Origin: Bdellovibrionales bacterium
Lineage (GTDB): Bacteria > Bdellovibrionota > Bdellovibrionia > Bdellovibrionales > JAGQZY01
DNA length: 64,000 nt
Direction: 5' to 3'
NCBI GenBank assembly: GCA_965218815.1
Contig: CBDCLX010000002.1
Location: forward strand, 693,044 to 757,043
Part shown: positions 1 through 64,000 of the stretch, piece by piece
Position numbering within the stretch: the first letter of the stretch is position 1
Layout: each line of letters begins with the position of its first letter
Notes under the pieces: model-generated
Database searches by the model: none
Told to the model about the DNA's origin: nothing
Seen by the model: only the letters and a program-made list of their open reading frames with translations
Program-made: the position numbers and the translations under genes

Positions 1-2
1 TT

Positions 3-386
3 TTGGAAGAGGTCCAGAAATCAGGGAAAAGCCCGTATGACATGATTTATGATGTTCAATCACATATCATTATTGAAAAAAGTAAAGGTAAAGTGAACTT
101 TAAAAACCAGTTTATCCTCCTTGAGATGCTTAAACTCTTTTTAGCCCACCCGGGTCGGGTTTTTTCCAAGGATGAGCTTATTGAAACCATCTGGAAACAG
201 GACTACGATCCCTCTGTTCATGACAATAAAATCTATGTGACCATTAAACGACTGAGAAAACTTATAGAACCTGATTATAATAAACCAAAATATATTTTTC
301 TTGCCAAAAACGGCTATTATCTGAATAAAGATATTCAGTTTCAGCTTCGGGGTATCAGCCCTCCTGATGAAGAGAGAATGCTATGA
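3..386 (+). CDS. OmpR-type winged-helix DNA-binding domain protein (5'-truncated by window edge)
   Basis: Trans_reg_C-like motifs: GRVFSKDELIETIW...DNKIYVTIKRLRKLIE...GYYL. Confidence 0.8.
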   Translation: MEEVQKSGKSPYDMIYDVQSHIIIEKSKGKVNFKNQFILLEMLKLFLAHPGRVFSKDELIETIWKQDYDPSVHDNKIYVTIKRLRKLIEPDYNKPKYIFLAKNGYYLNKDIQFQLRGISPPDEERML

Positions 387-1084
387 GAAAGTTTCAGTTC
401 GTTTTTATATCTCTTATCACTTTAATTTTCAGTCATCATGCCTCTGGTGCTCCTGATCTGTGGAGTGATGGGAATCAGCCATATCCCCATGATGCATTTC
501 ATGATGTTTATTCCACTTCGGGTGATGAAATCCCATGGCCTTTAATTGTCAGACCTTACTGGGTCCTGCTGATGCAGGACAATTTTGAAATGTATGATAG
601 CAATGTCATGTATGATGATAATAGCATTGAATTTGGCCATCATAACATAGCTGAAAATAAAATAGGTGATCAATCTGTAGGCCTCTGGCGGGAAATAGGT
701 TTTTCGGACACTCCCAAAACCCTTAAAGTGAGTGTTGTTAAAGAACCGGATGGCTCTGCCAAAAAAAAGTTAGTTGTCACTCAGGTTGATTCGAAAACTC
801 AAAAACCCATACTACTGGGATTTGGTCATTTTAAGAATTGGATTGAATCTGTTGACACGCCAGAAGATCACAATAGGAGAGCTTCAGAGAGTCATGAGAC
901 TGATGAAGCCGGTTATTACATTGTCTTTCGTTCAGCCAAAGATGGTATGCCCAGACAGTTTGTAAGGTTAACAGAAGTTCAGAATTTTTATTCAGATGAA
1001 ATTCTTCTTGGAGTGTCCATTGTTGGAAATGGTCTTGAGTATCAATCAAATCATCTTTTCCGTCGTATTCGTGTTAATGAATGA
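383..1084 (+). CDS. hypothetical secreted protein
   Basis: 233-aa ORF, Sec-type signal peptide (MRKFQFVFISLITLIFSHHASG), ATGA overlap with upstream gene. Confidence 0.7.
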   Translation: MRKFQFVFISLITLIFSHHASGAPDLWSDGNQPYPHDAFHDVYSTSGDEIPWPLIVRPYWVLLMQDNFEMYDSNVMYDDNSIEFGHHNIAENKIGDQSVGLWREIGFSDTPKTLKVSVVKEPDGSAKKKLVVTQVDSKTQKPILLGFGHFKNWIESVDTPEDHNRRASESHETDEAGYYIVFRSAKDGMPRQFVRLTEVQNFYSDEILLGVSIVGNGLEYQSNHLFRRIRVNE

Positions 1085-1162
1085 GTCCTGTAAAAATCCA
1101 GGGAACAACGATGTGTGCAGGTAACCACAGGGGCAGGTGCCTGATTTGAAACAGTTAAAATT

Positions 1163-2226
1163 TTGAACACTCTGAAAGTCATTTTTTTTTATTTTACCCT
1201 GGTTTTCTGTCTTGTTTTTTTGACAAATGGTTTTTTTTTATCTTCAGGGAAATCAAAAAGCTGGAACAACCCAGGTTAAAAAAAACATTTGATCTCCCTT
1301 ATTACATACATGATGCTGAATTGGGTTTGCTTGGTAAGCCCGGAACCTCTTCCCTGAACACTGCAACTTATGGAAAAACACGGATTTATCAGGTAAAATA
1401 TGAACTGGATCAATATGGGCGACGAAAGAACCCCATTCCCAACAAGAATGCAAAAAAGTTTGCCATCTTTTTTGGCGGGTCAAACACTTTTGGAAAAGGC
1501 CTTCCTGTGGAAACAACTCTTCCCTATCTTTTTGAAAAGAAGAACTCCCAATTCCGATCTTATAACTATGCCTTCCCCGGTTGGGGTCCCAATAGCCATT
1601 TAAGACAATTACAGGTGTCCAGTATTCCTGATCAGGTTTCACAAAAAGAGGGTCTTGTGATTTACCAATACTTTGACTTCCATCTGGAACGGGTCCTCGG
1701 GACAGCTTCTTATTTCTCGTGGTCCCATGGAAAGAGTCCTTACTACCAGCTTGTTGATGGTCAATTGAAATACAGAGGTCTTTTCTATAAAGCCCGACCC
1801 TTTTATGTTTTATCCCTTAAAATCCTCTATGCGGGGTTTTTAAGTTTCTTCCATAAAAACATTCCTTCCGTGAACAGTGATTATTCCATGGACCTCAACT
1901 GCACTGTTATCAGACAGATGAAAACATTGGTTGAAAATCAGTTTCCCAAAGTCAAATTTATTGTTCTTGTGGGTTTGATGTCAGCCAGTGAAGACCCTTT
2001 TATTGACAGGTGCTTTGTAAAAAATGCCATGACTGTCATAGATGCCCGACTGGATAACAATGGAAAGTGGAAGGCTTCATCATTTTTCTATGGTCATATA
2101 CCAGACCCCCTGGACTTCAACGGGAACAAAGTCACCTTTGATAATATCTTTCTCCTGAAGGAAGTGGAAAAACATTATAATGGCACTGCCAATGAAGTTC
2201 TGGTCAATCGACTGAATTATTGGTAG
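1163..2226 (+). CDS. SGNH/GDSL-like hydrolase family protein; N-terminal membrane anchor is out of frame at a T9 tract
   Basis: FFGGSNTFG and NYAFPGWG blocks. TTG at 1163 gives MNTLKVIFFYFTLVFCLVFLTNGFF, which joins the main frame only if T9 at 1231-1239 becomes T10 or T7. Confidence 0.6.
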
Positions 2227-2336
2227 TCCATATCAACTTTTATTGTAACTGCCCCCCCTTTTGGCGATCCTGGCATTCGCCTGCCTCGCTACGAAAGTTT
2301 ATGAGAAGTTCGGGTAGGATAGAACCGTGGGAAATT

Positions 2337-2412
<76 letters not shown>

Positions 2413-2461
2413 CACAGATTTGGATTCTCTTTTATTGATTTACTGAAGGCCGTATTTTCTG

Positions 2462-3616
2462 TCAACTGAACAGAGCCTGTTCCAGATCTTTGATAAGATC
2501 CTCTGAGTCTTCAATACCAACACTGAGACGAATCAGATTGTCTTCAATACCCAATTGTTTTCGAATGTCAGGGGGGACACTGGCGTGAGTCATAATGGCC
2601 GGGTGTTCAATGAGAGATTCCACCCCACCCAGACTCTCAGCCAGCGAAAAAATTTTCACTTTTTCAAGAAAATGGGAGGCGGCATTCAATCCTCCTTTTA
2701 AATAAAAACTGATCATTCCACTAAAACCGGACATTTGTTTTTGTGCCAGATCATACTGGGGGTGACTTTTAAGCCCCGGATAGATCACCTTTTCCACCTG
2801 ATCATGGGTTTCCAGAAAATCAGCCACGGCCATTGCATTTTCCTCATGGGCCTTCATTCGCACAGACAGGGTTTTCAGGCTTCGCAAACACATAAAAGCA
2901 TCAAAAGGGGAACAGATTCCACCCATGGAATTGCTTAAAAAAGCCAGGCGTTCTGCAATCTGTGGATTTTTGACCACAACAGCTCCACCCACAATATCAC
3001 TGTGACCATTGATAAACTTGGTGCTTGAATGAACCACAATGTCAGCTCCTAAATCCAGAGGCTTTTGAAAATAAGGACTCATAAAAGTGTTATCCACCAC
3101 TGTCGTCACTCTCCTGGCTCTGCTGATTTTTGAGGCTCTCTGAATATCAATGAGTTTCAGGAGAGGATTGGTTGGTGTTTCAATCCATATCATCCTTGTA
3201 TTTTTTTGGAGAGCTTTTTCAATGTTATTCAGGTCTGTCATATCCACAAAGGAAAACTGGATTCCATTTTTTCGGATGACCTTGTCAAAGAGTCTGAAAG
3301 AGCCGCCATACAGATCATCACAGGCAATCACATGATCGCCATTTTTCAGAAGATGCATGATTGTGGTGCTTGCAGCACATCCGGAGGCAAAGCCAAATCC
3401 AAACTCTCCTGACTCAAGACTGGCCAGACAATCCTCATAGGCTTTGCGGGTGGGATTGGAAGTGCGACTGTATTCATAACCTTTGTGTTTTCCAGGTGAA
3501 GACTGCACAAAGGTTGAGGTGAGATAAATGGGTGTGATGATGGCACCTGTTGTCGGTTCCGGCTGTTGACCGGCGTGGATGGCACGGGTTGAAAACCCGG
3601 GACCCTTGTTTTTCAT
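2462..3616 (-). CDS. cystathionine gamma-lyase/synthase (PLP-dependent, MetB/MccB family)
   Basis: YSRTSNPTR, ETPTNP, HSSTKFINGHSD (PLP lysine), SLGGVESL, RLSVGIE. Confidence 0.93.
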   Translation of the reverse strand: MKNKGPGFSTRAIHAGQQPEPTTGAIITPIYLTSTFVQSSPGKHKGYEYSRTSNPTRKAYEDCLASLESGEFGFGFASGCAASTTIMHLLKNGDHVIACDDLYGGSFRLFDKVIRKNGIQFSFVDMTDLNNIEKALQKNTRMIWIETPTNPLLKLIDIQRASKISRARRVTTVVDNTFMSPYFQKPLDLGADIVVHSSTKFINGHSDIVGGAVVVKNPQIAERLAFLSNSMGGICSPFDAFMCLRSLKTLSVRMKAHEENAMAVADFLETHDQVEKVIYPGLKSHPQYDLAQKQMSGFSGMISFYLKGGLNAASHFLEKVKIFSLAESLGGVESLIEHPAIMTHASVPPDIRKQLGIEDNLIRLSVGIEDSEDLIKDLEQALFS

Positions 3617-3669
3617 ATAAAAAGCCCCTCTCTGTTATACTGACGCAATGATCCTGAAATCGGCTGAGT

Positions 3670-5043
3670 TTATTTTTCGAACTGTCTGGTCATAAAGTCA
3701 AGAAGATCAATTTTTGTGATGATATGGAGTTTTTCATTCTGGTCTTTCAAAAGAGCCACAAAACCTTTTTGGAAGTGTTCAGAAAGTGATTCCAGGTCAT
3801 CCTCCCCATGGACCCAGACCACAGAACCTTTCACCAGATGGATGATGGGTTCAGTGGGTTTCAGTTGACCTGTTGCCAGGGGAAAGATGAGATCACTTTC
3901 ATCAAGGATTCCAACCAGTTCCCTGTCAGAGAACACAGGGATATGGGAGATGCCATGGTCTTTCAGGAGTTGAACAACCTGTAAAACATTTTGGTCCACA
4001 TTGGCTGAAATAACTGAAGGTTTGTTTCTGTTGAAGTTGAGCAGGTCAGACACTTTTTTAAGTTTCATGGGAGAGGGCATAAACTCGTTTTCCCGCAGCC
4101 AGTCGTCATTAAAGGCTTTACTCATGTAGGCCCGGCCACTGTCAGCCATCATAATCAACAGGTTGGAGGGTTTATCCAGTTGTTCAGAATGCCTGAGGGC
4201 TCCAACAAGGGCCATGGCTGAAGAGGGACCAACACAGATTCCTTCTTTGGCTACAATTTCACGGGTCATAAGAAAGCTGTCCTTGTCAGAAACCTGAACG
4301 AAACCATCAATCACGTCCATGTGGACATTGTCAGGAAGCATATCCTCTCCCACCCCCTCCACTTTGTAGGGGTGGGCTTTGACTTCCTTGTGGTAGTACA
4401 AATCATGGAGGATACTTCCCATTGGATCAGGGCATATGATTTTTATATCAGGGTTTTTTTCTTTTAAATAACGTCCCACTCCGGAGATTGTTCCTCCAGT
4501 ACCGGCCCCTGCCACAAAAACATCAAGTTTGCCTTCTGTCTGTTCCCATATCTCAGGTCCTGTTGTCTGATAGTGGATCTTGGGATTATCAGGATTGTGG
4601 TACTGATTGGCGAGAAACCCACCAGGTGTCATTTCAGTCAGTTTTTTTGAAACGGATAAATAACTTCTGGGATCTTCCGGTTCCACAGCAGTGGGTGTGA
4701 TAACCACCTTGGTTCCATAAGCTCTCAGAGCCGCCCGTTTTTCCTCGCTGATTTTATCCGGCATAACAAAAACAGCTTTGTAACCTTTCACTGCACTGAC
4801 CAGAGCCAGTCCCATTCCCGTGTTTCCCGAGGTGGCTTCAATAATCGTCCCTCCGGGTTTTAACTCTCCCCGTTTTTCAGCTCCCTCGATAAGGGCCAGG
4901 GCAATGCGATCCTTGACACTCGAACCCGGATTGAAGTACTCAAGCTTGGCCCAAAAACGATGGGGTGAATTTTTTGGAATAACCTTTTTTAATTCCACAA
5001 TGGGAGTGTTACCGACGGTATCCAGAATGCTATTGTAAATCAT
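3670..5043 (-). CDS. cystathionine beta-synthase with C-terminal CBS domains
   Basis: NPGSSVKDR, TSGNTG, GAGTGGT motifs plus ~130-aa CBS-pair extension; co-oriented with the gamma-lyase. Confidence 0.9.
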   Translation of the reverse strand: MIYNSILDTVGNTPIVELKKVIPKNSPHRFWAKLEYFNPGSSVKDRIALALIEGAEKRGELKPGGTIIEATSGNTGMGLALVSAVKGYKAVFVMPDKISEEKRAALRAYGTKVVITPTAVEPEDPRSYLSVSKKLTEMTPGGFLANQYHNPDNPKIHYQTTGPEIWEQTEGKLDVFVAGAGTGGTISGVGRYLKEKNPDIKIICPDPMGSILHDLYYHKEVKAHPYKVEGVGEDMLPDNVHMDVIDGFVQVSDKDSFLMTREIVAKEGICVGPSSAMALVGALRHSEQLDKPSNLLIMMADSGRAYMSKAFNDDWLRENEFMPSPMKLKKVSDLLNFNRNKPSVISANVDQNVLQVVQLLKDHGISHIPVFSDRELVGILDESDLIFPLATGQLKPTEPIIHLVKGSVVWVHGEDDLESLSEHFQKGFVALLKDQNEKLHIITKIDLLDFMTRQFEK

Positions 5044-5132
5044 AGAAACCTTTCCCTGTTAAGAGTTTGTATTATTCAGATTATGAAAAAATTTATACAT
5101 TTTACAGTCAAACAGTGATCCTATCTGGATTT

Positions 5133-5564
5133 TCAATGCTTTGTTACTTTTTTCAGTTGTTCAGTATCAGGGTCAAAAAAGAAAACATTTAATCTTCCTT
5201 TGATGTATTTATCCACAGTGGGTGTCACAATTTCATTGCGACTGTCACCATTAATGTCTTTTAAGAAGAGATTGTATTTTTTGTCTTCAAATTTGTAAAA
5301 GCCGTCTTTTTTATCCGTCAGGGGGCTGGAATCCATAAAAAAAAGACCTTCATCTGTATATTTGTAAATTTCAATGGCCAGACCCTGAATGTCGGACACT
5401 TTAATCACTTTGTATTTTTGACCTTCCAGGTCCATTTCCATCTGTGCTAGAACAGAACGTCCTGTTCCAAAAAAAAGACTGGTGAGTTTTGACTGAACTT
5501 TTGGGTTTAACAGGGTGAAGGACACCAGAATGGACACAAAAAAAAGGACAAAACCGAATTTCAT
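5133..5564 (-). CDS. hypothetical exported protein
   Basis: Hydrophobic N-terminus; DINGDSRNEIV resembles an FG-GAP/calcium-binding loop. Confidence 0.65.
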   Translation of the reverse strand: MKFGFVLFFVSILVSFTLLNPKVQSKLTSLFFGTGRSVLAQMEMDLEGQKYKVIKVSDIQGLAIEIYKYTDEGLFFMDSSPLTDKKDGFYKFEDKKYNLFLKDINGDSRNEIVTPTVDKYIKGRLNVFFFDPDTEQLKKVTKH

Positions 5565-5735
5565 GAAAAAAGCTTATAACAGATAAGGTCTTGGGGGCAA
5601 GCCATGGGAAATGTTCAAAATCCGGAATTTTTACCGGATTTTTCCATTCCAGCCTGTATTTACAACAAAATGGATGGGGTTCGGGTTTTGCCTTGTTTTT
5701 ATGGAAATTATATAAAAAACACAGGGTCTTTGGGT

Positions 5736-6407
5736 ATGTTAAAAATAGATAAAACAGATTCTCTTTATCCCCGGGGGTTGTTCAGGCTTAAAAGCCCTCC
5801 TTCATCCATTTACCTGGAAGGAAAACCCTCACTTTTGGGTGAAAATTATGTATCCATTGTGGGGTCCAGAAACCTCAGTTATGGTTTAAAACAATGGATG
5901 GAGCACGAAATTCTGCCCACTCTTCAGCTTCTTGATGTCGGTGTTATCAGCGGGGGAGCCCGTGGGGTGGATCAATGGGCCCATTTTCTGGCTCTTCGGG
6001 CCGGGCAACCAACAATAGTGGTTCTTCCCTCGGGTCTTGAAAGAAAGTACCCCCAATCCATTGAACGCCTGGTCCAAAATCCCATGGTTGTTTTTCTGTC
6101 CGAGTACGAAACCAATCTGGAAATGAAAAAATATCATTTTTACAATAGAAACCGTCTCATAGCCGCTTTGAGTGAACAAACTCTCATTATTCAGGCCAGT
6201 GAAAAAAGTGGGACCATAATAACAGCTCAGGCAGCCATTGAACTTGGCAACAGTCTTCTCGTTCTTCCAGGCAACCCTGGGGATGCCACCATGGCGGGTA
6301 ATAATCAGCTTTTGTTTGATGGGGCCCAGATGATTCGTAACAGAAGGGATCTTATTGCCATTTTAAAAAATCATTTTCAGGCCAGGAAGTTCAAGTCCAG
6401 TTTTTGA
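5736..6407 (+). CDS. dprA: DNA-processing protein DprA (Rossmann core only)
   Basis: SIVGSR, ISGGARGVD, RNRLIAALS, SGTIITA, GNNQLL; start moved to the ATG at 5736. Confidence 0.85.
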   Translation: MLKIDKTDSLYPRGLFRLKSPPSSIYLEGKPSLLGENYVSIVGSRNLSYGLKQWMEHEILPTLQLLDVGVISGGARGVDQWAHFLALRAGQPTIVVLPSGLERKYPQSIERLVQNPMVVFLSEYETNLEMKKYHFYNRNRLIAALSEQTLIIQASEKSGTIITAQAAIELGNSLLVLPGNPGDATMAGNNQLLFDGAQMIRNRRDLIAILKNHFQARKFKSSF

Positions 6408-7512
6408 CGATAAAAAAAAGTGCAAAGGGTGTCAGAATAAGAACAGGTAACCATGCACTCAACCAGACAGGTACAAAATCCAGTTTGATGGTGCTACTTC
6501 CAATGAGAAATAACAGCCAGTAGATGACAATAATGGCAACACTGATAACTCCTCCACCCATTCTCCCTGAACGGTTGTTATTGCCACAACCAAAACCACT
6601 GCCAAGCAATACCAGCAGGAGACAGGCAAAAGAGAGACTCAGGCGTTTGTGCCATTCATAGTTGAATTTTCTCAGTCGATGGGGGTCTTTGGTCTCTTTT
6701 AACAGTTTTTTTATATCTTTGTAAGTGAGGCTGTTGAGAGATTTATCCTGAAGTTTTTTGTGAGTGGGTTCAGTGATTTGAAGGTCATAGTTTTGAAAGT
6801 GAATTTTGGTATATTCCAACTCGGAACTTTTATGAATATGACCATTGGTCAAATGCATGGAAGCCTGATAGGAGTTCAGTGATTTTTTGACAAAAAACTC
6901 CCCTTTTTCGGCAATGATTGTGGTGGGGTCGGAGGACTTGCGTTCATCATAGATAAAAACATTTTTGTGTTCTTTGGTCTTTTTGTCGATTTTGTTACTG
7001 TAAATAACCATGTCCAGAAAACCTGAGAAGGTTCCCTCGCGGATATCAGTAATGATTTTTGAACTGGTGATTTCTGTTATAATGAGTTCAAATTGTCGGT
7101 GTCCCCAGGGTCCTGTTTTAAAGGAAGTGTAGCCGGAGAGAATGGTTGTGACCAGTCCCAAAACAATTCCGGGGGCAATAAGGGGTCCCATTCCCAAACC
7201 CAGGGACTTCATGGCAATAATTTCCGAATCACCGGACAATCTGTTATAGGTGAGAACAATGCTCAGGACCAGACTCATGGGGAGAATGATTGGCAAAAAA
7301 CTGATCGACAGGGAGGAGAGTAGATGAAAAAGGGTGAAAAGACCAATGGAGTGCTGAAGAAAGGTGTCAGTAAATTTCAATATCTGGAACATAAGAAGAA
7401 TAAAAGTAAAACTTATAATTCCAAGAAAAAATGTGGGAATCATTTCTGAAAGGATGTAATAAAAGCACAATCCTGATTTGTAACGACTCATCTTATGAAG
7501 AATGTGAGTCAA
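6391..7512 (-). CDS. lptF: LPS export ABC permease, LptF/LptG family
   Basis: RLSGDSEIIAMKSLG, EWHKRLSLSFACL, SAWLP; 3+3 TM layout. Confidence 0.8.
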   Translation of the reverse strand: MTHILHKMSRYKSGLCFYYILSEMIPTFFLGIISFTFILLMFQILKFTDTFLQHSIGLFTLFHLLSSLSISFLPIILPMSLVLSIVLTYNRLSGDSEIIAMKSLGLGMGPLIAPGIVLGLVTTILSGYTSFKTGPWGHRQFELIITEITSSKIITDIREGTFSGFLDMVIYSNKIDKKTKEHKNVFIYDERKSSDPTTIIAEKGEFFVKKSLNSYQASMHLTNGHIHKSSELEYTKIHFQNYDLQITEPTHKKLQDKSLNSLTYKDIKKLLKETKDPHRLRKFNYEWHKRLSLSFACLLLVLLGSGFGCGNNNRSGRMGGGVISVAIIVIYWLLFLIGSSTIKLDFVPVWLSAWLPVLILTPFALFFIVKNWT

Positions 7513-8389
7513 AATCCATTATGCCCACATTTTCCGGTTTTTGAATGGCTTTGCGGACGTTTTTGGCTTGCTTTATGAGCTTTTCAAAATGGGAGAGATG
7601 CAATTGGGAAGCGGCATCACATTTGGCTGACATGGGGTCAGGATGGGTTTCTATGAAAAGAGCATCGGTGCCTGCTGCCACAGCCGCCAGAGTCAAATGG
7701 GGAACAAAGCGGGGTTCACCTCCAGAGGGATCTGCACTGCTGATGCCATACAGTCGGATAATATGGGTTGCATCAAAACAGACAGGAGCCCCCAATTCCT
7801 GCATGATTGGAATAGAGCGAATGTCAGCCACCAACCGGTTGTAACCAAAACAGACCCCCCGTTCTGTAAGAAGAATATTATTGTTGCCTGTGGATTTGAT
7901 TTTACTTAACACTCCACTCATGTTTTCAGGAGCCATGAACTGTCCTTTTTTTACATTGATGGCTTTTCCTGTTTTGCCACATTCAACGGCCAGGGAGGTT
8001 TGCTGACACATATAGGCTGGAATCTGGAGAACATCCACAAACTCCGCAGTGCGAGCCACTTCTTCAGTGCGATGGACATCTGTGAGAACAGGGAGCTGAA
8101 ACTCTTTGCGAATGTCTGAGAGGATTTTCAAACCCTCTTCAATCAGAGGCCCCTTCCAGTTTCCAATGGCTCCCCTGTTGTCTTTTTCATAGGAGCTTTT
8201 AAAAATAATACCAATACCCAGGCGTTGACTGATTTCAGATAAAACACGGGCTGTGTTAAAGGCCAGATCACGATTGTCAATCACACAGGGACCGGCAATA
8301 ACGGCAAGATCCTGTCCAGATCCGATTTTTACAGCATTGTCATCCACTGTGACAGTGAATTCCCGAAAAGGGAGAACAGTCTGCTCCAC
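7493..8389 (-). CDS. kdsA: KDO8P synthase-like (KdsA family)
   Basis: IAGPCVI, LTDVH, NVKKGQF, LTERG, FDATH, FIETHPDP, KCDA. Confidence 0.8.
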   Translation of the reverse strand: MEQTVLPFREFTVTVDDNAVKIGSGQDLAVIAGPCVIDNRDLAFNTARVLSEISQRLGIGIIFKSSYEKDNRGAIGNWKGPLIEEGLKILSDIRKEFQLPVLTDVHRTEEVARTAEFVDVLQIPAYMCQQTSLAVECGKTGKAINVKKGQFMAPENMSGVLSKIKSTGNNNILLTERGVCFGYNRLVADIRSIPIMQELGAPVCFDATHIIRLYGISSADPSGGEPRFVPHLTLAAVAAGTDALFIETHPDPMSAKCDAASQLHLSHFEKLIKQAKNVRKAIQKPENVGIMDFDSHSS

Positions 8390-8510
8390 TCTTTTTTTTT
8401 TCAGAGAGATCTCCTTACAGGCTTTGCCCGCTGATTTATCAGTTCATTTTGCAACTGCACATACAAAGTCGGCACTGCTCCCTCTTTTGGCGATGCTGGC
8501 ACTTGCCTTC

Positions 8511-8596
8511 TCTTCTGTGCGGCGTACGTTAAACTGTCGTCTTGGTTGCTGCTTCCTGCTGGTCTCATCCAAAACCTGTGGCGGCGACACAGAAGA
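8511..8596 (-). ncRNA. ffs: probable small SRP RNA (4.5S/ffs)
   Basis: Intergenic rod: TCTTCTGTG/CACAGAAGA and GTTTTGG/CCAAGAC stems with apical CC-AGCA-GGAAGCAGC motif; TTGACC promoter-like element upstream; 5' side of the conserved loop deviates from consensus. Confidence 0.55.
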
Positions 8597-8661
8597 CATG
8601 AGTCATTATTTCAGGAAATTGTTTATCACTTTAAAAAATGAAGGTCAACCAATGAAAAACA

Positions 8662-10599
8662 TCACTTTTTTAAAAAAAGACCAACCACGTCCTTGAGATT
8701 TCCTTTAAGCAACATGGAAACATCAATTTTTTTCTTCAGGTGACTCATTTCCCGACGGGCACTGATAAAACCGGGGTCTCTGTTAAGAGCTGCAAGAAAT
8801 TGTTTTCGGGCTTTTTCATGGTTGTTATTCAGTTTGTAATAAAGACCGCGGACATGATAATAGGCCGCCGAGTCTTTTGATTCGAGAGGGATCAGTTTCA
8901 GTTTTTTGTCAATATCGGCAATAAAGCCAGGGCTTGGGGTTTTTGTGGTTTTTATTTCTGTCCACAGACCGTAAATTTTAAATTCATATGATTCCGGGTT
9001 AAGGGCCATGGCCTGCTTCAGTTCTTTTTTGGCTTTGGAGTACTGACCTTTTGAAATGAAGGATTTGCTCAAATCAAACAACTGGTCGGCTTCTATGTAT
9101 TGTGCTGATTGTCTGATTTCTATTTCAGTTATATAGGTCTCTCTTGTGTCTTTTTTTCTTAAAGTGTTATAGGCTGTCTGTATTTTTGAAAAAACCTTTT
9201 TTGAAAGGTCTTTGATCTGATCGGGACTGGATTTATTCAGTTTATCAGGATGAAGCACTTTGGCCAGGTCAAGATAAGCTTTTTTGAGATCATTGTCTTT
9301 GGCACTTCGACTGACCCCAAGGCGTTGGAAATAATCCTTGTTTTGGAACTCCAGATTCAGTTTCTCAAGCCGTTTGATCTGATAATTCAAATTGAGAGAT
9401 TTTTGAGTATTTCTGAAAGAAATGTAACCCATGATATTCATAAAATGAATCAATTTAAGAATATGTTTTTCTATACTTGGGTTTTTTGTCAATATTTCCT
9501 CCAATGTGGCTCCTTTCTTTAAGAAAGGGGAGATGGAGGCATAGGTGCCGGATATGTGTGGTATATGTGGAAGGATGAGAGTTTTCTGTATTTCGTCCTT
9601 TGACTTTTCATTGATAACGAGGGTGTTTTGGCTGATAGGCAGATAATGGGTTTTCAGCCAGTTGGGATGGATGATATTTTCCATGGTTTCTATGAGGAAC
9701 CTGATGAACTCATTATTTTCGATGGTGATAATTGTGGTGATGGCCCGGGATTCCACAAAATTCAATTTCACCTGTGAATTTGTGATAAGTTGTTTGAGTC
9801 GCCAGATCAATTGATCTTTGAGCACTGTGGGTATGGCGTGAGGACTGATCAGGTTTTTTTCAACAAGGTAACGTCCGATCATTTTTTTTTCAGAATTGCT
9901 GGAAAGAGCTTCTTCCAGGCTGCTTCTGTCCAGATAACCTTTTTCAACCAGCAGGAGACCAAGAAGGGAATGTTTGCTTTTGATATCCACCCTGACAATA
10001 TCACCCAATGAGAACTCCACGTCGGCCATATCCCCACGGGAGGATGTGATCTTCAAATGGCCATAGGCTCTGGAGTCTGAAAGGAGTTTTAAAATCCAGG
10101 GAAGATCAAAGCTGTGTAATCCCTGGGATTCATTAATGATTTTTATAATTTCATTTTTGTTTATCGATCTTTCAAGATAAAGACGGGTCAGGGAATTGAA
10201 GCCATCTTCTTTTTCATCCACTCCACTGAGCAGAGACTTCAGTTTTTTAATGAGTTTCGTGGTATCAAAGGGTTTGACCAGAAAATCTGTAACTTTGGTG
10301 TTCCTGACAGATTCACTGATAAATTGCTTGTCTTTAAAGACTCCACTCATCAGAAACAGATAGGGTTCTTCTGTTATGACTTTTTGTATATCCCTGATGA
10401 GATTTAACCCATTGACTCCTGGAAGCAGACAGTCAATCAATAAAATATGAACGCTCTGAATTCTGGCATACTCCAGAGCCTCTCTTGAATTTTTAACCAG
10501 ATAGCAGCGAAACCCTGAGCGTGTGATTGCCTCCTTCAGGCTTTCACCAAAAGAGAGGTCATCATCTACAATAAGGACGTTATATTCCTGGTAACTCAC
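8662..10599 (-). CDS. response-regulator receiver + DUF4388-like + DnaJ (HPD) + TPR protein
   Basis: VLIVDDD...LIDCLLPGVNG...FLVKPF receiver; DYFQRLGV...LHPDK J-domain; C-terminal TPRs. Confidence 0.85.
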   Translation of the reverse strand: MSYQEYNVLIVDDDLSFGESLKEAITRSGFRCYLVKNSREALEYARIQSVHILLIDCLLPGVNGLNLIRDIQKVITEEPYLFLMSGVFKDKQFISESVRNTKVTDFLVKPFDTTKLIKKLKSLLSGVDEKEDGFNSLTRLYLERSINKNEIIKIINESQGLHSFDLPWILKLLSDSRAYGHLKITSSRGDMADVEFSLGDIVRVDIKSKHSLLGLLLVEKGYLDRSSLEEALSSNSEKKMIGRYLVEKNLISPHAIPTVLKDQLIWRLKQLITNSQVKLNFVESRAITTIITIENNEFIRFLIETMENIIHPNWLKTHYLPISQNTLVINEKSKDEIQKTLILPHIPHISGTYASISPFLKKGATLEEILTKNPSIEKHILKLIHFMNIMGYISFRNTQKSLNLNYQIKRLEKLNLEFQNKDYFQRLGVSRSAKDNDLKKAYLDLAKVLHPDKLNKSSPDQIKDLSKKVFSKIQTAYNTLRKKDTRETYITEIEIRQSAQYIEADQLFDLSKSFISKGQYSKAKKELKQAMALNPESYEFKIYGLWTEIKTTKTPSPGFIADIDKKLKLIPLESKDSAAYYHVRGLYYKLNNNHEKARKQFLAALNRDPGFISARREMSHLKKKIDVSMLLKGNLKDVVGLFLKK

Positions 10600-10606
10600 T
10601 GTTTCA

Positions 10607-10633
10607 CTATCGGCTTATTTGACCTTCTTCTTA
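10607..10633 (-). promoter_or_regulatory. sigma-28 (FliA)-type promoter
   Basis: TAAG-N15-GCCGATAG, 7 nt upstream of the GTG start. Confidence 0.65.
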
Positions 10634-10674
10634 AAGAATAATAGACAGGAAATGGCAAATAAAAGGAGGATTTT

Positions 10675-10995
10675 ATGAAGCCTGTTCACACGTCGGATAT
10701 GAATTTTAAGGAGGATGTCCTTAAGTCCAGTGTTCCTGTTTTGGTGGATTTTTGGGCTGAGTGGTGTGGCCCCTGCAAGGCTCTTGCTCCAAAATTGGAT
10801 GAAATTGCCAGGGAATATTCAGGCCGGTTGGTGGTTGCCAAGGTGGATATTGACAAAAACCAGGAGACTCCGGCCTCGTATGGGGTGCGTGGAATCCCGG
10901 CTCTTATTCTTTTTAAAGAGGGTCAACAGGTGGATCAGATCGTGGGGAATCATCCCATCGGGGATATTCAGTCTCTTATAGACCGGTATTTGTAA
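10675..10995 (+). CDS. trxA: thioredoxin
   Basis: DFWAEWCGPCK; AGGAGG RBS. Confidence 0.97.
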   Translation: MKPVHTSDMNFKEDVLKSSVPVLVDFWAEWCGPCKALAPKLDEIAREYSGRLVVAKVDIDKNQETPASYGVRGIPALILFKEGQQVDQIVGNHPIGDIQSLIDRYL

Positions 10996-11110
10996 GAGGA
11001 TTAATACACAGTCAGCCGCAGCAGAAAAAATTTAAAGAGAAATACGGGTTAGGCCCCGGGAAAACAGTATCTGTTGAGTCTTATGGGAAACTCAAATGAA
11101 ACAGGACTTT

Positions 11111-11596
11111 TTACCTGACATAAGTGTACTTGTAAATGACTCCATTATTGGAATCAGGAGAGCAGGTGACTGTCAGGATGTTTTCGTCATCGGAGAGATA
11201 ACCCTCAAACACAAATGCATTCAGACTCATTGTCTCATAACTGTCCGGACAGTGTAAAGTTGCCACTGTACAGTTGCGAGGATTGCCCTCCACACTATAA
11301 CCCTCAAAAAGCATACCGTCTGTGGTCCACCGGATATTATAGATTAAGGTGATTTTACAATTAGGATCAGACAGGGTTCGGGTCATTGCCGGAGCGGAAT
11401 CATTGATAACAAGGCTCTCATTTCCTAAAATATCTAGCCTCTCCCATGGACTGTCTTCAGGTTGTTTTTGTTTCTTTTTAAGAGCTGAAAGACTCCAGTT
11501 GGTTTCATTGTCTGATGATGCAGTGGTATTTCCTTTGTCCTTACTGCAACCGATGAACAAAAAAAGCGTTAAAAAGCCAATTCCTATTCTAAGCAT
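11111..11596 (-). CDS. hypothetical lipoprotein
   Basis: MLRIGIGFLTLFLFIGC lipobox-like signal; GGGGGAG RBS. Confidence 0.7.
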   Translation of the reverse strand: MLRIGIGFLTLFLFIGCSKDKGNTTASSDNETNWSLSALKKKQKQPEDSPWERLDILGNESLVINDSAPAMTRTLSDPNCKITLIYNIRWTTDGMLFEGYSVEGNPRNCTVATLHCPDSYETMSLNAFVFEGYLSDDENILTVTCSPDSNNGVIYKYTYVR

Positions 11597-11626
11597 CTGA
11601 CTCCCCCTTGTGAGGTTCAATTGTAG

Positions 11627-11653
11627 TATTCGGAGAATAAGAGGGAAGACTTA
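11627..11653 (-). promoter_or_regulatory. sigma-28 (FliA)-type promoter
   Basis: TAAG-N15-TCCGAATA upstream of the lipoprotein gene. Confidence 0.55.
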
Positions 11654-11746
11654 ACAGACTATGGTCTGGACCTGCTGTTCCATGGACTTTTATCTTACAC
11701 AATAAAAAACTCCGGTTAAACTCTCTAAAGTGGGAAAGAACGTCTA

Positions 11747-12229
11747 TTGACCTGGAGTATTGTGGAGTTTGAATATCCTTTTTTTTCAGGCTGTCTCAAA
11801 GTGGTTTACAGTGACAAAGGAGTGACTGGGATCCGTTTTCAGAAAAAAAAGCCTTTCAATCAAAAAAGATGGGTTCATCCCATAACCAAAAAAACAGTGA
11901 GAGAGATAAATCATTATCTGAAAGGCCGGAGTCAGTCCCTTGAAATCAGCATTGACTGGAAAAACCTTGGAGGAACAGTTTTTCAGAAACGGATTTGGAG
12001 GAAAATAAAACAAATTCCGTACGGTCAGGTCAAAACCTACTCTGAGATTGCCAGGTCCATAAAAAATCCGGGAGCTTCCCGGGCTGTGGGAACAGCCTGT
12101 GCCAAAAACCCTCTGCTGCTGGTCATCCCCTGTCATCGGGTGGTGGGGACAGGAGACCTTGGGGGGTTTAGTGGCGGTGGATTGAATATCAAAAGGAAAC
12201 TTCACACTCTTGAAGGAATCCAATTGTGA
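11747..12229 (+). CDS. ogt: methylated-DNA-protein-cysteine methyltransferase
   Basis: IPYGQVKTY, SRAVGTAC, IPCHRV active site. Confidence 0.93.
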   Translation: MTWSIVEFEYPFFSGCLKVVYSDKGVTGIRFQKKKPFNQKRWVHPITKKTVREINHYLKGRSQSLEISIDWKNLGGTVFQKRIWRKIKQIPYGQVKTYSEIARSIKNPGASRAVGTACAKNPLLLVIPCHRVVGTGDLGGFSGGGLNIKRKLHTLEGIQL

Positions 12230-12304
12230 AAAGGTTCCACAGGTCTTATTCACAATTGGCAGAAGTGATCAAACAAAACCCCCTCTTTTAAGGTATTCAT
12301 ATTC

Positions 12305-12342
12305 CAAAAAATACGGGGAGAACCCTTTGGTTCTCCCCGTAT
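12305..12342 (-). terminator. rho-independent terminator of rnpB
   Basis: ATACGGGGAGAACC-cttt-GGTTCTCCCCGTAT hairpin followed by a T-run on the minus strand. Confidence 0.8.
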
Positions 12343-12668
12343 GGATCAACGATAAGCCGGGTTCTGTCGAGGGCTATCATTCATCTGAGACCTGGGTCAC
12401 CCAAGGTCTTTAGCGATCAACCCGGAAGCTTCATGGAGTCACATTCAAACGCTTCCCTATTTGATCTTGCTTCACGCAGAGTTTAGCTGATTTCACTCCA
12501 GCAACTCCCCTTAAACCTCCCGTGCCCGGTCCAAGGATCCATGCTCTGGACATTCTTTCTGTTCCACTGGTCCTCACCTTACGGTGGAGGGGTGTTACCC
12601 CTTGCACGACCTACGAAGCCCGGACTTTCCTCACCCAAAAAGACGGGTGCGATAGCCTGTCGATCCAT
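12341..12668 (-). ncRNA. rnpB: RNase P RNA (type A)
   Basis: GAGGAAAGTCCGGGC near the 5' end, ACAGAACCCGGCTTATC near the 3' end, terminal P1 pairing; TTGACA-N18-TATAAG promoter upstream. Confidence 0.95.
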
Positions 12669-12755
12669 AATCACTTATAACTTGTTTTTAACCCTTTTGT
12701 CAAACCGGATCAGTATAGCTTGTATTTTTTCAGAGTTTTGGTTAGTAAGGGGCAA

Positions 12756-15545
12756 ATGATAGCGAAGAATCCATTTATTTTATTTTTTCTTCCACTGGTG
12801 ATTGTTTCCTGTCAGTGTAATGATTTTTCCCTTTTTAAAAAAGACAAGGCCCCTTTATGGAAAAACCGGATGCCACAGACAGCAGATCCAAAGCCTTTTC
12901 CCATGGACTCAACACCTCTGATTATCAAAAATGCCAAAGTCATGACAGCCAGCGGGAAAATTTATCCAAAAGCCTCTGTTTTTCTGGAAAAAGGACTTAT
13001 TAAAAAAGTTTCTGAAGGGAAAACAGAGGTTCCCCCTGAGACTTTGGTTATTGACGGAAGTGGGATGGTGGTGACTCCCGGATTGATTGATGTCCACTCC
13101 CACATGGGGGTTTATTCCTCTCCTCATATCAAGGCCCACTCCGACGGCAATGAAGTGACCCGACCTGTGACAGCAGACATCTGGGCTGAACATGGTTTCT
13201 GGCCCCAGGACCCCAGTCTGTGGAGGGCCCTTGCCGGAGGTGTCACAACCATTCAGGTTTTACCCGGTTCGGCCAACCTGATTGGTGGGAGAAGTTTCAC
13301 GGCCAAATTGATTCCCAGGCTCAGTGCCCGTGAGATGAGATTTCCAGGGGCTCCCCAGGGTTTAAAGATGGCCTGTGGAGAGAATCCCAAAAGAGTTTAT
13401 GGAGAAAAGGGAGGACCGTCCACAAGAATGGGAGTGATTGCCGGTTTCAGGGCGGCTTTTCAAAAAGCCATTGAGTACAATCGCAAGTGGGCAGACCGGG
13501 GTTTACTGGATGAAAAAGGTCAATGGAAGCCAAAAAACAAGAAAAAGCCTGAAATGCCGGATAGGGACTTTGTCTCTGAAACTCTCTCTGAAGTGCTGAA
13601 AGGCAATATTCTTGTTCACATCCATTGTTACAGGGCCGATGATCTTAGTGCCATGCTCGATCTGGCAAAAGAGTTTGATTTTAAGATACGAAGTTTTCAG
13701 CATGGTCTTGAGGCCTATAAAATTCGTCATCGTCTTGCAAAAGAGGAGGTGGCCGTGGCCTCCTGGGCTGATTGGTGGGGTTTTAAGGCTGAAGCTTTTG
13801 ATGGGATCCCCCAAGGACTGGCTCTTCTGGCTGACGCAGGGGCAAGGGCCATTGTCCACTCTGACTCGGAAATTGATGTTCAATACCTTAATGTGGAGGC
13901 TGGAAAGGCCATGGTTGCAGGAAGAAAAATCGGTCTTCAAATCACCGAGGATCAGGCCCTTCAGTGGGTGACAAAAAATCCGGCCTGGGCCCTGGGAATT
14001 GACGATAAAGTGGGAACCATTGAAGAGGGAAAAATGGCGGACCTTGTTGTCTGGGATGGTCATCCTTTTTCGATTTATACAAAAACCCGATTTGTTGTTA
14101 TCAATGGAAAAATTGTTTTTGATCGTCACAAAAAAACAGGGATCAAAAGTGACTTTGAAGTGGGGCAGAATGATTCCCAACTCTTTGACGGAAGGGAGTT
14201 TGGAAAAACCGTGACCCCAATGGATCTCAAATATCCTGACCCCAATGAGAGGGAAGAATCCGAATTCCATCCCACAGGTCAGTCCTTTATTGTGAAGAAT
14301 GTGAATTATCTTCAGCCTTCAGGGAAGTGGCAGTATGGTTCTGTAAAAGTCAGCAGGGGGCTTGTCACTGCTGTTCTTTCGGAAAAGCCTGAAAATTCAG
14401 GTGAGGACTCTTCAGGGAGTTCAGAAAATTCCGGTTCAGGAGACCTGAAAGTTTCTGAAAAGAGTATGGATCTTGTTGATGGCAAAGGCCGGTTTCTCAC
14501 CCCCGGGCTGATTGATCCTGTCACTCAGCTTGGGCTTATGGAAATCAGTCTGGAATCATCAACCTATGACTACTTCACGGAAGTGACAGAAGCCACTCCT
14601 GACAATCGGGTGATGGACGCACTGAACCTGAGATCCCTGAGAATTCCCATTGCCAGGCAGGGGGGAATCACCACGGTGATAGCCAGACCTGTTGGACACC
14701 TTATCAGTGGGATGGGGGTTGGCTTTGATCTTCATGAAAAGAGTCAGTATATGGATCCCCGGGTGGCCATGTTCGGTCAGATTGGAAAATTCCATAACTT
14801 TATGACTGACCAGAAACTCAGTAGTCGCAGTATGCAATGGAGGGATCTGAGAAAGATTGTGGACGATGTTCTCTCTTTTTCCAAAGATCCGGTTTCCTAC
14901 GAGAAGGGAAATTCAAGAAAGTATTTTCTGTCCAAAGGGGATATGAAAGCCATGCTTCCTGTTTTGAAGGGTAAAATCCCCTGGGTTATAAGGGTCAATC
15001 GGGCCAGTGATATTAAAACTCTTATCCGGTTTAAGGAAGAACTGAACAAGTCAGGTTTAAGGCCAAAACTTGTTATTGAAGAAGCCGTGGAGGCGGTTCT
15101 GGTGGCCTCCTCATTGAAAGAACATGGAATCCCCGTCATTCTGCAACCAAGCTGGATGACCAATCAGGGTTTTGATGCCCTTAATGCCAGGTTTGATACG
15201 GCGGCTGTTCTTTCTGAAAAGGGAGTGAAAGTGATGTTTAGCTCTCTTCTCTTCGGAGGATTTATAGGATACATCACCCGGTTGAGACAGGAGGCCGGGA
15301 TTGCTGTCAAGTACGGGATGTCAGTGGACAAAGCCCTTCAGGCCATCACCCAAACCCCTGCACAGGTCTTTGGGATCCCTGACGGGCGGGGAAAACTTAT
15401 GACTGGAGTCACAGCCAATCTTGTCCTGTGGTCCGGGGATCCTCTGGAACCCACAAGTTGGGTTGAAAAATTGTGGATCAATGGTCATGATATAAAATTG
15501 GAAGATCGTCAAAGCCTGCTGGCTGAAAAGTATAAATCTCTGTAG
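12756..15545 (+). CDS. two-domain amidohydrolase fusion (lipoprotein)
   Basis: Domain 1 has PGLIDVHSH, KMACGENP, HIHCY, HSDS. Domain 2 has PGLIDPVTQ with the metal His lost. IVSC lipobox. Confidence 0.85.
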   Translation: MIAKNPFILFFLPLVIVSCQCNDFSLFKKDKAPLWKNRMPQTADPKPFPMDSTPLIIKNAKVMTASGKIYPKASVFLEKGLIKKVSEGKTEVPPETLVIDGSGMVVTPGLIDVHSHMGVYSSPHIKAHSDGNEVTRPVTADIWAEHGFWPQDPSLWRALAGGVTTIQVLPGSANLIGGRSFTAKLIPRLSAREMRFPGAPQGLKMACGENPKRVYGEKGGPSTRMGVIAGFRAAFQKAIEYNRKWADRGLLDEKGQWKPKNKKKPEMPDRDFVSETLSEVLKGNILVHIHCYRADDLSAMLDLAKEFDFKIRSFQHGLEAYKIRHRLAKEEVAVASWADWWGFKAEAFDGIPQGLALLADAGARAIVHSDSEIDVQYLNVEAGKAMVAGRKIGLQITEDQALQWVTKNPAWALGIDDKVGTIEEGKMADLVVWDGHPFSIYTKTRFVVINGKIVFDRHKKTGIKSDFEVGQNDSQLFDGREFGKTVTPMDLKYPDPNEREESEFHPTGQSFIVKNVNYLQPSGKWQYGSVKVSRGLVTAVLSEKPENSGEDSSGSSENSGSGDLKVSEKSMDLVDGKGRFLTPGLIDPVTQLGLMEISLESSTYDYFTEVTEATPDNRVMDALNLRSLRIPIARQGGITTVIARPVGHLISGMGVGFDLHEKSQYMDPRVAMFGQIGKFHNFMTDQKLSSRSMQWRDLRKIVDDVLSFSKDPVSYEKGNSRKYFLSKGDMKAMLPVLKGKIPWVIRVNRASDIKTLIRFKEELNKSGLRPKLVIEEAVEAVLVASSLKEHGIPVILQPSWMTNQGFDALNARFDTAAVLSEKGVKVMFSSLLFGGFIGYITRLRQEAGIAVKYGMSVDKALQAITQTPAQVFGIPDGRGKLMTGVTANLVLWSGDPLEPTSWVEKLWINGHDIKLEDRQSLLAEKYKSL

Positions 15546-15692
15546 TACAAGACAAGTTCAGGTTAGGATAAAAACCCATTGACCCATGATTTCTGGCACA
15601 TCCAGTCATTTTCTTTTGGAAAAGTTCAGTCTTGTCCATTTTATTGATTTATTGACAGAGAACAGGACTTTGGTTCATTGTGATTCAAAAAA

Positions 15693-16865
15693 ATGGGAGT
15701 GTTCATGAAAAATTATCTTTTCACCAGTGAATCTGTTTCAGAAGGTCATCCCGATAAAATGGCTGACCAGATCAGCGATGGTATTCTTGATGCCATTCTT
15801 GGGAAGGACCCTTCGGGGCGGGTGGCTGCAGAAACAATGGTTACAACTGGAATGGTGGTGGTTGCCGGGGAAATTTCCACACAATGTTATGTTGAAATCC
15901 CTGAAATTGTCAGGGAGGTCATTAAAGATATTGGTTACGATGATACTATCAACACAGGGTTTGATTATAAAACCTGTGCTGTTTTGACTTCCATTGACCA
16001 GCAAAGCCAGGATATTGCCATGGGTGTCAATAAGAGTGACAGTAAAGAGCAGGGGGCAGGGGATCAGGGTTTGATGTTTGGTTATGCCGTCAATGAGACT
16101 CCAGAGATGATGCCGCTAACCATTTCCCTTTCCCATAAACTTGTCAAAACCCTGGCTGATAAGCGTAAGCAGAAAATTGTTGATTACCTTGGTCCTGACA
16201 GCAAGTCTCAGGTGACTTTTCAGTATGTGGAGGGGAAACCCACCCGTGTTGATTCAGTGGTGATCTCCACTCAGCATCATTCCAGAGCCAGTCAGAACCA
16301 GATTCGTGAATTTGTGGTGGAGGAAGTTATTAAAGAAGTCATTGATAAAAAATGGATGGATCAGAAAACCCGGTTTTTTGTTAATCCCACGGGTCGTTTC
16401 ATTATTGGTGGCCCTCAGGGGGATTGCGGATTGACAGGCCGTAAGGTGATTGTGGACTCCTATGGAGGACATGGAGCCCATGGTGGGGGGGCTTTTTCAG
16501 GGAAAGACCCCTCCAAAGTGGATCGCTCAGCAGCTTATGCAGCTCGTCATATAGCAAAAAATATTGTGGCCTCCGGTCTGGCCCGTCGTTGTCTGGTTCA
16601 GTTGGCTTATGCCATTGGAGTGGCCGAGCCTGTCAGTGTTATGGTGGACAATTATGGAACAGGTCAGGTCAGTGGAGAAAAACTGTCCCAGGCTGTTTCC
16701 ACACTCTGGGGACTGAAACCTTCACAAATTGTCAAAGAGTTTGATCTTCTTAAACCCCGTTACCGTCCTACGGCAACTTACGGTCATTTTGGCAGGGAAG
16801 AAGAGACATTCACCTGGGAGAGGTTGGACAAAGTGGATGCTCTTAAGTCCTATTTTAAAATTTAA
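15693..16865 (+). CDS. metK: S-adenosylmethionine synthetase
   Basis: [28 protein letters not shown]. Confidence 0.98.
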
Positions 16866-16871
16866 AACCTT

Positions 16872-18671
16872 ATGGAAGTCTCTCGCATTCGCAACTTTTC
16901 CATCATTGCCCATATTGACCATGGAAAGTCCACCCTTGCCGATTGTCTGATCCAAAGCACAGGGGCTTTGAGCGATCGTGAAATGAAAGAACAGGTTCTG
17001 GATTCCATGGATATTGAAAGGGAGCGGGGAATCACTATCAAAGCCCAGACGGTGCGTCTCCACTATAAAGCCTCTGATGGCAGGTCCTATCAACTCAATC
17101 TGATTGATACTCCAGGCCATGTGGATTTCAGTTATGAGGTGTCCCGATCTCTGGCAGCCTGTGAAGGGGCTGTGCTGGTGGTGGATGCGGCCCAGGGAGT
17201 GGAAGCCCAAACCCTTGCCAATGTTTATCTGGCCCTTGATAATAATCTGGAAATTTTACCGGTTTTAAACAAGATTGATCTGCCGGCGGCTGATCCGGAG
17301 GCTGTGATGCGACAAATTGAAGATGGCATTGGCATTGACTGTCGTCAGGTGGTCCTCGCCAGTGCCAAAGAAAAAAAAGGCATTGATAAAATTCTTGAAC
17401 AGGTGGTGCAAAAAATTCCGGCCCCCAAAGGGGATCCCAACAAACCATTAAGGGCTCTTATCTTTGACTCCTGGTTTGATAGTTACCAGGGGGTGGTGGT
17501 TTTGTGTCGTGTGATGGATGGTTTGGTTAAAAAATCTGATAGGATCAGGTTCATGTCTTCTGATGCCAGCTACGATGTTTTAAAACTGGGATACTTCACA
17601 CCCCAACCTTTTACAGTGAACACTATCCATGCCGGAGAGGTGGGCTTTTTTATTTGTGGTATCAAGAGCATCCGGGATGTTACTGTGGGGGACACCATCA
17701 CCCATGCAAAACAGGACAATGTGGAACCTCTGCCTGGTTTTCGGAAAGTCAAACCCATGGTTTTTGCGGGTCTCTTCACGGTGGAATCACCTGATTTCAA
17801 GGAACTGGAAGTGGCTTTGGAAAAACTGGCTCTTAATGATTCCAGTTTCAGTTATGAAGTGGAAACTTCTGCAGCTCTGGGTTTTGGTTTCCGTTGTGGC
17901 TTTCTGGGTCTTCTTCATATGGAAATTGTGCAGGAACGTCTGGAGCGGGAATTCGATCTCAATCTGATCACCACAGCCCCCACCGTTGTTTATAAAGTTT
18001 GTGATAAGAAAGGAAAATTTACAGAACTGGAAAATCCAGCCAGACTTCCTGACCTGACTGAAATTGACCATATTGAGGAGCCTGTTGTGAAAATAACCAT
18101 TCACACCCCTTCAGAGGGTATCGGTGGAATTTTAAAACTCTGTGAATCAAGACGTGGAATTCAGACAGGAATAGATTATATTTCAGAGACGAAAGTCATT
18201 ATTCAATACAATCTTCCCATGAGTGAAATGGTGATAGATTTTTATGACAGGTTGAAAACCATTTCCCGTGGTTATGCCTCCATGGAGTATGAATTGACAA
18301 GATATGAAAGTGCTGACCTGGTAAAACTGGATATTCTTATTAATGGTGATCCGGTGGATGCCCTTTCGGTAATCACCCACCAAAGCCAGGCGGTTTATAA
18401 GGGACGGTCTCTCTGTAAAAAGATGAAGGAACTTATACCGAGACAACAATTCCCGGTGGCCATTCAGGCAGCCATTGGTTCAAAAATTGTGGCCCGTGAG
18501 AATGTCAGTGCCCTGAGAAAAGATGTGACTGCGAAATGCTATGGAGGGGATATCACCCGTAAACGCAAACTTCTTGAAAAGCAAAAGGCGGGCAAGAAAC
18601 GGATGAAACAAATTGGAACAGTAGAGGTTCCCCAGGAGGCTTTTCTGGCTATTCTGAAAGTGGAGGATTAA
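16872..18671 (+). CDS. lepA: elongation factor 4
   Basis: [32 protein letters not shown]. Confidence 0.98.
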
Positions 18672-18674
18672 ATC

Positions 18675-19415
18675 ATGTTAAACAAACGATTCTGGACTCA
18701 TGGAGCAGGTTCTTATATGCTGGCCATTGGAGTGGCTTTGTTCATCCGGTGGGCTTTTATGGAGGCCTATGTGATTCCCTCTCAAAGTATGCTTCCCTCT
18801 TTACTCATTCACGACCATATTTTTGTTAACAAGTCAGTCTATGGGGTTCGCTTTCCCTTTAGTGAGAAGTGGTTGATGGAATTTGGGAAACCAAAAAGAG
18901 GAGAGGTTATTGTTTTCAAATATCCAAAGGATATGAGTACTTTTTACATCAAAAGAGTGGTGGGTGTTCCAGGTGACAAGATTTATTACGAAGACGGAAG
19001 ACTTTTTATCAATGATAAAAAGGTGATAAAAACATCTGCTCAGGATGAAGGGGTCTTTTCTTATGTCAGGGATGTGGACCTGCAAAGTGGCCTTAGACCT
19101 TATGAATCCAAAGCCGATTTTGAACATTATATTGAAGATATTGACGGACAGAAACATCATATTCTTCTGCGTAAAGGGGAATATATGGGAGATTTTTATG
19201 GACCTGTTTATATCCCGGAGGGACAGATCTTTGTGATGGGAGATAACCGGGATCGTTCTTCTGACTCAAGAAAGTGGGGTTTTGTTCCACACGAGTATAT
19301 TCTTGGCCGGGCCATGTTTGTATGGTTATCCTGTGAGGAAACCCTTCCCATAGTGACTTTTCTCTGTAATCCCTTCACCATTCGTTTCACCCGGTTTTTT
19401 CACCAGGTTCATTAG
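18675..19415 (+). CDS. lepB: signal peptidase I
   Basis: IPSQSM (Ser), YIKRVVG (Lys), GDNRDRSSDSR. Confidence 0.93.
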   Translation: MLNKRFWTHGAGSYMLAIGVALFIRWAFMEAYVIPSQSMLPSLLIHDHIFVNKSVYGVRFPFSEKWLMEFGKPKRGEVIVFKYPKDMSTFYIKRVVGVPGDKIYYEDGRLFINDKKVIKTSAQDEGVFSYVRDVDLQSGLRPYESKADFEHYIEDIDGQKHHILLRKGEYMGDFYGPVYIPEGQIFVMGDNRDRSSDSRKWGFVPHEYILGRAMFVWLSCEETLPIVTFLCNPFTIRFTRFFHQVH

Positions 19416-20177
19416 ATGAACTGTTTTCAATTTGGATCTGAAATAACTCGGGTTTCCGGTTTTTTCAGAAAGGCCATTTTCTTTGGGAGTAAAAACCGTC
19501 AGAATAAAAAAGGGAGGTGGAATGATGTTTTTTCCTCCTTTTTTCTGTTGGTTTTTTTGTGTTTAAGTGTTCGCTGGCTTTGTTTTGAGCCTTTTGTTAT
19601 TCCTTCAGGAAGTATGGAGCAGACCCTTTTGGTGAGAGACTATGTTCTCGTAAAGAAATGGGCTTATGGCCTTCGGCTGCCTTTTAGTGAGACATGGATT
19701 TTTGGACCATGGACTCCAAAACGGGGGGACATTGCTGTTTTCAGGGACAAGGACCTGTCAGGCCGTTTTATTGTTAAAAGAGTCATTGGTCTTCCAGGAG
19801 ATCGGGTATCCATGGATGAAAAAGGTGTTGTTTCCATCAATGGTCATCCCTTTGAATATCAGATTGTGGAAACCGGGGATGAGGATGTTTTGGCCATGAC
19901 TGAAAGCAATGGTCAGAAATCTTACAGAGTTCAGTATCTGTCTGATGTTGAACAGAACTCTTTTGAATTTCATGTACCAAAAAATGAAATATTTATGATG
20001 GGTGATAACCGGAATCAGTCTTCCGACAGTCGTTATTGGGGCGGGTTGCCCATGGAGAGGCTTGTGGGAAAATTGTTTTTGATCTGGTTAAGTTGCAGGG
20101 AGTCTGAGGTGGATTCAGAATTTCTTTGTCCTCCCGGGGATTTTCGGGTGGAACGGCTGTTTCGGTGGGTTCAATAG
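19416..20177 (+). CDS. lepB: signal peptidase I, second copy
   Basis: IPSGSM, IVKRVIG, GDNRNQSSDSR. Confidence 0.9.
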   Translation: MNCFQFGSEITRVSGFFRKAIFFGSKNRQNKKGRWNDVFSSFFLLVFLCLSVRWLCFEPFVIPSGSMEQTLLVRDYVLVKKWAYGLRLPFSETWIFGPWTPKRGDIAVFRDKDLSGRFIVKRVIGLPGDRVSMDEKGVVSINGHPFEYQIVETGDEDVLAMTESNGQKSYRVQYLSDVEQNSFEFHVPKNEIFMMGDNRNQSSDSRYWGGLPMERLVGKLFLIWLSCRESEVDSEFLCPPGDFRVERLFRWVQ

Positions 20178-20191
20178 AGGGTGAATTAAGG

Positions 20192-20827
20192 ATGGTGAAA
20201 GTTTTGTCCACTTTATCACCAGGGCAGAGATTTTTTTTCAAAACACTTGTTGTTGTCTTTTTTCCTGTCTTTTGTCATTTTTTTGTTATCAGCAGTCTGT
20301 CCATCACCACTGAAAATATGAATCCCAACCTGAAAAAAGGGGATTTTGTTCTCAGCTGGTGCCTCAGTTATGGTGTCCCTTTTGTGGGAGGCCGGAGGCT
20401 CAAACCTGTGTTCCCCAAACGCGGGGATATGATTTCCTTTCGTTTCCCGGGGGACGAAAAACAATTAATTGTCAGAAGGGTTGTTGCTTTGCCGGGTGAC
20501 AGATTGAATCTTAAAAAAGGTCTTTTGTTTCTGAATAACGAAATGGTCTCTTACAGTTCCTCTGGTGAAGGTTTAGGTTTTGAGAGGCTTCCCGGAGAGG
20601 AGCACTCCCATGCCATTAAGCCTGACCCCGGGATGAATGATTTGGATATTCTGGTCCCCCAGGGCCACGTCTTTGTTCTTTCAGATCATCGTAAAAGCCG
20701 TGATGATTCCAGGGATTGGGGTTTTGTACCCTTCAGAAATATTGAAAGTCGTCTGGGCTTTGTCTGGTTCTCCCTGGATGAACAGCGAAACCCTGTCTGG
20801 TCCCGTCTTTTTTTAAGGGTCTGGTAA
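20192..20827 (+). CDS. signal peptidase I-like protein, catalytic dyad substituted
   Basis: ITTENMNP (S to N), IVRRVVA (K to R), SDHRKSRDDSRDWG. Confidence 0.8.
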   Translation: MVKVLSTLSPGQRFFFKTLVVVFFPVFCHFFVISSLSITTENMNPNLKKGDFVLSWCLSYGVPFVGGRRLKPVFPKRGDMISFRFPGDEKQLIVRRVVALPGDRLNLKKGLLFLNNEMVSYSSSGEGLGFERLPGEEHSHAIKPDPGMNDLDILVPQGHVFVLSDHRKSRDDSRDWGFVPFRNIESRLGFVWFSLDEQRNPVWSRLFLRVW

Positions 20828-21017
20828 TTATACTGATCGTGTCTGCATTTTTACGAAGGTTCCCTCTGAAAATTCCATTTCCCCTAATGTTTATGGATGA
20901 TATGAAACAGGAAAAAACACTTCTATTATTCCATCTTACATTTGGATTCAAACAGGAAACAGATGGTTTTTCCACTCTTAATGGACAAAGGTGTGACTTA
21001 TTTTGAGGAATTCCAGG

Positions 21018-22223
21018 TTACATATTTTTTTGATTCAGTTGATTTGTGGCTGAGCGAAAACCAGTCTGCACGATTTTCCCGAGAATTCTGGGGTTGAGGC
21101 TGAAGTGGTCTGCAAAAAACATTTCATAATCCTGAGGGTTGGGATGAATATAAATGGTCTCCACATCCGGCCTGTAGTTGGCTTTCTCTTCAATGATTTT
21201 GAGGAGTCTGTTCATGTCTTCACGGGGCAGCTGCTTTTGTTTGAAGTAAGCCCGGATGGCTTTATGAATTTTATCAAAAGCCTCCTGGGCAGAGATATGG
21301 GCCTCAATTTTCTGTTGAACGACCTGGTAGAGGGCCTGGTTACAAATTAATGGAATCCCATATTCGTGGAGACTTCCAGTCTTTTCGTTATAATGGTAAG
21401 GTTGGATGGAATAACTGGCTATGATAAGATCACAGCCGTGATCTTTGGCAACATGGGTTGAGAGGGTGTCTCTGATTTCACCGTCAAAATAGAAGATTTC
21501 TTTTCCTTTTTCATTTTTAATGCCGTAAGGGGAAAAAACGGGTGGAAGACTGGCTGAAGCAGCCACGGCATCACTGACATTTGCATAGTTGGCCCAACCA
21601 ATGTGTTTGATTTTTTTGTTCTCTTTAAAATTTCCAAAAATCATCTTGCGGGAGTGGTTAAGCTGGGTGGCCACAACATAGAGTTCCACTCCCAGGGCTT
21701 CAAAGGAATTATCCGGCCAGACATATTTTCGAATATATTTTTCCAGACCTTTGGCGGTGACAAGACCATTGACTTTAAATCCTGTTTTGAGCAAAGCTTC
21801 AAATCCACCGCTGAAAACAGATCGCCCTTTCAGGATATTGGGAAAAAGTCTGATCCAGTTTTTTCCACTTAAGGAAAGAATATCTGAATAATACAAAGGC
21901 TTTAAGGGAGTTTCAAAGGCGGAAGGTTCTTTGAGACCTTTAATGTTCCACTTTGCCCCTTTTCCAAAGGCTGAAACAATGGCCTCCAGTGAGTATCCAC
22001 TGGCCAGGAAAGTGCTGATGACAGCCCCGGCACTGGATCCCACATACAGCCTGATCACATTTTCAGCCTGTGAATATTTGGATTGGACTTCTTTATGGTG
22101 ACCTCCGGCAAAAACAAAGCCTTTTTCCTGGAGAGCCATACAAACCCCAATATGGAAAGCTGCGGCTTTAATGCCTCCACCACTTAAAGCGAGGCCCACT
22201 TTTTTTTTGTTTTTCAGACTCAT
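21018..22223 (-). CDS. patatin-like phospholipase
   Basis: LSGGGIK, GSSAG nucleophile elbow, DGE. Confidence 0.88.
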   Translation of the reverse strand: MSLKNKKKVGLALSGGGIKAAAFHIGVCMALQEKGFVFAGGHHKEVQSKYSQAENVIRLYVGSSAGAVISTFLASGYSLEAIVSAFGKGAKWNIKGLKEPSAFETPLKPLYYSDILSLSGKNWIRLFPNILKGRSVFSGGFEALLKTGFKVNGLVTAKGLEKYIRKYVWPDNSFEALGVELYVVATQLNHSRKMIFGNFKENKKIKHIGWANYANVSDAVAASASLPPVFSPYGIKNEKGKEIFYFDGEIRDTLSTHVAKDHGCDLIIASYSIQPYHYNEKTGSLHEYGIPLICNQALYQVVQQKIEAHISAQEAFDKIHKAIRAYFKQKQLPREDMNRLLKIIEEKANYRPDVETIYIHPNPQDYEMFFADHFSLNPRILGKIVQTGFRSATNQLNQKNM

Positions 22224-22402
22224 AGCTGAAATATAACAATGATGAGTTGATAAAATCAATATGTATCAGTTACTATTTAATCTGATTTGTCGGGCATTAA
22301 TGGATATTAACCGTGCATGGATTAGAGAGGTGGGAGTTTTTATCAGGTTGTTGAAAAACTCAGGTTTAACAGATGAATCAGGATGTGATTTAATTTTATG
22401 CC

Positions 22403-22864
22403 ATGAAAAGTATTTATTACTTAAAAATTAGTATGATTGTTTTTTTTGTTTTCCAGAGCTTGTTTTCTGTTTTCTATGAATCAATTTCAGGAGAGCAGAA
22501 TATTTTTCCAATTTACACCTGGAAAATCTTTCATCCAAGGCCGGATAAATATTTGGAGGATTGGGTTATGTCAATTCACAGAATTGATGGGGAATTTTTT
22601 GATCCTTCTGTGATTGACCTGAATTTTATTGCGAAACGCTTTCCTCACATAAGGACATACACTTTATCCAGAAAAATGAGGTCTCTGGAGAAAAACAATC
22701 CTCTGAGAAAAAAGACAATTGATAATATAAATGCCATGCTCTTAAGAAAAAATTCCCATGTCCGATGGGGAGTCGTTAAAAGAAAATATAATCCCATCGA
22801 GTTATTCTGGCATGGCAGGGTGATTTACCAGAATGAAATTGAGATATTCCATGCGAAAAAATAA
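22403..22864 (+). CDS. hypothetical membrane-anchored protein
   Basis: N-terminal TM followed by IFPIYTWKIF, resembling motifs in HTTM-associated proteins. Confidence 0.6.
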   Translation: MKSIYYLKISMIVFFVFQSLFSVFYESISGEQNIFPIYTWKIFHPRPDKYLEDWVMSIHRIDGEFFDPSVIDLNFIAKRFPHIRTYTLSRKMRSLEKNNPLRKKTIDNINAMLLRKNSHVRWGVVKRKYNPIELFWHGRVIYQNEIEIFHAKK

Positions 22865-23876
22865 TTTGATTAAATTTTTTTTTAAGAAATCCATAAATTA
22901 TTTTCGGGGTCAGAAATTCTTTTTTGAACCAAAAACTCTTTTTTCAGGGATGACTGAAAATTACCATCGAACCCGGATGGCTTTACGTCTGTTTTATGGT
23001 TTTTCCCTGTTTTCTGCTGTTAATTCCCATGGTTGGATGTTACGGCAATATTCAGACAGTCGCTTTCTGACTCCACTCTGGGTATTTGGTACAGCCGATT
23101 CCGATTTTATAGCGACATTGATCAGGCCTGTTTTTCTGATGTGGATTTTTGGGTCTTTATTCAGTTTTTTGAATCCGGACAGGGTGTTTTTTCGACTCCT
23201 TCAGGCATTGGGCTTGTTTTTTATCGTGGCCCTTGTCAACTCAGATGGCCATTTTGGTCATAATATGCATGGGTTTTTATGGATTTCCCTGGGTTTTTTG
23301 CTCCTGCCATCCACTGTCTCCAAAAGCAAACCCTGGTTGCAAAGAATCCATAATTATAAATGCATACAGGTCTTTTGGTTTTCCCAATTTATGATTTGCT
23401 GCTTCTATTTAATGACCGGATATTGGAAAGTTTCAGAGATCATTCGTTGTGCGGTTGATCCGCATTTGATCTGTCAATTGGATAAGAATATTCTTACGAA
23501 CATATCCGCAAGGGAGGCTTTGAGTTACCATGAATTTGCCCCTTTCCGCTCCCTGTTTTTTAAATACCCATGGGTTGCTTTTTGGTCCTATATGGGAACA
23601 ATCTGGATACATCTTGTTTCCCTTCATTTTGCTTTTCGTCTTCATCTTCACAGGGTTTTTGGATTTTTCAGACTTATTTTTCATGTGGGTACTTTTCTGT
23701 TTTTTGGTGTTGGTTTTGGAGACATGGCTTTCCCCGTTGCCGTTATTTTTATTTTTTCCCCTTTTTGTGATTATTTGAGTCCCAAGAAAACCCTTATTGA
23801 ACTGGGACAGTTACCGCCTTTTTCCTGGGCAGGGAAACTTATTGGATTAAAAAAATGGAGGACTCATTGTCCGTGA
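22851..23876 (+). CDS. multi-pass membrane protein, HTTM-like
   Basis: NSDGHFGH, FYLMTGYWK, IFHVGT motifs; about 8 hydrophobic segments. Confidence 0.6.
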   Translation: MRKNNLIKFFFKKSINYFRGQKFFFEPKTLFSGMTENYHRTRMALRLFYGFSLFSAVNSHGWMLRQYSDSRFLTPLWVFGTADSDFIATLIRPVFLMWIFGSLFSFLNPDRVFFRLLQALGLFFIVALVNSDGHFGHNMHGFLWISLGFLLLPSTVSKSKPWLQRIHNYKCIQVFWFSQFMICCFYLMTGYWKVSEIIRCAVDPHLICQLDKNILTNISAREALSYHEFAPFRSLFFKYPWVAFWSYMGTIWIHLVSLHFAFRLHLHRVFGFFRLIFHVGTFLFFGVGFGDMAFPVAVIFIFSPFCDYLSPKKTLIELGQLPPFSWAGKLIGLKKWRTHCP

Positions 23877-24469
23877 ACAGACCCCCCTCTCCTCATATCA
23901 GTTTTTTGACCTGTTTCTATGTTCTGAATGCCGGATTGGCTCACAAACAGGTGACCTGGGCCTGGGAGAAGGTCAACCGTCGCACAGAAATTGAAGGCTG
24001 GTATACTTTGTATCAGGATATTGCCGGTCAAAGCTTTATTGTTGACAGTGTTATGTCTTTATGGCTTTTTTTCAGTTTCCTGGCTGCTCTGTTTCCTCAT
24101 TTTCGGATTTTGCGTTGTGGTACACTCTTTGGTTTTTTTGGAGCCATGGTTTTACGGGGAAAAGCCGATGAATCTCTTTTCGCTTTTTTAATTGAAATAT
24201 CACCCCTTTTCTTTTTTGCCTTTATTCCCAATTCCCTGTTGTTTTCCAGTCAGACTCTGAATAAAATAATACGGAGTTTAAAAAGAGACGTGAACCTGAT
24301 AAAAACAAAAATGAAGATGTATCACTTTCTTCTGTTGATTCCTTTGTTCATGATTATCTGTCATTCTTTTCAAAAATATTTATTTTACAAGCAATCATTT
24401 TTCCTGTTAATCAGTTTGTTTATTGTTATGATACAGGCCCGCACCCCTTCCAGGAAGGGGGTTATTTAA
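23855..24469 (+). CDS. hypothetical membrane protein, divergent partial paralog of the preceding gene
   Basis: LWLFFSFLAALFPHFRILR aligns with MWIFGSLFSFLNPDRVFFR. Confidence 0.55.
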   Translation: MEDSLSVNRPPSPHISFLTCFYVLNAGLAHKQVTWAWEKVNRRTEIEGWYTLYQDIAGQSFIVDSVMSLWLFFSFLAALFPHFRILRCGTLFGFFGAMVLRGKADESLFAFLIEISPLFFFAFIPNSLLFSSQTLNKIIRSLKRDVNLIKTKMKMYHFLLLIPLFMIICHSFQKYLFYKQSFFLLISLFIVMIQARTPSRKGVI

Positions 24470-24573
24470 GGTTTCCCTTGGGACTTTTTCCGGAGAATGC
24501 TATACTGACCTTTCAGTATTTGTCATGGGAAGAATAACTGGAAAAAACATAATAAAACCATAAACAGGAATCA

Positions 24574-27261
24574 ATGTCTGAGAATCTGTCTAATCGTTAT
24601 TCCCCTTCTGAGGTGGAACAGAGAATCTACAAAGTCTGGGAGGACAGTGGGGCCTTTAAGGCTGAGGATCAGTCCACCAGGCTCCCTTTTTGTGTGATTC
24701 TTCCCCCTCCCAATGTCACAGGCTTTCTTCACATGGGTCATGCCCTTGACCACAGCATTCAGGATGTTCTGGTTCGATGGAAGCGGATGTTGGGTTTTAA
24801 CACCCTGTGGCTTCCAGGTTCCGATCATGCCGGGATTGCCACCCAGGCTGTTGTTGAAAAGGAATTATGTCAGTCAGGGCAGGATCGTCTGAAAATGGGA
24901 CGCAAGGCTTTTCTTGAAGAGGTCTGGAAGTGGAAAAACAAATACGGTGATCGCATTTATTCCCAGATGAAACGTCTGGGAGATTCAGTGGACTGGGACA
25001 AAACCAGCTTCACCCTGGATGAGGGAGTTTCCAGGGCTGTTCGCAAAGTCTTTGTCCATCTTTACAAAAAAGGCTTGCTCTATCGGGGAAAAAGACTTGT
25101 GAACTGGTCGCCTCCCCTGCAATCGGCCATTTCCGATCTTGAGGTGGTTCACCGGGAAACGAAGGGTCATCTCTACCATCTGGCTTATTCCATGGAGGGG
25201 AGTGATGAGAAAATTGTTATTGCCACCACCCGCCCTGAAACCTGTCTTGGGGATTCTTGTGTTTGTGTTCATCCCGAAGATGAGCGTTACCGTCATCTGG
25301 TTGGGAAAAAAGTCATTCTGCCCTTAATCCATCGTAAAATTTCCATTATTGCCGACGAATATGTGGATCGGGAATTTGGAACAGGAGCTTTGAAGGTCAC
25401 ACCGGCTCATGATTTCAGTGACTATAAGTTGGGCCAAAAACACAATCTGGAGTTTATCAATATCCTCAATCCCAATGGCACTCTCAATGAAAAAGGAGGT
25501 CCTTATGAGGGCATGAAAGTGCAGGAAGCCCGTCGGCAAATTGTCAAAGATCTGGAGGAAAAAAAAATTATTGTTAAAATTGAACCTCACAAACACAGTG
25601 TGGGTTATTGTGATCGCACGGGGGCTGTGGTTGAACCTTATTTAAGTGAACAATGGTTTGTAAAAACCAAAGACCTGGCCACTCCGGCCCGTCATGTTGT
25701 CAGTAATGGCAGCATTGGGTTTGTTCCTGAATCATGGCAGAAAACCTATATCCACTGGATGAACATCATTGAAGACTGGTGTGTCTCCAGACAGCTTTGG
25801 TGGGGTCACAGGATTCCGGCCTGGTACTGTGCTGATTGTAATCATATTATTGTCACAGAGGAGAACCCCCATTTCTGTGAGTCCTGTGGCAGCCAAAGCA
25901 TAGAGCAGGACAGGGATGTTCTTGACACCTGGTTCAGTTCCGCTCTCTGGCCCTTCAGCACCCTGGGCTGGCCTGAAACAACAGAGGCCATAAAGACTTT
26001 TTACCCCACCTCAGTTCTTGTCACAGGTCATGATATTATTTTCTTCTGGGTGGCCCGTATGATTATGATGGGACTTGAAATGACAGGGGATATTCCTTTC
26101 AGAAAGGTTTATATCCACGGACTGATCCGGGATTCCCAGGGCCGTAAAATGTCAAAATCCCTTGGTAACTCCGTTGATCCAGTGGAGATGATTGAAAAAT
26201 ACGGGGCGGATGCCCTGAGATTTACCCTCATATCCCAGATGGCCATGGGTAAAGATATTAAGTTTTCCATTCAGAGACTGGAGGGTTACCGTAATTTTAT
26301 GAATAAAATCTGGAATGCCGCCCGCTTTTGTCTTGGTCATATAGAGGATTTTCAGGCTGATTCCCCTGATCCTGGGACTGACATTCCGATCACTCCGTCC
26401 TGTTTGTTAACTGCGGACAGATGGCTGATTTACCAGCTGGGACAAGTGGAAAAGGATGTGAATGATTTTCTGGAGGATATGCGGTTTTCCGATGCAGCCA
26501 ACTGTATTTATTCATTCACATGGCATGAATTCTGTGACTGGTACCTGGAGTTTTCAAAACCCATTCTCTATGGAAAGGATGAAAAACAAAAACAGATAAC
26601 CAGATGGGTTCTGGCTGAAAGTCTTAACCGGATCCTCCGCCTTCTCCACCCGTTTATTCCCTTTATCACTGAGGAAATATACAACAAACTGCCTGTTCGT
26701 AAGGAACTCTGTATCAGGGATCATTATCCAACACCCCGAAGAGATGAAAAATGGCTTTCTCTTGGCAGTAAGGCAGCCTCCTTTGAGATGGAACTGGTCA
26801 AACAGGTGATTCTTTCCATCCGAAACATTCGCGGGGAAAACAATATCAAACCTTCAGAAAAAATAGATGTCTGGCTTTCTCCCGGGGAGGATCATTCTCA
26901 AAAACTTCTGGGCAATAACAAATCAGAAATTATTCGCCTGGCCTCATTAGGAAATTGTGAGATCAGGAAACGGGAGTCCCTGAAAAAATGTGCGGTGACC
27001 CCCATTCGCCTGGGTGATCTGGAAATTGATGTTATTGTTTCACTGGAAGGCGTTGTTGATATTCAAAAAGAGATTCAACGTCTGAAGAAACTTATTGAGA
27101 AACAGGAAAAAGATGTGCAGAAGATCAATTCCAAACTGAATAACAGGGACTTTATGGCAAATGCTCCAAAAGAGGTTGTTGAAAATGACCGGAAACTGCT
27201 CAGGGATATGATTTCAAAGGTGGAGGAAATGAAAAAATCCCTTTTACGATTGTCTGAATAA
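24574..27261 (+). CDS. valS: valine-tRNA ligase
   Basis: PPPNVTGFLHMGH, KMSKS, C-terminal coiled coil. Confidence 0.98.
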   Translation: MSENLSNRYSPSEVEQRIYKVWEDSGAFKAEDQSTRLPFCVILPPPNVTGFLHMGHALDHSIQDVLVRWKRMLGFNTLWLPGSDHAGIATQAVVEKELCQSGQDRLKMGRKAFLEEVWKWKNKYGDRIYSQMKRLGDSVDWDKTSFTLDEGVSRAVRKVFVHLYKKGLLYRGKRLVNWSPPLQSAISDLEVVHRETKGHLYHLAYSMEGSDEKIVIATTRPETCLGDSCVCVHPEDERYRHLVGKKVILPLIHRKISIIADEYVDREFGTGALKVTPAHDFSDYKLGQKHNLEFINILNPNGTLNEKGGPYEGMKVQEARRQIVKDLEEKKIIVKIEPHKHSVGYCDRTGAVVEPYLSEQWFVKTKDLATPARHVVSNGSIGFVPESWQKTYIHWMNIIEDWCVSRQLWWGHRIPAWYCADCNHIIVTEENPHFCESCGSQSIEQDRDVLDTWFSSALWPFSTLGWPETTEAIKTFYPTSVLVTGHDIIFFWVARMIMMGLEMTGDIPFRKVYIHGLIRDSQGRKMSKSLGNSVDPVEMIEKYGADALRFTLISQMAMGKDIKFSIQRLEGYRNFMNKIWNAARFCLGHIEDFQADSPDPGTDIPITPSCLLTADRWLIYQLGQVEKDVNDFLEDMRFSDAANCIYSFTWHEFCDWYLEFSKPILYGKDEKQKQITRWVLAESLNRILRLLHPFIPFITEEIYNKLPVRKELCIRDHYPTPRRDEKWLSLGSKAASFEMELVKQVILSIRNIRGENNIKPSEKIDVWLSPGEDHSQKLLGNNKSEIIRLASLGNCEIRKRESLKKCAVTPIRLGDLEIDVIVSLEGVVDIQKEIQRLKKLIEKQEKDVQKINSKLNNRDFMANAPKEVVENDRKLLRDMISKVEEMKKSLLRLSE

Positions 27262-27284
27262 GGCATGATCACACGTCAGGCGGG

Positions 27285-30200
27285 CTATCTGTTTTTAAAC
27301 ACTGGTCCTGGAATAAAGGACTGGTTATCCTGTCCATAACCTGTTGTGAAAAAATTCCTTGGAAAGTATCCGATAAGAGCCTCTTTCCTGTTAAGTCCTT
27401 TTTTTATCCGGATTTTTTTGGAAGCTCCTGGTTCCAGTTCCACTTCCATGGGAATATCCCTGTAGCCGGACTTTTCAGGGTTCAGACTGATCTTTTGCCA
27501 GAAATTTGTTGTGCTTTCTGATGAAAGGATATCCCGTTTGAAAGTATCAATTCCTTTGAAGGACACATAGATTTTCAATCGAATGTCCAGATTTCCAAAC
27601 CTGTTCACGGGGATTTCCACAATGGAGATTGTGGAATGGGGGAAAGCATACATTCTGGAAAGACTTTTATAGGAACCGACCAACAACTCCTGACCTGAAA
27701 CCCTGTTTTGTTGAAGTTTTAAATATTTATGCATATCAAACACCAAAGTGCCAAACTTAAAATCCGGATGATTGATTTCCTTTAACCAGGGAACCTCTTT
27801 TACATAGGCACCTCTGAGCCACTCATCAGTCACCAAATCACCATTGTAGTCAATTTCCGCAGTCACAGTGCAGGTTTTCCAATTACTGACAGGATTGAAA
27901 AGCTTGACAGCCAGCTGCAGGAACTTTTTTCCATCCCGATAAACCAGTCGATAACCTGAGGATTGCAAATCACAGCCATGGGAGGCAGAGGCATGGTCGG
28001 AACTGAGATTTCTTGAATCCCGACCCAGGAGGTTGAAGAGAAAAGCGGAACCTTTATTGGGGCTTTCGTTGGATAAAGTCACTTCAACATTTTGTCCCAT
28101 GGAGGAAGACAGATTGGGGGCATCAATAAGTAGCTGGTCCAGATTGATGTTTGTGCTTTTACTGATGATGGCCAAAATAGGAATGAATCCCATGAATTGA
28201 GTTCCCTTTGATATTTTGATAAAGGCATTGGCTTCGGCCACAATTTCATCCCGGGCCTTGAGCTGAATGGAGACGGTGATGTCTTTTTTTTCTCCAGAAG
28301 CCAGGTTGACCTGGGTTTTGGACAGGAACAGTTTCATGGTGTCTGAATTGACCGGATCAAAGGTGTATGTGACCTGATGATCTGCCAGGTTTTGAACCTG
28401 AAAGTTTTCAACCAGAGTCATTTGGTCATCCACACTGATATGGCCAAGGGAAATGGTGGGCCTGGAAGAGACAATGTCTGTTGTCAGTGCTCTGTAGGCG
28501 TTAAGACGACCGGCTCCCTGTCTGGAGATGGGATAGAGTCCTTCCTCTTCAGGATTATTGATGAGAGACCCTGTGTTGAGAATCATGGATTTGGCCTGAG
28601 CGGGGGAAAGATTTTTTTTGTATTGAAGTAAAAGAGCCAGCACACCTGAAACAATGGGAGAGGAGAAGGAGGTTCCATCTTGTTTTATTCCTTCATATCC
28701 GGTTCCCCATTTTGCCGAATGATTTTTCACTCCAGGGGCAGTGATTTCCGGTTTAATCAATGAATCTATGCTCCTTGGTCCGCGGGATGAAAAAGCAGCC
28801 ATGGCATCAATCACTTCCGGCCTTTCAATTCCCTCAATGGGTTTGAAGTCAACGTCCACAACCCCTTGTTCCAGGTTCTCCTTAAGGATTTTACCAATAT
28901 CTGAAGTGATAAAAACCCCTGGAACGGGGTAAGATTTATCACCTCTTATGGGAGCATTAAAGTGTCCTTCCACGTTGTTTATTATGACAACTCCAATGGC
29001 TCCAGCTTCATAGGCTCTTCCAATTTTTTCACTGAAGGACACTTCACCACGGTCAATCAATGCCACACAACCTTTGACCTGGTCTTTCTGTTCCTGGCTT
29101 AAGTCTTTGTTGGCCAGGCCAATGTGCACAAGCTTTCCTGTTAAGCCCGATGGCAGTTGGGATACAGGGATTGTCATATCCTCTTCCCCTTCCCTGAATT
29201 TTGTAAGAAGAAGGGGGTGGTTTGGACTCTGAAACTTTATGGCAGGCATATCATTTTCTTTGTATGTGGACACTGAGGCCGCCACGGAAATGGCATGATC
29301 TGCTGTCCCCGGACTTCCGACAACATTAGGCTCCTCAAATCCCTGGTTGCCTGCAGCTGCCACAACCATCACCCCTGCTTTTGTTAAATTGGCGATGGCC
29401 TGATTATAGAGACTCTGTGGTCTTCCAGAAGGTGATTCCAGAGAGAAATTAACGATATGCAAACGATCCTGAAGGGAAAAATCGGCATTGGGATCTGCGG
29501 CGTATTCCAAAGAGGCAAGGAAAACCATAGTGGAACTGCCTGATTTGGAGGAGATTTTAAGGGCATAAAGTTCAGCTTCCGGGGCCACCCCATCATAGGT
29601 ATTTACATTATCTCCCTTTCCTGCCAGGATGCTGGCCACAGCCGTTCCATGGCCGTTAGTGTCAATGGGGTTGTTATCGGGAACAGGAATTTGATCCTCA
29701 TAAGATCCGGATTCCATGGAGAAAGATTCTCCCACAAAATCCTTACCGCCTTTGACTTTGTTATTGGGAAAAAATGCGGTGTCTTTTGAAGGATCAATAC
29801 TGTTATACACAGCCGGGTCTCCAGCACCTCCAAATGTCCTGTGTGTGAAATCAATTCCAGTGTCAGCAACACCCACCCGAATGCCCTGACCTTTGATGGG
29901 AACAAGGTCTCCATTGGAACTGACTCCTTTAAAATATTTGTGAATTTTGTCTGCCCCTATGAGAGAGGCGACATTGTTATGGGCAGAAGGGGAGTGACCC
30001 TGGGAGTGGAAGTGACGGGACCTGAAAGGTTCATTGGACTCAATGAATCCCAACTTTAACTGATTGATTTGGGAAGCCACACTCTGGGGGGCCTGGATGG
30101 CCAGAGCATTGAGAACCATTCTGTACTTGTATAAAAATTTAATGTCAGGGGAGATGGCTTTGAGCTTTTCAATGGCCTCTTCCTGTTCTTCAAGGAGACT

Positions 30201-30452
30201 GTCTTTGAGATCCATGTCCACGGAATATTGACCGGAAGCCTCTTTTTTTGCTGAATTTAAAAGAGCTGGACTGTTGAGCCTGATAAGGGCGACGAACACA
30301 GGGACCCCTCCAGGAAAGTTCATGTTTTCGTCACTGTAATGGTCTCCAATGATGGGATTCCCATTTTCATTAAGTGGTGATTTTTCATTTTTTGAGCAGG
30401 ACACCACAAAAGTGCCAAGAACAATCCATTTTAACAAAGACCTTTTTATCAA
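27285..30452 (-). CDS. S8 (Vpr/C5a-type) serine protease with I9 prodomain and PA domain, lipoprotein
   Basis: VADTG, NGHGT, GTSFSSP triad; FSSRGP...KPEITAPG; ALIDRGEVSFSEK; FVVSC lipobox. Confidence 0.92.
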   Translation of the reverse strand: MIKRSLLKWIVLGTFVVSCSKNEKSPLNENGNPIIGDHYSDENMNFPGGVPVFVALIRLNSPALLNSAKKEASGQYSVDMDLKDSLLEEQEEAIEKLKAISPDIKFLYKYRMVLNALAIQAPQSVASQINQLKLGFIESNEPFRSRHFHSQGHSPSAHNNVASLIGADKIHKYFKGVSSNGDLVPIKGQGIRVGVADTGIDFTHRTFGGAGDPAVYNSIDPSKDTAFFPNNKVKGGKDFVGESFSMESGSYEDQIPVPDNNPIDTNGHGTAVASILAGKGDNVNTYDGVAPEAELYALKISSKSGSSTMVFLASLEYAADPNADFSLQDRLHIVNFSLESPSGRPQSLYNQAIANLTKAGVMVVAAAGNQGFEEPNVVGSPGTADHAISVAASVSTYKENDMPAIKFQSPNHPLLLTKFREGEEDMTIPVSQLPSGLTGKLVHIGLANKDLSQEQKDQVKGCVALIDRGEVSFSEKIGRAYEAGAIGVVIINNVEGHFNAPIRGDKSYPVPGVFITSDIGKILKENLEQGVVDVDFKPIEGIERPEVIDAMAAFSSRGPRSIDSLIKPEITAPGVKNHSAKWGTGYEGIKQDGTSFSSPIVSGVLALLLQYKKNLSPAQAKSMILNTGSLINNPEEEGLYPISRQGAGRLNAYRALTTDIVSSRPTISLGHISVDDQMTLVENFQVQNLADHQVTYTFDPVNSDTMKLFLSKTQVNLASGEKKDITVSIQLKARDEIVAEANAFIKISKGTQFMGFIPILAIISKSTNINLDQLLIDAPNLSSSMGQNVEVTLSNESPNKGSAFLFNLLGRDSRNLSSDHASASHGCDLQSSGYRLVYRDGKKFLQLAVKLFNPVSNWKTCTVTAEIDYNGDLVTDEWLRGAYVKEVPWLKEINHPDFKFGTLVFDMHKYLKLQQNRVSGQELLVGSYKSLSRMYAFPHSTISIVEIPVNRFGNLDIRLKIYVSFKGIDTFKRDILSSESTTNFWQKISLNPEKSGYRDIPMEVELEPGASKKIRIKKGLNRKEALIGYFPRNFFTTGYGQDNQSFIPGPVFKNR

Positions 30453-30529
30453 GGCACAACCTCCTGACAGAAAACTGAATGACTATATTACATTTGCTTA
30501 CGATATGTCAGTACGAAATGTGGACCGGG

Positions 30530-30694
30530 CTAATTTAAACAAATGGCTTCAATAAGCTGAGAGGAAACCAGATAGGGGTCAGCATTGGCCCCTGGTCTGC
30601 GATCCTCAATATATCCACAGCCATTAAGGTGGGTGGATATGGGTATGCGAATGGAGGCCCCACGGAAAGACAATCCTTTTGGAACGGCCCGCAT
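30530..30694 (-). pseudogene. glutamine synthetase type II C-terminal remnant
   Basis: A frame not in the ORF track reads RGASIRIPISTHLNGCGYIEDRRPGANADPYLVSSQLIEAICLN*; only ~110 bp separate it from amt. Confidence 0.85.
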
Positions 30695-30803
30695 GGCAGA
30701 TTGAGATCAGCATAAGACAATGAGAAGTTCGGGTTAGTATGCAGTGCAAAAGAAAAGACAGGGAAGGCCAGTGCCAGGATTGTTTAGGTTATGAGCAGTG
30801 ATT

Positions 30804-32126
30804 TTAATATAAACCCTCCCACTGACTGTCAGGGTCGGACTCCAGCCCCAATTCCAAAAGATCCTGTCCCAGATCTTCAAGATCTTCTGAGACCCGGATT
30901 CCTATAATCTGTTTCAAAATCAACCAGGTCAGTATTGAAGTGGTGCATACAAAGGCTCCCACACAGGCCACCCCGAGACATTGAATCATGAAAGAGGCAG
31001 GTCCCCAGATTCCAACAGCAAGGGTTCCCCATATCCCGGCCACCAGGTGGACGGGAATGGCCCCCACCACATCATCCAATCTGAGTTTATCCAACAGGGG
31101 AATGCTCAGTAAAGCCAGAAGGCTTCCAACACCACCTACCAGAATGGCGTGAAGAGGTTGTGCAAAGTCAGGGCCCGCAGTGATGGAGACCAGACCGGCC
31201 AAAGCTCCATTAAGAACCAGTAGAATATTGATTCTGCCATAGAGAAGACGGCCCAGTATCAAAGCCGTCACAGCTCCCGAACAGGCGGCAATATTGGTGT
31301 TCATGAATATCAACGCCATTTTGGAGATGTTCTCCACTCCGGAGGTGATGAGAAGGGAGCCTCCGTTAAAACCCAGCCAGCCAAACCAGAGGATAAACAC
31401 CCCCAAGGTGACCAGGGGAACACTGGATGGAAAATATTTTTTCACATGGCCCTTTTTCCCGTATTTGTCTTTTCTTGGCCCCAGGATGAAAACACCGGTC
31501 AGGGCTGCCCATCCCCCCACTGAGTGAACCACAGTGGACCCGGCAAAATCGTAAAAACCCATTCCGGCCAACCAGCCGCCACCCCAGGACCAGCTTCCCT
31601 GTATGGGATAGATAAAGGCTGCCAAAAGAGCCACAAAAATAAAAAAAGACCACAGTTTTACCCTTTCTGCCAAAGCTCCTGAAATGACAGAAGCAGCGGT
31701 GGCAACAAAGGTCATTTGAAAAAAGACAAAAGCCATGCTGGAATAATTCTTTTTGGTAATTTCAGAAAGTTTGTCTTTGGTTCCCTGGGTGATCAGGGAA
31801 AACTCCGCCATATCCATGTTGGAAAAGAAATAAAAGGAATCCATCCAGTTTTTTCCATCCCTGAACATGAGGTTGTAGCCAATGAGATAAAAACACAGAC
31901 AGGAAATAGAGTAAATCAGGATGTTTTTCAGACAGATCACCCCTGTGCTTTTTTTTCTGACCAATCCCCCTTCAAGCATACAAAAGCCGGCGGCCATCCA
32001 CATAATGAGTGCGGCGGAGAGTAGAAGAACCAGCGTGTTGACCACATAGTTGAAACCTTCAGCCCCATTGGCAAGAGCAAATGGACTGTGGAAAAACAGG
32101 CTTGCAAAAATCAGAAACTTTTTCAA
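30804..32126 (-). CDS. amt: ammonium transporter
   Basis: DFAGSTVVH and GAIPVH twin-His, WFGWLGFNGGS, NGALAGLVSIT. Confidence 0.95.
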   Translation of the reverse strand: MKKFLIFASLFFHSPFALANGAEGFNYVVNTLVLLLSAALIMWMAAGFCMLEGGLVRKKSTGVICLKNILIYSISCLCFYLIGYNLMFRDGKNWMDSFYFFSNMDMAEFSLITQGTKDKLSEITKKNYSSMAFVFFQMTFVATAASVISGALAERVKLWSFFIFVALLAAFIYPIQGSWSWGGGWLAGMGFYDFAGSTVVHSVGGWAALTGVFILGPRKDKYGKKGHVKKYFPSSVPLVTLGVFILWFGWLGFNGGSLLITSGVENISKMALIFMNTNIAACSGAVTALILGRLLYGRINILLVLNGALAGLVSITAGPDFAQPLHAILVGGVGSLLALLSIPLLDKLRLDDVVGAIPVHLVAGIWGTLAVGIWGPASFMIQCLGVACVGAFVCTTSILTWLILKQIIGIRVSEDLEDLGQDLLELGLESDPDSQWEGLY

Positions 32127-32142
32127 ATTTTACCTGTACTGA

Positions 32143-32484
32143 TTATTTTTTGACGGCATCCAAACAAGACTGAACATCGGGATAAATGTCAAAAAGCCCT
32201 GTGAGACCACTGATCTGGAAAATTTTTTCAATGTTCTTGTTGATTGAACAAATGTAAAATGAACCGGATTCCTTAACCATGGCCTTGGAAGCGTAAATTA
32301 AAATTCTCAGGCCGGCACTGGAGATATAACTGACCTGGGAAAAATCAATAATCATTGATTTACAGCCATTTTCAATTTCATCCATGATTCTTTCGTGAAT
32401 CTGACTTGAATTTGAGGCATCAATACGCCCCCCCAAATTGAAAACAGAAGACCCTTCTCTTTGTTCAGTATAAACACTATGCAT
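32143..32484 (-). CDS. STAS-domain anti-sigma-factor antagonist
   Basis: GRIDASN, VSYISSAGLR (phosphorylatable Ser), IFQISGL. Confidence 0.9.
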   Translation of the reverse strand: MHSVYTEQREGSSVFNLGGRIDASNSSQIHERIMDEIENGCKSMIIDFSQVSYISSAGLRILIYASKAMVKESGSFYICSINKNIEKIFQISGLTGLFDIYPDVQSCLDAVKK

Positions 32485-32626
32485 AAAAAATCCTTTCCAG
32501 ACTGGTTACCTTTGGATTTTCCTTCTTTAAAATCTAAATCTTCACAGAGGCCAGCATGAATTATATTATAAAATACAATTTTTATTGTAATACTGTCAAG
32601 TTGGGGATATTCTCAAACCAGGACTG

Positions 32627-33076
32627 ATGATTTATAACTTTCCGAAAGGTCTGATTATGGAAAGCGAAACCAGCAAAGTCAATTTTGAATATACTTTAGT
32701 GTCCTTTGATAAAGATTTTTCCATATTTGCAGAAAAATTCAGGATTTTCTGTGAAAAGTACAATGTGGACCAGTCAAAAACCTTTGACATGGAGGTTTCT
32801 CTTGAAGAACTCATTGTGAATTCCTTTTTCCATGGGAGAACGGATGGTCATGTGAAGGTCCTGGCGGTCCTTAAAAATGGGGAACTTATGGTTCAGGTGC
32901 AGGACAGTGCTCCTCCCTTTAATTTGTTACGCGAAGCCTCTGAGCTTCCCCAGGGAGACCTCATAAGCCGAAAGGTGGGGGGCCTGGGCATTCATCTTGT
33001 TAAAAATCTCAATGATCGGGTTGAGTACTCCGGGTCAAAACAGGGCAATAAAGTCACACTATTCAAAAAACTCTAG
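32627..33076 (+). CDS. RsbW-like anti-sigma / Ser kinase (HATPase_c)
   Basis: EELIVNSFFHG, DSAPPFN, GGLGIHLV. Confidence 0.88.
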   Translation: MIYNFPKGLIMESETSKVNFEYTLVSFDKDFSIFAEKFRIFCEKYNVDQSKTFDMEVSLEELIVNSFFHGRTDGHVKVLAVLKNGELMVQVQDSAPPFNLLREASELPQGDLISRKVGGLGIHLVKNLNDRVEYSGSKQGNKVTLFKKL

Positions 33077-34669
33077 GGTCCTGTGGGCAATGGGCATCCG
33101 TCTTCCCTGTCCAAAGGCGTGGTCAGACACTTTCAGAATGGGTGGGGCCTGCCAACGTTTGAATTCAGAGCGGTAAAGTTGTTTCAATAACCACTGATCG
33201 GTCTTTGATTGGGCTGTCTCCCTATGACACACCAATCTGTCAATGGATGGATCGAGGAAATTGTAATCAGGCAGAGAATCACTGTCTTTCTGGTTTTCTT
33301 TCAGTTCGGCTGTTGGGGGGCGGGTGATAATATCCCCGGGAATCAGTGATTGGATTTTGTTATAATAATGGGCCAGTTCATAGATCTGACTTTTTAGAAG
33401 ATCAGCCAGGGGGGCCAGCCCGCCACACATATCTCCATACAGAGTGGTGTAACCGGTGGCGTATTCATTTTTATTGCCAGTGGCAATTAACAGACTCCTG
33501 TGTTCATTGCTGTAGGCCATAAGAAAGATCCCACGGAGGCGGGCCTGGATATTTTCATGGATCAGGGAGAAATTTTTGGGACCAAAGCAGTTCTCATAGG
33601 ATCGAACCAGCGTTTCATAGGATTCCTGGATGGACAGATTGTAAATCTGACAGCCAATGTTTTTGGCCAGATTTTTTGCCAGGTCAGCACTTTGCCGGGA
33701 ATTGAAGTTTGTGGGCAGAGTCATGGCTGTCAGATTTTCAGATCCAATGGCATCAGCCAGAAGGCAGGCCGTTACTGCCGAATCAATACCACCACTTAAG
33801 CCCAGATGGGCTTTTTCAAAACCGGTTTTAAGGATGAAATCCCTCAGGCCCAGGACGAGAACCTGATGTAAGTGTTCTGTGGTTGTCCGTGGAGAGGGAC
33901 GACAGCCTCCTTTTTTTTCATTGAAATCCACAATATTGAAATCCTCAACACAATAGGCGCTTTCTGCCAACAGTCGGAATTGTTCATCCATGGCGAAGCT
34001 TCCTCCGTCAAAGATGAGTTCGTCCTGTCCCCCCACCATATTCACATAAATCAGGGGAGCCTTGAGATGGTCCACTGTTTTTCTGGCAAAGAACAAACGC
34101 TGGTTTTTTTTATTGGGAGTGAAGGGAGAGGCACTTAAATTCACCACAAGATCCACTTGATTGGGGGGAATACACAGGATGGGGTTTTTTTCATGGAGGT
34201 CATCCCAGCCCCACATATCCTCACAAATTAAAACCTGGATATGCTTCCCATGGCAGTGAAACTGATTGTCAATCAATTGACCCTCAGCAAAATGGCGACT
34301 GTCGTCAAAAACGTCATAAACGGGAAGCAGTTCCTTATTGAATTGTCTGAGGATTTTATTGCCCTGAAGCAAAAGAGCGGAGTTAAAGTAGGGTTTTCCC
34401 CTGTGATGATTTTTTGTGGCAGCTCCCACAAGGCAGAAAAGCCCGGGAGGGAGTTTTTTTAATAATTCTTCAATGGCTTTATTCTGGTTTTCAATAACAC
34501 TGGGTCTTTCCAGCAGATCCTGGGGATGATAGCCCAGAATGTTCAGTTCAGGGAAAACAATAAGTTGGCATTTTTTGTTCGCAGCCTCTTCACACAGGTT
34601 TAAAATTTTTTGGACATTGTGATCAAAATGACCGAGGTGGGAATTCATTTGAGCCAGGGCAATACGCAT
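33059..34669 (-). CDS. nadE: glutamine-dependent NAD+ synthetase
   Basis: Nitrilase triad FPE/K/ICED, GLSGGIDS, ENIQARLRG, SEFKRWQAP. Confidence 0.95.
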   Translation of the reverse strand: MRIALAQMNSHLGHFDHNVQKILNLCEEAANKKCQLIVFPELNILGYHPQDLLERPSVIENQNKAIEELLKKLPPGLFCLVGAATKNHHRGKPYFNSALLLQGNKILRQFNKELLPVYDVFDDSRHFAEGQLIDNQFHCHGKHIQVLICEDMWGWDDLHEKNPILCIPPNQVDLVVNLSASPFTPNKKNQRLFFARKTVDHLKAPLIYVNMVGGQDELIFDGGSFAMDEQFRLLAESAYCVEDFNIVDFNEKKGGCRPSPRTTTEHLHQVLVLGLRDFILKTGFEKAHLGLSGGIDSAVTACLLADAIGSENLTAMTLPTNFNSRQSADLAKNLAKNIGCQIYNLSIQESYETLVRSYENCFGPKNFSLIHENIQARLRGIFLMAYSNEHRSLLIATGNKNEYATGYTTLYGDMCGGLAPLADLLKSQIYELAHYYNKIQSLIPGDIITRPPTAELKENQKDSDSLPDYNFLDPSIDRLVCHRETAQSKTDQWLLKQLYRSEFKRWQAPPILKVSDHAFGQGRRMPIAHRTLEFFE

Positions 34670-34710
34670 ATCTTTGTATACAATGATTCTTCTGAAAGTT
34701 TCAATGGATC

Positions 34711-35616
34711 TTATTTTTGCCAGCTTTTTTTAATCTGAAGAACCTGGCTTCCAAGAAAAAGAAAAATGGCAATAATAATTCCTGCAATGACCAAAAATTT
34801 GATAAAAAAACCAATGGAAAGCCGAAACCCTTTGTCTTTAACCGTAGGTTTTGGAGGTTCAGGCAATTTCAGGTCAAAACGGGCCTTGCGAAGATTGGAC
34901 ACAGGTCCCCCTTCCGCTATGATCTTCTTGCCATCGCCCACGGTTTTTTCTTTTTTTTCCTTTTCCTTTTCAGTCAGGTACTCTTCACCCAGTCTCATCA
35001 CCCGACGGTGGACAGTACGTTTTCTGCTCCTTATTCTGCCGCTTTTACTTTTGGATGTGTCTTCATCTCCCTGGGAATTCTGATCCATTTGAAGCCTTTG
35101 GCGGGCCGGACGATCAGACAGTTTTGCTTCTGCATTGGTTGAGGCATTGGTCTTGTTGAACCGACCGGGTCTTGAGGAAGAAGAGTTTTTCCCTGGGGAA
35201 GAAGTCTGGTTTCCACCACCATTACCACCATTACCACCACCACTTCCATTTTTATTTTCATCATTTGTTGAGGTTCTACTGTTTTCTGCAGCAGCTCTGT
35301 TGGTGTTGGGATCTACAATGGAACGTCCACTGGCGACATTGAAGTTTTTGAATCCGGCACTGCAGATTCCCTGGTTGGGATACCCTTCCCCTCCAAGGGC
35401 AGGGAGTTCACCTGTTTCCAGAAGGCAGGTAAGATAATCTCCAAAATAACTCTGAAGAAAATTTCGAAAAGCATCATTAAACTGGTAGAGGACACCCAGA
35501 ACAATGGATACAACAACGATCAGGACCAGTATGTATTCCAGAACGGCCTGCCCCTGCTCACAAGCTTTGGCCTTCTGACAGATCAATATTTTTTTCAAGT
35601 CTTCCGATAAGCCCAT
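34711..35616 (-). CDS. TadE/pilin-like N-terminal protein with low-complexity linker and C-terminal TM
   Basis: GQAVLEYILVLIVVV prepilin motif; G/N/S-rich middle; TCAT-N15-TCCGATAA upstream. Confidence 0.7.
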   Translation of the reverse strand: MGLSEDLKKILICQKAKACEQGQAVLEYILVLIVVVSIVLGVLYQFNDAFRNFLQSYFGDYLTCLLETGELPALGGEGYPNQGICSAGFKNFNVASGRSIVDPNTNRAAAENSRTSTNDENKNGSGGGNGGNGGGNQTSSPGKNSSSSRPGRFNKTNASTNAEAKLSDRPARQRLQMDQNSQGDEDTSKSKSGRIRSRKRTVHRRVMRLGEEYLTEKEKEKKEKTVGDGKKIIAEGGPVSNLRKARFDLKLPEPPKPTVKDKGFRLSIGFFIKFLVIAGIIIAIFLFLGSQVLQIKKSWQK

Positions 35617-35650
35617 GGGATAGTACTTTATCGGAAGGAACCTGTTTAAA

Positions 35651-36853
35651 ATGAATCATTTTAAAACATTTCTTAAAATTTCCATTTTGTTTTTCTTTTT
35701 ATGGTCACTGGTGACCCATGGAGCAGTGAATCGTATCCTCAGGCCCGAAGAAATCAGTCTTTTGGAGAAAAATATTCAGGCCAATCCGGAAAACATAAAA
35801 GCCAGACTTTTTCTGGCTAATCACTACAATCAGGAAAAAGACTGGTCCATAGTCGTAAAATGGCTGACTCCCATGGCAGAGAGACTTCCAAAAAAATCCA
35901 TTGAACAACTCATTAAAGCCCATGTTCATCTGTCCCGGTTTCAGGATGCCATTCCTCTGGTGGACAGCCTGCTCAACCGAAAAAAGGTGAAAATCAAAAC
36001 CTATATTCTTGCTATCAGGGTTTATTCCGGGTTTCTGGCAGGCACTTCAGACACCCCGATTCTGGTTAAGTCTTCAGATAATAATGCCTCAAAGGAGAAG
36101 TCCGGGAAAACCAAAAATCAGAAAAAAGATGAATATCATGTGCAATATGAAGCCAAGGCGGAGGAAGCCAGGGAAAAAATCTTCAGTCTTTTGAAGCAGG
36201 CTCAGACTAAAAATCCTGAAAATATAAAGGTTTATGATCTGTGGCTTGAAATGCTTGAAAAGCATATCACTCAGTATGCCAATGAAGCCAGAAGGGTGCT
36301 GGAGGATATGGAGAAAAACAAAGTCAGGTTAAGGAAACGACATTATTCCAAACTCTGTCAATACAACAGTCTGGCTAATCTCATTATGGAGGCAAAAAAG
36401 ATTTGTCAGGAAGCTGTTGGCAAGGCTCCTGAAAATCCAAGCAATTACATTTATCTGGGGCAGGCCCATATAGACACGGGCGAAAAGGAAAAGGGTCAAA
36501 GAATCCTGGCCAGTGTGGGAAAAAAGTTTTCCGGATCCGAAGAGGCTTTGTGGGTGACCGCCAGCACCTACTATGAAAACAGAAATCTGGCCTCTGCCTA
36601 TACCTATTATCTGAAAGCCAGTCAGCATAAGGAACCAAAACCCAGGGATTTTCTGGGCCTGGCAAAAACGGCCTTTGAGTTAAAAAAATATGAGGTGTCT
36701 TTAAAGGCCTTCAGTGAACATTGCCAGAGGAGTAATTTTCTTCACCAGGAGTTTCGCAGGGCCTCAGGTTTGTTGAAAAAAGAACCCCTTTGGCACAGGC
36801 GTTTTCGTCATAAAATGCAGGATTGTAAATCAAAACAGCCAAAGAAGCCCTGA
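35651..36853 (+). CDS. secreted TPR protein of the Tad locus
   Basis: Signal peptide and multiple TPR-like helices. Confidence 0.75.
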   Translation: MNHFKTFLKISILFFFLWSLVTHGAVNRILRPEEISLLEKNIQANPENIKARLFLANHYNQEKDWSIVVKWLTPMAERLPKKSIEQLIKAHVHLSRFQDAIPLVDSLLNRKKVKIKTYILAIRVYSGFLAGTSDTPILVKSSDNNASKEKSGKTKNQKKDEYHVQYEAKAEEAREKIFSLLKQAQTKNPENIKVYDLWLEMLEKHITQYANEARRVLEDMEKNKVRLRKRHYSKLCQYNSLANLIMEAKKICQEAVGKAPENPSNYIYLGQAHIDTGEKEKGQRILASVGKKFSGSEEALWVTASTYYENRNLASAYTYYLKASQHKEPKPRDFLGLAKTAFELKKYEVSLKAFSEHCQRSNFLHQEFRRASGLLKKEPLWHRRFRHKMQDCKSKQPKKP

Positions 36854-37065
36854 CCTAGCATAAGAAGTATGGGTGGTGACTGTTTCTTATTTTGAGACAG
36901 TCTGTCCAGCCGGAAATTTCCAGTCCATTTCTCTTTTTGTGGGGTGTTTTGTCAGTCTCTTTTTGAAATTTTATGGGAAAAGTGGGCTAATGTTATCAGC
37001 CATTTAATCCGATGAAGTCATTGTGTGAACAGGTGTGATACAGATAATCAATAAAGGAGATTTTT

Positions 37066-37239
37066 ATGATGAAAACACTGAAAAAACTTTGGAAGGATGA
37101 ATCCGCCCAGGGAGCCACAGAATATATCCTTATGCTTGTGGTGGTTGTGGCCATAGCCATGCTTTTCAGAGAGCAGATCATGGGTATTATTGAAGGTAAG
37201 GTGAAAACGCTGGGTGAAAACATTCAGAGTTTTAATTGA
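37066..37239 (+). CDS. flp: Flp-type IVb pilin (57 aa, not in the ORF track)
   Basis: MMKTLKKLWKDESAQGATEYILMLVVVVAIAMLF...; AAAGGAGA RBS; TAAT-N16-TCCGATGA upstream. Confidence 0.88.
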   Translation: MMKTLKKLWKDESAQGATEYILMLVVVVAIAMLFREQIMGIIEGKVKTLGENIQSFN

Positions 37240-37255
37240 AAAAAGAGAGTGAGTT

Positions 37256-37477
37256 ATGACAACAGAACTCATCCTTCTTCTTGGGCTTTTTGTCTTTATT
37301 TTGGGAGGGGTTTTTATGGGTGACAAGGGTCCCAGGAAAGTTTTTTCCAAGGCGGCTCCAAGACTGGGGGCCAGGGTTGAAAAACATATCAGTTTTGGTC
37401 ATCGCTTTACCTTTAAAAACGGCGACAGGATTAAGTGGAGAAAACCCGGCGGATCCCCCCCTTTGGGGAGTCCCTGA
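37256..37477 (+). CDS. small pilin-like protein
   Basis: MTTELILLLGLFVFILGG hydrophobic pilin-type N-terminus within the tad operon. Confidence 0.6.
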   Translation: MTTELILLLGLFVFILGGVFMGDKGPRKVFSKAAPRLGARVEKHISFGHRFTFKNGDRIKWRKPGGSPPLGSP

Positions 37478-37950
37478 TGGGTCTTTCCCTGTTTTGTCCT
37501 CTGGGCTTTCTTTGTGTAGCTGTTTTGGATGATCTGTGTTTTAAAAAATTTCATAACTGGCTTTTTTTAAGCCTGTCTTTTTTTGGTTTTTTGTTTGTTT
37601 TTCTCTTTGGTTCCCCGGAACTGGCGTTGGGTGGTTTTTTTGTGGGGGGGCTTCTCATGCTTCCTTTGGTTCTTGTTGGGGTTATCGGAGCCGGGGACAT
37701 GAAGTTCATGATGAGTTTTGGAATTTTAATGGGACCTGTTTTGACTTTTGAGATTTTTGTTTACAGTCTTTTTTGGGGGGCTTTGATTGGGCTTTTGCAA
37801 AGCCTTTTTGCCCGTAAGCTTTCTCTGGTTGTTCAGAATTTGCGGGGGTTTTTTTACAGACTCAAACCAGCTGAGACCCATAAAATTCCATACACTGTGG
37901 CTGTTTTTTTTGGATGGGTCACCAGTGTTTTCCATGGAGGATTGTTTTGA
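37477..37950 (+). CDS. prepilin peptidase (A24, TadV/CpaA)
   Basis: DD...KFHNW, GAGDMKF, IPYTVA. Confidence 0.85.
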   Translation: MGLSLFCPLGFLCVAVLDDLCFKKFHNWLFLSLSFFGFLFVFLFGSPELALGGFFVGGLLMLPLVLVGVIGAGDMKFMMSFGILMGPVLTFEIFVYSLFWGALIGLLQSLFARKLSLVVQNLRGFFYRLKPAETHKIPYTVAVFFGWVTSVFHGGLF

Positions 37951-38213
37951 AAAACAGGAAATGGAAAAACCAAAAAGAGAGAGGACAAATGACCATAGAG
38001 GCTGTTCTTATTTTGACTCTTATGGTGAGTCTTGTTGTTGCCATTACCAGTGGGATAAAGGAGAAAAAATATTTCACCCGCCTCGTGGAAAAGCCTTGGG
38101 TCTATGTGGCCGGAATGATTGAAAACGGCTATTGGGGTCCTGTGTCCAGGGGAAAAGGCAAACATCCCAATCATCCTGGCAGACATGGATCACCCATAGG
38201 AGATTCATTATGA
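37947..38213 (+). CDS. TadE-like pseudopilin
   Basis: RGQMTIEAVLIL prepilin motif. Confidence 0.75.
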   Translation: MKNRKWKNQKERGQMTIEAVLILTLMVSLVVAITSGIKEKKYFTRLVEKPWVYVAGMIENGYWGPVSRGKGKHPNHPGRHGSPIGDSL

Positions 38214-38851
38214 ATCAGAAAGACTTTTTGTTTTATCCTGGATTGCAGAAGGGAGTTCCCCAAAGGGAATCCATGGTTCCACTTAAAAATGAAAAAGGTT
38301 TTCTGACCCTTGATTTTATTTTTGCCTTCATTATTATTTTTGGTTTTGTGGGGGTTTTGTTCAGTTTTGCAATGACTTTCCTGGTGGTGGAAACCATCCA
38401 GTATGTCAGTTTTGCTTCAGCCCGCAATTATTCCCTGGCTCATCTCAATGAAGACAAACAAAAGGAGAGAGCTATTGAAAAATATAAGGAACTGACCACC
38501 AGTCAGGCTCTCTCCGCTCTGCTTTCCAATGGATGGTTTGAAGTCAGGGAACCTGCGAATTATCAGTTTAATGATATCTACCAGCCGGAACCAAGTTCTG
38601 AGATTTTTCTTGGTGTTCGAATCCTTTTTAAAGCTCCCATTCTCTTTAAAAGAGTTCCTTTTATGGGGAAAACAGGCAGTGACCCTGAGGGTTTTACCGC
38701 CCATATCCAGTCTTTTCTCTCCAGGGAACCCAACTTCAGTGAATGTCGGGATAATTTTATGTCCCAAAGGGCCATGGCTCTGAAAAATCTGGGGGGCTAT
38801 AATTTTAATCCCAATCAGGCTCATCACTATATGATGGACAATGGATGCTAG
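38210..38851 (+). CDS. TadE-like pseudopilin
   Basis: NEKGFLTLDFIFAF, ASARNY, C-terminal DNGC. Confidence 0.7.
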   Translation: MNQKDFLFYPGLQKGVPQRESMVPLKNEKGFLTLDFIFAFIIIFGFVGVLFSFAMTFLVVETIQYVSFASARNYSLAHLNEDKQKERAIEKYKELTTSQALSALLSNGWFEVREPANYQFNDIYQPEPSSEIFLGVRILFKAPILFKRVPFMGKTGSDPEGFTAHIQSFLSREPNFSECRDNFMSQRAMALKNLGGYNFNPNQAHHYMMDNGC

Positions 38852-38854
38852 AAT

Positions 38855-39346
38855 ATGGAGAACAAAAAAGATTTTTTACAATATTCTGATGAGAAAGGTT
38901 TTGCCAGCATTGAAGCCACTGTTCTTGTGGTTTTGTTTTCGGTCATGCTCTATTACTCTTTTGGTTTTTTTGGTATTGTCCATACGGGTATTGTTCACAA
39001 TATTCATTCCCGCACTTACGCCTTTGAAACTTTTCGGCATCGGGCCAATCTAATGTATTTTCGATCCAATGGAGTCACCTCAAACACGGCTCTTCATTAT
39101 TATAACACGATGACCCGTCTCCATGGAATCAATACAGATACCCAAAACAGGGCAAGCTATCAGACAGCAACGGAGAGGCCCATCTCCCTTGGTCTTGTTC
39201 TGGAGGAACAGGGACGTGATCCGGCCATTCATAATCGCGATATTTACGGAATACCGGATGCAGATAGGAACCAGTCAGTCAGCGTGAATCCTGTGTGGAT
39301 TATGACCATGTATGGTCTTTGTCTTAACAGCCAGTGTGGGAGGTAG
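38855..39346 (+). CDS. TadE-like pseudopilin
   Basis: EKGFASIEATVLVV prepilin motif. Confidence 0.72.
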   Translation: MENKKDFLQYSDEKGFASIEATVLVVLFSVMLYYSFGFFGIVHTGIVHNIHSRTYAFETFRHRANLMYFRSNGVTSNTALHYYNTMTRLHGINTDTQNRASYQTATERPISLGLVLEEQGRDPAIHNRDIYGIPDADRNQSVSVNPVWIMTMYGLCLNSQCGR

Positions 39347-39349
39347 GAA

Positions 39350-40222
39350 ATGGAGAACAATGAAACAAGGACATTATGGATATCCATTGGAGCGGCTCTC
39401 TTTGCGGTGATTCTTCTCTATGGCTGGGCTCAGGATAAAAGGGCCAATTATGCAAGAAAGTTTGGTCAGTCAAAAACTGTGGTGGTGGCCAGGGAGGATA
39501 TCATGGAATTTGAAATTGTGGATGAGTCAAAACTGGAGGTTGTGGAAAAGCCCTCTGATTTTATTGAACCCTTCGCCCTTCAGAATCCCACTGAAATTGT
39601 GGGGCAGATTGCCCTGGCACCTATTAAAAAAGGGGAGCAGATTCTAAACACCAAGCTTGTTTTTCCTGACAAAAGCACGGGGCTTTCCATGCAGATTTCC
39701 CCTGGGAGAAGAGCTGTGACAATACCCGTCAGTGAGGTCAGTGGTGTGGCCAAACTCATAAAGCCCGGAGACCGGGTGGATGTCATAGCCGGAGTGGATG
39801 ATGGAACCGGTTTGAAAAAAGAAAGACGTTTGAAAACCATTTTACAGGATGTTCCTGTTTTGGCCACAGGACAGAGTATTGTGGACAATCTTCCCATCCA
39901 GGTGATTAAAGGGGATGCGGACAACTATGAAATAAGAAATCTAAGAGTGGATAACAATTATGCAACAATCACTGTGGAAGTGAGTCCCAGTGATGCCCAG
40001 AATGTTTTTTATTTGATATCCATTTCAGCCCCCATTAACTTTTCACTTCGTAACCCCAATGATCGTATCAAAATTCCTCTTAAAATTGCTGATATTAACG
40101 ATATTCTCAACCGGGTGAAAGTAAGAACTCCCGCCCAGACTCCAAAACCCATAACTCCTCCGCCACCCAAACCCCAGCCGCCAAAGTCAGGAAGAAAAAA
40201 GGGACGTTATGAAAGGATATAA
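39350..40222 (+). CDS. cpaB: Flp pilus assembly protein CpaB/RcpC
   Basis: VVVAREDI SAF domain, GRRAVTIPV, IKPGDRVDVI, LQDVPVLATG. Confidence 0.9.
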   Translation: MENNETRTLWISIGAALFAVILLYGWAQDKRANYARKFGQSKTVVVAREDIMEFEIVDESKLEVVEKPSDFIEPFALQNPTEIVGQIALAPIKKGEQILNTKLVFPDKSTGLSMQISPGRRAVTIPVSEVSGVAKLIKPGDRVDVIAGVDDGTGLKKERRLKTILQDVPVLATGQSIVDNLPIQVIKGDADNYEIRNLRVDNNYATITVEVSPSDAQNVFYLISISAPINFSLRNPNDRIKIPLKIADINDILNRVKVRTPAQTPKPITPPPPKPQPPKSGRKKGRYERI

Positions 40223-41699
40223 AAGAATTTTTCTTTTTGGTTCCCTTGTTTTTTTATCTTCCCTGTCCTGTTTTGGAATTGAAAAGAATGAATACGGAAA
40301 AAAATATCTGACCATTTATATGGGAATTCAGCATCAGGAGGTTCTGGCTCATCTGCCTCCAGGCTCTGAATTTCTCGGGGATTTCAGATCCATTGTGGAG
40401 GGGAAACTGGATCGGGAAAGAAACACTCTTGTTTTTGTTCCCAAAAAACCCGGTCTTGCCACTCTGACCATCCATGACCGTAAGGGGAAAAAACTTTTTG
40501 AGTATCGGATTGAAGTTCGCAAATCGGATTTGACCAGAGTGGTCCGGGAAGTCAGAGCCTTACTCAGTGATATTGAAGGCATCACCATTAAAATTGTAAA
40601 CAAGAAAGTTATTATTGACGGCAAAGTTCTTATGCCAAAGGACCTGAATCGTATTTATGGAGTGATGAGGCAGTATAATAAACTTGTTGACTCTCTTGTT
40701 GAAATCAACCCCATTGCCCAAAAGAAGATTGCTGAAATTATTGAAAGGCATATTAACAATCCGGATGTTGAAGTTCGGGCAGTCAATGGCAAATTTATTC
40801 TCAAAGGGGTGGTTAATTCAAAAGCGGAAAAGGATGAGGCCTATGTGATTGCCCAAACATATGTTCCAGTCCCTGTTTTTTCTGAGGCTGAGAAGGCGGA
40901 AGTCATTAAAAAGAAGGCTGATGCCCTTGTTATTAATATGTTGAATGTAAGGGCACCACCTGCCAGACCACCGGCAAAAATAATTCAGTTGGTGGTTCAT
41001 TACGTTCAAATGAGTAAAAGATATTTAAAAAGTTCCTCTTTCAGATGGTCCCCCTCCCTTCAGGACAACATTGCTGTGGGTTTCACAAAGGATACAAGGA
41101 AAAACAACGATGGGATTGTAGCTGAAATTTCGGGGGCCATCACTGGGTTGCTTCCAAAACTCAATGCGGCCAGGGAACATGGTTATGCCCGTATTCTGGA
41201 AAGCACATCTGTGACCACCAAAGATGGTCAATCCGGGGCTGTCAGTTCTGAAACCATGATTCCTTATGCGGTCAGGACTCCGGCAAGTGATGGAACAGGA
41301 GTTATTGTAAGCACCCAATTTCAGCCTGTCGGAATAAATTCCAACATCAAACCCAAAATTATCAACCCCCGATCTGACCTTATTGAGTTGAATATGCAGT
41401 TCACAGTGAGTTCTCTTCTTGGGAACACAGATCAGGGCCCACAGATAGCCAAAAACAGCGTTCAGACCATTGTCAATGTCCGTGGAGGCCAGAGTGCTGC
41501 TGTTGGTGGTCTTATCAGAAACAGTTCAGGAACTGATTATAATCCGGATTCCAATCCTGATGCCCTTTTTAATCTCTATTCCGGGAAAAGTTTTCGTAGT
41601 GATAAAACCCAATTTGTGGTTTTTATCACCCCCTTCATTAAGGCTTCAGCCGGTGCCGGAGCAGAGAAAATCAAGAGAAAATTCAGACTTAGCGAATAA
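40209..41699 (+). CDS. cpaC: Tad secretin with BON domain (CpaC/RcpA)
   Basis: Signal peptide, BON region, GQSAAVGGL...FVVFITP secretin end. Confidence 0.8.
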   Translation: MKGYKRIFLFGSLVFLSSLSCFGIEKNEYGKKYLTIYMGIQHQEVLAHLPPGSEFLGDFRSIVEGKLDRERNTLVFVPKKPGLATLTIHDRKGKKLFEYRIEVRKSDLTRVVREVRALLSDIEGITIKIVNKKVIIDGKVLMPKDLNRIYGVMRQYNKLVDSLVEINPIAQKKIAEIIERHINNPDVEVRAVNGKFILKGVVNSKAEKDEAYVIAQTYVPVPVFSEAEKAEVIKKKADALVINMLNVRAPPARPPAKIIQLVVHYVQMSKRYLKSSSFRWSPSLQDNIAVGFTKDTRKNNDGIVAEISGAITGLLPKLNAAREHGYARILESTSVTTKDGQSGAVSSETMIPYAVRTPASDGTGVIVSTQFQPVGINSNIKPKIINPRSDLIELNMQFTVSSLLGNTDQGPQIAKNSVQTIVNVRGGQSAAVGGLIRNSSGTDYNPDSNPDALFNLYSGKSFRSDKTQFVVFITPFIKASAGAGAEKIKRKFRLSE

Positions 41700-41796
41700 G
41701 GTGTCGTCTTTCATTCACATGGATTTTACCTGAATTAAATTGTAAAAATCTTAATATTTTCTTTTGATTTTTCCGATAAAAGTACAGGAGGTTCTT

Positions 41797-43986
41797 TTGG
41801 TTATCAATCCAAACAGTTCCATTATTTCAGTGATCGGGGGCAAGGGGGGTATTGGTAAAAGTGTTTTTACCGCCAATCTGGCTGTGGCCTCTGCAGTTGA
41901 GTTAAGAACCCCCTGTCTTTTGATTGATCTTGACTCAAAATCCTGTGGCGACCAGAATTTTATTACAGGATTCCAAAAACCCAAGACCATTAACGAGTTA
42001 AATGCTTTTACAGGTACAATCAATCCCCGTAATCTGGGGGCTGTTGTTAATATCCACTCCCAGACTCCACTTCACTATCTTGCTATCATAAAAAATCCTG
42101 GAGAAATTTTTATTCCCAATGTCTCAGTGACCATAAAGCAATTACAGACGCTGAGTAATTTTTATAAATACATCTATGTTGATCTCGGTAACAATATTGA
42201 AGAAATACAATCAAGGGTTCTGGAACTCAGCACACTGATTCTCACTGTGACCACTCCGGAAGTCCTGACGTTAAATCAGACTTTGCGTCTTCATAAGGAA
42301 CTGATGGCTGCCGCCATTCCCCAACAGGTGGTACAACTTGTTATCAACAAATACAGCAAGGTGGGTCTGGATCTTCCCGGTATAGAAAAATCTGTTCGCA
42401 AGAAAATTTTGGGTGTCATTCCACAGGATGATGTCACAGCCATGACAGCTCTGAAACGGGGAACGCCTTTTGTGCTTTCAGCGGGTAAAACCGCAATTTC
42501 GGGAAGTTATCACAATCTGGTAAGAACTCTTTCCGGAGGGCTGCTTCAAAAACTCAAGGCTGTTCAAAAACCCAGTGTTTCTTTTAATCAACCCTCTTCT
42601 GAGTCCAATGCCACTGAAAACAAGGGTATGGATGCCAGAACCCATTTGAAAATAACCATTCACAGAAGACTGATTAAGGATCTTAACCTTAAAAATGATG
42701 ATATTAGCAAAGCCCAGGAAGATCCTGAATTGGGAAAAAAGCTTCGGAGTGATGTGATAGTGGCCATTGGCAGGATTCTTGAACAGGAGTCCAGGGGTTT
42801 AAGCAGTGTGGATCGCAAACAGATTATCAAGGAAGTCCTGGACGAGGCCCTGGGTCTGGGGCCTTTGGAAGATTTGCTGGTTCTTGACAGCATTTCAGAA
42901 ATCATGGTCAATGGTTACAATAAAATATTTATTGAGAAAAACGGGAAAATTCAATTCAGTAAGATTCACTTCACCTCCAATGTTCAGCTTCGCAATGTGA
43001 TAGAGAGAATTGTGGCACCTCTGGGCCGTCGCATTGATGAGAAAACCCCTTATGTTGATGCCCGCCTTCAGGATGGCTCAAGGGTGAATGCCGTCATAGA
43101 ACCCCTTTCCATTGATGGTCCTGCTGTGACCATTCGTAAGTTTCGCAAGGATTCTTTTAGAGTTGACCAGTATTTGGCTTATGGTTCCTGTAACAAACAA
43201 ATGGTTGATTTTTTAAAACTCTGTGTTTCCAATGGTAAAAATGTTATTATTTCAGGGGGAACCGGCTCAGGGAAAACCACTCTCCTCAATTGTCTTTCCT
43301 CCTTTATTCCCGTGACTGAACGGATTATTACTGTTGAGGATGCCGCAGAACTACAATTAAAGCAGGACCATGTTGTGCGTCTTGAAACCCGTCCGGCAAA
43401 TATGGAGGGTACAGGGGCCATCACTATTCGGGATCTGGTGAGAAACTCATTGCGTATGAGACCGGATCGAATTGTTGTGGGAGAGTGCCGTGATGGAGCA
43501 GCCCTTGATATGTTATCAGCCATGAATACTGGTCATGATGGCTCCATGACCACTGTCCACTCCAACAATCCAAGAGAAGCCATTAGTCGTCTTGAAACCC
43601 TGTGTATGATGGCTGGAATGGATCTTCCAGCCAAGGCCATCCGGGAACAGATTGCCGGAGCTGTTGATCTGATTGTGCAGATATCAAGGCTTTCTGATGG
43701 AAGCCGGAAAATCATGAGTATCACCGAAGTTCAGGGAATTCAGGGAGATGCCGTGACTTTACAGGATGTTTTTACTTTTAAAGAGACGGGTTACAACAAG
43801 AATCGCAGGATCGTTGGAAAATTTCTGTCCAAAGGACTTATTCCCAAATTCATACAGGATCTTAAGGAAAGGGGAATCAGTATTCCAAAAGATCTTTTTT
43901 CAAACGAGGTTCCGGACAGCCCGAAGGAAAAAACCTCTTCAAAATCCGGTTTACGACGACTTAAGATGAAAAAAACGGGAGGATAA
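41797..43986 (+). CDS. tadA: CpaE/TadZ-CpaF/TadA fusion ATPase
   Basis: N-terminal deviant P-loop GKGGIGKS; C-terminal GGTGSGKT, LRMRPDRIVVGECR, TGHDG; GGAGG RBS before TTG 41797. Confidence 0.9.
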   Translation: MVINPNSSIISVIGGKGGIGKSVFTANLAVASAVELRTPCLLIDLDSKSCGDQNFITGFQKPKTINELNAFTGTINPRNLGAVVNIHSQTPLHYLAIIKNPGEIFIPNVSVTIKQLQTLSNFYKYIYVDLGNNIEEIQSRVLELSTLILTVTTPEVLTLNQTLRLHKELMAAAIPQQVVQLVINKYSKVGLDLPGIEKSVRKKILGVIPQDDVTAMTALKRGTPFVLSAGKTAISGSYHNLVRTLSGGLLQKLKAVQKPSVSFNQPSSESNATENKGMDARTHLKITIHRRLIKDLNLKNDDISKAQEDPELGKKLRSDVIVAIGRILEQESRGLSSVDRKQIIKEVLDEALGLGPLEDLLVLDSISEIMVNGYNKIFIEKNGKIQFSKIHFTSNVQLRNVIERIVAPLGRRIDEKTPYVDARLQDGSRVNAVIEPLSIDGPAVTIRKFRKDSFRVDQYLAYGSCNKQMVDFLKLCVSNGKNVIISGGTGSGKTTLLNCLSSFIPVTERIITVEDAAELQLKQDHVVRLETRPANMEGTGAITIRDLVRNSLRMRPDRIVVGECRDGAALDMLSAMNTGHDGSMTTVHSNNPREAISRLETLCMMAGMDLPAKAIREQIAGAVDLIVQISRLSDGSRKIMSITEVQGIQGDAVTLQDVFTFKETGYNKNRRIVGKFLSKGLIPKFIQDLKERGISIPKDLFSNEVPDSPKEKTSSKSGLRRLKMKKTGG

Positions 43987-43989
43987 TGG

Positions 43990-44886
43990 ATGAATGAGTT
44001 CATGGAAAACTTCTCTCTTGATATTCCACTGCCCGTTCTTATTTTACTGGTTGCCCTGTGCATTTTTACCATTTCTTATCTTTGGATTGACAGACTTTTT
44101 TCTTTTGTCAACGATCAAAGTCTGGGACAAAGAGATGAGATTTTACGTTATCTTGAATTGATGTTTGTGGAAATGGACAAGAACAAGCTGACCAGACTTC
44201 TTATGTTATTGAGTTTTGGTCTTGGGGGACTCTTTTTTGTTTTTTTCTGGCCAAACATTCTGGCGGGACTTTTTTTTGGTTTCATATTCACTCTTCTCGG
44301 TTGGAATATTCCCAAGCAGGTGGTTAAATATCTTTATGAAAAGCGTTGTGACTGGTTCACTAATCAGATGGTGGATGCCATGACCATTTTATCCAATGGA
44401 GTCCGGGCGGGTTTAAGTGTCACCCAGTCCATGGATCGGGTGGTAAAAAATCTAAAAAATCCCATCAGTCAGGAATTTCGTCTTGTTTTATCCCAAAACC
44501 AGCTGGGACAGAGCATTGAGGATGCCTTGACTGAACTTGGAGAAAGAATTCCAAGACCGGATGTTCAGATGTTTGTCACTTCTGTTAATATTCTCAAGGA
44601 AACAGGTGGAAATATGGCAGAGACCTTTCAGGCCATCACATTCACTATCAGAGAAAGACAGAAGGTGGAAAAAAAGATTGAAGCTCTCACGGCTCAGGGG
44701 ATTTTTCAGGGGATTATTGTCAGTTGTATACCCTTTTTGCTGCTTGCCATGTCCACGGCTATTGATCCGGAATATACAAAACCCTTGTTTTCCACAACCC
44801 TTGGCTGGATTGTTCTTGCTGTGGTTGTTATTCTTCAGATTGTTGGTGGTTTTATGATTAAGAAAATTGTGACAATTAAGGTTTAG
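43990..44886 (+). CDS. tadB: Tad inner-membrane platform protein TadB
   Basis: NGVRAGLS, PISQEF, ETGGNMAE. Confidence 0.88.
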   Translation: MNEFMENFSLDIPLPVLILLVALCIFTISYLWIDRLFSFVNDQSLGQRDEILRYLELMFVEMDKNKLTRLLMLLSFGLGGLFFVFFWPNILAGLFFGFIFTLLGWNIPKQVVKYLYEKRCDWFTNQMVDAMTILSNGVRAGLSVTQSMDRVVKNLKNPISQEFRLVLSQNQLGQSIEDALTELGERIPRPDVQMFVTSVNILKETGGNMAETFQAITFTIRERQKVEKKIEALTAQGIFQGIIVSCIPFLLLAMSTAIDPEYTKPLFSTTLGWIVLAVVVILQIVGGFMIKKIVTIKV

Positions 44887-44897
44887 GACTGTTTTTT

Positions 44898-46595
44898 ATG
44901 AGAGTTTTTTTGATCTGTTTTTTATTTTTTATTTCCCTGAACAGCCAGGCTGTGGTGAATATGCGTAATGGCAGTTATACGGAGTCCTGGGTGGATTTTG
45001 TTGATCCCCAGGACGGTTATGAAATAAAAATTCAGCGTTTCTACAGTTCCCGGTCCCTTTTTGACGGTCTTTTTGGTTATGGCTGGTGTTCAGCCATTGA
45101 GACCCGGCTTGAGATTCTGTCTGATGGAACCCTTGATCTTACTGAATGTGGTGGAGGTTTGAAAGTGACTTATTATCCAGGCAGTTTTGATTTCAGAAGT
45201 CCTGAAAAGACAAGTAATACCATTATCACAAAATTAAAGGCGGGTCATAAAATAAAGGAAAAAGATGCTGGAAAATTCAAAACTGAATTGATGAGCAATA
45301 CGAAAATGAGATTTGAGTATGCCATGCGTCTTGGTTTGTCAAATGCGGGTAAAAAAAACAATGGAAAAAATGTTTTTCAATCCCAGGCAAAGGGAATGGA
45401 GAACATCACATTTGATGGTTATTTTTACCAGAGGAAAAAATTTGACGGAGTGGTGGAAAAATTCAACAGAAAGGGAAGACCCATTAAAATAACCAATGCC
45501 ATGGGGGCTTTTATTAAACTGGAATATAAAGGGAATAAACTTTCCTATCTGACAGACAACAAGGGAAGGCGTTTGAATTTTTCCTACAATCAATCAGGCA
45601 GACTGAAAAGAATTTACAATGGCAGAGGTTATCAGGCCACCTATCAGTTTCAAAGTGATAATTTAATTTCCGTAAAAAATATATGGAGCAAGGTCTATAT
45701 GTATGCCTATGACAATCAGCACAACCTGGTTCGGGTGGAGTTTCCTGACAAAACCAGTATTAAAATGAATTATAATACAGCCAATGACTGGATTAAAAGT
45801 TATACAAATCGTCGAGGCTGTCAGGAACAATATAAATTCATGTTTTCAGAGGATGATCCAAAAAACCACTATTCAGGGAAATACACCCGTAACTGTAAAG
45901 ATGAGAAGAAATATCTTGGTCATCATGAATTCTGGTATAAAAAATACAGTTTTTCCAAGGACAAGTACCTTGACCGTGTGAAGGAAAATCTCAATTCGGA
46001 TATTAAGGATATGTATTTTCATCCCTACCTTGGTCGTCCCCTTTCAGTGAAAGAAAATAAAGTCCATTATCGAACTTACAGTTATTACTTCAATGGCCTT
46101 TTGAACAAGCAGGAATACAGGCAATACGATGAGAGGAATAAAGTCCTCAGCTGGCTGAAGTTTATTTTTAAATACGATACGAAAAACATGCGGATAACCC
46201 AGGCTGAAAAATTTGTTCTCAAAGGGGGACAGGCCCAGAAGAAAAGCAGGATTTTTTTCAGTTATAATCCCAGAGGTTTATTGACAAAAGCCCATAGCCC
46301 CAATGGATCTTTTGTGTCGGTGACTTACAAACCCGGAGGCAGAATTGCCAGTCTGAAAAACCATAACAAGGTGGAACTGAACCTGGACTATGAGGCTGGC
46401 AGAAACAAGCCGGAAAAAATAACCCAAAAGGGCCTTGGACAGGTTTTCATCACTTATAACATTCATGGAGATGTTGAGTCTGTAACCGGTTCCGGTCAAC
46501 GGAATGTGGCCTCATCAGTTATAGACTCCTTTCTTGAAATGCTGGCATTTCTTGGCCCCATGGGAGAGCTTCTGAAACTGGGACCTGATTTGTAA
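44898..46595 (+). CDS. secreted YD/RHS-repeat protein (Bd0109-like)
   Basis: Signal peptide, RFYSSRS...FGYGWCS (DUF6531-like), YD repeats, no DPxG toxin tip; directly after tadB. Confidence 0.75.
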   Translation: MRVFLICFLFFISLNSQAVVNMRNGSYTESWVDFVDPQDGYEIKIQRFYSSRSLFDGLFGYGWCSAIETRLEILSDGTLDLTECGGGLKVTYYPGSFDFRSPEKTSNTIITKLKAGHKIKEKDAGKFKTELMSNTKMRFEYAMRLGLSNAGKKNNGKNVFQSQAKGMENITFDGYFYQRKKFDGVVEKFNRKGRPIKITNAMGAFIKLEYKGNKLSYLTDNKGRRLNFSYNQSGRLKRIYNGRGYQATYQFQSDNLISVKNIWSKVYMYAYDNQHNLVRVEFPDKTSIKMNYNTANDWIKSYTNRRGCQEQYKFMFSEDDPKNHYSGKYTRNCKDEKKYLGHHEFWYKKYSFSKDKYLDRVKENLNSDIKDMYFHPYLGRPLSVKENKVHYRTYSYYFNGLLNKQEYRQYDERNKVLSWLKFIFKYDTKNMRITQAEKFVLKGGQAQKKSRIFFSYNPRGLLTKAHSPNGSFVSVTYKPGGRIASLKNHNKVELNLDYEAGRNKPEKITQKGLGQVFITYNIHGDVESVTGSGQRNVASSVIDSFLEMLAFLGPMGELLKLGPDL

Positions 46596-46789
46596 TTCAG
46601 GGAGTGTCATTGTTGTCCCAACCGCTACCACCCATAACCAAAAGCCGCAACACCCGTTATCTTCACTACAATCTGTCAATGATTCATACCCTGAGAGGAA
46701 CGCAGACTATAGATCAAATCCATAAAAACTCAAACCGGATCAATATAAACTTGATTGTGCCTTGGGTCATGACTAATATCCCATTTCCC

Positions 46790-47383
46790 ATGGCTCTTGA
46801 TTTTCCACCAGAAGCATTTACAAGAAAAACCCTGCAGCAGGCTTTTTCCTGGTTGCAGGACCAACCGGAAGAGGTGCGTGATATGATTCATACCCCGGAG
46901 AGACTGGTGAGCCTCTATCAAAAATCCCGGAGACTGAAGGAGAGGGAAGGTCTGGTGAAGTCTGAAAAATTTATCCATGATTTAAAAAATCTTGTGGGTC
47001 ATGAGAGTGCGGGGAACAATGCATTGGCTGACCAAAAGTTATCATCTGACCGGAAATCCTCAAATGAGAAACCCGGGATGGACTCTCCAACAGAACCCAC
47101 CGGTCAGACTTCTGATCAGGACACTCCAAAGCTGCATCCGGCTTCTTTCAGAGAAAAACCGGTGGGCCTGGACACATCCGGTCACCAAAACACCGGAGTT
47201 GGCTGTGAACCTCATAAAAAACCAACAGACCTGAAATTTTCCAACGGAAAATGGATGGATCTGGACCCCCTCAGTGAAAAACGGGTGAATGAGGTGATGA
47301 AGCGATTCAACCTGGATTCCACATCAGAAGCCCTTCGGATTCTGGTCTCCCTTGGCTTTGAAAAATTCTCCCAATTCCAATAG
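46790..47383 (+). CDS. hypothetical protein
   Basis: PPEAFTRKTLQQAFSWL N-domain, disordered middle, FNLDSTSEALRILVSLG C-domain; TTGATT-N17-TAATAT upstream. Confidence 0.65.
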   Translation: MALDFPPEAFTRKTLQQAFSWLQDQPEEVRDMIHTPERLVSLYQKSRRLKEREGLVKSEKFIHDLKNLVGHESAGNNALADQKLSSDRKSSNEKPGMDSPTEPTGQTSDQDTPKLHPASFREKPVGLDTSGHQNTGVGCEPHKKPTDLKFSNGKWMDLDPLSEKRVNEVMKRFNLDSTSEALRILVSLGFEKFSQFQ

Positions 47384-47486
47384 AATGAAATTGATAGGCT
47401 CATCCGCATTTTTCATGAAGCTTTATGGCGAAGCCACCGAAACACCACTGTGACAGAAGAGTGTACGGACCAAAAGGAGTTTTCAG

Positions 47487-50297
47487 GTGAACGACAATAA
47501 ACAGGCCATAAAGGATTCCATTCATTTACCAAAAACCGATTTTCCAATGAAAGCCAATCTCAGTCAGAGGGAAACGGAAATCATCAAAATCTGGAAAGAG
47601 AATCATATTTATCGGAAAATGGTGGATAAAAATAAGGCTTGCAGCCCCTTTACCATGCTGGATGGCCCCCCCTATGCCAATGGTCATATTCATATAGGTC
47701 ACAGTCTCAACAAATGTCTTAAGGACTTTGTTATCAAATATAAAAATATGGCTGGCTTTTATGCCCCCTACATTCCTGGCTGGGATTGTCATGGGCTTCC
47801 CATAGAACACAAAGTCACAAAGGAACTGGGATCCGGGGCCAAAGACAAATCAAGTCGGGAGTTGCGGCAAATGTGCCGTAAGGAGGCTGGCAAATGGGTG
47901 AATATTCAAAGGGAGGAGTTTATCCGCCTGGGTGTTTTTGGTCAGTGGGAAAACCCCTACTTAACCATGAACTCCGGTTACGAAGCTGAAGAGGTTCGGG
48001 AGTTTGCCCGTCATTATAAAAATGGCGTGATTGTCCGTGGGGAAAAACCGGTTTACTGGTGCGTTCCTTTACAGACCGCTTTGGCGGAAGCTGAAATTGA
48101 GTATCTGGATCATCGCAGTCCTTCCATTTATGTCAGGTTCCCCTATAAACCCCATTCCAGGTTTGGAACTTTTAATAAAGCTGTCCACTGTGTGATCTGG
48201 ACCACAACCCCCTGGACTCTGCCTTCCAATCAGGCCATTGCCCTTAATGAAAATCATGAATACGGTTTCTTTGAAAGTGGGGATGAATGTCTCCTTCTTG
48301 CCAGAAAGGTCAGAGAGAAATTTGAAAAGGAAACAGGTCTTAAACTTAAAGAACCAGGGAAATATTTTTTTGGAAAAGAGTTTGAGTTTGAAAAGGCATG
48401 GCATCCCCTTGCAGACCGCCCCTCCCTTTTGATTCTTGGTGACCATGTTACCCTGGAAACAGGCAGTGGTCTGGTTCATACAGCCCCTGGTCATGGCCAG
48501 GATGATTATCTGGTGGGTTGTCAATACCATCTGCCCATCATGAGTCCTGTGACCCCTGATGGCCGGTTCACCCATGAAGTTCCCAAATACCTGGGACTTG
48601 ATATTTTTGAAGCCAACCCAATGATTATTGATGATCTGAAAAAGTCCGGGCACCTCCTGGCCCACAGAGACATTGTCCACAGTTACCCCCACTGCTGGCG
48701 GACCAAAACCCCTTTGATTTTCAGAACCACAGCCCAGTGGTTTATGAAAATGGATGATGGAAAGTACAACATTCGACAGAAGGCCTTAAAGGCCATCAAT
48801 GACATTCAGTTTGTTCCTGATTGGGGTGTGAAGCGATTAAAGGCCATGATTGAAAACCGTCCTGACTGGTGCATCAGTCGCCAGCGAAACTGGGGAGTGC
48901 CTATACCGGTTCTTTACTGCAAGGCCTGTGATACCCCTTGGCTGGATGAAGAGGTGATGGAGAAAATCGCCAGTGCCATGGAGAAAGGTTCCGGGATAGA
49001 GGCTTATTACGATCTTCCTGTGGAAGAGTTGGTTCTGGATCATGTCTGTAAAAACTGCGGGGCCGGGGATTTCAAAAAAGGTTCGGATATTCTTGATGTC
49101 TGGTTTGATAGTGGTGTCTGCCATGGGGCTGTCCAGAGAAAAAGAGAGGAACTGAACTTTCCGGCAGATCTTTATCTTGAGGGGAGTGATCAGCACAGAG
49201 GGTGGTTTCAGACAAGTCTTCTGACTTCCATTGCCTCCAGTGGACAGAGTCCTTTTAAAGCTTTACTGACTCATAATTTTGTCAATGACAGCAAGGGAAG
49301 AAAGATGTCAAAGAGTCTTGGGAATGTGGTGGATCCTGCAGACCTTATTAAAAGATCAGGAGCTGAACTCCTGCGACTTTGGACAGCTTCTCAGGATTAT
49401 GGTCAGGATATGAACTACAGTCAGGAGGGTTTTCAAAGGGTGACAGAGACCTATCGCCGGTTGCGTAACATCCTGCGGTTTCTCCTTGGCAATCTGCACG
49501 ATTTTGATTTTAAAAAAGATAAAATTTCCTGCGGGCAAATGCCTCCCCTGGATCAGTGGATTCTGGATCGTTTTTGTCAGTTCATGGAAAAAGTAACAGA
49601 GCATTATGACCGCTTTGAATTTTGTAAAGTTTATCATTGTCTCAATCAGTTTTTCACTATTGATTTGTCCAATCATTATCTTGATATGGTTAAGGACCGG
49701 CTTTACACATGGAAGTCTGATGGGTATCCAAGAAGATCCTGCCAGACAGTGATTTACCTTCTGGCTGAAAATCTCATAAAGGTTATGGCTCCCATCCTCT
49801 CTTTTTTAAGTGAAGAGGCCTACAGTCATTTCCCTGGAAAAACCAGAAACAGTGTGTTTATGGAGGATTTTCCAAAAGCAGACCCCTCCTGGAAAAATGA
49901 ACAGATACGGAGCTTGTTTGTCACTCTTTTTGAAGTCCGGTCACTGGTTTCAAAAAAACTGGAGGAACAGAGGGCTGCCAAAAACATGGGTTCAAGCCTT
50001 GAGGCCGGTGTCAGACTGGAATTGTCTGAAGAGACAGTGAAGGTTTTTGAAAAACTTTCCAAAGGTCAGCTCAGGGAGTTTTTTATTGTGTCAGAATTAA
50101 CTCTGGGTGACAAACCCCCTTTGTCCCCGACTTCACAGAAAGAAAACAACACTGAAAATCCAGACAGGTTCGATATCAATATTCAGGTGCAAAAGGCATC
50201 TGGCGAAAAGTGTCCCCGCTGCTGGAATTATGATACTCTTGTGGAAACCCGGGTTTATGGACGGGTTTGTGAAAAATGCAATGAGGCTTTGAAATGA
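47487..50297 (+). CDS. ileS: isoleucine-tRNA ligase
   Basis: DGPPYANGHIHIGH, KMSKS, C-terminal CPRCW zinc finger. Confidence 0.98.
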   Translation: MNDNKQAIKDSIHLPKTDFPMKANLSQRETEIIKIWKENHIYRKMVDKNKACSPFTMLDGPPYANGHIHIGHSLNKCLKDFVIKYKNMAGFYAPYIPGWDCHGLPIEHKVTKELGSGAKDKSSRELRQMCRKEAGKWVNIQREEFIRLGVFGQWENPYLTMNSGYEAEEVREFARHYKNGVIVRGEKPVYWCVPLQTALAEAEIEYLDHRSPSIYVRFPYKPHSRFGTFNKAVHCVIWTTTPWTLPSNQAIALNENHEYGFFESGDECLLLARKVREKFEKETGLKLKEPGKYFFGKEFEFEKAWHPLADRPSLLILGDHVTLETGSGLVHTAPGHGQDDYLVGCQYHLPIMSPVTPDGRFTHEVPKYLGLDIFEANPMIIDDLKKSGHLLAHRDIVHSYPHCWRTKTPLIFRTTAQWFMKMDDGKYNIRQKALKAINDIQFVPDWGVKRLKAMIENRPDWCISRQRNWGVPIPVLYCKACDTPWLDEEVMEKIASAMEKGSGIEAYYDLPVEELVLDHVCKNCGAGDFKKGSDILDVWFDSGVCHGAVQRKREELNFPADLYLEGSDQHRGWFQTSLLTSIASSGQSPFKALLTHNFVNDSKGRKMSKSLGNVVDPADLIKRSGAELLRLWTASQDYGQDMNYSQEGFQRVTETYRRLRNILRFLLGNLHDFDFKKDKISCGQMPPLDQWILDRFCQFMEKVTEHYDRFEFCKVYHCLNQFFTIDLSNHYLDMVKDRLYTWKSDGYPRRSCQTVIYLLAENLIKVMAPILSFLSEEAYSHFPGKTRNSVFMEDFPKADPSWKNEQIRSLFVTLFEVRSLVSKKLEEQRAAKNMGSSLEAGVRLELSEETVKVFEKLSKGQLREFFIVSELTLGDKPPLSPTSQKENNTENPDRFDINIQVQKASGEKCPRCWNYDTLVETRVYGRVCEKCNEALK

Positions 50298-50806
50298 AAA
50301 GAAAATCACTTTATCTCTTTGGAACAGGTGTGATTATTGTCCTTCTGGATCAGTTCACCAAAGGTTCCGTTTTAAGGAATTTTGAAGAAGGTCAGACCCT
50401 TGAAGTGATTCAAAACTATTTTAATATCACCTATGTTCGCAATTACGGGGCGGCTTTTGGACTGTTCAGCAAAATCCAGTCCGACATTCGCAGTGCTTTT
50501 TTTCTTGTCATACCCCCCATTGCCATGATTGTGATTCTGTTTATGTTAAAGACAGTCACTCAGGAGGAAAAAATAAAAATCCTTGCTTTGTGTTCTGTAT
50601 TTGCCGGAGCTGTTGGCAATTACATTGATCGGCTTCGCTTTGGCTATGTGGTGGACTTTCTGGATTTTCACTACCATAAAGAGTGGGTCTGGCCAGCCTT
50701 TAATGTGGCGGATATGTCCATTGTCTGTGGTATTTCTATTCTCATCTTTATTGAACTTTTTCCTCCATCCACAGGGTTTTCTGATGACACCACTTCCCAC
50801 TCTTGA
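50294..50806 (+). CDS. lspA: lipoprotein signal peptidase
   Basis: NYGAAFG, GNYIDR, VVDF, FNVAD. Confidence 0.96.
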   Translation: MKRKSLYLFGTGVIIVLLDQFTKGSVLRNFEEGQTLEVIQNYFNITYVRNYGAAFGLFSKIQSDIRSAFFLVIPPIAMIVILFMLKTVTQEEKIKILALCSVFAGAVGNYIDRLRFGYVVDFLDFHYHKEWVWPAFNVADMSIVCGISILIFIELFPPSTGFSDDTTSHS

Positions 50807-50943
50807 GGGTATTTTTTTCAATAATCCGCACTATTTTTATTGACAGACCAAACAACACAGATTAACTGTCTCAAATTACTGGAATACAGTCTGAGTGAAG
50901 GGATAATCCACAATCGTACAAAATTCAAACAAAGGGGAGGAAC

Positions 50944-52260
50944 ATGAATCATTTATTGACAGGTCTTTTTGTTTTATCCTTACTTTTTTTCACCAATGTC
51001 TTTGCCGAGGTGACTTTTCATTTTCCAGACACGGACGAAGGTGAAGTTTGTGTAAAACAAACCCAGACATGGATTGAGGATGTCAACAAAAAATTACCTG
51101 AAAACTGGATTCCCGATGATGATTTTCATATCCTTTATTCAGGTCCCGGAGAGTATGGCCAGGCAAAATACTATCCTGTTTATCATTACTCTACTACGAT
51201 TGAAGCGACTCAAAAGGTGATTGTTTTTGGAGGTATTTGCCAAAAGGCTTTATTCCTTCACGCTTACAGCCATCTCGTACTTGATAATTTAATGAGAAAA
51301 GAATCCTCTCCCTGGGAATATTTTATCGTATGGTATGAGATCCGATTTTATGATATTGATGAAACCATCACTGAAGATACTGAAGGTTTAACCTCTCTTA
51401 GAAGAATGTATCAGGAACGCATCCAAGCTGTAGAATCGGCAGACACTGAAGAAGAGAAGGCTTTTCATACTGGTGTTGCAAACGGGATGAGAAATTCCAT
51501 ATCCTTTTATGAAGGAAGAATTGGCAGACTTACCCGTGCTCAACAGATTCAGGCTCAAACCCCAGTTCCTTTGAATGTATTTAACTCTTATGAGGCTTTA
51601 AATTCTTTTTATAAACTCTTTGCCGACACAGTCATTGTTCTTGTTTCCGGGGATTGGTCCGCTGTTAAAAAAGCGACTCTCTCCAGTTGGGACCATATGA
51701 AAGCCAATGGTTTTCAGCTTAATGAGGTTCTGCTTCTTCCAGAAACGGGTGGTGAAGAGCCCCTATCAGCTATACTGAGACATAGCGATTTTGTCAGTGG
51801 TCTTTCCGTTGAAAACTATGCTTATGCTCCATGGGAGGAGAGTAATACTAACTTTCATTTTGCTCCCATGCGTTCATGGATAAGGGACAGTATGAAAAAA
51901 AATAAGGACCTGACGGCCACAAATATGATCCAGGCTCTCGGTCTTTCCATTATTGATGTTTACGAAGGGGAGTTGATTCCCAATCCGGAAAACCTGGAAA
52001 GACCCCTTCTTGAACAAAACCGAAGTCTGCGTGAGGCCCTTACGAAGCGTCTGTCTCCTGGTGAGCTTGAATTATTGAAATCGGCACTCAAGACTAACAC
52101 TGCATTTTTTCTTCGCAATCCTCGTTTGTCTATTCTGGCTGTAAATCCAGACCCCAATGATCCCAGACCTTTTTTAGACTTTCCGATGACAGGAGATCAT
52201 GTCACTGGTAGTGGAGGAACTGAAAACGGTGAAGTCACAGGGCGACCATACCAGTGGTGA
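50944..52260 (+). CDS. secreted protein, possibly a degenerate zincin metallopeptidase
   Basis: Signal peptide ending VFA; HAYSH and KLFAD resemble HExxH and ExxAD; GGGGAGG RBS. Confidence 0.55.
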   Translation: MNHLLTGLFVLSLLFFTNVFAEVTFHFPDTDEGEVCVKQTQTWIEDVNKKLPENWIPDDDFHILYSGPGEYGQAKYYPVYHYSTTIEATQKVIVFGGICQKALFLHAYSHLVLDNLMRKESSPWEYFIVWYEIRFYDIDETITEDTEGLTSLRRMYQERIQAVESADTEEEKAFHTGVANGMRNSISFYEGRIGRLTRAQQIQAQTPVPLNVFNSYEALNSFYKLFADTVIVLVSGDWSAVKKATLSSWDHMKANGFQLNEVLLLPETGGEEPLSAILRHSDFVSGLSVENYAYAPWEESNTNFHFAPMRSWIRDSMKKNKDLTATNMIQALGLSIIDVYEGELIPNPENLERPLLEQNRSLREALTKRLSPGELELLKSALKTNTAFFLRNPRLSILAVNPDPNDPRPFLDFPMTGDHVTGSGGTENGEVTGRPYQW

Positions 52261-52479
52261 GTAGGGAGAGTTGGGATTTTTATAGATCAGTTAAACAGCT
52301 CCCATGAAAAGTTTTTGAGCAGGATCGTGATTTCATAGAAAGTTCATCCCATTATATTTCGTCGGATTTGATATGATCAGGCTCTCGGTTGTTTGACAAA
52401 TAATTAAAATCAAATATGAATATCAAAAAAGTCAGATCCCAAGATATGTCAAATTTGTCAACCCAGATGAAGTTTTGTA

Positions 52480-52950
52480 ATGAGGAATAAATATTTGAAT
52501 ACAAAGACTCAGTACACCAATTTATTCAGATTGACTGACAGAAAAAAAGAGATTTTAAAAAATGAGCTGTGTTTTCAGTACAGTCGCAGTTCAGGGCCTG
52601 GCGGACAAAAAGTCAATAAAACGGAAACCCGGGTGGAAGCCCGTTTAAATATTCCGGAAAGTCAGGCGTTTACTGATAATCAAAAACAGAGACTGATTGA
52701 AAAACTGGGATCACGAATCAACAGGGAAGGGGAGCTTGTTTTGTTTTCAGAAAAGTTTCGCAGCCGGCTTCAAAATAAAAAACAGGTTTTTTTAAATTTA
52801 TGTAAGGAAATTCAGGAGGCTTTGACTCAACCAAAACCAAGAAAGAAAACAAAATCACCGAAAGTGGCTGTTGAAACCCGTTTGAAGGATAAGAAAAAAC
52901 AATCTGAGAAAAAAAAGAACCGGGAAAAGGGACTCCGGCAAGAGCCATAA
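52480..52950 (+). CDS. arfB: alternative ribosome-rescue peptidyl-tRNA hydrolase
   Basis: RSSGPGGQKVNK, basic C-terminal tail. Confidence 0.9.
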   Translation: MRNKYLNTKTQYTNLFRLTDRKKEILKNELCFQYSRSSGPGGQKVNKTETRVEARLNIPESQAFTDNQKQRLIEKLGSRINREGELVLFSEKFRSRLQNKKQVFLNLCKEIQEALTQPKPRKKTKSPKVAVETRLKDKKKQSEKKKNREKGLRQEP

Positions 52951-52951
52951 G

Positions 52952-53298
52952 ATTGGAAGAAATGCTGAGAAGAGGGGAGAGGGGGGAGTCAGACTGGTTT
53001 ATTGGTGTGATATTGATCTGTTTGAATTGTTTTTTCCTTGGTTTTTCAGTTTTTCCCTGCCAGCTTCTGATCACCGAAGGATAAATACCCGTGGCTTTGC
53101 TCAGATCAGGAACTCTCTTCCCAGAAGAAAGTTCACCAATAATAGTTTGTTTGAAACCTTTGGGCCAGAGAACCCGGAGACGATCTTTGTTTTCAAAACG
53201 AATCCTCTCACTCAACTCCTTCAACTCGTCGATTGTCATGAAAACGGAATAACAGAAAAATAAAATTAAAAAAAAGACCGTCCAAAAGTTGGGGTTAC
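52952..53298 (-). mobile_element. IS remnant (IS66 TnpA-like HTH ORF, truncated)
   Basis: From ATG 53239: MTIDELKELS...WPKGFKQ...LSKATGIYPSVIRSWQ...FKQINI; GTAA-starting end at 53298; no tnpB or tnpC. Confidence 0.5.
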
Positions 53299-53390
53299 AC
53301 ACAGTCAGACTGACTGTGACAGATCAACTGGGAAATAATCAGTTTCAGGAAAAAATTGTTGTGGTGGAGCCTGTAAACAGACGACCCCTT
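53299..53390 (+). pseudogene. PKD-domain fragment
   Basis: Reads (H)TVRLTVTDQLGNNQFQEKIVVVEPVNRRP, beginning at the IS end. Confidence 0.5.
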
Positions 53391-53460
53391 ATGTCTGAAA
53401 AACAGTTTTTTAAAACTGAGAAAAATGAAAAATAAAGTTATTATTAAAAATAAAAAAATT

Positions 53461-54978
53461 TTACCTGGGTGTCCTCACAAGGCGGAAACCGAAAATCTTG
53501 TAGCGGTCCAGCGGCCCGCTGCTGTAACGAATGGCCGACCGCAAGCCACGAGCGAAGTAGCTCCAACTTCCGCCACGCAGAACCCGGTCAGAGCCAACTT
53601 CCGGCCCTCTTGGATCAGTGAGTGGACCTGTCGGATACTTTTCATGCCAATCCTCCACCCACTCCCACACATTCCCATGAACATCATACAAACCCAATGG
53701 ATTAGGGCCTTTTGTGGCCACCACTCTCGTCTGACCACCGGAATTCTCTGAATACCAGCCATACTTCTTTAAATCTGAAACATTGTCACCAAAGGAGTAT
53801 GCCGTTGTTGTTCCTCCTCTTGCGGCATACTCCCATTCCGCTTCTGTTGGCAAACGATACTCATAACCTTCACCCTTTCTCTCAGCCCTCTCGTTATACG
53901 CCTTCAAAAATTTTTTCACATCCTTATGGGAAACACTCTCAACCGGAAAAAGGGCACACATTGAAAAACCATCCCTTTCCATGTGACTCCCTGGACAATA
54001 CCTCTCCTCCTTAAAATAGGATGGATTAGAACCCATCAAATCAAACCACTGAAATTGTGTTACCTCTATGGGACTTATTTCAAAATCCTTTTTCAAAATC
54101 ACCCTGTGTCTCAACTCATCCCCATCCCGGCCCTTCTCTGATCTCGGACTGCCCATCATAAATTCACCAGCCTTCACGGAAACAAAGGGAACTTCGGAAA
54201 TATTCACATAAGGCTTCACAAAACTTCTTAAAACACTGTATTCAATACCCGTCTTATCCCTTGAATAACTTAAGTGAGGAATCTTATCCCCCTCAACTCC
54301 AATCACATTATCCACTAAACTCTCAATAGCGGAATTTAACCCCTTAACAGCACCACTCAATCCTTGACCATCATTGATCTTTTTATTGAACTCCTCAATT
54401 CTCAATCTCAAATCTGACAACTCTTGTGGATCCGGAATGCTTTCCGCTTCACAGGTCTTTGAGGGATCCAGGCAATTCTTAACGATCTCAGGATTCTCAT
54501 ACCTTTTAACAAAACCCAGAATTCTATTCTCCTGTCTTTGGACTTCGTCCCTTTGTCTTTCCAAATCCTGAACTTGGTTTTGATAGGATAGGCTATAAGC
54601 TTTCAATTGCTCCGCCTCCTTTTGCCCCAAAGTGTCGAAATCAGGGACCCTTAAAGCAAGTTTAAGCCTGTTCTTGAAATCCTCAACGGAAACTCTTATC
54701 GAAAGGTCGGACTGACAATCACTCCTCTTATCAATAACAGAGTACCTCTCACACACTTTAATAACAATCTCGTCGCCGTCTTTATAAAAAAGAATAACAT
54801 CAGCATCAGGACCGACAAGGGTCAGACTGGTTTTGTGCAGTTTGTAACCGTATGGGAAAGAGGCCAGACTCCTCATCTTTTTTTCATATTTGTCAATGGC
54901 TGTGCTGTTATCAGCTTTTTTGCTGAAAAAGGCACAGGATGGCAAGATCATCCATAGTATTATTAAAGCTAATTTCAT
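53461..54978 (-). CDS. lipoprotein with coiled coil and C-terminal FGE-sulfatase (CLec-fold) domain; probable DGR target
   Basis: ILPSC lipobox; FMMGS, YRLPTEAEWEYAARGG, GLYDVHGNVWEW, RVLRGGSW, GFRLV. Confidence 0.88.
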   Translation of the reverse strand: MKLALIILWMILPSCAFFSKKADNSTAIDKYEKKMRSLASFPYGYKLHKTSLTLVGPDADVILFYKDGDEIVIKVCERYSVIDKRSDCQSDLSIRVSVEDFKNRLKLALRVPDFDTLGQKEAEQLKAYSLSYQNQVQDLERQRDEVQRQENRILGFVKRYENPEIVKNCLDPSKTCEAESIPDPQELSDLRLRIEEFNKKINDGQGLSGAVKGLNSAIESLVDNVIGVEGDKIPHLSYSRDKTGIEYSVLRSFVKPYVNISEVPFVSVKAGEFMMGSPRSEKGRDGDELRHRVILKKDFEISPIEVTQFQWFDLMGSNPSYFKEERYCPGSHMERDGFSMCALFPVESVSHKDVKKFLKAYNERAERKGEGYEYRLPTEAEWEYAARGGTTTAYSFGDNVSDLKKYGWYSENSGGQTRVVATKGPNPLGLYDVHGNVWEWVEDWHEKYPTGPLTDPRGPEVGSDRVLRGGSWSYFARGLRSAIRYSSGPLDRYKIFGFRLVRTPR

Positions 54979-55472
54979 TTTTCCTCCCTCAAACCTCCTG
55001 AAAACAGGCTGGTTAGTCTTGAATTATCAGAGACCCTCAATTCCCAAAAAACATGAAAATTCGAGTGTGTTTAAACAGTCACAGAATACCCGCTCCCGAC
55101 CCCCATTTCAACCGAAATGTTTTGACCTCCAATTCGAGATGTTTTATCATTCACTAAAGTCTGGCAACTTATATGATAAAAAACATTTATTCTACAGACT
55201 TGAGTTTCTCTTCACCAGACTTGGAGTCATAAATTCTCAATCAAAATCCCACTCAAATGACCACAAAATGGGAGTCATAGAACAAAAAGATCAGAAAAAA
55301 CTCAGAAACTCAGAAAAAACCCGGAAAACAAGGGCGAGAATATCTCTCAATTTCGTGAAAAATAACTTTTATCCTACCTATACACCCGGATTACCTTGAT
55401 CTTAGAGCTATTTCCCACTATGACTGTTTCTCAAACAGCAAAGAAGTTTATCGAAATCATTGAATAGAAAAT

Positions 55473-57884
55473 ATGAGTGAACGATCTGTTGAAACAATAA
55501 AAAAGCAACTTGTGGAACTGGAAAGAGAGAAAAAAAAGCTTCTTTCTGAACTGTCTTTATTGCAAACTCAGAGAAACCTTGAAGAAGCCAATCATCCTTC
55601 AATTGGAGATGGAGTATCTTCAAAGGTTCCAACAACACCAGATGAAAAAATTGATCTTTTTTTAAAACTCTTTGCTTGCAGAACTGATGTTTTCCCAAAA
55701 TTTTGGGAAAACAGAAAAACAGGCAAGAAAGGATATTCTCCTGTTTGTTCCAATGAATGGGTTCGTGGAGTTTGCGAAAAACCGAAAATTAAGTGTACAG
55801 ACTGCACACATAAAGCCTTTAAACAACTTGATGAAAAATCAATTTCAGATCATCTTATGGGGAAAATAACTCTAGGAACCTACACGATTAGAAATGATGA
55901 TAGTTGCAAATTTATGGCTGCTGATTTTGATGACAAGCAGTGGGAGCAGGATATTATCTTATTTAAAAAAGAAGCCGAAAAACTTGGCATTGATGTTGCC
56001 ATTGAGAGATCCCGATCCGGTTATGGTGGCCATGCCTGGATATTTTTTTCAGAATTTATACCGGCTTCATTAGCCAGACGACTTGGTTCCATCATTATGA
56101 CCAGAGCTATTATGAAATCAACCAGGTTTGATCTTTCTTCGTATGATCGGTTTTTTCCCAATCAGGACTATATGCCAAAAGGTGGCTTTGGAAACCTTAT
56201 AGCTCTGCCACTTCAGAAAGTGCCAAGGCAAAGTGGTAACAGTGTTTTTATTTCTGATAATCTCAAGCCCATTGAAGACCAATGGAAATTTCTATCATCC
56301 ATTCGGACTTTAAGTTATCTGGATGTTTTGAATCTGGTTAATAAAGTTTCACCATCCTTTGATAGAGCTGTCTTCCCTGTAGAGAATGAGAATCAATTAT
56401 GGTCTGAAAACTCTCTTGATATAATGGCTCAACAGATTAAAGATCAGTGTTTTGGACAGGAAATTTCAGCAGAACTGTCATCCCAGCTTTATATCAATAT
56501 TGAAGGTGTGTCTTCAAAACTGGTGGCTGCCTTTAAAAGACTTGCGACGTTTGCAAATCCAGAATTTTTTCAAAAACAAAAAATGAGATTTTCAACCTGG
56601 AATATTCCAAAATACATATTTTGTGGAGAACAAGAAGACAATTATCTCGTTCTACCAAGTGGTCTTTTGGAAAAAGTCGAAGAAATTTGTAAAGATGCTG
56701 GTGCCAGGTTAAATCTTAGAGATAACAGACCCAATCATCATAAGTTTAAAATTTCTTTTAAGGGTAAACTTAAAAAAGAGCAAAAAAAAGCTTTGGAGGA
56801 AATCATTCAGTATGAAAATGGAGTGTTCGTTGCTCCTCCCGGATCAGGGAAAACAGTGGTGGGTTGTGCTGTTATTTCAAAAAGAAAATCATCTACTCTT
56901 GTTCTTGTCCATAGGGCACCACTTCTTGACCAGTGGAAACAAAGGCTCTCTGAATTTGTTAATTTTGATATTAAGAAAATTGGAATTATTAATGGTCAAA
57001 AGAAAAAACCTCAAGGGAAGATCGACATAGCTATGATGCAAACCATTAGCAAGATGGATGAAGATGATCTTCAAAAGTTATTGAATAAATATGAGCAAAT
57101 TGTTGTGGATGAATGTCATCATATTGCCGCTTTCACCTTTGAGTCGATTTTGAAGAAATCCCCGGCCCGTTACATTCTTGGTTTGACGGCGACCCCTTAC
57201 AGGAAGGACGGCCATCAGGCTATTATTTATATGCAATCTGGTCCTATTCGTTATGAAATGTCTGGGGAGGAAATTAAATTTAACTCAAAAAGGGTGATTG
57301 TCAGAAATTCGGATTTTAAACTTCCAGATGAAGCCGGTTTACAACCTCCTATTCACCAGGTTTGGAATCACCTTATCAATGATGAAGGAAGACTTGAACT
57401 TGTGTCAGATGATATTATTGATGCTTTGGATGAAGCCAGAGTTCCCCTTGTTCTTTCCGAGAGAAAAGAGCATTTGCGACTTTTGAAAAAGAATCTTTTA
57501 AGTAAAAATATTTCAGAAAATCGTGTTTTTATTCTTGATGGTGACCTTTCCAAAAAACAAAGAAACCTGATTCTTGATGAAATTAATGTTGCCATAGACA
57601 GAAAACAACCTGTTTGTATTCTAACCACTGGTTCACTTATTGGTGAGGGATTTGATTTACCTGCTTTGGACACCCTGTTTTTAACAATGCCGATTGCATT
57701 CAGAGGAAGAGTCATTCAATATGCCGGTCGTATTCATAGGCCCGTTAAAGGCAAGAGTGAAGTCAGAATTTATGATTATGTTGATCCATGGTCAAGTCTG
57801 ACTCTTTCCATGTTTAAAAAACGAGCAAAAGCTTATCGGAGTATGGGTTATAAAATTGAATCACCTCCAGCAATCAGATGGTAA
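55473..57884 (+). CDS. TOTE-type archaeo-eukaryotic primase domain fused to SF2 (DEAH) helicase
   Basis: ADFDD, SRSGYGGHAW, FFPNQD, GNLIALPL (AEP); PGSGKT, DECHH, TATP, GEGFD, QYAGRIHR. Confidence 0.85.
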   Translation: MSERSVETIKKQLVELEREKKKLLSELSLLQTQRNLEEANHPSIGDGVSSKVPTTPDEKIDLFLKLFACRTDVFPKFWENRKTGKKGYSPVCSNEWVRGVCEKPKIKCTDCTHKAFKQLDEKSISDHLMGKITLGTYTIRNDDSCKFMAADFDDKQWEQDIILFKKEAEKLGIDVAIERSRSGYGGHAWIFFSEFIPASLARRLGSIIMTRAIMKSTRFDLSSYDRFFPNQDYMPKGGFGNLIALPLQKVPRQSGNSVFISDNLKPIEDQWKFLSSIRTLSYLDVLNLVNKVSPSFDRAVFPVENENQLWSENSLDIMAQQIKDQCFGQEISAELSSQLYINIEGVSSKLVAAFKRLATFANPEFFQKQKMRFSTWNIPKYIFCGEQEDNYLVLPSGLLEKVEEICKDAGARLNLRDNRPNHHKFKISFKGKLKKEQKKALEEIIQYENGVFVAPPGSGKTVVGCAVISKRKSSTLVLVHRAPLLDQWKQRLSEFVNFDIKKIGIINGQKKKPQGKIDIAMMQTISKMDEDDLQKLLNKYEQIVVDECHHIAAFTFESILKKSPARYILGLTATPYRKDGHQAIIYMQSGPIRYEMSGEEIKFNSKRVIVRNSDFKLPDEAGLQPPIHQVWNHLINDEGRLELVSDDIIDALDEARVPLVLSERKEHLRLLKKNLLSKNISENRVFILDGDLSKKQRNLILDEINVAIDRKQPVCILTTGSLIGEGFDLPALDTLFLTMPIAFRGRVIQYAGRIHRPVKGKSEVRIYDYVDPWSSLTLSMFKKRAKAYRSMGYKIESPPAIRW

Positions 57885-57899
57885 AAATCACTTTCGCTT

Positions 57900-58165
57900 T
57901 ATCATCATAGACATAGCGTTGGACAACATCCCCTGATGGATTTGTAATCTCTGCTGTGGAACCCAGACGGTCATGGTGGTAGTAATATCTCTGGGCTGTG
58001 AATATGTTATTTGTATGGGGACTTGTCGGTCTTTCCATTACCATCACTTCATCTGTTCTGTCACTGTGGGTGTACTTGGCTTCCATTGTGTTTTGAGAGT
58101 TAAACTCCAGTAAAATATTATCTCTATCGTGAACATAGTTTGTGATCGTGTCATTGACATCTTTT
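57900..58165 (-). pseudogene. Rhs core fragment
   Basis: NDTITNYVHDRDNILLEF...YYYHHDRLGSTAEITN...QRYVYD, paralogous to the two larger Rhs cores and truncated at both ends. Confidence 0.85.
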
Positions 58166-58250
58166 TAATTGATCTATCCATTCTTATACTTTTGCCTTGC
58201 TATGTCCACTCTTTTAAGTGATTTTGTGTTTGTAGTGTCATAGATATAAG

Positions 58251-58673
58251 TCAAAGGGTAATCCGGGTTATTAACATCCAAATTTGATAGGCAAAGGGTG
58301 TATTTTCAATTGGAATAAAGAAGAGATATATTAAAACTCCGATAGAAAAAGAAATCGTTATTAAAGGTTCTAAAATAAAAAATACATTTTTGCCTTTTGG
58401 AGATTTGAGAAATGATATACCTACAAAAAAACCAAAAATGGCACTAATAATAAAAGCTATAAAAGTTAATATTATATTGAGAATATCTATTACCTCATGA
58501 GTAGGATTATACAATAAATCCAAGAGCATCAAAATTAGAAAAACAGTTAATTTCATCATAGGCAATGAAAATAATGGCCGTGTAATTGACAATTTTTTTA
58601 AATATAAAATTGTGTGTTTTAATACACTTAAAAAATAATTTTTCGTTTTTTCATTTGTTTGTATTTGAGACAT
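58251..58673 (-). CDS. putative Rhs immunity protein (membrane, KSPxGK family)
   Basis: Starts 10 bp after the Rhs stop; 3 TM segments; FLKSPKGK...ILEP. Confidence 0.7.
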   Translation of the reverse strand: MSQIQTNEKTKNYFLSVLKHTILYLKKLSITRPLFSLPMMKLTVFLILMLLDLLYNPTHEVIDILNIILTFIAFIISAIFGFFVGISFLKSPKGKNVFFILEPLITISFSIGVLIYLFFIPIENTPFAYQIWMLITRITL

Positions 58674-58682
58674 TTAAAATGA

Positions 58683-60443
58683 TTAAATAACCGGTTGTTT
58701 TTCATTATTATCCGGTAAAAATTCTTCAAGCCGATGTTCAAGTTTTCTTATTTTTTTCCTTAATGCACTGATCCTCTTTTGCAATTTATCTCTCCTTTTT
58801 TGCTTTGAAGGATCACAACTTGCATCTTCTATGGCTTTTTTCATGTCTTCAATAAGTCCTTTAAGAACAAACTTATAGAAAGCTATTGCTATGATGATTG
58901 CTCCAATTGTAAGTGGTATAGCAACAACATAACTTGGAATAGTCCCATTAGGATCAGTCAAGTTTAAAGAATTATTCTCCACATATCCATACAAATTAAA
59001 ATCTCCCCCTCTAAAACCAATAGGATCAGAACTGATCCACCTTCCAGCTTCTGTGTCATAGTACCTGGCCCTGTGGTAATGAAGTCCTGTTTCAGGATCA
59101 CGTTCACGTCCTGTGAAAGTGTATGGGGTTTTTAGATAATCTGTGCTGGATTCTGTAATAGCTGCTCCGTCCTTGTCGTAAATACTCGTGTTCCCAAAAG
59201 AGTCATAGATGTATCTCTGGACAACATCTCCGTCCAGGTTTGTGATCTCTGTGACTGATCCCAAACGATCATGGTGATAATAATACTTCTGAGTTAAAAA
59301 ACTCTCACTTGTATGTGGACTCTCAGGTCTTTCCATAATCATCACTTCATCTGTCCTGCCACTGTGTGTGTACTTGGCTTCCATCGTGTTCTGGGCATTG
59401 AACTCCAACAAAATATTGCCTCTATCATAGACATATTTGGTTATGGTGTCATTCACATTTTTCTGTATTCTTCTTCCCAGAGCATCGTACCTGTAAGAAA
59501 CCTCACTTGTTGCCTGGGCAATACTACTGGGTCTTCTTGTCACAGAGGTGAGCCTGTTCTCATAATCCCAGGTGTAGGTTGTAACTTGTCCTGTTGCAAT
59601 ATGGGTTTTTTGTGTGAGGTTTCCGTTCCTGTCATAGACATAGGTGTAGGTTTTGTCATTTGTCAATTCATTGTTATCTGAGAATGTGGAATCCACGGTC
59701 TCTTCATCTCTTCTTAACCTGTTCCCTGAAAGATCATAGGTAAAGGTCTCTGTCCCTGTGCCCTGGGGCTTTGTGGCCGAGGTTAACTGATTGTCAGTGT
59801 CATAGATATAAGTCAGATGAGAGTTCACAGTCAACTCTGACCTGACGGTATCAACACCTGTGACATAGTCATTGAGATTATAGGAGTAAACAAAAGAGGA
59901 ATGGGTTTCTATTGTGGTCTCTCCCGAAGTTCCATCCTCGTTTAAAGGGGTTGTTGTCAGACTGTGAGTCAGTGTTCTTAACCGGTTGGGTTTTCCAGGG
60001 GTATAGAGGTATGAGGAAGTAACTCCATTGGGATAAATAGTTCCTGTCCTGTTGTCCAGTTTATTGTAGCTAAACCTAATAGACGAAGGATCAGTGGATG
60101 AGCGACCAATTCTAATGAGTCTGTTACTCTCATCATAACCATAGAAGATCTGATCGGCTCCAGCCACAGAATCATAAACTGATGTTATGTTATCGTTGTC
60201 ATCATAGGAGTAGAAAATATCCACATCGGGAACTGTTCGGGAATTGACTGTTGAGGCTTGTGTGAGGCGATCAGAATTGTCATAGGTAAAAAGAAGATCA
60301 GAGTCAGGGTCTGTGGCCGTGAGAAAATTGTTATTGGCATCATAGGTGAAAGTGTAAGAGCTTCCATCGGGAAAGAATTTGTTTTCAAGACGATTGAGAA
60401 CATCGTACTGGCTGGTGATAATGGCTCCGTTTTTATCTGTTTT
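58683..60443 (-). pseudogene. orphan Rhs cassette: YD repeats, Rhs core and TM/coiled-coil C-terminal domain; 5'-truncated
   Basis: YD repeats, ARYYDTEAGRWISSDPIG...DPNG, then an 86-aa tip; 5' end abuts the inverted OPT fragment. Confidence 0.88.
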
Positions 60444-61301
60444 TAAAAAGAAGGGGAAAAAACAGAACAAGCAACATCATTCCGATGTTCTGGCTTCCAT
60501 AGAATTACCAAGGATGGTTTCCTATATCGGGATTCCCGTTCTTGGCGTTTTTGTAATGATTATGGGAAAATCTTTTTTTGGTATTGATTACTGGCTTTCT
60601 GCCGTTGCTGTTCCCCTTGTTTTTATTTTTTCGATTATGGCGGTAAACTCCACAGGAGTGACAGCCATCACTCCTGGAGGGGTTTTGGGAAAAATGACCC
60701 AGGTCACTTACGCTATCCTGGCCCCTGGAAATATGGGAACAAACTTAATCACGGCGGGAATCACATCTGAAACCTGTTTGAGTGCTTCAAATCTCCTCAT
60801 GGATATTAAACCGGCCTATATGTTGGGAGGAAAACCCAGGCATCAGGCTATGGGACACGCCATTGGAATTGTTTGTGGGGGATTGGTTGCCGTACCCGTA
60901 TTCTATATGATGTTTCAGGGGGATATTTCTCTTTTCACCACGGAAAAGTTTCCAATGCCTGGGGCCACTGTCTGGAAAGCCGTTGCCGAGGTTCTCTCAA
61001 AGGGTCTTGGTGCCCTTCATCCCACAGCCCAGGTGGCAGTCCTTGTTGGGGCTGTGATGGGTGTTGTTTTTGAGTTTTTCAATCACAGAACCAGGGGGAA
61101 GTTTCCCCTTTCCCCTGTGGCTTTTGGGATCGCTTTTGTTTTGCCCTTTAATATTTCTGGCTTATGGGGAAAAAACCTGAAGAAAAAAGATCTTTCCGTT
61201 TCCAGACAATTTTTGAAAACAAAGAGAGCATTGGAGCGGGTATTATTGCCGGTGGTTCCATTGTGGAGATTGCACTGATGATTATGGAAACAGTGTTTTA
61301 A
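60443..61301 (+). pseudogene. OPT-family oligopeptide transporter fragment
   Basis: TPGGVLGKMTQ, LLMDIKPAYMLGGKPRHQ, FPMPGATVWKAVA; N-terminus missing; frame change near 61155 before GAGIIAGGS. Confidence 0.8.
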
Positions 61302-61411
61302 TAATGAATCCAATAGTAGTATCAGTCTTGATTTAATGACTACACAATTGAGTTCAGAAAGAGCTTTCTTGAAGTTTCCGTAAACGAGCATGATTTTCTC
61401 GGATGTGGAAC

Positions 61412-61879
61412 TCACACACATAAGTTTAAAATACGAGTTATATCTCTATTTATCATATCCCAAATCAAAAAAACAGGAGGACTACCCTTATCTCCATAAG
61501 GAATAAGAAAAAGACTTATTAAACTTTCAAGACACAAAAATATTGTTACTATAGGGTCTAAAATGAAGATTATGTGTTTACCTCTTGGAGACTTAAGGAA
61601 TAATAAACCTATAAAAAGTCCAAAAATAGAACCTATAACAAATCTTGTAAGAAATGTTATTGTATCAACTGTACTAATAGGAGAGACTCCGTTAATAAAT
61701 CCTCTTTCTAAACAATTTTCATGCAAATATAAAGAATATAAAATAATAGGAGAAAAAATCATATGAATTATAGGTATTGAAAATACAAACCACATAAAAG
61801 ATGATTTTTTTATAACAATCGTAAATCCATTTAAAAAATCAATTAAAAATATCTTTATCTTTATCTTTATCTTTCTCAT
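61412..61879 (-). CDS. orphan putative immunity protein (KSPxGK family)
   Basis: Close paralog of 61996-62436: SSFMWF.FSIPI, C.ER.F, FLKSPRGKHI. Confidence 0.7.
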   Translation of the reverse strand: MRKIKIKIKIFLIDFLNGFTIVIKKSSFMWFVFSIPIIHMIFSPIILYSLYLHENCLERGFINGVSPISTVDTITFLTRFVIGSIFGLFIGLLFLKSPRGKHIIFILDPIVTIFLCLESLISLFLIPYGDKGSPPVFLIWDMINRDITRILNLCV

Positions 61880-61894
61880 TATTTCCTTTTCTGT

Positions 61895-61971
61895 TTTATA
61901 CTGATCGTGTTTGAATTTTCCGGTTTTCCAATAGGGAAATACCTCGAAAATTCAAACATGATCAGTATAAA
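61895..61971. repeat. MITE-like palindrome with 26-bp terminal inverted repeats
   Basis: TTTATACTGATCGTGTTTGAATTTTC ... GAAAATTCAAACATGATCAGTATAAA (25/26 complementary). Confidence 0.8.
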
Positions 61972-61995
61972 CCTTTAATAAAATTAAATATGTAA

Positions 61996-62436
61996 TTAAG
62001 CTGTACATAGATTTAAAACACGAATTACATCCTGACCTATCATATTCCATAGTTGAAAAATAGGAGACATTTTTCCATTGTTAACAAAAAAGAAATATAT
62101 TAAAGTTCCAAAACATAAAAGTATTGTTACGATAGGTTCTAAAATAAAAAATATATGTTTACCTCTTGGAGATTTAAAAAATACGCATCCTATAAAGATT
62201 CCAAAAACACAACCCATGATAGTTTGAATAAAAAATAAAATTACGTCAATCCCCGGAGGAAAGCCGTTAAATTCTCTTTCTATACATTCACTATATATAT
62301 AAAAAAAATATAAAAAAGTAGGAGCAACTATCATCTGAACTATAGGTATTGAGAATATGAACCACATAAAAGATGATTTTCTCAGATTGCACATAAATAG
62401 AGAAAAAACTGTAATCATGTTCATTGAAAATTCCAA
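61996..62436 (-). CDS. putative cognate immunity protein of the second Rhs tip
   Basis: Immediately downstream of the Rhs stop; 3 TMs; FFKSPRGK...ILEP. Confidence 0.72.
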   Translation of the reverse strand: MEFSMNMITVFSLFMCNLRKSSFMWFIFSIPIVQMIVAPTFLYFFYIYSECIEREFNGFPPGIDVILFFIQTIMGCVFGIFIGCVFFKSPRGKHIFFILEPIVTILLCFGTLIYFFFVNNGKMSPIFQLWNMIGQDVIRVLNLCTA

Positions 62437-62440
62437 GCTT

Positions 62441-64000
62441 CTAAGAAATGGGTGTCATATTTTCAATACCAAAAAGTTCAAAAAGTTTTTCAACATCCTC
62501 TTCTATCTCTTTTTCTAAGGTTTTTATCTTTTGTTTTAATTCTGCAATTCTTTTTTCTCTGTTTGGATTTTTTGGAGGACATGAACCACTTCCATCATTT
62601 TCTAAATTTTCTAAATCTTTTTTAAGTTTATTTAATAAACCATACTTAACGGCAACAAAAAGAGCTGCTCCACCTCCAATTGCAACTATTAAACCAATTT
62701 TAAAACCAAGACCAATAGTCCCATTAGGATCATTAAAATTTATGGAATTATTCCCAACATACCTATAGAAATTAGTATCCCCACTATCAAAGGTGATGGG
62801 ATCAGAAGAAATCCACCTTCCGGCTTCTGTGTCATAATACCTGGCTCTGTGGTACTGAAGCCCTGTTTCAGGATCACGTTCCCTTCCTGTGAAAGTGTAT
62901 GGATTTTTCAAATAGTCTGTACTTGATTCTGTGATCGAAGTTCCATCCTTATTGTAAATACTGGTGTTTCCGAAAGAATCATAGACATAGCGTTGGATGA
63001 CATCCCCGTCCCCGTTTGTGATCTCTGTTGTTGAACCCAGGCGGTCATGGTGGTAGTAATATCTCTGGTTTGAAAAACTCTCACTTGTATGTGGACTCTC
63101 AGGTCTTTCCATAATCATCACTTCATCTGCTCTGCCACTGTGTGTGTACTTGGCTTCCATCGTGTTCTGAGCATTGAACTCCAATAGGATATTACCTCTA
63201 TCATAAACATATTTGGTTATGGTGTCATTCACATTCTTCTGTATCCTTCTTCCCAAAGCATCGTACCTGTAAGAAACCTCACTTGTTGGTTCAGCCGTGG
63301 CATTGGGTTTTGTTATTACCGAAGTTAATTGATTCTCATAATCCCAGGTGTAGGTTGTAACTTGTCCTGTTGCAATATGGGTTTTTTGTGTGAGGTTTCC
63401 GTTCCTGTCATAGACATAGGTGTAGGTTTTGTCATTTGTCAATTCATTGTTATCTGAGAATGTGGAATCCACGGTCTCTTCATCTCTTCATCTCTTCTTA
63501 ACCTGTTCCCTGAAAGATCATAGGTAAAGGTCTCTGTCCCTGTGCCCTGGGGCTTTGTGGCCGAGGTTAACTGATTGTCAGTGTCATAGATATAAGTCAG
63601 ATGAGAGTTCACAGTCAACTCTGACCTGACGGTATCAACACCTGTGACATAGTCATTGAGATTATAGGAGTAAACAAAAGAGGAATGGGTTTCTATTGTG
63701 GTCTCTCCCGAAGTTCCATCCTCGTTTAAAGGGGTTGTTGTCAGACTGTGAGTCAGTGTTCTTAACCGGTTGGGTTTTCCAGGGGTATAGAGGTATGAGG
63801 AAGTAACTCCATTGGGATAAATAGTTCCTGTCCTGTTGTCCAGTTTATTGTAGCTAAACCTAATAGACGAAGGATCAGTGGATGAGCGACCAATTCTAAT
63901 GAGTCTGTTACTCTCATCATAACCATAGAAGATCTGATCGGCTCCAGTCACAGAATCATAAACTGATGTTATGTTATCGTTGTCATCATAGGAGTAGAAA
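62441..64000 (-). pseudogene. Rhs protein (continues past the window edge), frameshifted by an 8-bp duplication
   Basis: Near-identical to the ~59030-60214 core; extra ATCTCTTC near 63482; SSDP...DPNG then a TM/coiled-coil tip. Confidence 0.85.

Follow-up and report, generated by a model that had tools for sequence, protein, structure and literature searches.

Organization of the Rhs array

The window, meaning the whole 64,000-nucleotide stretch of DNA that was analyzed, contains a locus that is best explained as a polymorphic toxin array of the Rhs/YD-shell type, seen at its variable end and composed of a main gene, a 5'-truncated orphan and a degraded remnant. Unless stated otherwise, its features lie on the reverse strand. 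The main gene, rhsB, is represented by the C-terminal part of an Rhs/YD-shell core (62720..64000) that ends in DPIT-x20-DPNG; its open reading frame (62441-63472, 343 aa) is joined upstream by a second frame that extends to the window end. The 92 aa after DPNG form tip2 (62444..62719, stop codon 62441-62443). It is followed by a putative immunity gene, imm2a (61996..62436), encoding 146 aa from a TTG start or 142 aa from an ATG at 62424, and by a putative second immunity paralog, imm2b (61412..61879, 155 aa). The spacer between imm2a and imm2b holds an inverted repeat (61895..61971, no strand) of 26 nt with 96% complementarity and a 25-nt loop.

The orphan, rhsA (whole ORF 58683-60470, 595 aa), has a core of 509 aa (58944..60470) that is without an N-terminal domain and ends in DPIG-x20-DPNG. 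The 86 aa after DPNG form tip1 (58686..58943, stop codon 58683-58685), and the putative cognate immunity gene imm1 (58251..58673, 140 aa) comes next. Beyond it is a third, degraded Rhs core remnant (57874..58253) with 78% identity to rhsA residues 337-423, which starts at an exact 20-nt repeat common to both cores and terminates at the end of a convergent TOTE gene. Between the two Rhs modules, an internal piece of an OPT oligopeptide transporter gene on the forward strand (60454..61158; Pfam OPT, E 5.4e-31, profile positions 337-575 of 623) lies head to head with rhsA and abuts its truncated 5' end.

Apart from an 8-bp insertion, rhsA and rhsB differ by 1 base over ~650 bp and are divergent beyond. 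The alignment places the insertion as an extra 8-bp unit that splits rhsB into two frames. It belongs to a tandem repeat within rhsB (63475..63497), found by TRF and by direct reading (period 8, 2.9 copies, 100% matches in TRF), of which rhsA has two units. Expansion of this repeat caused the frameshift in rhsB. With a frameshift in the main gene and the N-terminal half missing from the orphan, the array as sequenced is probably silent; both carriers are damaged, and neither tip is likely to be made or delivered today. The rhsB frameshift, the 5' truncation of rhsA and the third core remnant had been overlooked in the first-pass annotation, which had correctly noted that the window is free of type VI secretion system (T6SS) genes (none among the 53 ORFs scanned against Pfam).

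Both rhsA and rhsB match the Pfam RHS_repeat and the NCBIfam Rhs-associated core (TIGR03696), and the latter match stops exactly at DPNG (rhsA residues 422-509, rhsB residues 164-251). The best PDB match to the Rhs core was the shell of a Bacillus teneurin-like protein (E 1.5e-25), and the last 205 aa align to 9pt5_A from this protein with an E-value of 9e-19. The DPIG and DPNG motifs align with DPIL and DPSG of 9pt5_A, whose aspartates D2116 and D2140 are described as the catalytic pair (PMC13018210). The earlier claim that both cores end in DPNG holds; however, the first motif is DPIG in rhsA and DPIT in rhsB, and the latter is not a DPxG. The alignment halts at T-I here and L-I in 9pt5_A, and this L is the last residue of the cleaved chain 9ifo_A. 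The Tse5 shell chain likewise ends one residue past the aligned DPxG (PDB alignment; PMC10684867). In all of the solved Rhs/YD shells, according to PMC10684867 and PMC13018210, whatever follows DPxG is cut from the chain and kept inside the shell. From the 9pt5_A alignment, the TI dipeptide that had been counted as part of the tip plan most probably represents P1 and P1' of a self-cleavage site. A cut between T and I would give a tip1 of 85 aa (9.8 kDa, pI 9.8) and a tip2 of 91 aa (10.0 kDa, pI 6.5).

Features and divergence of the tips

The tips are AT-rich, with a GC content of 0.32 (tip1) and 0.29 (tip2) compared to 0.42 in the cores and the window. In agreement with the first-pass annotation, both are composed of a hydrophobic helix, an amphipathic helix, an SC motif and heptads, with no enzymatic domain. 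One TM-like segment is present in each (tip1 residues 4-22, KD 2.34; tip2 residues 6-24, KD 2.16), together with two amphipathic stretches and a single cysteine, in the context DASCDPS in tip1 and SGSCPPK in tip2. To our knowledge, every proven Rhs pore former has more than a single TM helix of ~20 residues. The tip2 helix carries G5-G9-A13-G17 in i+4 spacing; the small-residue stripe of tip1 (S4-A8-T12) is weak, and a glycine zipper is therefore not family-wide. An AlphaFold2 model of tip1, of low confidence (pLDDT 64), has helices at residues 5-41 and 45-75 that are broken at Cys-Pro. In the PDB, the heptad pattern of the tips finds designed coiled-coil peptides (E 0.003-1). The description of this coiled-coil as basic suits tip1 (net charge +7, pI 9.8) but not tip2 (net charge 0, pI 6.5). 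The strongly basic tail of tip1 would favor the cytoplasm, whereas that of tip2 is neutral, and it is not obvious that the two share a topology.

The tips share 27 of 83 residues by BLASTP (33%, E 1e-9), and their Smith-Waterman score of 82 was reached by none of 2000 whole shuffles and by none of 2000 shuffles within three segments (mean 29.7, sd 6.2). Therefore, the similarity reflects homology and not composition, in line with the earlier view of a shared plan at low identity. The hydrophobic/polar class is the same at 61 of 76 aligned positions. Over a saturated alignment of 79 codons, dN/dS in the tips is ~0.8 (0.81), compared to 0.12 in the adjoining core; dS is similar (core 0.80, tip 0.90) whereas dN is raised (core 0.10, tip 0.72). 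An arms race would be expected to leave such a pattern in a toxin end, and the pair can be described as diverging paralogs of a diversifying family, as had been proposed, but relaxed constraint would equally give a dN/dS of ~0.8. In a neutral simulation of 20000 descendants with substitutions only, at 49% nucleotide divergence, the frame stayed open in only 0.4% and 0.12% of descendants. The tip frames have been held open by selection.

The tips were searched against Pfam, NCBIfam, PHROGs, PADLOC and the PDB, and by Foldseek, with no significant match, which agrees with the family having been considered unrecognized. Foldseek against BFVD returned 0 matches at E <= 10. No relatives that might show conservation turned up among 1.84 billion representative proteins or in a word-indexed set of 5.8 billion.

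Membrane-protein neighbors and possible modes of action

The products of imm1, imm2a and imm2b are paralogs with three TM-like segments each. The imm2a gene starts 5 nt past the tip2 stop and imm1 starts 9 nt past the tip1 stop, while imm2b is without a tip upstream. Imm2a and Imm2b are 50% identical and Imm1 is 33-34% identical to both, with dN/dS of 0.46-0.64 among the three; like the tips, their genes are AT-rich. A charged loop between TM2 and TM3, KSP[KR]GK, is the most conserved block. The structure model of Imm1 was of low confidence (pLDDT 55). The small membrane protein after each tip probably protects its owner. Judged from sequence, these neighbors would fit a membrane-acting toxin with membrane immunity, and many of the immunity examples linked to teneurin-like proteins (TLPs) are given as small multi-TM proteins (PMC13018210, supplementary data 6).

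The reading that we prefer, to which we give about an even chance, is that of a family of membrane-inserting, oligomerizing toxins with intramembrane immunity, which is silent here at present. Cleavage, toxicity, a membrane target, oligomerization, immunity and a delivery route are inferred as follows. By analogy with solved Rhs proteins, the aspartyl-protease motif of the core would cut after DPNG-T and free a tip of 85-91 aa (~10 kDa), which would be carried unfolded within the shell. When the tip is set free at a target cell, its hydrophobic helix at the N-terminus may enter the cytoplasmic membrane and its C-terminal heptad helix may gather several copies of the tip. The helical bundle, whether acting by pore formation or by fusion, could then leak ions or disturb the bilayer such that the membrane potential collapses. 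The three 3-TM proteins would serve as immunity, probably binding the tip helix in the membrane and blocking assembly.

A tip could instead be a membrane-anchored binder and not a pore: its hydrophobic helix would only position the peptide in the target membrane, its helical tail would block or hijack one particular membrane protein or complex, and the 3-TM proteins would be decoys or competitors. Tail charges of +7 and 0 would suit a generic pore less well than surfaces specific for a target or an immunity protein, the conserved charged loop of the 3-TM proteins also speaks for this reading, and contact-dependent inhibition (CDI) ionophore toxins are described as requiring specific inner-membrane proteins (PMC11630599). 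However, no candidate target is visible and a heptad helix of 25-30 residues without another fold is a thin binding module, which leaves this explanation unlikely. We assign the same low probability to the tips being non-functional relics of a decaying array, in one version as what is left of a once larger toxin that has lost all but its entry or translocation helix. Decay is plain in the frameshifted rhsB, the truncated rhsA, the degraded remnant and the intervening transporter fragment, and the tip dN/dS would agree with it. An early TM-like segment occurs in 7 of 34 Rhs tips compared; among these, three tips from L009, plus L016 and L017, are examples in which a linker and a globular domain come after the leading hydrophobic helix, and the glycine-zipper N-terminus of Tde1 is reported to serve translocation (PMC10240207). 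Yet both frames are open where neutral drift at such divergence would close >99%, both tips keep the hydrophobic helix, amphipathic helix, Cys-Pro, heptads and a C-terminal Pro, and conservation extends to the three downstream genes, all of them intact. Only 5-9 nt separate the stop of each tip from an intact membrane-protein gene, which is too little to accommodate a lost domain.

Two further explanations are less probable. The tips may work as phage lysis proteins do, killing by large holes or envelope disturbance and not by ion leakage; in the plan of an i-spanin or class III holin, the TM helix at the N-terminus would be joined by helical segments in the periplasm and by a Cys through which dimers could be disulfide-linked. 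PHROG 739 (Rz-like spanin) matches both tips (E 0.01), phrog_1009 matches tip1 (E 9e-4), and the nearest Atlas cluster to tip1 is an unnamed, mostly viral family of 88 aa (score 0.77). These scores are at chance for a TM-plus-coiled-coil composition, with a third of shuffled proteins stated by the Atlas tool to reach a score of 0.8; the lack of BFVD matches and a locus without an o-spanin-like lipoprotein partner also count against this mode of action, which is improbable. It is more improbable still that the tip is non-toxic and serves to anchor the Rhs protein in the membrane of its producer or to dock it there, partnered by the 3-TM protein. The hydrophobic helix does adjoin a 3-TM partner gene, and some YD-shell proteins are described as displayed on the surface (PMC13018210), but cleavage and enclosure after DPxG in the solved shells, the toxin-immunity cassette arrangement of variable tip, small downstream gene and orphans, and the quick divergence of tip and partner are unsuited to an anchor.

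Comparison with known membrane-damaging toxins

The preferred reading of a membrane-inserting toxin may be compared with several known systems. The C-terminal domain (BiTLP-CTD) of the Bacillus inaquosorum teneurin-like protein, whose shell (PDB 9pt5/9ifo) is the best PDB match noted above, is described as a hydrophobic cargo of 92 aa in which a single TM helix is predicted and one Cys is put to functional use. Its toxicity, and the uptake of propidium by E. coli, are reported only for the exported domain; almost all TLP genes are followed by a small gene (PMC13018210). BiTLP resembles rhsA and rhsB in its YD/Rhs shell, aspartyl-protease motif and cut one residue past DPxG (predicted in the case of the array), and BiTLP-CTD resembles the tips as a small hydrophobic cargo with one TM helix and one Cys. 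Beyond the cleavage site, where phmmer alignments stop, there is no detectable similarity, and the TM halves of both tips had no match at E <= 10. The TM helix begins ~20 residues into BiTLP-CTD (PMC13018210) but at residue 4-6 in the tips. The heptad helix of the tips has no reported counterpart in BiTLP-CTD, which was compared by its description. The shell part that would correspond to the FN-plug/NHL superfold of BiTLP is off the window.

Tse5-CT of Pseudomonas aeruginosa is an Rhs-encapsulated, non-enzymatic pore former that depolarizes cells, is released by a DPxG-x19-DPxG protease and is neutralized by the integral membrane protein Tsi5, as described in PMC9637101 and PMC10684867. The array has in common with it an Rhs shell, a small membrane cargo and membrane immunity, the last two being putative here. 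In contrast to the tips (86-92 aa, one TM), Tse5-CT is longer (149 aa) and is predicted to have several TM and amphipathic helices, and no Tse5-named chain was among the PDB matches to the tips. Tsi5 has two predicted TM regions compared to three in Imm1, Imm2a and Imm2b. The N-terminus of Tse5 is PAAR-like and the protein is partnered by a VgrG, whereas the N-terminus of rhsB is off the window, in which T6SS genes are absent.

Tox-WTIP is described as a small, highly hydrophobic, non-catalytic end domain of RHS/PVC polymorphic toxins that is predicted to be pore-forming; its defining features are a pair of membrane-spanning helices, the signature RxxR and the motif Wx[ST]IP (PMC3482391). The tips have one such helix, zero Trp and no RxxR in the helix, and no Tox-WTIP match was listed by Pfam even at E <= 10. 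The CDI ionophore toxins (CdiA-CT EC93 group) are polymorphic and contact-delivered and dissipate the membrane potential, and their polymorphic membrane immunity proteins, CdiI, share only ~30% identity within the group (PMC11630599). These toxins have a CdiA carrier, a predicted five-helix bundle and a receptor-specific entry domain, whereas the tips have an Rhs carrier and two AlphaFold2 helices (low confidence) without a separate entry domain. GxxxG zippers are linked to membrane permeabilization in the Tde1 N-terminus (PMC10240207), EsxX and Cdz, and the small-residue stripe of the tip2 helix resembles them; their reported carriers, a T6SS cargo, LXG/T7SS and a secreted bacteriocin, respectively, are unlike Rhs. 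Given Tse5-CT, Tox-WTIP and BiTLP-CTD, Rhs/YD shells with small hydrophobic membrane-damaging cargo are already known, and the proposal of an undescribed system does not stand. Instead, the tips look like a so far unrecorded sequence family of a known kind of membrane-damaging weapon.

Organization of the Rhs array

The two Rhs/YD-shell genes of the window, rhsA and rhsB, are found on the minus strand, and each ends in a C-terminal peptide after DPNG, termed tip1 and tip2, respectively. Translation shows rhsB to be the C-terminal portion of an Rhs gene leaving the window at 64000, and it carries the 92-aa tip2 (62444–62719). Downstream are two paralogous small membrane-protein genes, imm2a (61996–62436) and imm2b (61412–61879), both on the minus strand, and a plus-strand internal fragment of an OPT oligopeptide transporter gene (approximately 60454–61158; Pfam OPT positions 337–575 of 623). 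The second Rhs ORF, rhsA (595 aa, 58683–60470), carries the 86-aa tip1 (58686–58943) and precedes imm1, a third membrane-protein gene (58251–58673), all on the minus strand. A degraded third Rhs core remnant on the same strand (57874–58253), 78% identical to rhsA residues 337–423, is cut off at the end of a convergent TOTE-type primase-helicase gene. The array has the layout of a variable tip, then a small downstream gene with a putative immunity role, plus orphan cassettes.

Leaving aside an 8-bp insertion in rhsB, the rhsA and rhsB cores differ by one base over approximately 650 bp. They are then approximately 85% identical down to DPNG, and in the same nucleotide alignment the tips are approximately 50% identical. 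Near-identical stretches of this sort are the type of substrate through which orphan Rhs ends are swapped into a main gene. The 8-bp unit is present in two copies in rhsA (59700–59715) and three copies in rhsB (63475–63497), where TRF reports a period of 8 and 2.9 copies. With the third unit, rhsB, which is the main Rhs gene, is shifted out of frame: the upstream frame meets a stop shortly beyond the expansion and the tip2-bearing frame is left without a shell. Slippage at this repeat could in principle restore the frame. The rhsA ORF begins inside the repeats, head to head with the OPT fragment, and its N-terminal half is absent. No intact full-length Rhs gene with an N-terminal trafficking domain was found in the window, the rhsB N-terminus lying beyond it, and the toxin array as it stands is probably silent.

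The OPT fragment, stranded between two Rhs modules, has the highest GC content in this region (up to 0.50). It is the trace of an earlier rearrangement, the other breakpoint of which lies outside the window, and a search for junction repeats around it returned chance-length matches only. Between imm2a and imm2b lies an almost perfect inverted repeat of 26 nt with a 25-nt loop (61895–61971), which might act as a terminator or processing site or be the scar of a recombination. A promoter/terminator scan gave results at chance level.

The convergent gene (55473–57884, plus strand) encodes a protein of 803 aa in which a TOTE conflict-system archaeo-eukaryotic primase domain (PF22548, E = 6e-92) is joined to a ResIII/DEAD helicase; in PADLOC it is matched best by a CRISPR-associated PrimPol model (E = 3e-79). 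Since the 3' end of the gene overlaps the truncated third Rhs remnant, defence gene and toxin array occupy the same variable spot. Elsewhere on the plus strand, a Tad/Flp-type pilus cluster (37435–47383) includes a prepilin peptidase, RcpC/CpaB, a secretin, a 740-aa fused CbiA (CobQ/CobB/MinD/ParA)-T2SSE ATPase and a T2SSF protein. Directly after the pilus genes, a 565-aa protein (44898–46595, plus strand) combines DUF6531 and YD repeats with an N-terminus that, by eye, resembles a signal peptide, and is followed by a 259-aa protein without a family. It is unusual for a pilus operon to have a small YD protein attached. The window also contains three tandem signal peptidase I (Peptidase_S26) genes directly after lepA (18675–20827, plus strand), an RNase P RNA (12337–12668, minus strand) and one tRNA (2340–2412, minus strand).

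The Rhs core, the tips and the downstream membrane proteins

YD/RHS repeats were identified in both ORFs with PF05593 (E = 5e-25 for rhsA and 1e-10 for rhsB) and TIGR01643, and the core matched 26 Rhs, Tc or teneurin-like shells in the PDB at E ≤ 1e-5. An aspartyl-protease motif is present as DPIG-x20-DPNG in rhsA and as DPIT-x20-DPNG in rhsB, where the first motif departs at the Gly. The best PDB match was the shell of BiTLP, the teneurin-like protein of Bacillus inaquosorum (9pt5_A, E = 1.5e-25), with DPIG and DPNG of rhsA aligned with DPIL and DPSG of BiTLP. Passages of the BiTLP report identify the aspartates of these two motifs, D2116 and D2140, as the catalytic pair (PMC13018210). The core alignment stops at T-I opposite the L-I of BiTLP and the cleaved chain 9ifo_A ends at that Leu (L2144); thus, the conserved TI is best read as the P1/P1' residues of a self-cleavage. 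The Tse5 shell chain ends one residue after the aligned DPxG. Taken with 9ifo_A, it suggests that the tips may be released by self-cleavage.

Several features proposed in the first-pass annotation were borne out. The tips do follow Rhs cores ending in DPNG, as the Rhs-associated core profile TIGR03696 is covered over positions 1–75 of 76 and its match stops exactly there in both ORFs. The tips are AT-rich, with a GC content, together with the three downstream genes, of 0.25–0.32 versus 0.42 in the cores and the window. The plan said to be shared by the two tips is real: tip1 and tip2 have 27 identities over 83 positions (BLASTP, E = 1e-9), and their local alignment score of 82 was reached by none of 2000 whole shuffles. 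Nor was it reached by any of 2000 shuffles carried out separately within the three segments (mean 29.7, SD 6.2), and therefore a common membrane-helix/charged-helix composition does not explain the match. The description of the coiled coil as basic applies to tip1 (net charge +7, pI 9.8) and does not extend to tip2 (net charge 0, pI 6.5).

Each tip has one TM-like segment, two amphipathic stretches, a single Cys with a Pro within two residues after it, and a heptad helix resembling designed coiled coils, which were the only PDB entries among the sequence matches listed. The AlphaFold2 model of tip1 consists of two helices (residues 5–41 and 45–75) with a break at Cys-Pro, though at low confidence (pLDDT = 64, pTM = 0.27). 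When this low-confidence model was compared with known folds by Foldseek, there were no matches at E ≤ 10 in the PDB and BFVD.

The three downstream proteins, each with three TM segments and regarded as putative immunity proteins, are clearly homologous (alignment scores of 184–370 versus a shuffle maximum of 73). They have invariant blocks in common around the loop that joins TM segments two and three, and dN/dS ranges from 0.46 to 0.64. The AlphaFold2 model of imm1 was poor (pLDDT = 55).

Relatives of the tips were sought in several collections. In Pfam at E ≤ 10, the tips matched only sub-threshold coiled-coil families, the best being DUF4200 for tip1 (19.1 bits versus a cut-off of 29.7) and DUF3450 for tip2 (18.0 versus 32.6). 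NCBIfam had no match to the immunity proteins and recognised just the Rhs core in the two tip-bearing ORFs; PADLOC identified nothing for the three queries submitted (imm1, imm2a and rhsA with tip1); and PHROGs gave only weak matches to the tips. In word-indexed searches of 5.8 billion proteins, tip1, when compared with longer proteins, had a single match among 192 candidates, namely itself; the tip profile, likewise compared with longer proteins, matched two of 2843, and the immunity profile three of 1699, all of them proteins of the window. HMMER returned three matches at E = 1e-4 to 4e-4 and none at 1e-10 from 1,835,955,588 representatives, a library of one protein per 50% cluster in which the tips of Rhs proteins that cluster by core can be hidden. 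By inspection, the three marginal matches are long coiled-coil repeat proteins and they were rejected as relatives. The best ESM Atlas scores, 0.77 for tip1 and 0.83 for imm2b, were both under the lead threshold. No description of an Rhs tip composed of one TM helix and a coiled coil was found in the literature covered by full-text search.

With rhsA as the query against one genome per species, 24 loci were identified, the window's own genome not included, with a best core identity of 38%. An HMM search of their 5733 six-frame ORFs produced no match (best E = 0.17 for the tip and 0.22 for immunity). At 90% identity, all ten window proteins that were checked, IleRS, ValRS and NAD synthetase included, are the only full-length members of their clusters, and the one other member is a 38-aa fragment; therefore, the 3.04-Mb contig belongs to a lineage without close relatives among sequenced genomes. 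The absence of relatives must be read with the caveat that this lineage is barely sampled.

Related core ends and the possible action of the tips

A tblastn survey of core ends in the 24 loci gave 38 matches, of which three fell short of the DPxG end and were dropped; of the remaining 35, one ran off its contig. Among the 34 complete tips, four are 100 aa or shorter, seven have an early TM-like segment and seven precede an ORF containing two or more TM-like segments. Both of the latter features occur together once, in a 47-aa tip of locus L002 that is followed by a 141-aa membrane protein. As a relative of tip1 and tip2 it was rejected, since 692 and 1019 of 2000 shuffles reach its scores. The L002 locus (1–3176) is from an unclassified MAG and has two Rhs ends with very short tips in an array adjoining ribosomal protein genes. 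One tip is a 51-aa Cys-rich peptide, and the 47-aa peptide combines a single hydrophobic helix with the motif Cys-Ser-Asp-Pro-Cys. Each tip overlaps or directly adjoins a multi-TM ORF, a plan analogous to that of tip1 and tip2 with no detectable homology.

The reading given roughly even chances is that the tips are cleaved, membrane-inserting, oligomerising toxins countered within the membrane by the 3-TM immunity proteins. Self-cleavage behind DPNG-T would leave a tip of 85–91 aa to travel inside the shell. The N-terminal tip helix would enter the cytoplasmic membrane of the target cell, and the heptad helix would gather several copies into a bundle, causing ion leakage or deformation of the bilayer. 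Protection of the producer would come from the 3-TM proteins, which would bind the tip helix in the membrane. As for the conserved Cys, it may hold the tip to the shell, as the Cys of BiTLP does, or link two tips; its partner residue, if any, lies outside the window. A more specific form of this proposal, in which the tips are 'zipper-helix' peptides, is considered rather unlikely. It holds that a single TM helix forms a viroporin-, holin- or spanin-like oligomer driven by its own leucine-zipper tail, that Cys-Pro is a disulfide latch to the shell plug (like C2216 of BiTLP) or a dimerisation point, and that a dedicated 3-TM family caps the helix in the membrane, making this a separate mechanistic class of Rhs cargo. 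If so, Rhs shells would carry bacteriocin-sized hydrophobic peptides in poorly sampled diderm lineages without a T6SS.

Among the alternatives, the tips could be relics or the remnants of entry helices, which is considered unlikely. From the point of divergence to DPNG, the cores have a dS of 0.80 and a dN of 0.10 (ratio 0.12), and the tips have a dS of 0.90 and a dN of 0.72 (ratio 0.81). Because dS is similar, core ends and tips appear to have diverged together; the high dN of the tips fits an arms race or relaxed constraint alike. When neutral descendants were simulated by substitution only to a nucleotide difference of 49%, the frame stayed open in 0.4% (tip1) and 0.12% (tip2) of 20000; random sequences of the same composition have an open frame in 0.03%, and the hydrophobic/polar class is the same at 61 of 76 aligned tip positions. 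These results speak against plain decay. In five of the seven surveyed tips with an early TM-like segment (three from locus L009, and one each from L016 and L017), the hydrophobic helix precedes a linker and a larger domain, so that leading helices serving as entry devices is a possible reading. The L009 locus (1–7000) is from Parasulfitobacter algicola and has six Rhs core ends in a row. Its three tips of this kind start with a hydrophobic helix that precedes an acidic Pro-rich linker and a globular domain, and the leading helices may be a membrane-entry module ahead of the toxin.

Just as unlikely as the relic is a membrane-anchored binder of a specific target. An action resembling phage lysis is improbable, the PHROG matches at E = 0.01 being the one point in its favor, and a tip that anchors the protein on the producer side is the least credible of these explanations.

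As the first-pass annotation had stated, T6SS genes are absent from the window (none among 53 ORFs scanned). LptF/G and a secretin in the window indicate a diderm organism. The closest relative with a long flank, locus L006 from an Acidobacteriota genome (37% identity), combines RHS repeats with DUF1349 and six TIG domains and lacks a PAAR. Considered alongside the teneurin-like best PDB match, this domain plan is a weak hint of Sec export with display at the surface, as opposed to a T6SS.

If toxic, the tips would be among the smallest Rhs cargoes and a second, sequence-unrelated example of a single-helix membrane toxin of approximately 90 aa, after that of the bacterial teneurin-like protein. 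This would suggest that YD shells may commonly ferry peptide-sized membrane poisons missed by domain databases. Two tips and three immunity paralogues offer a ready-made 2 × 3 specificity matrix in which to study the neutralisation of a single foreign helix by a 3-TM protein within the bilayer. In practical terms the value is limited, as the family is known from one genome in which the array is apparently switched off.

Comparison with known systems

According to passages of PMC11630599, contact-dependent inhibition (CDI) ionophores are bundles of five helices whose membrane immunity proteins are polymorphic. They are carried on CdiA, whereas the low-confidence model of tip1 has two helices and the carrier is Rhs. 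Phage i-spanins (Rz-like) have an N-terminal TM helix and a periplasmic coiled coil and work with an o-spanin partner; both tips match phrog_739 weakly (E = 0.01), and no lipoprotein partner was seen in the locus. Tox-WTIP is described in part of PMC3482391 as a predicted two-helix pore former on RHS toxins, defined there by two membrane-spanning helices with RxxR in the first and Wx[ST]IP in the second. In contrast, the tips have one TM-like segment each and no Trp, and no such Pfam family was matched at E ≤ 10.

Tse5-CT of P. aeruginosa is an Rhs-encapsulated pore former of 149 aa with a 2-TM immunity protein, as described in passages of PMC9637101 and PMC10684867. It has several TM and amphipathic helices within its approximately 149 aa, while tip1 and tip2 have one TM-like segment each. 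Tse5 chains were absent from the best 60 of 61 matches to the tip profile (E ≤ 1) and did not match the TM halves of the tips at E ≤ 10. No sequence relationship links the tips to Tse5-CT, Tox-WTIP or CDI ionophores, and they lack the defining features of all three.

The closest likeness is to BiTLP-CTD, the C-terminal cargo of BiTLP. In the passages of PMC13018210 drawn on here, BiTLP-CTD is a hydrophobic 92-aa peptide with one predicted TM helix and a Cys that is disulfide-bonded to the shell plug; it inhibits growth and causes propidium permeability of E. coli only when exported. The same passages state that a small gene follows almost all teneurin-like protein genes, with many small multi-TM examples in supplementary data 6. 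With 86 and 92 aa and one TM-like segment behind a DPxG cut, tip1 and tip2 resemble BiTLP-CTD in plan only. The phmmer alignments to 9pt5_A (2237 aa, CTD included) stop at the cleavage site, and the TM half of neither tip matches this chain at E ≤ 10. The Cys of BiTLP-CTD is bonded to the FN-plug of an FN-plug, NHL and YD-shell superfold, and the tips each have one conserved Cys. The candidate undescribed system of the first-pass annotation is of a kind already in print as BiTLP-CTD, Tse5-CT and Tox-WTIP; the tips are best regarded as a variant of that kind, with a putative function, and as a sequence family of their own without known relatives.
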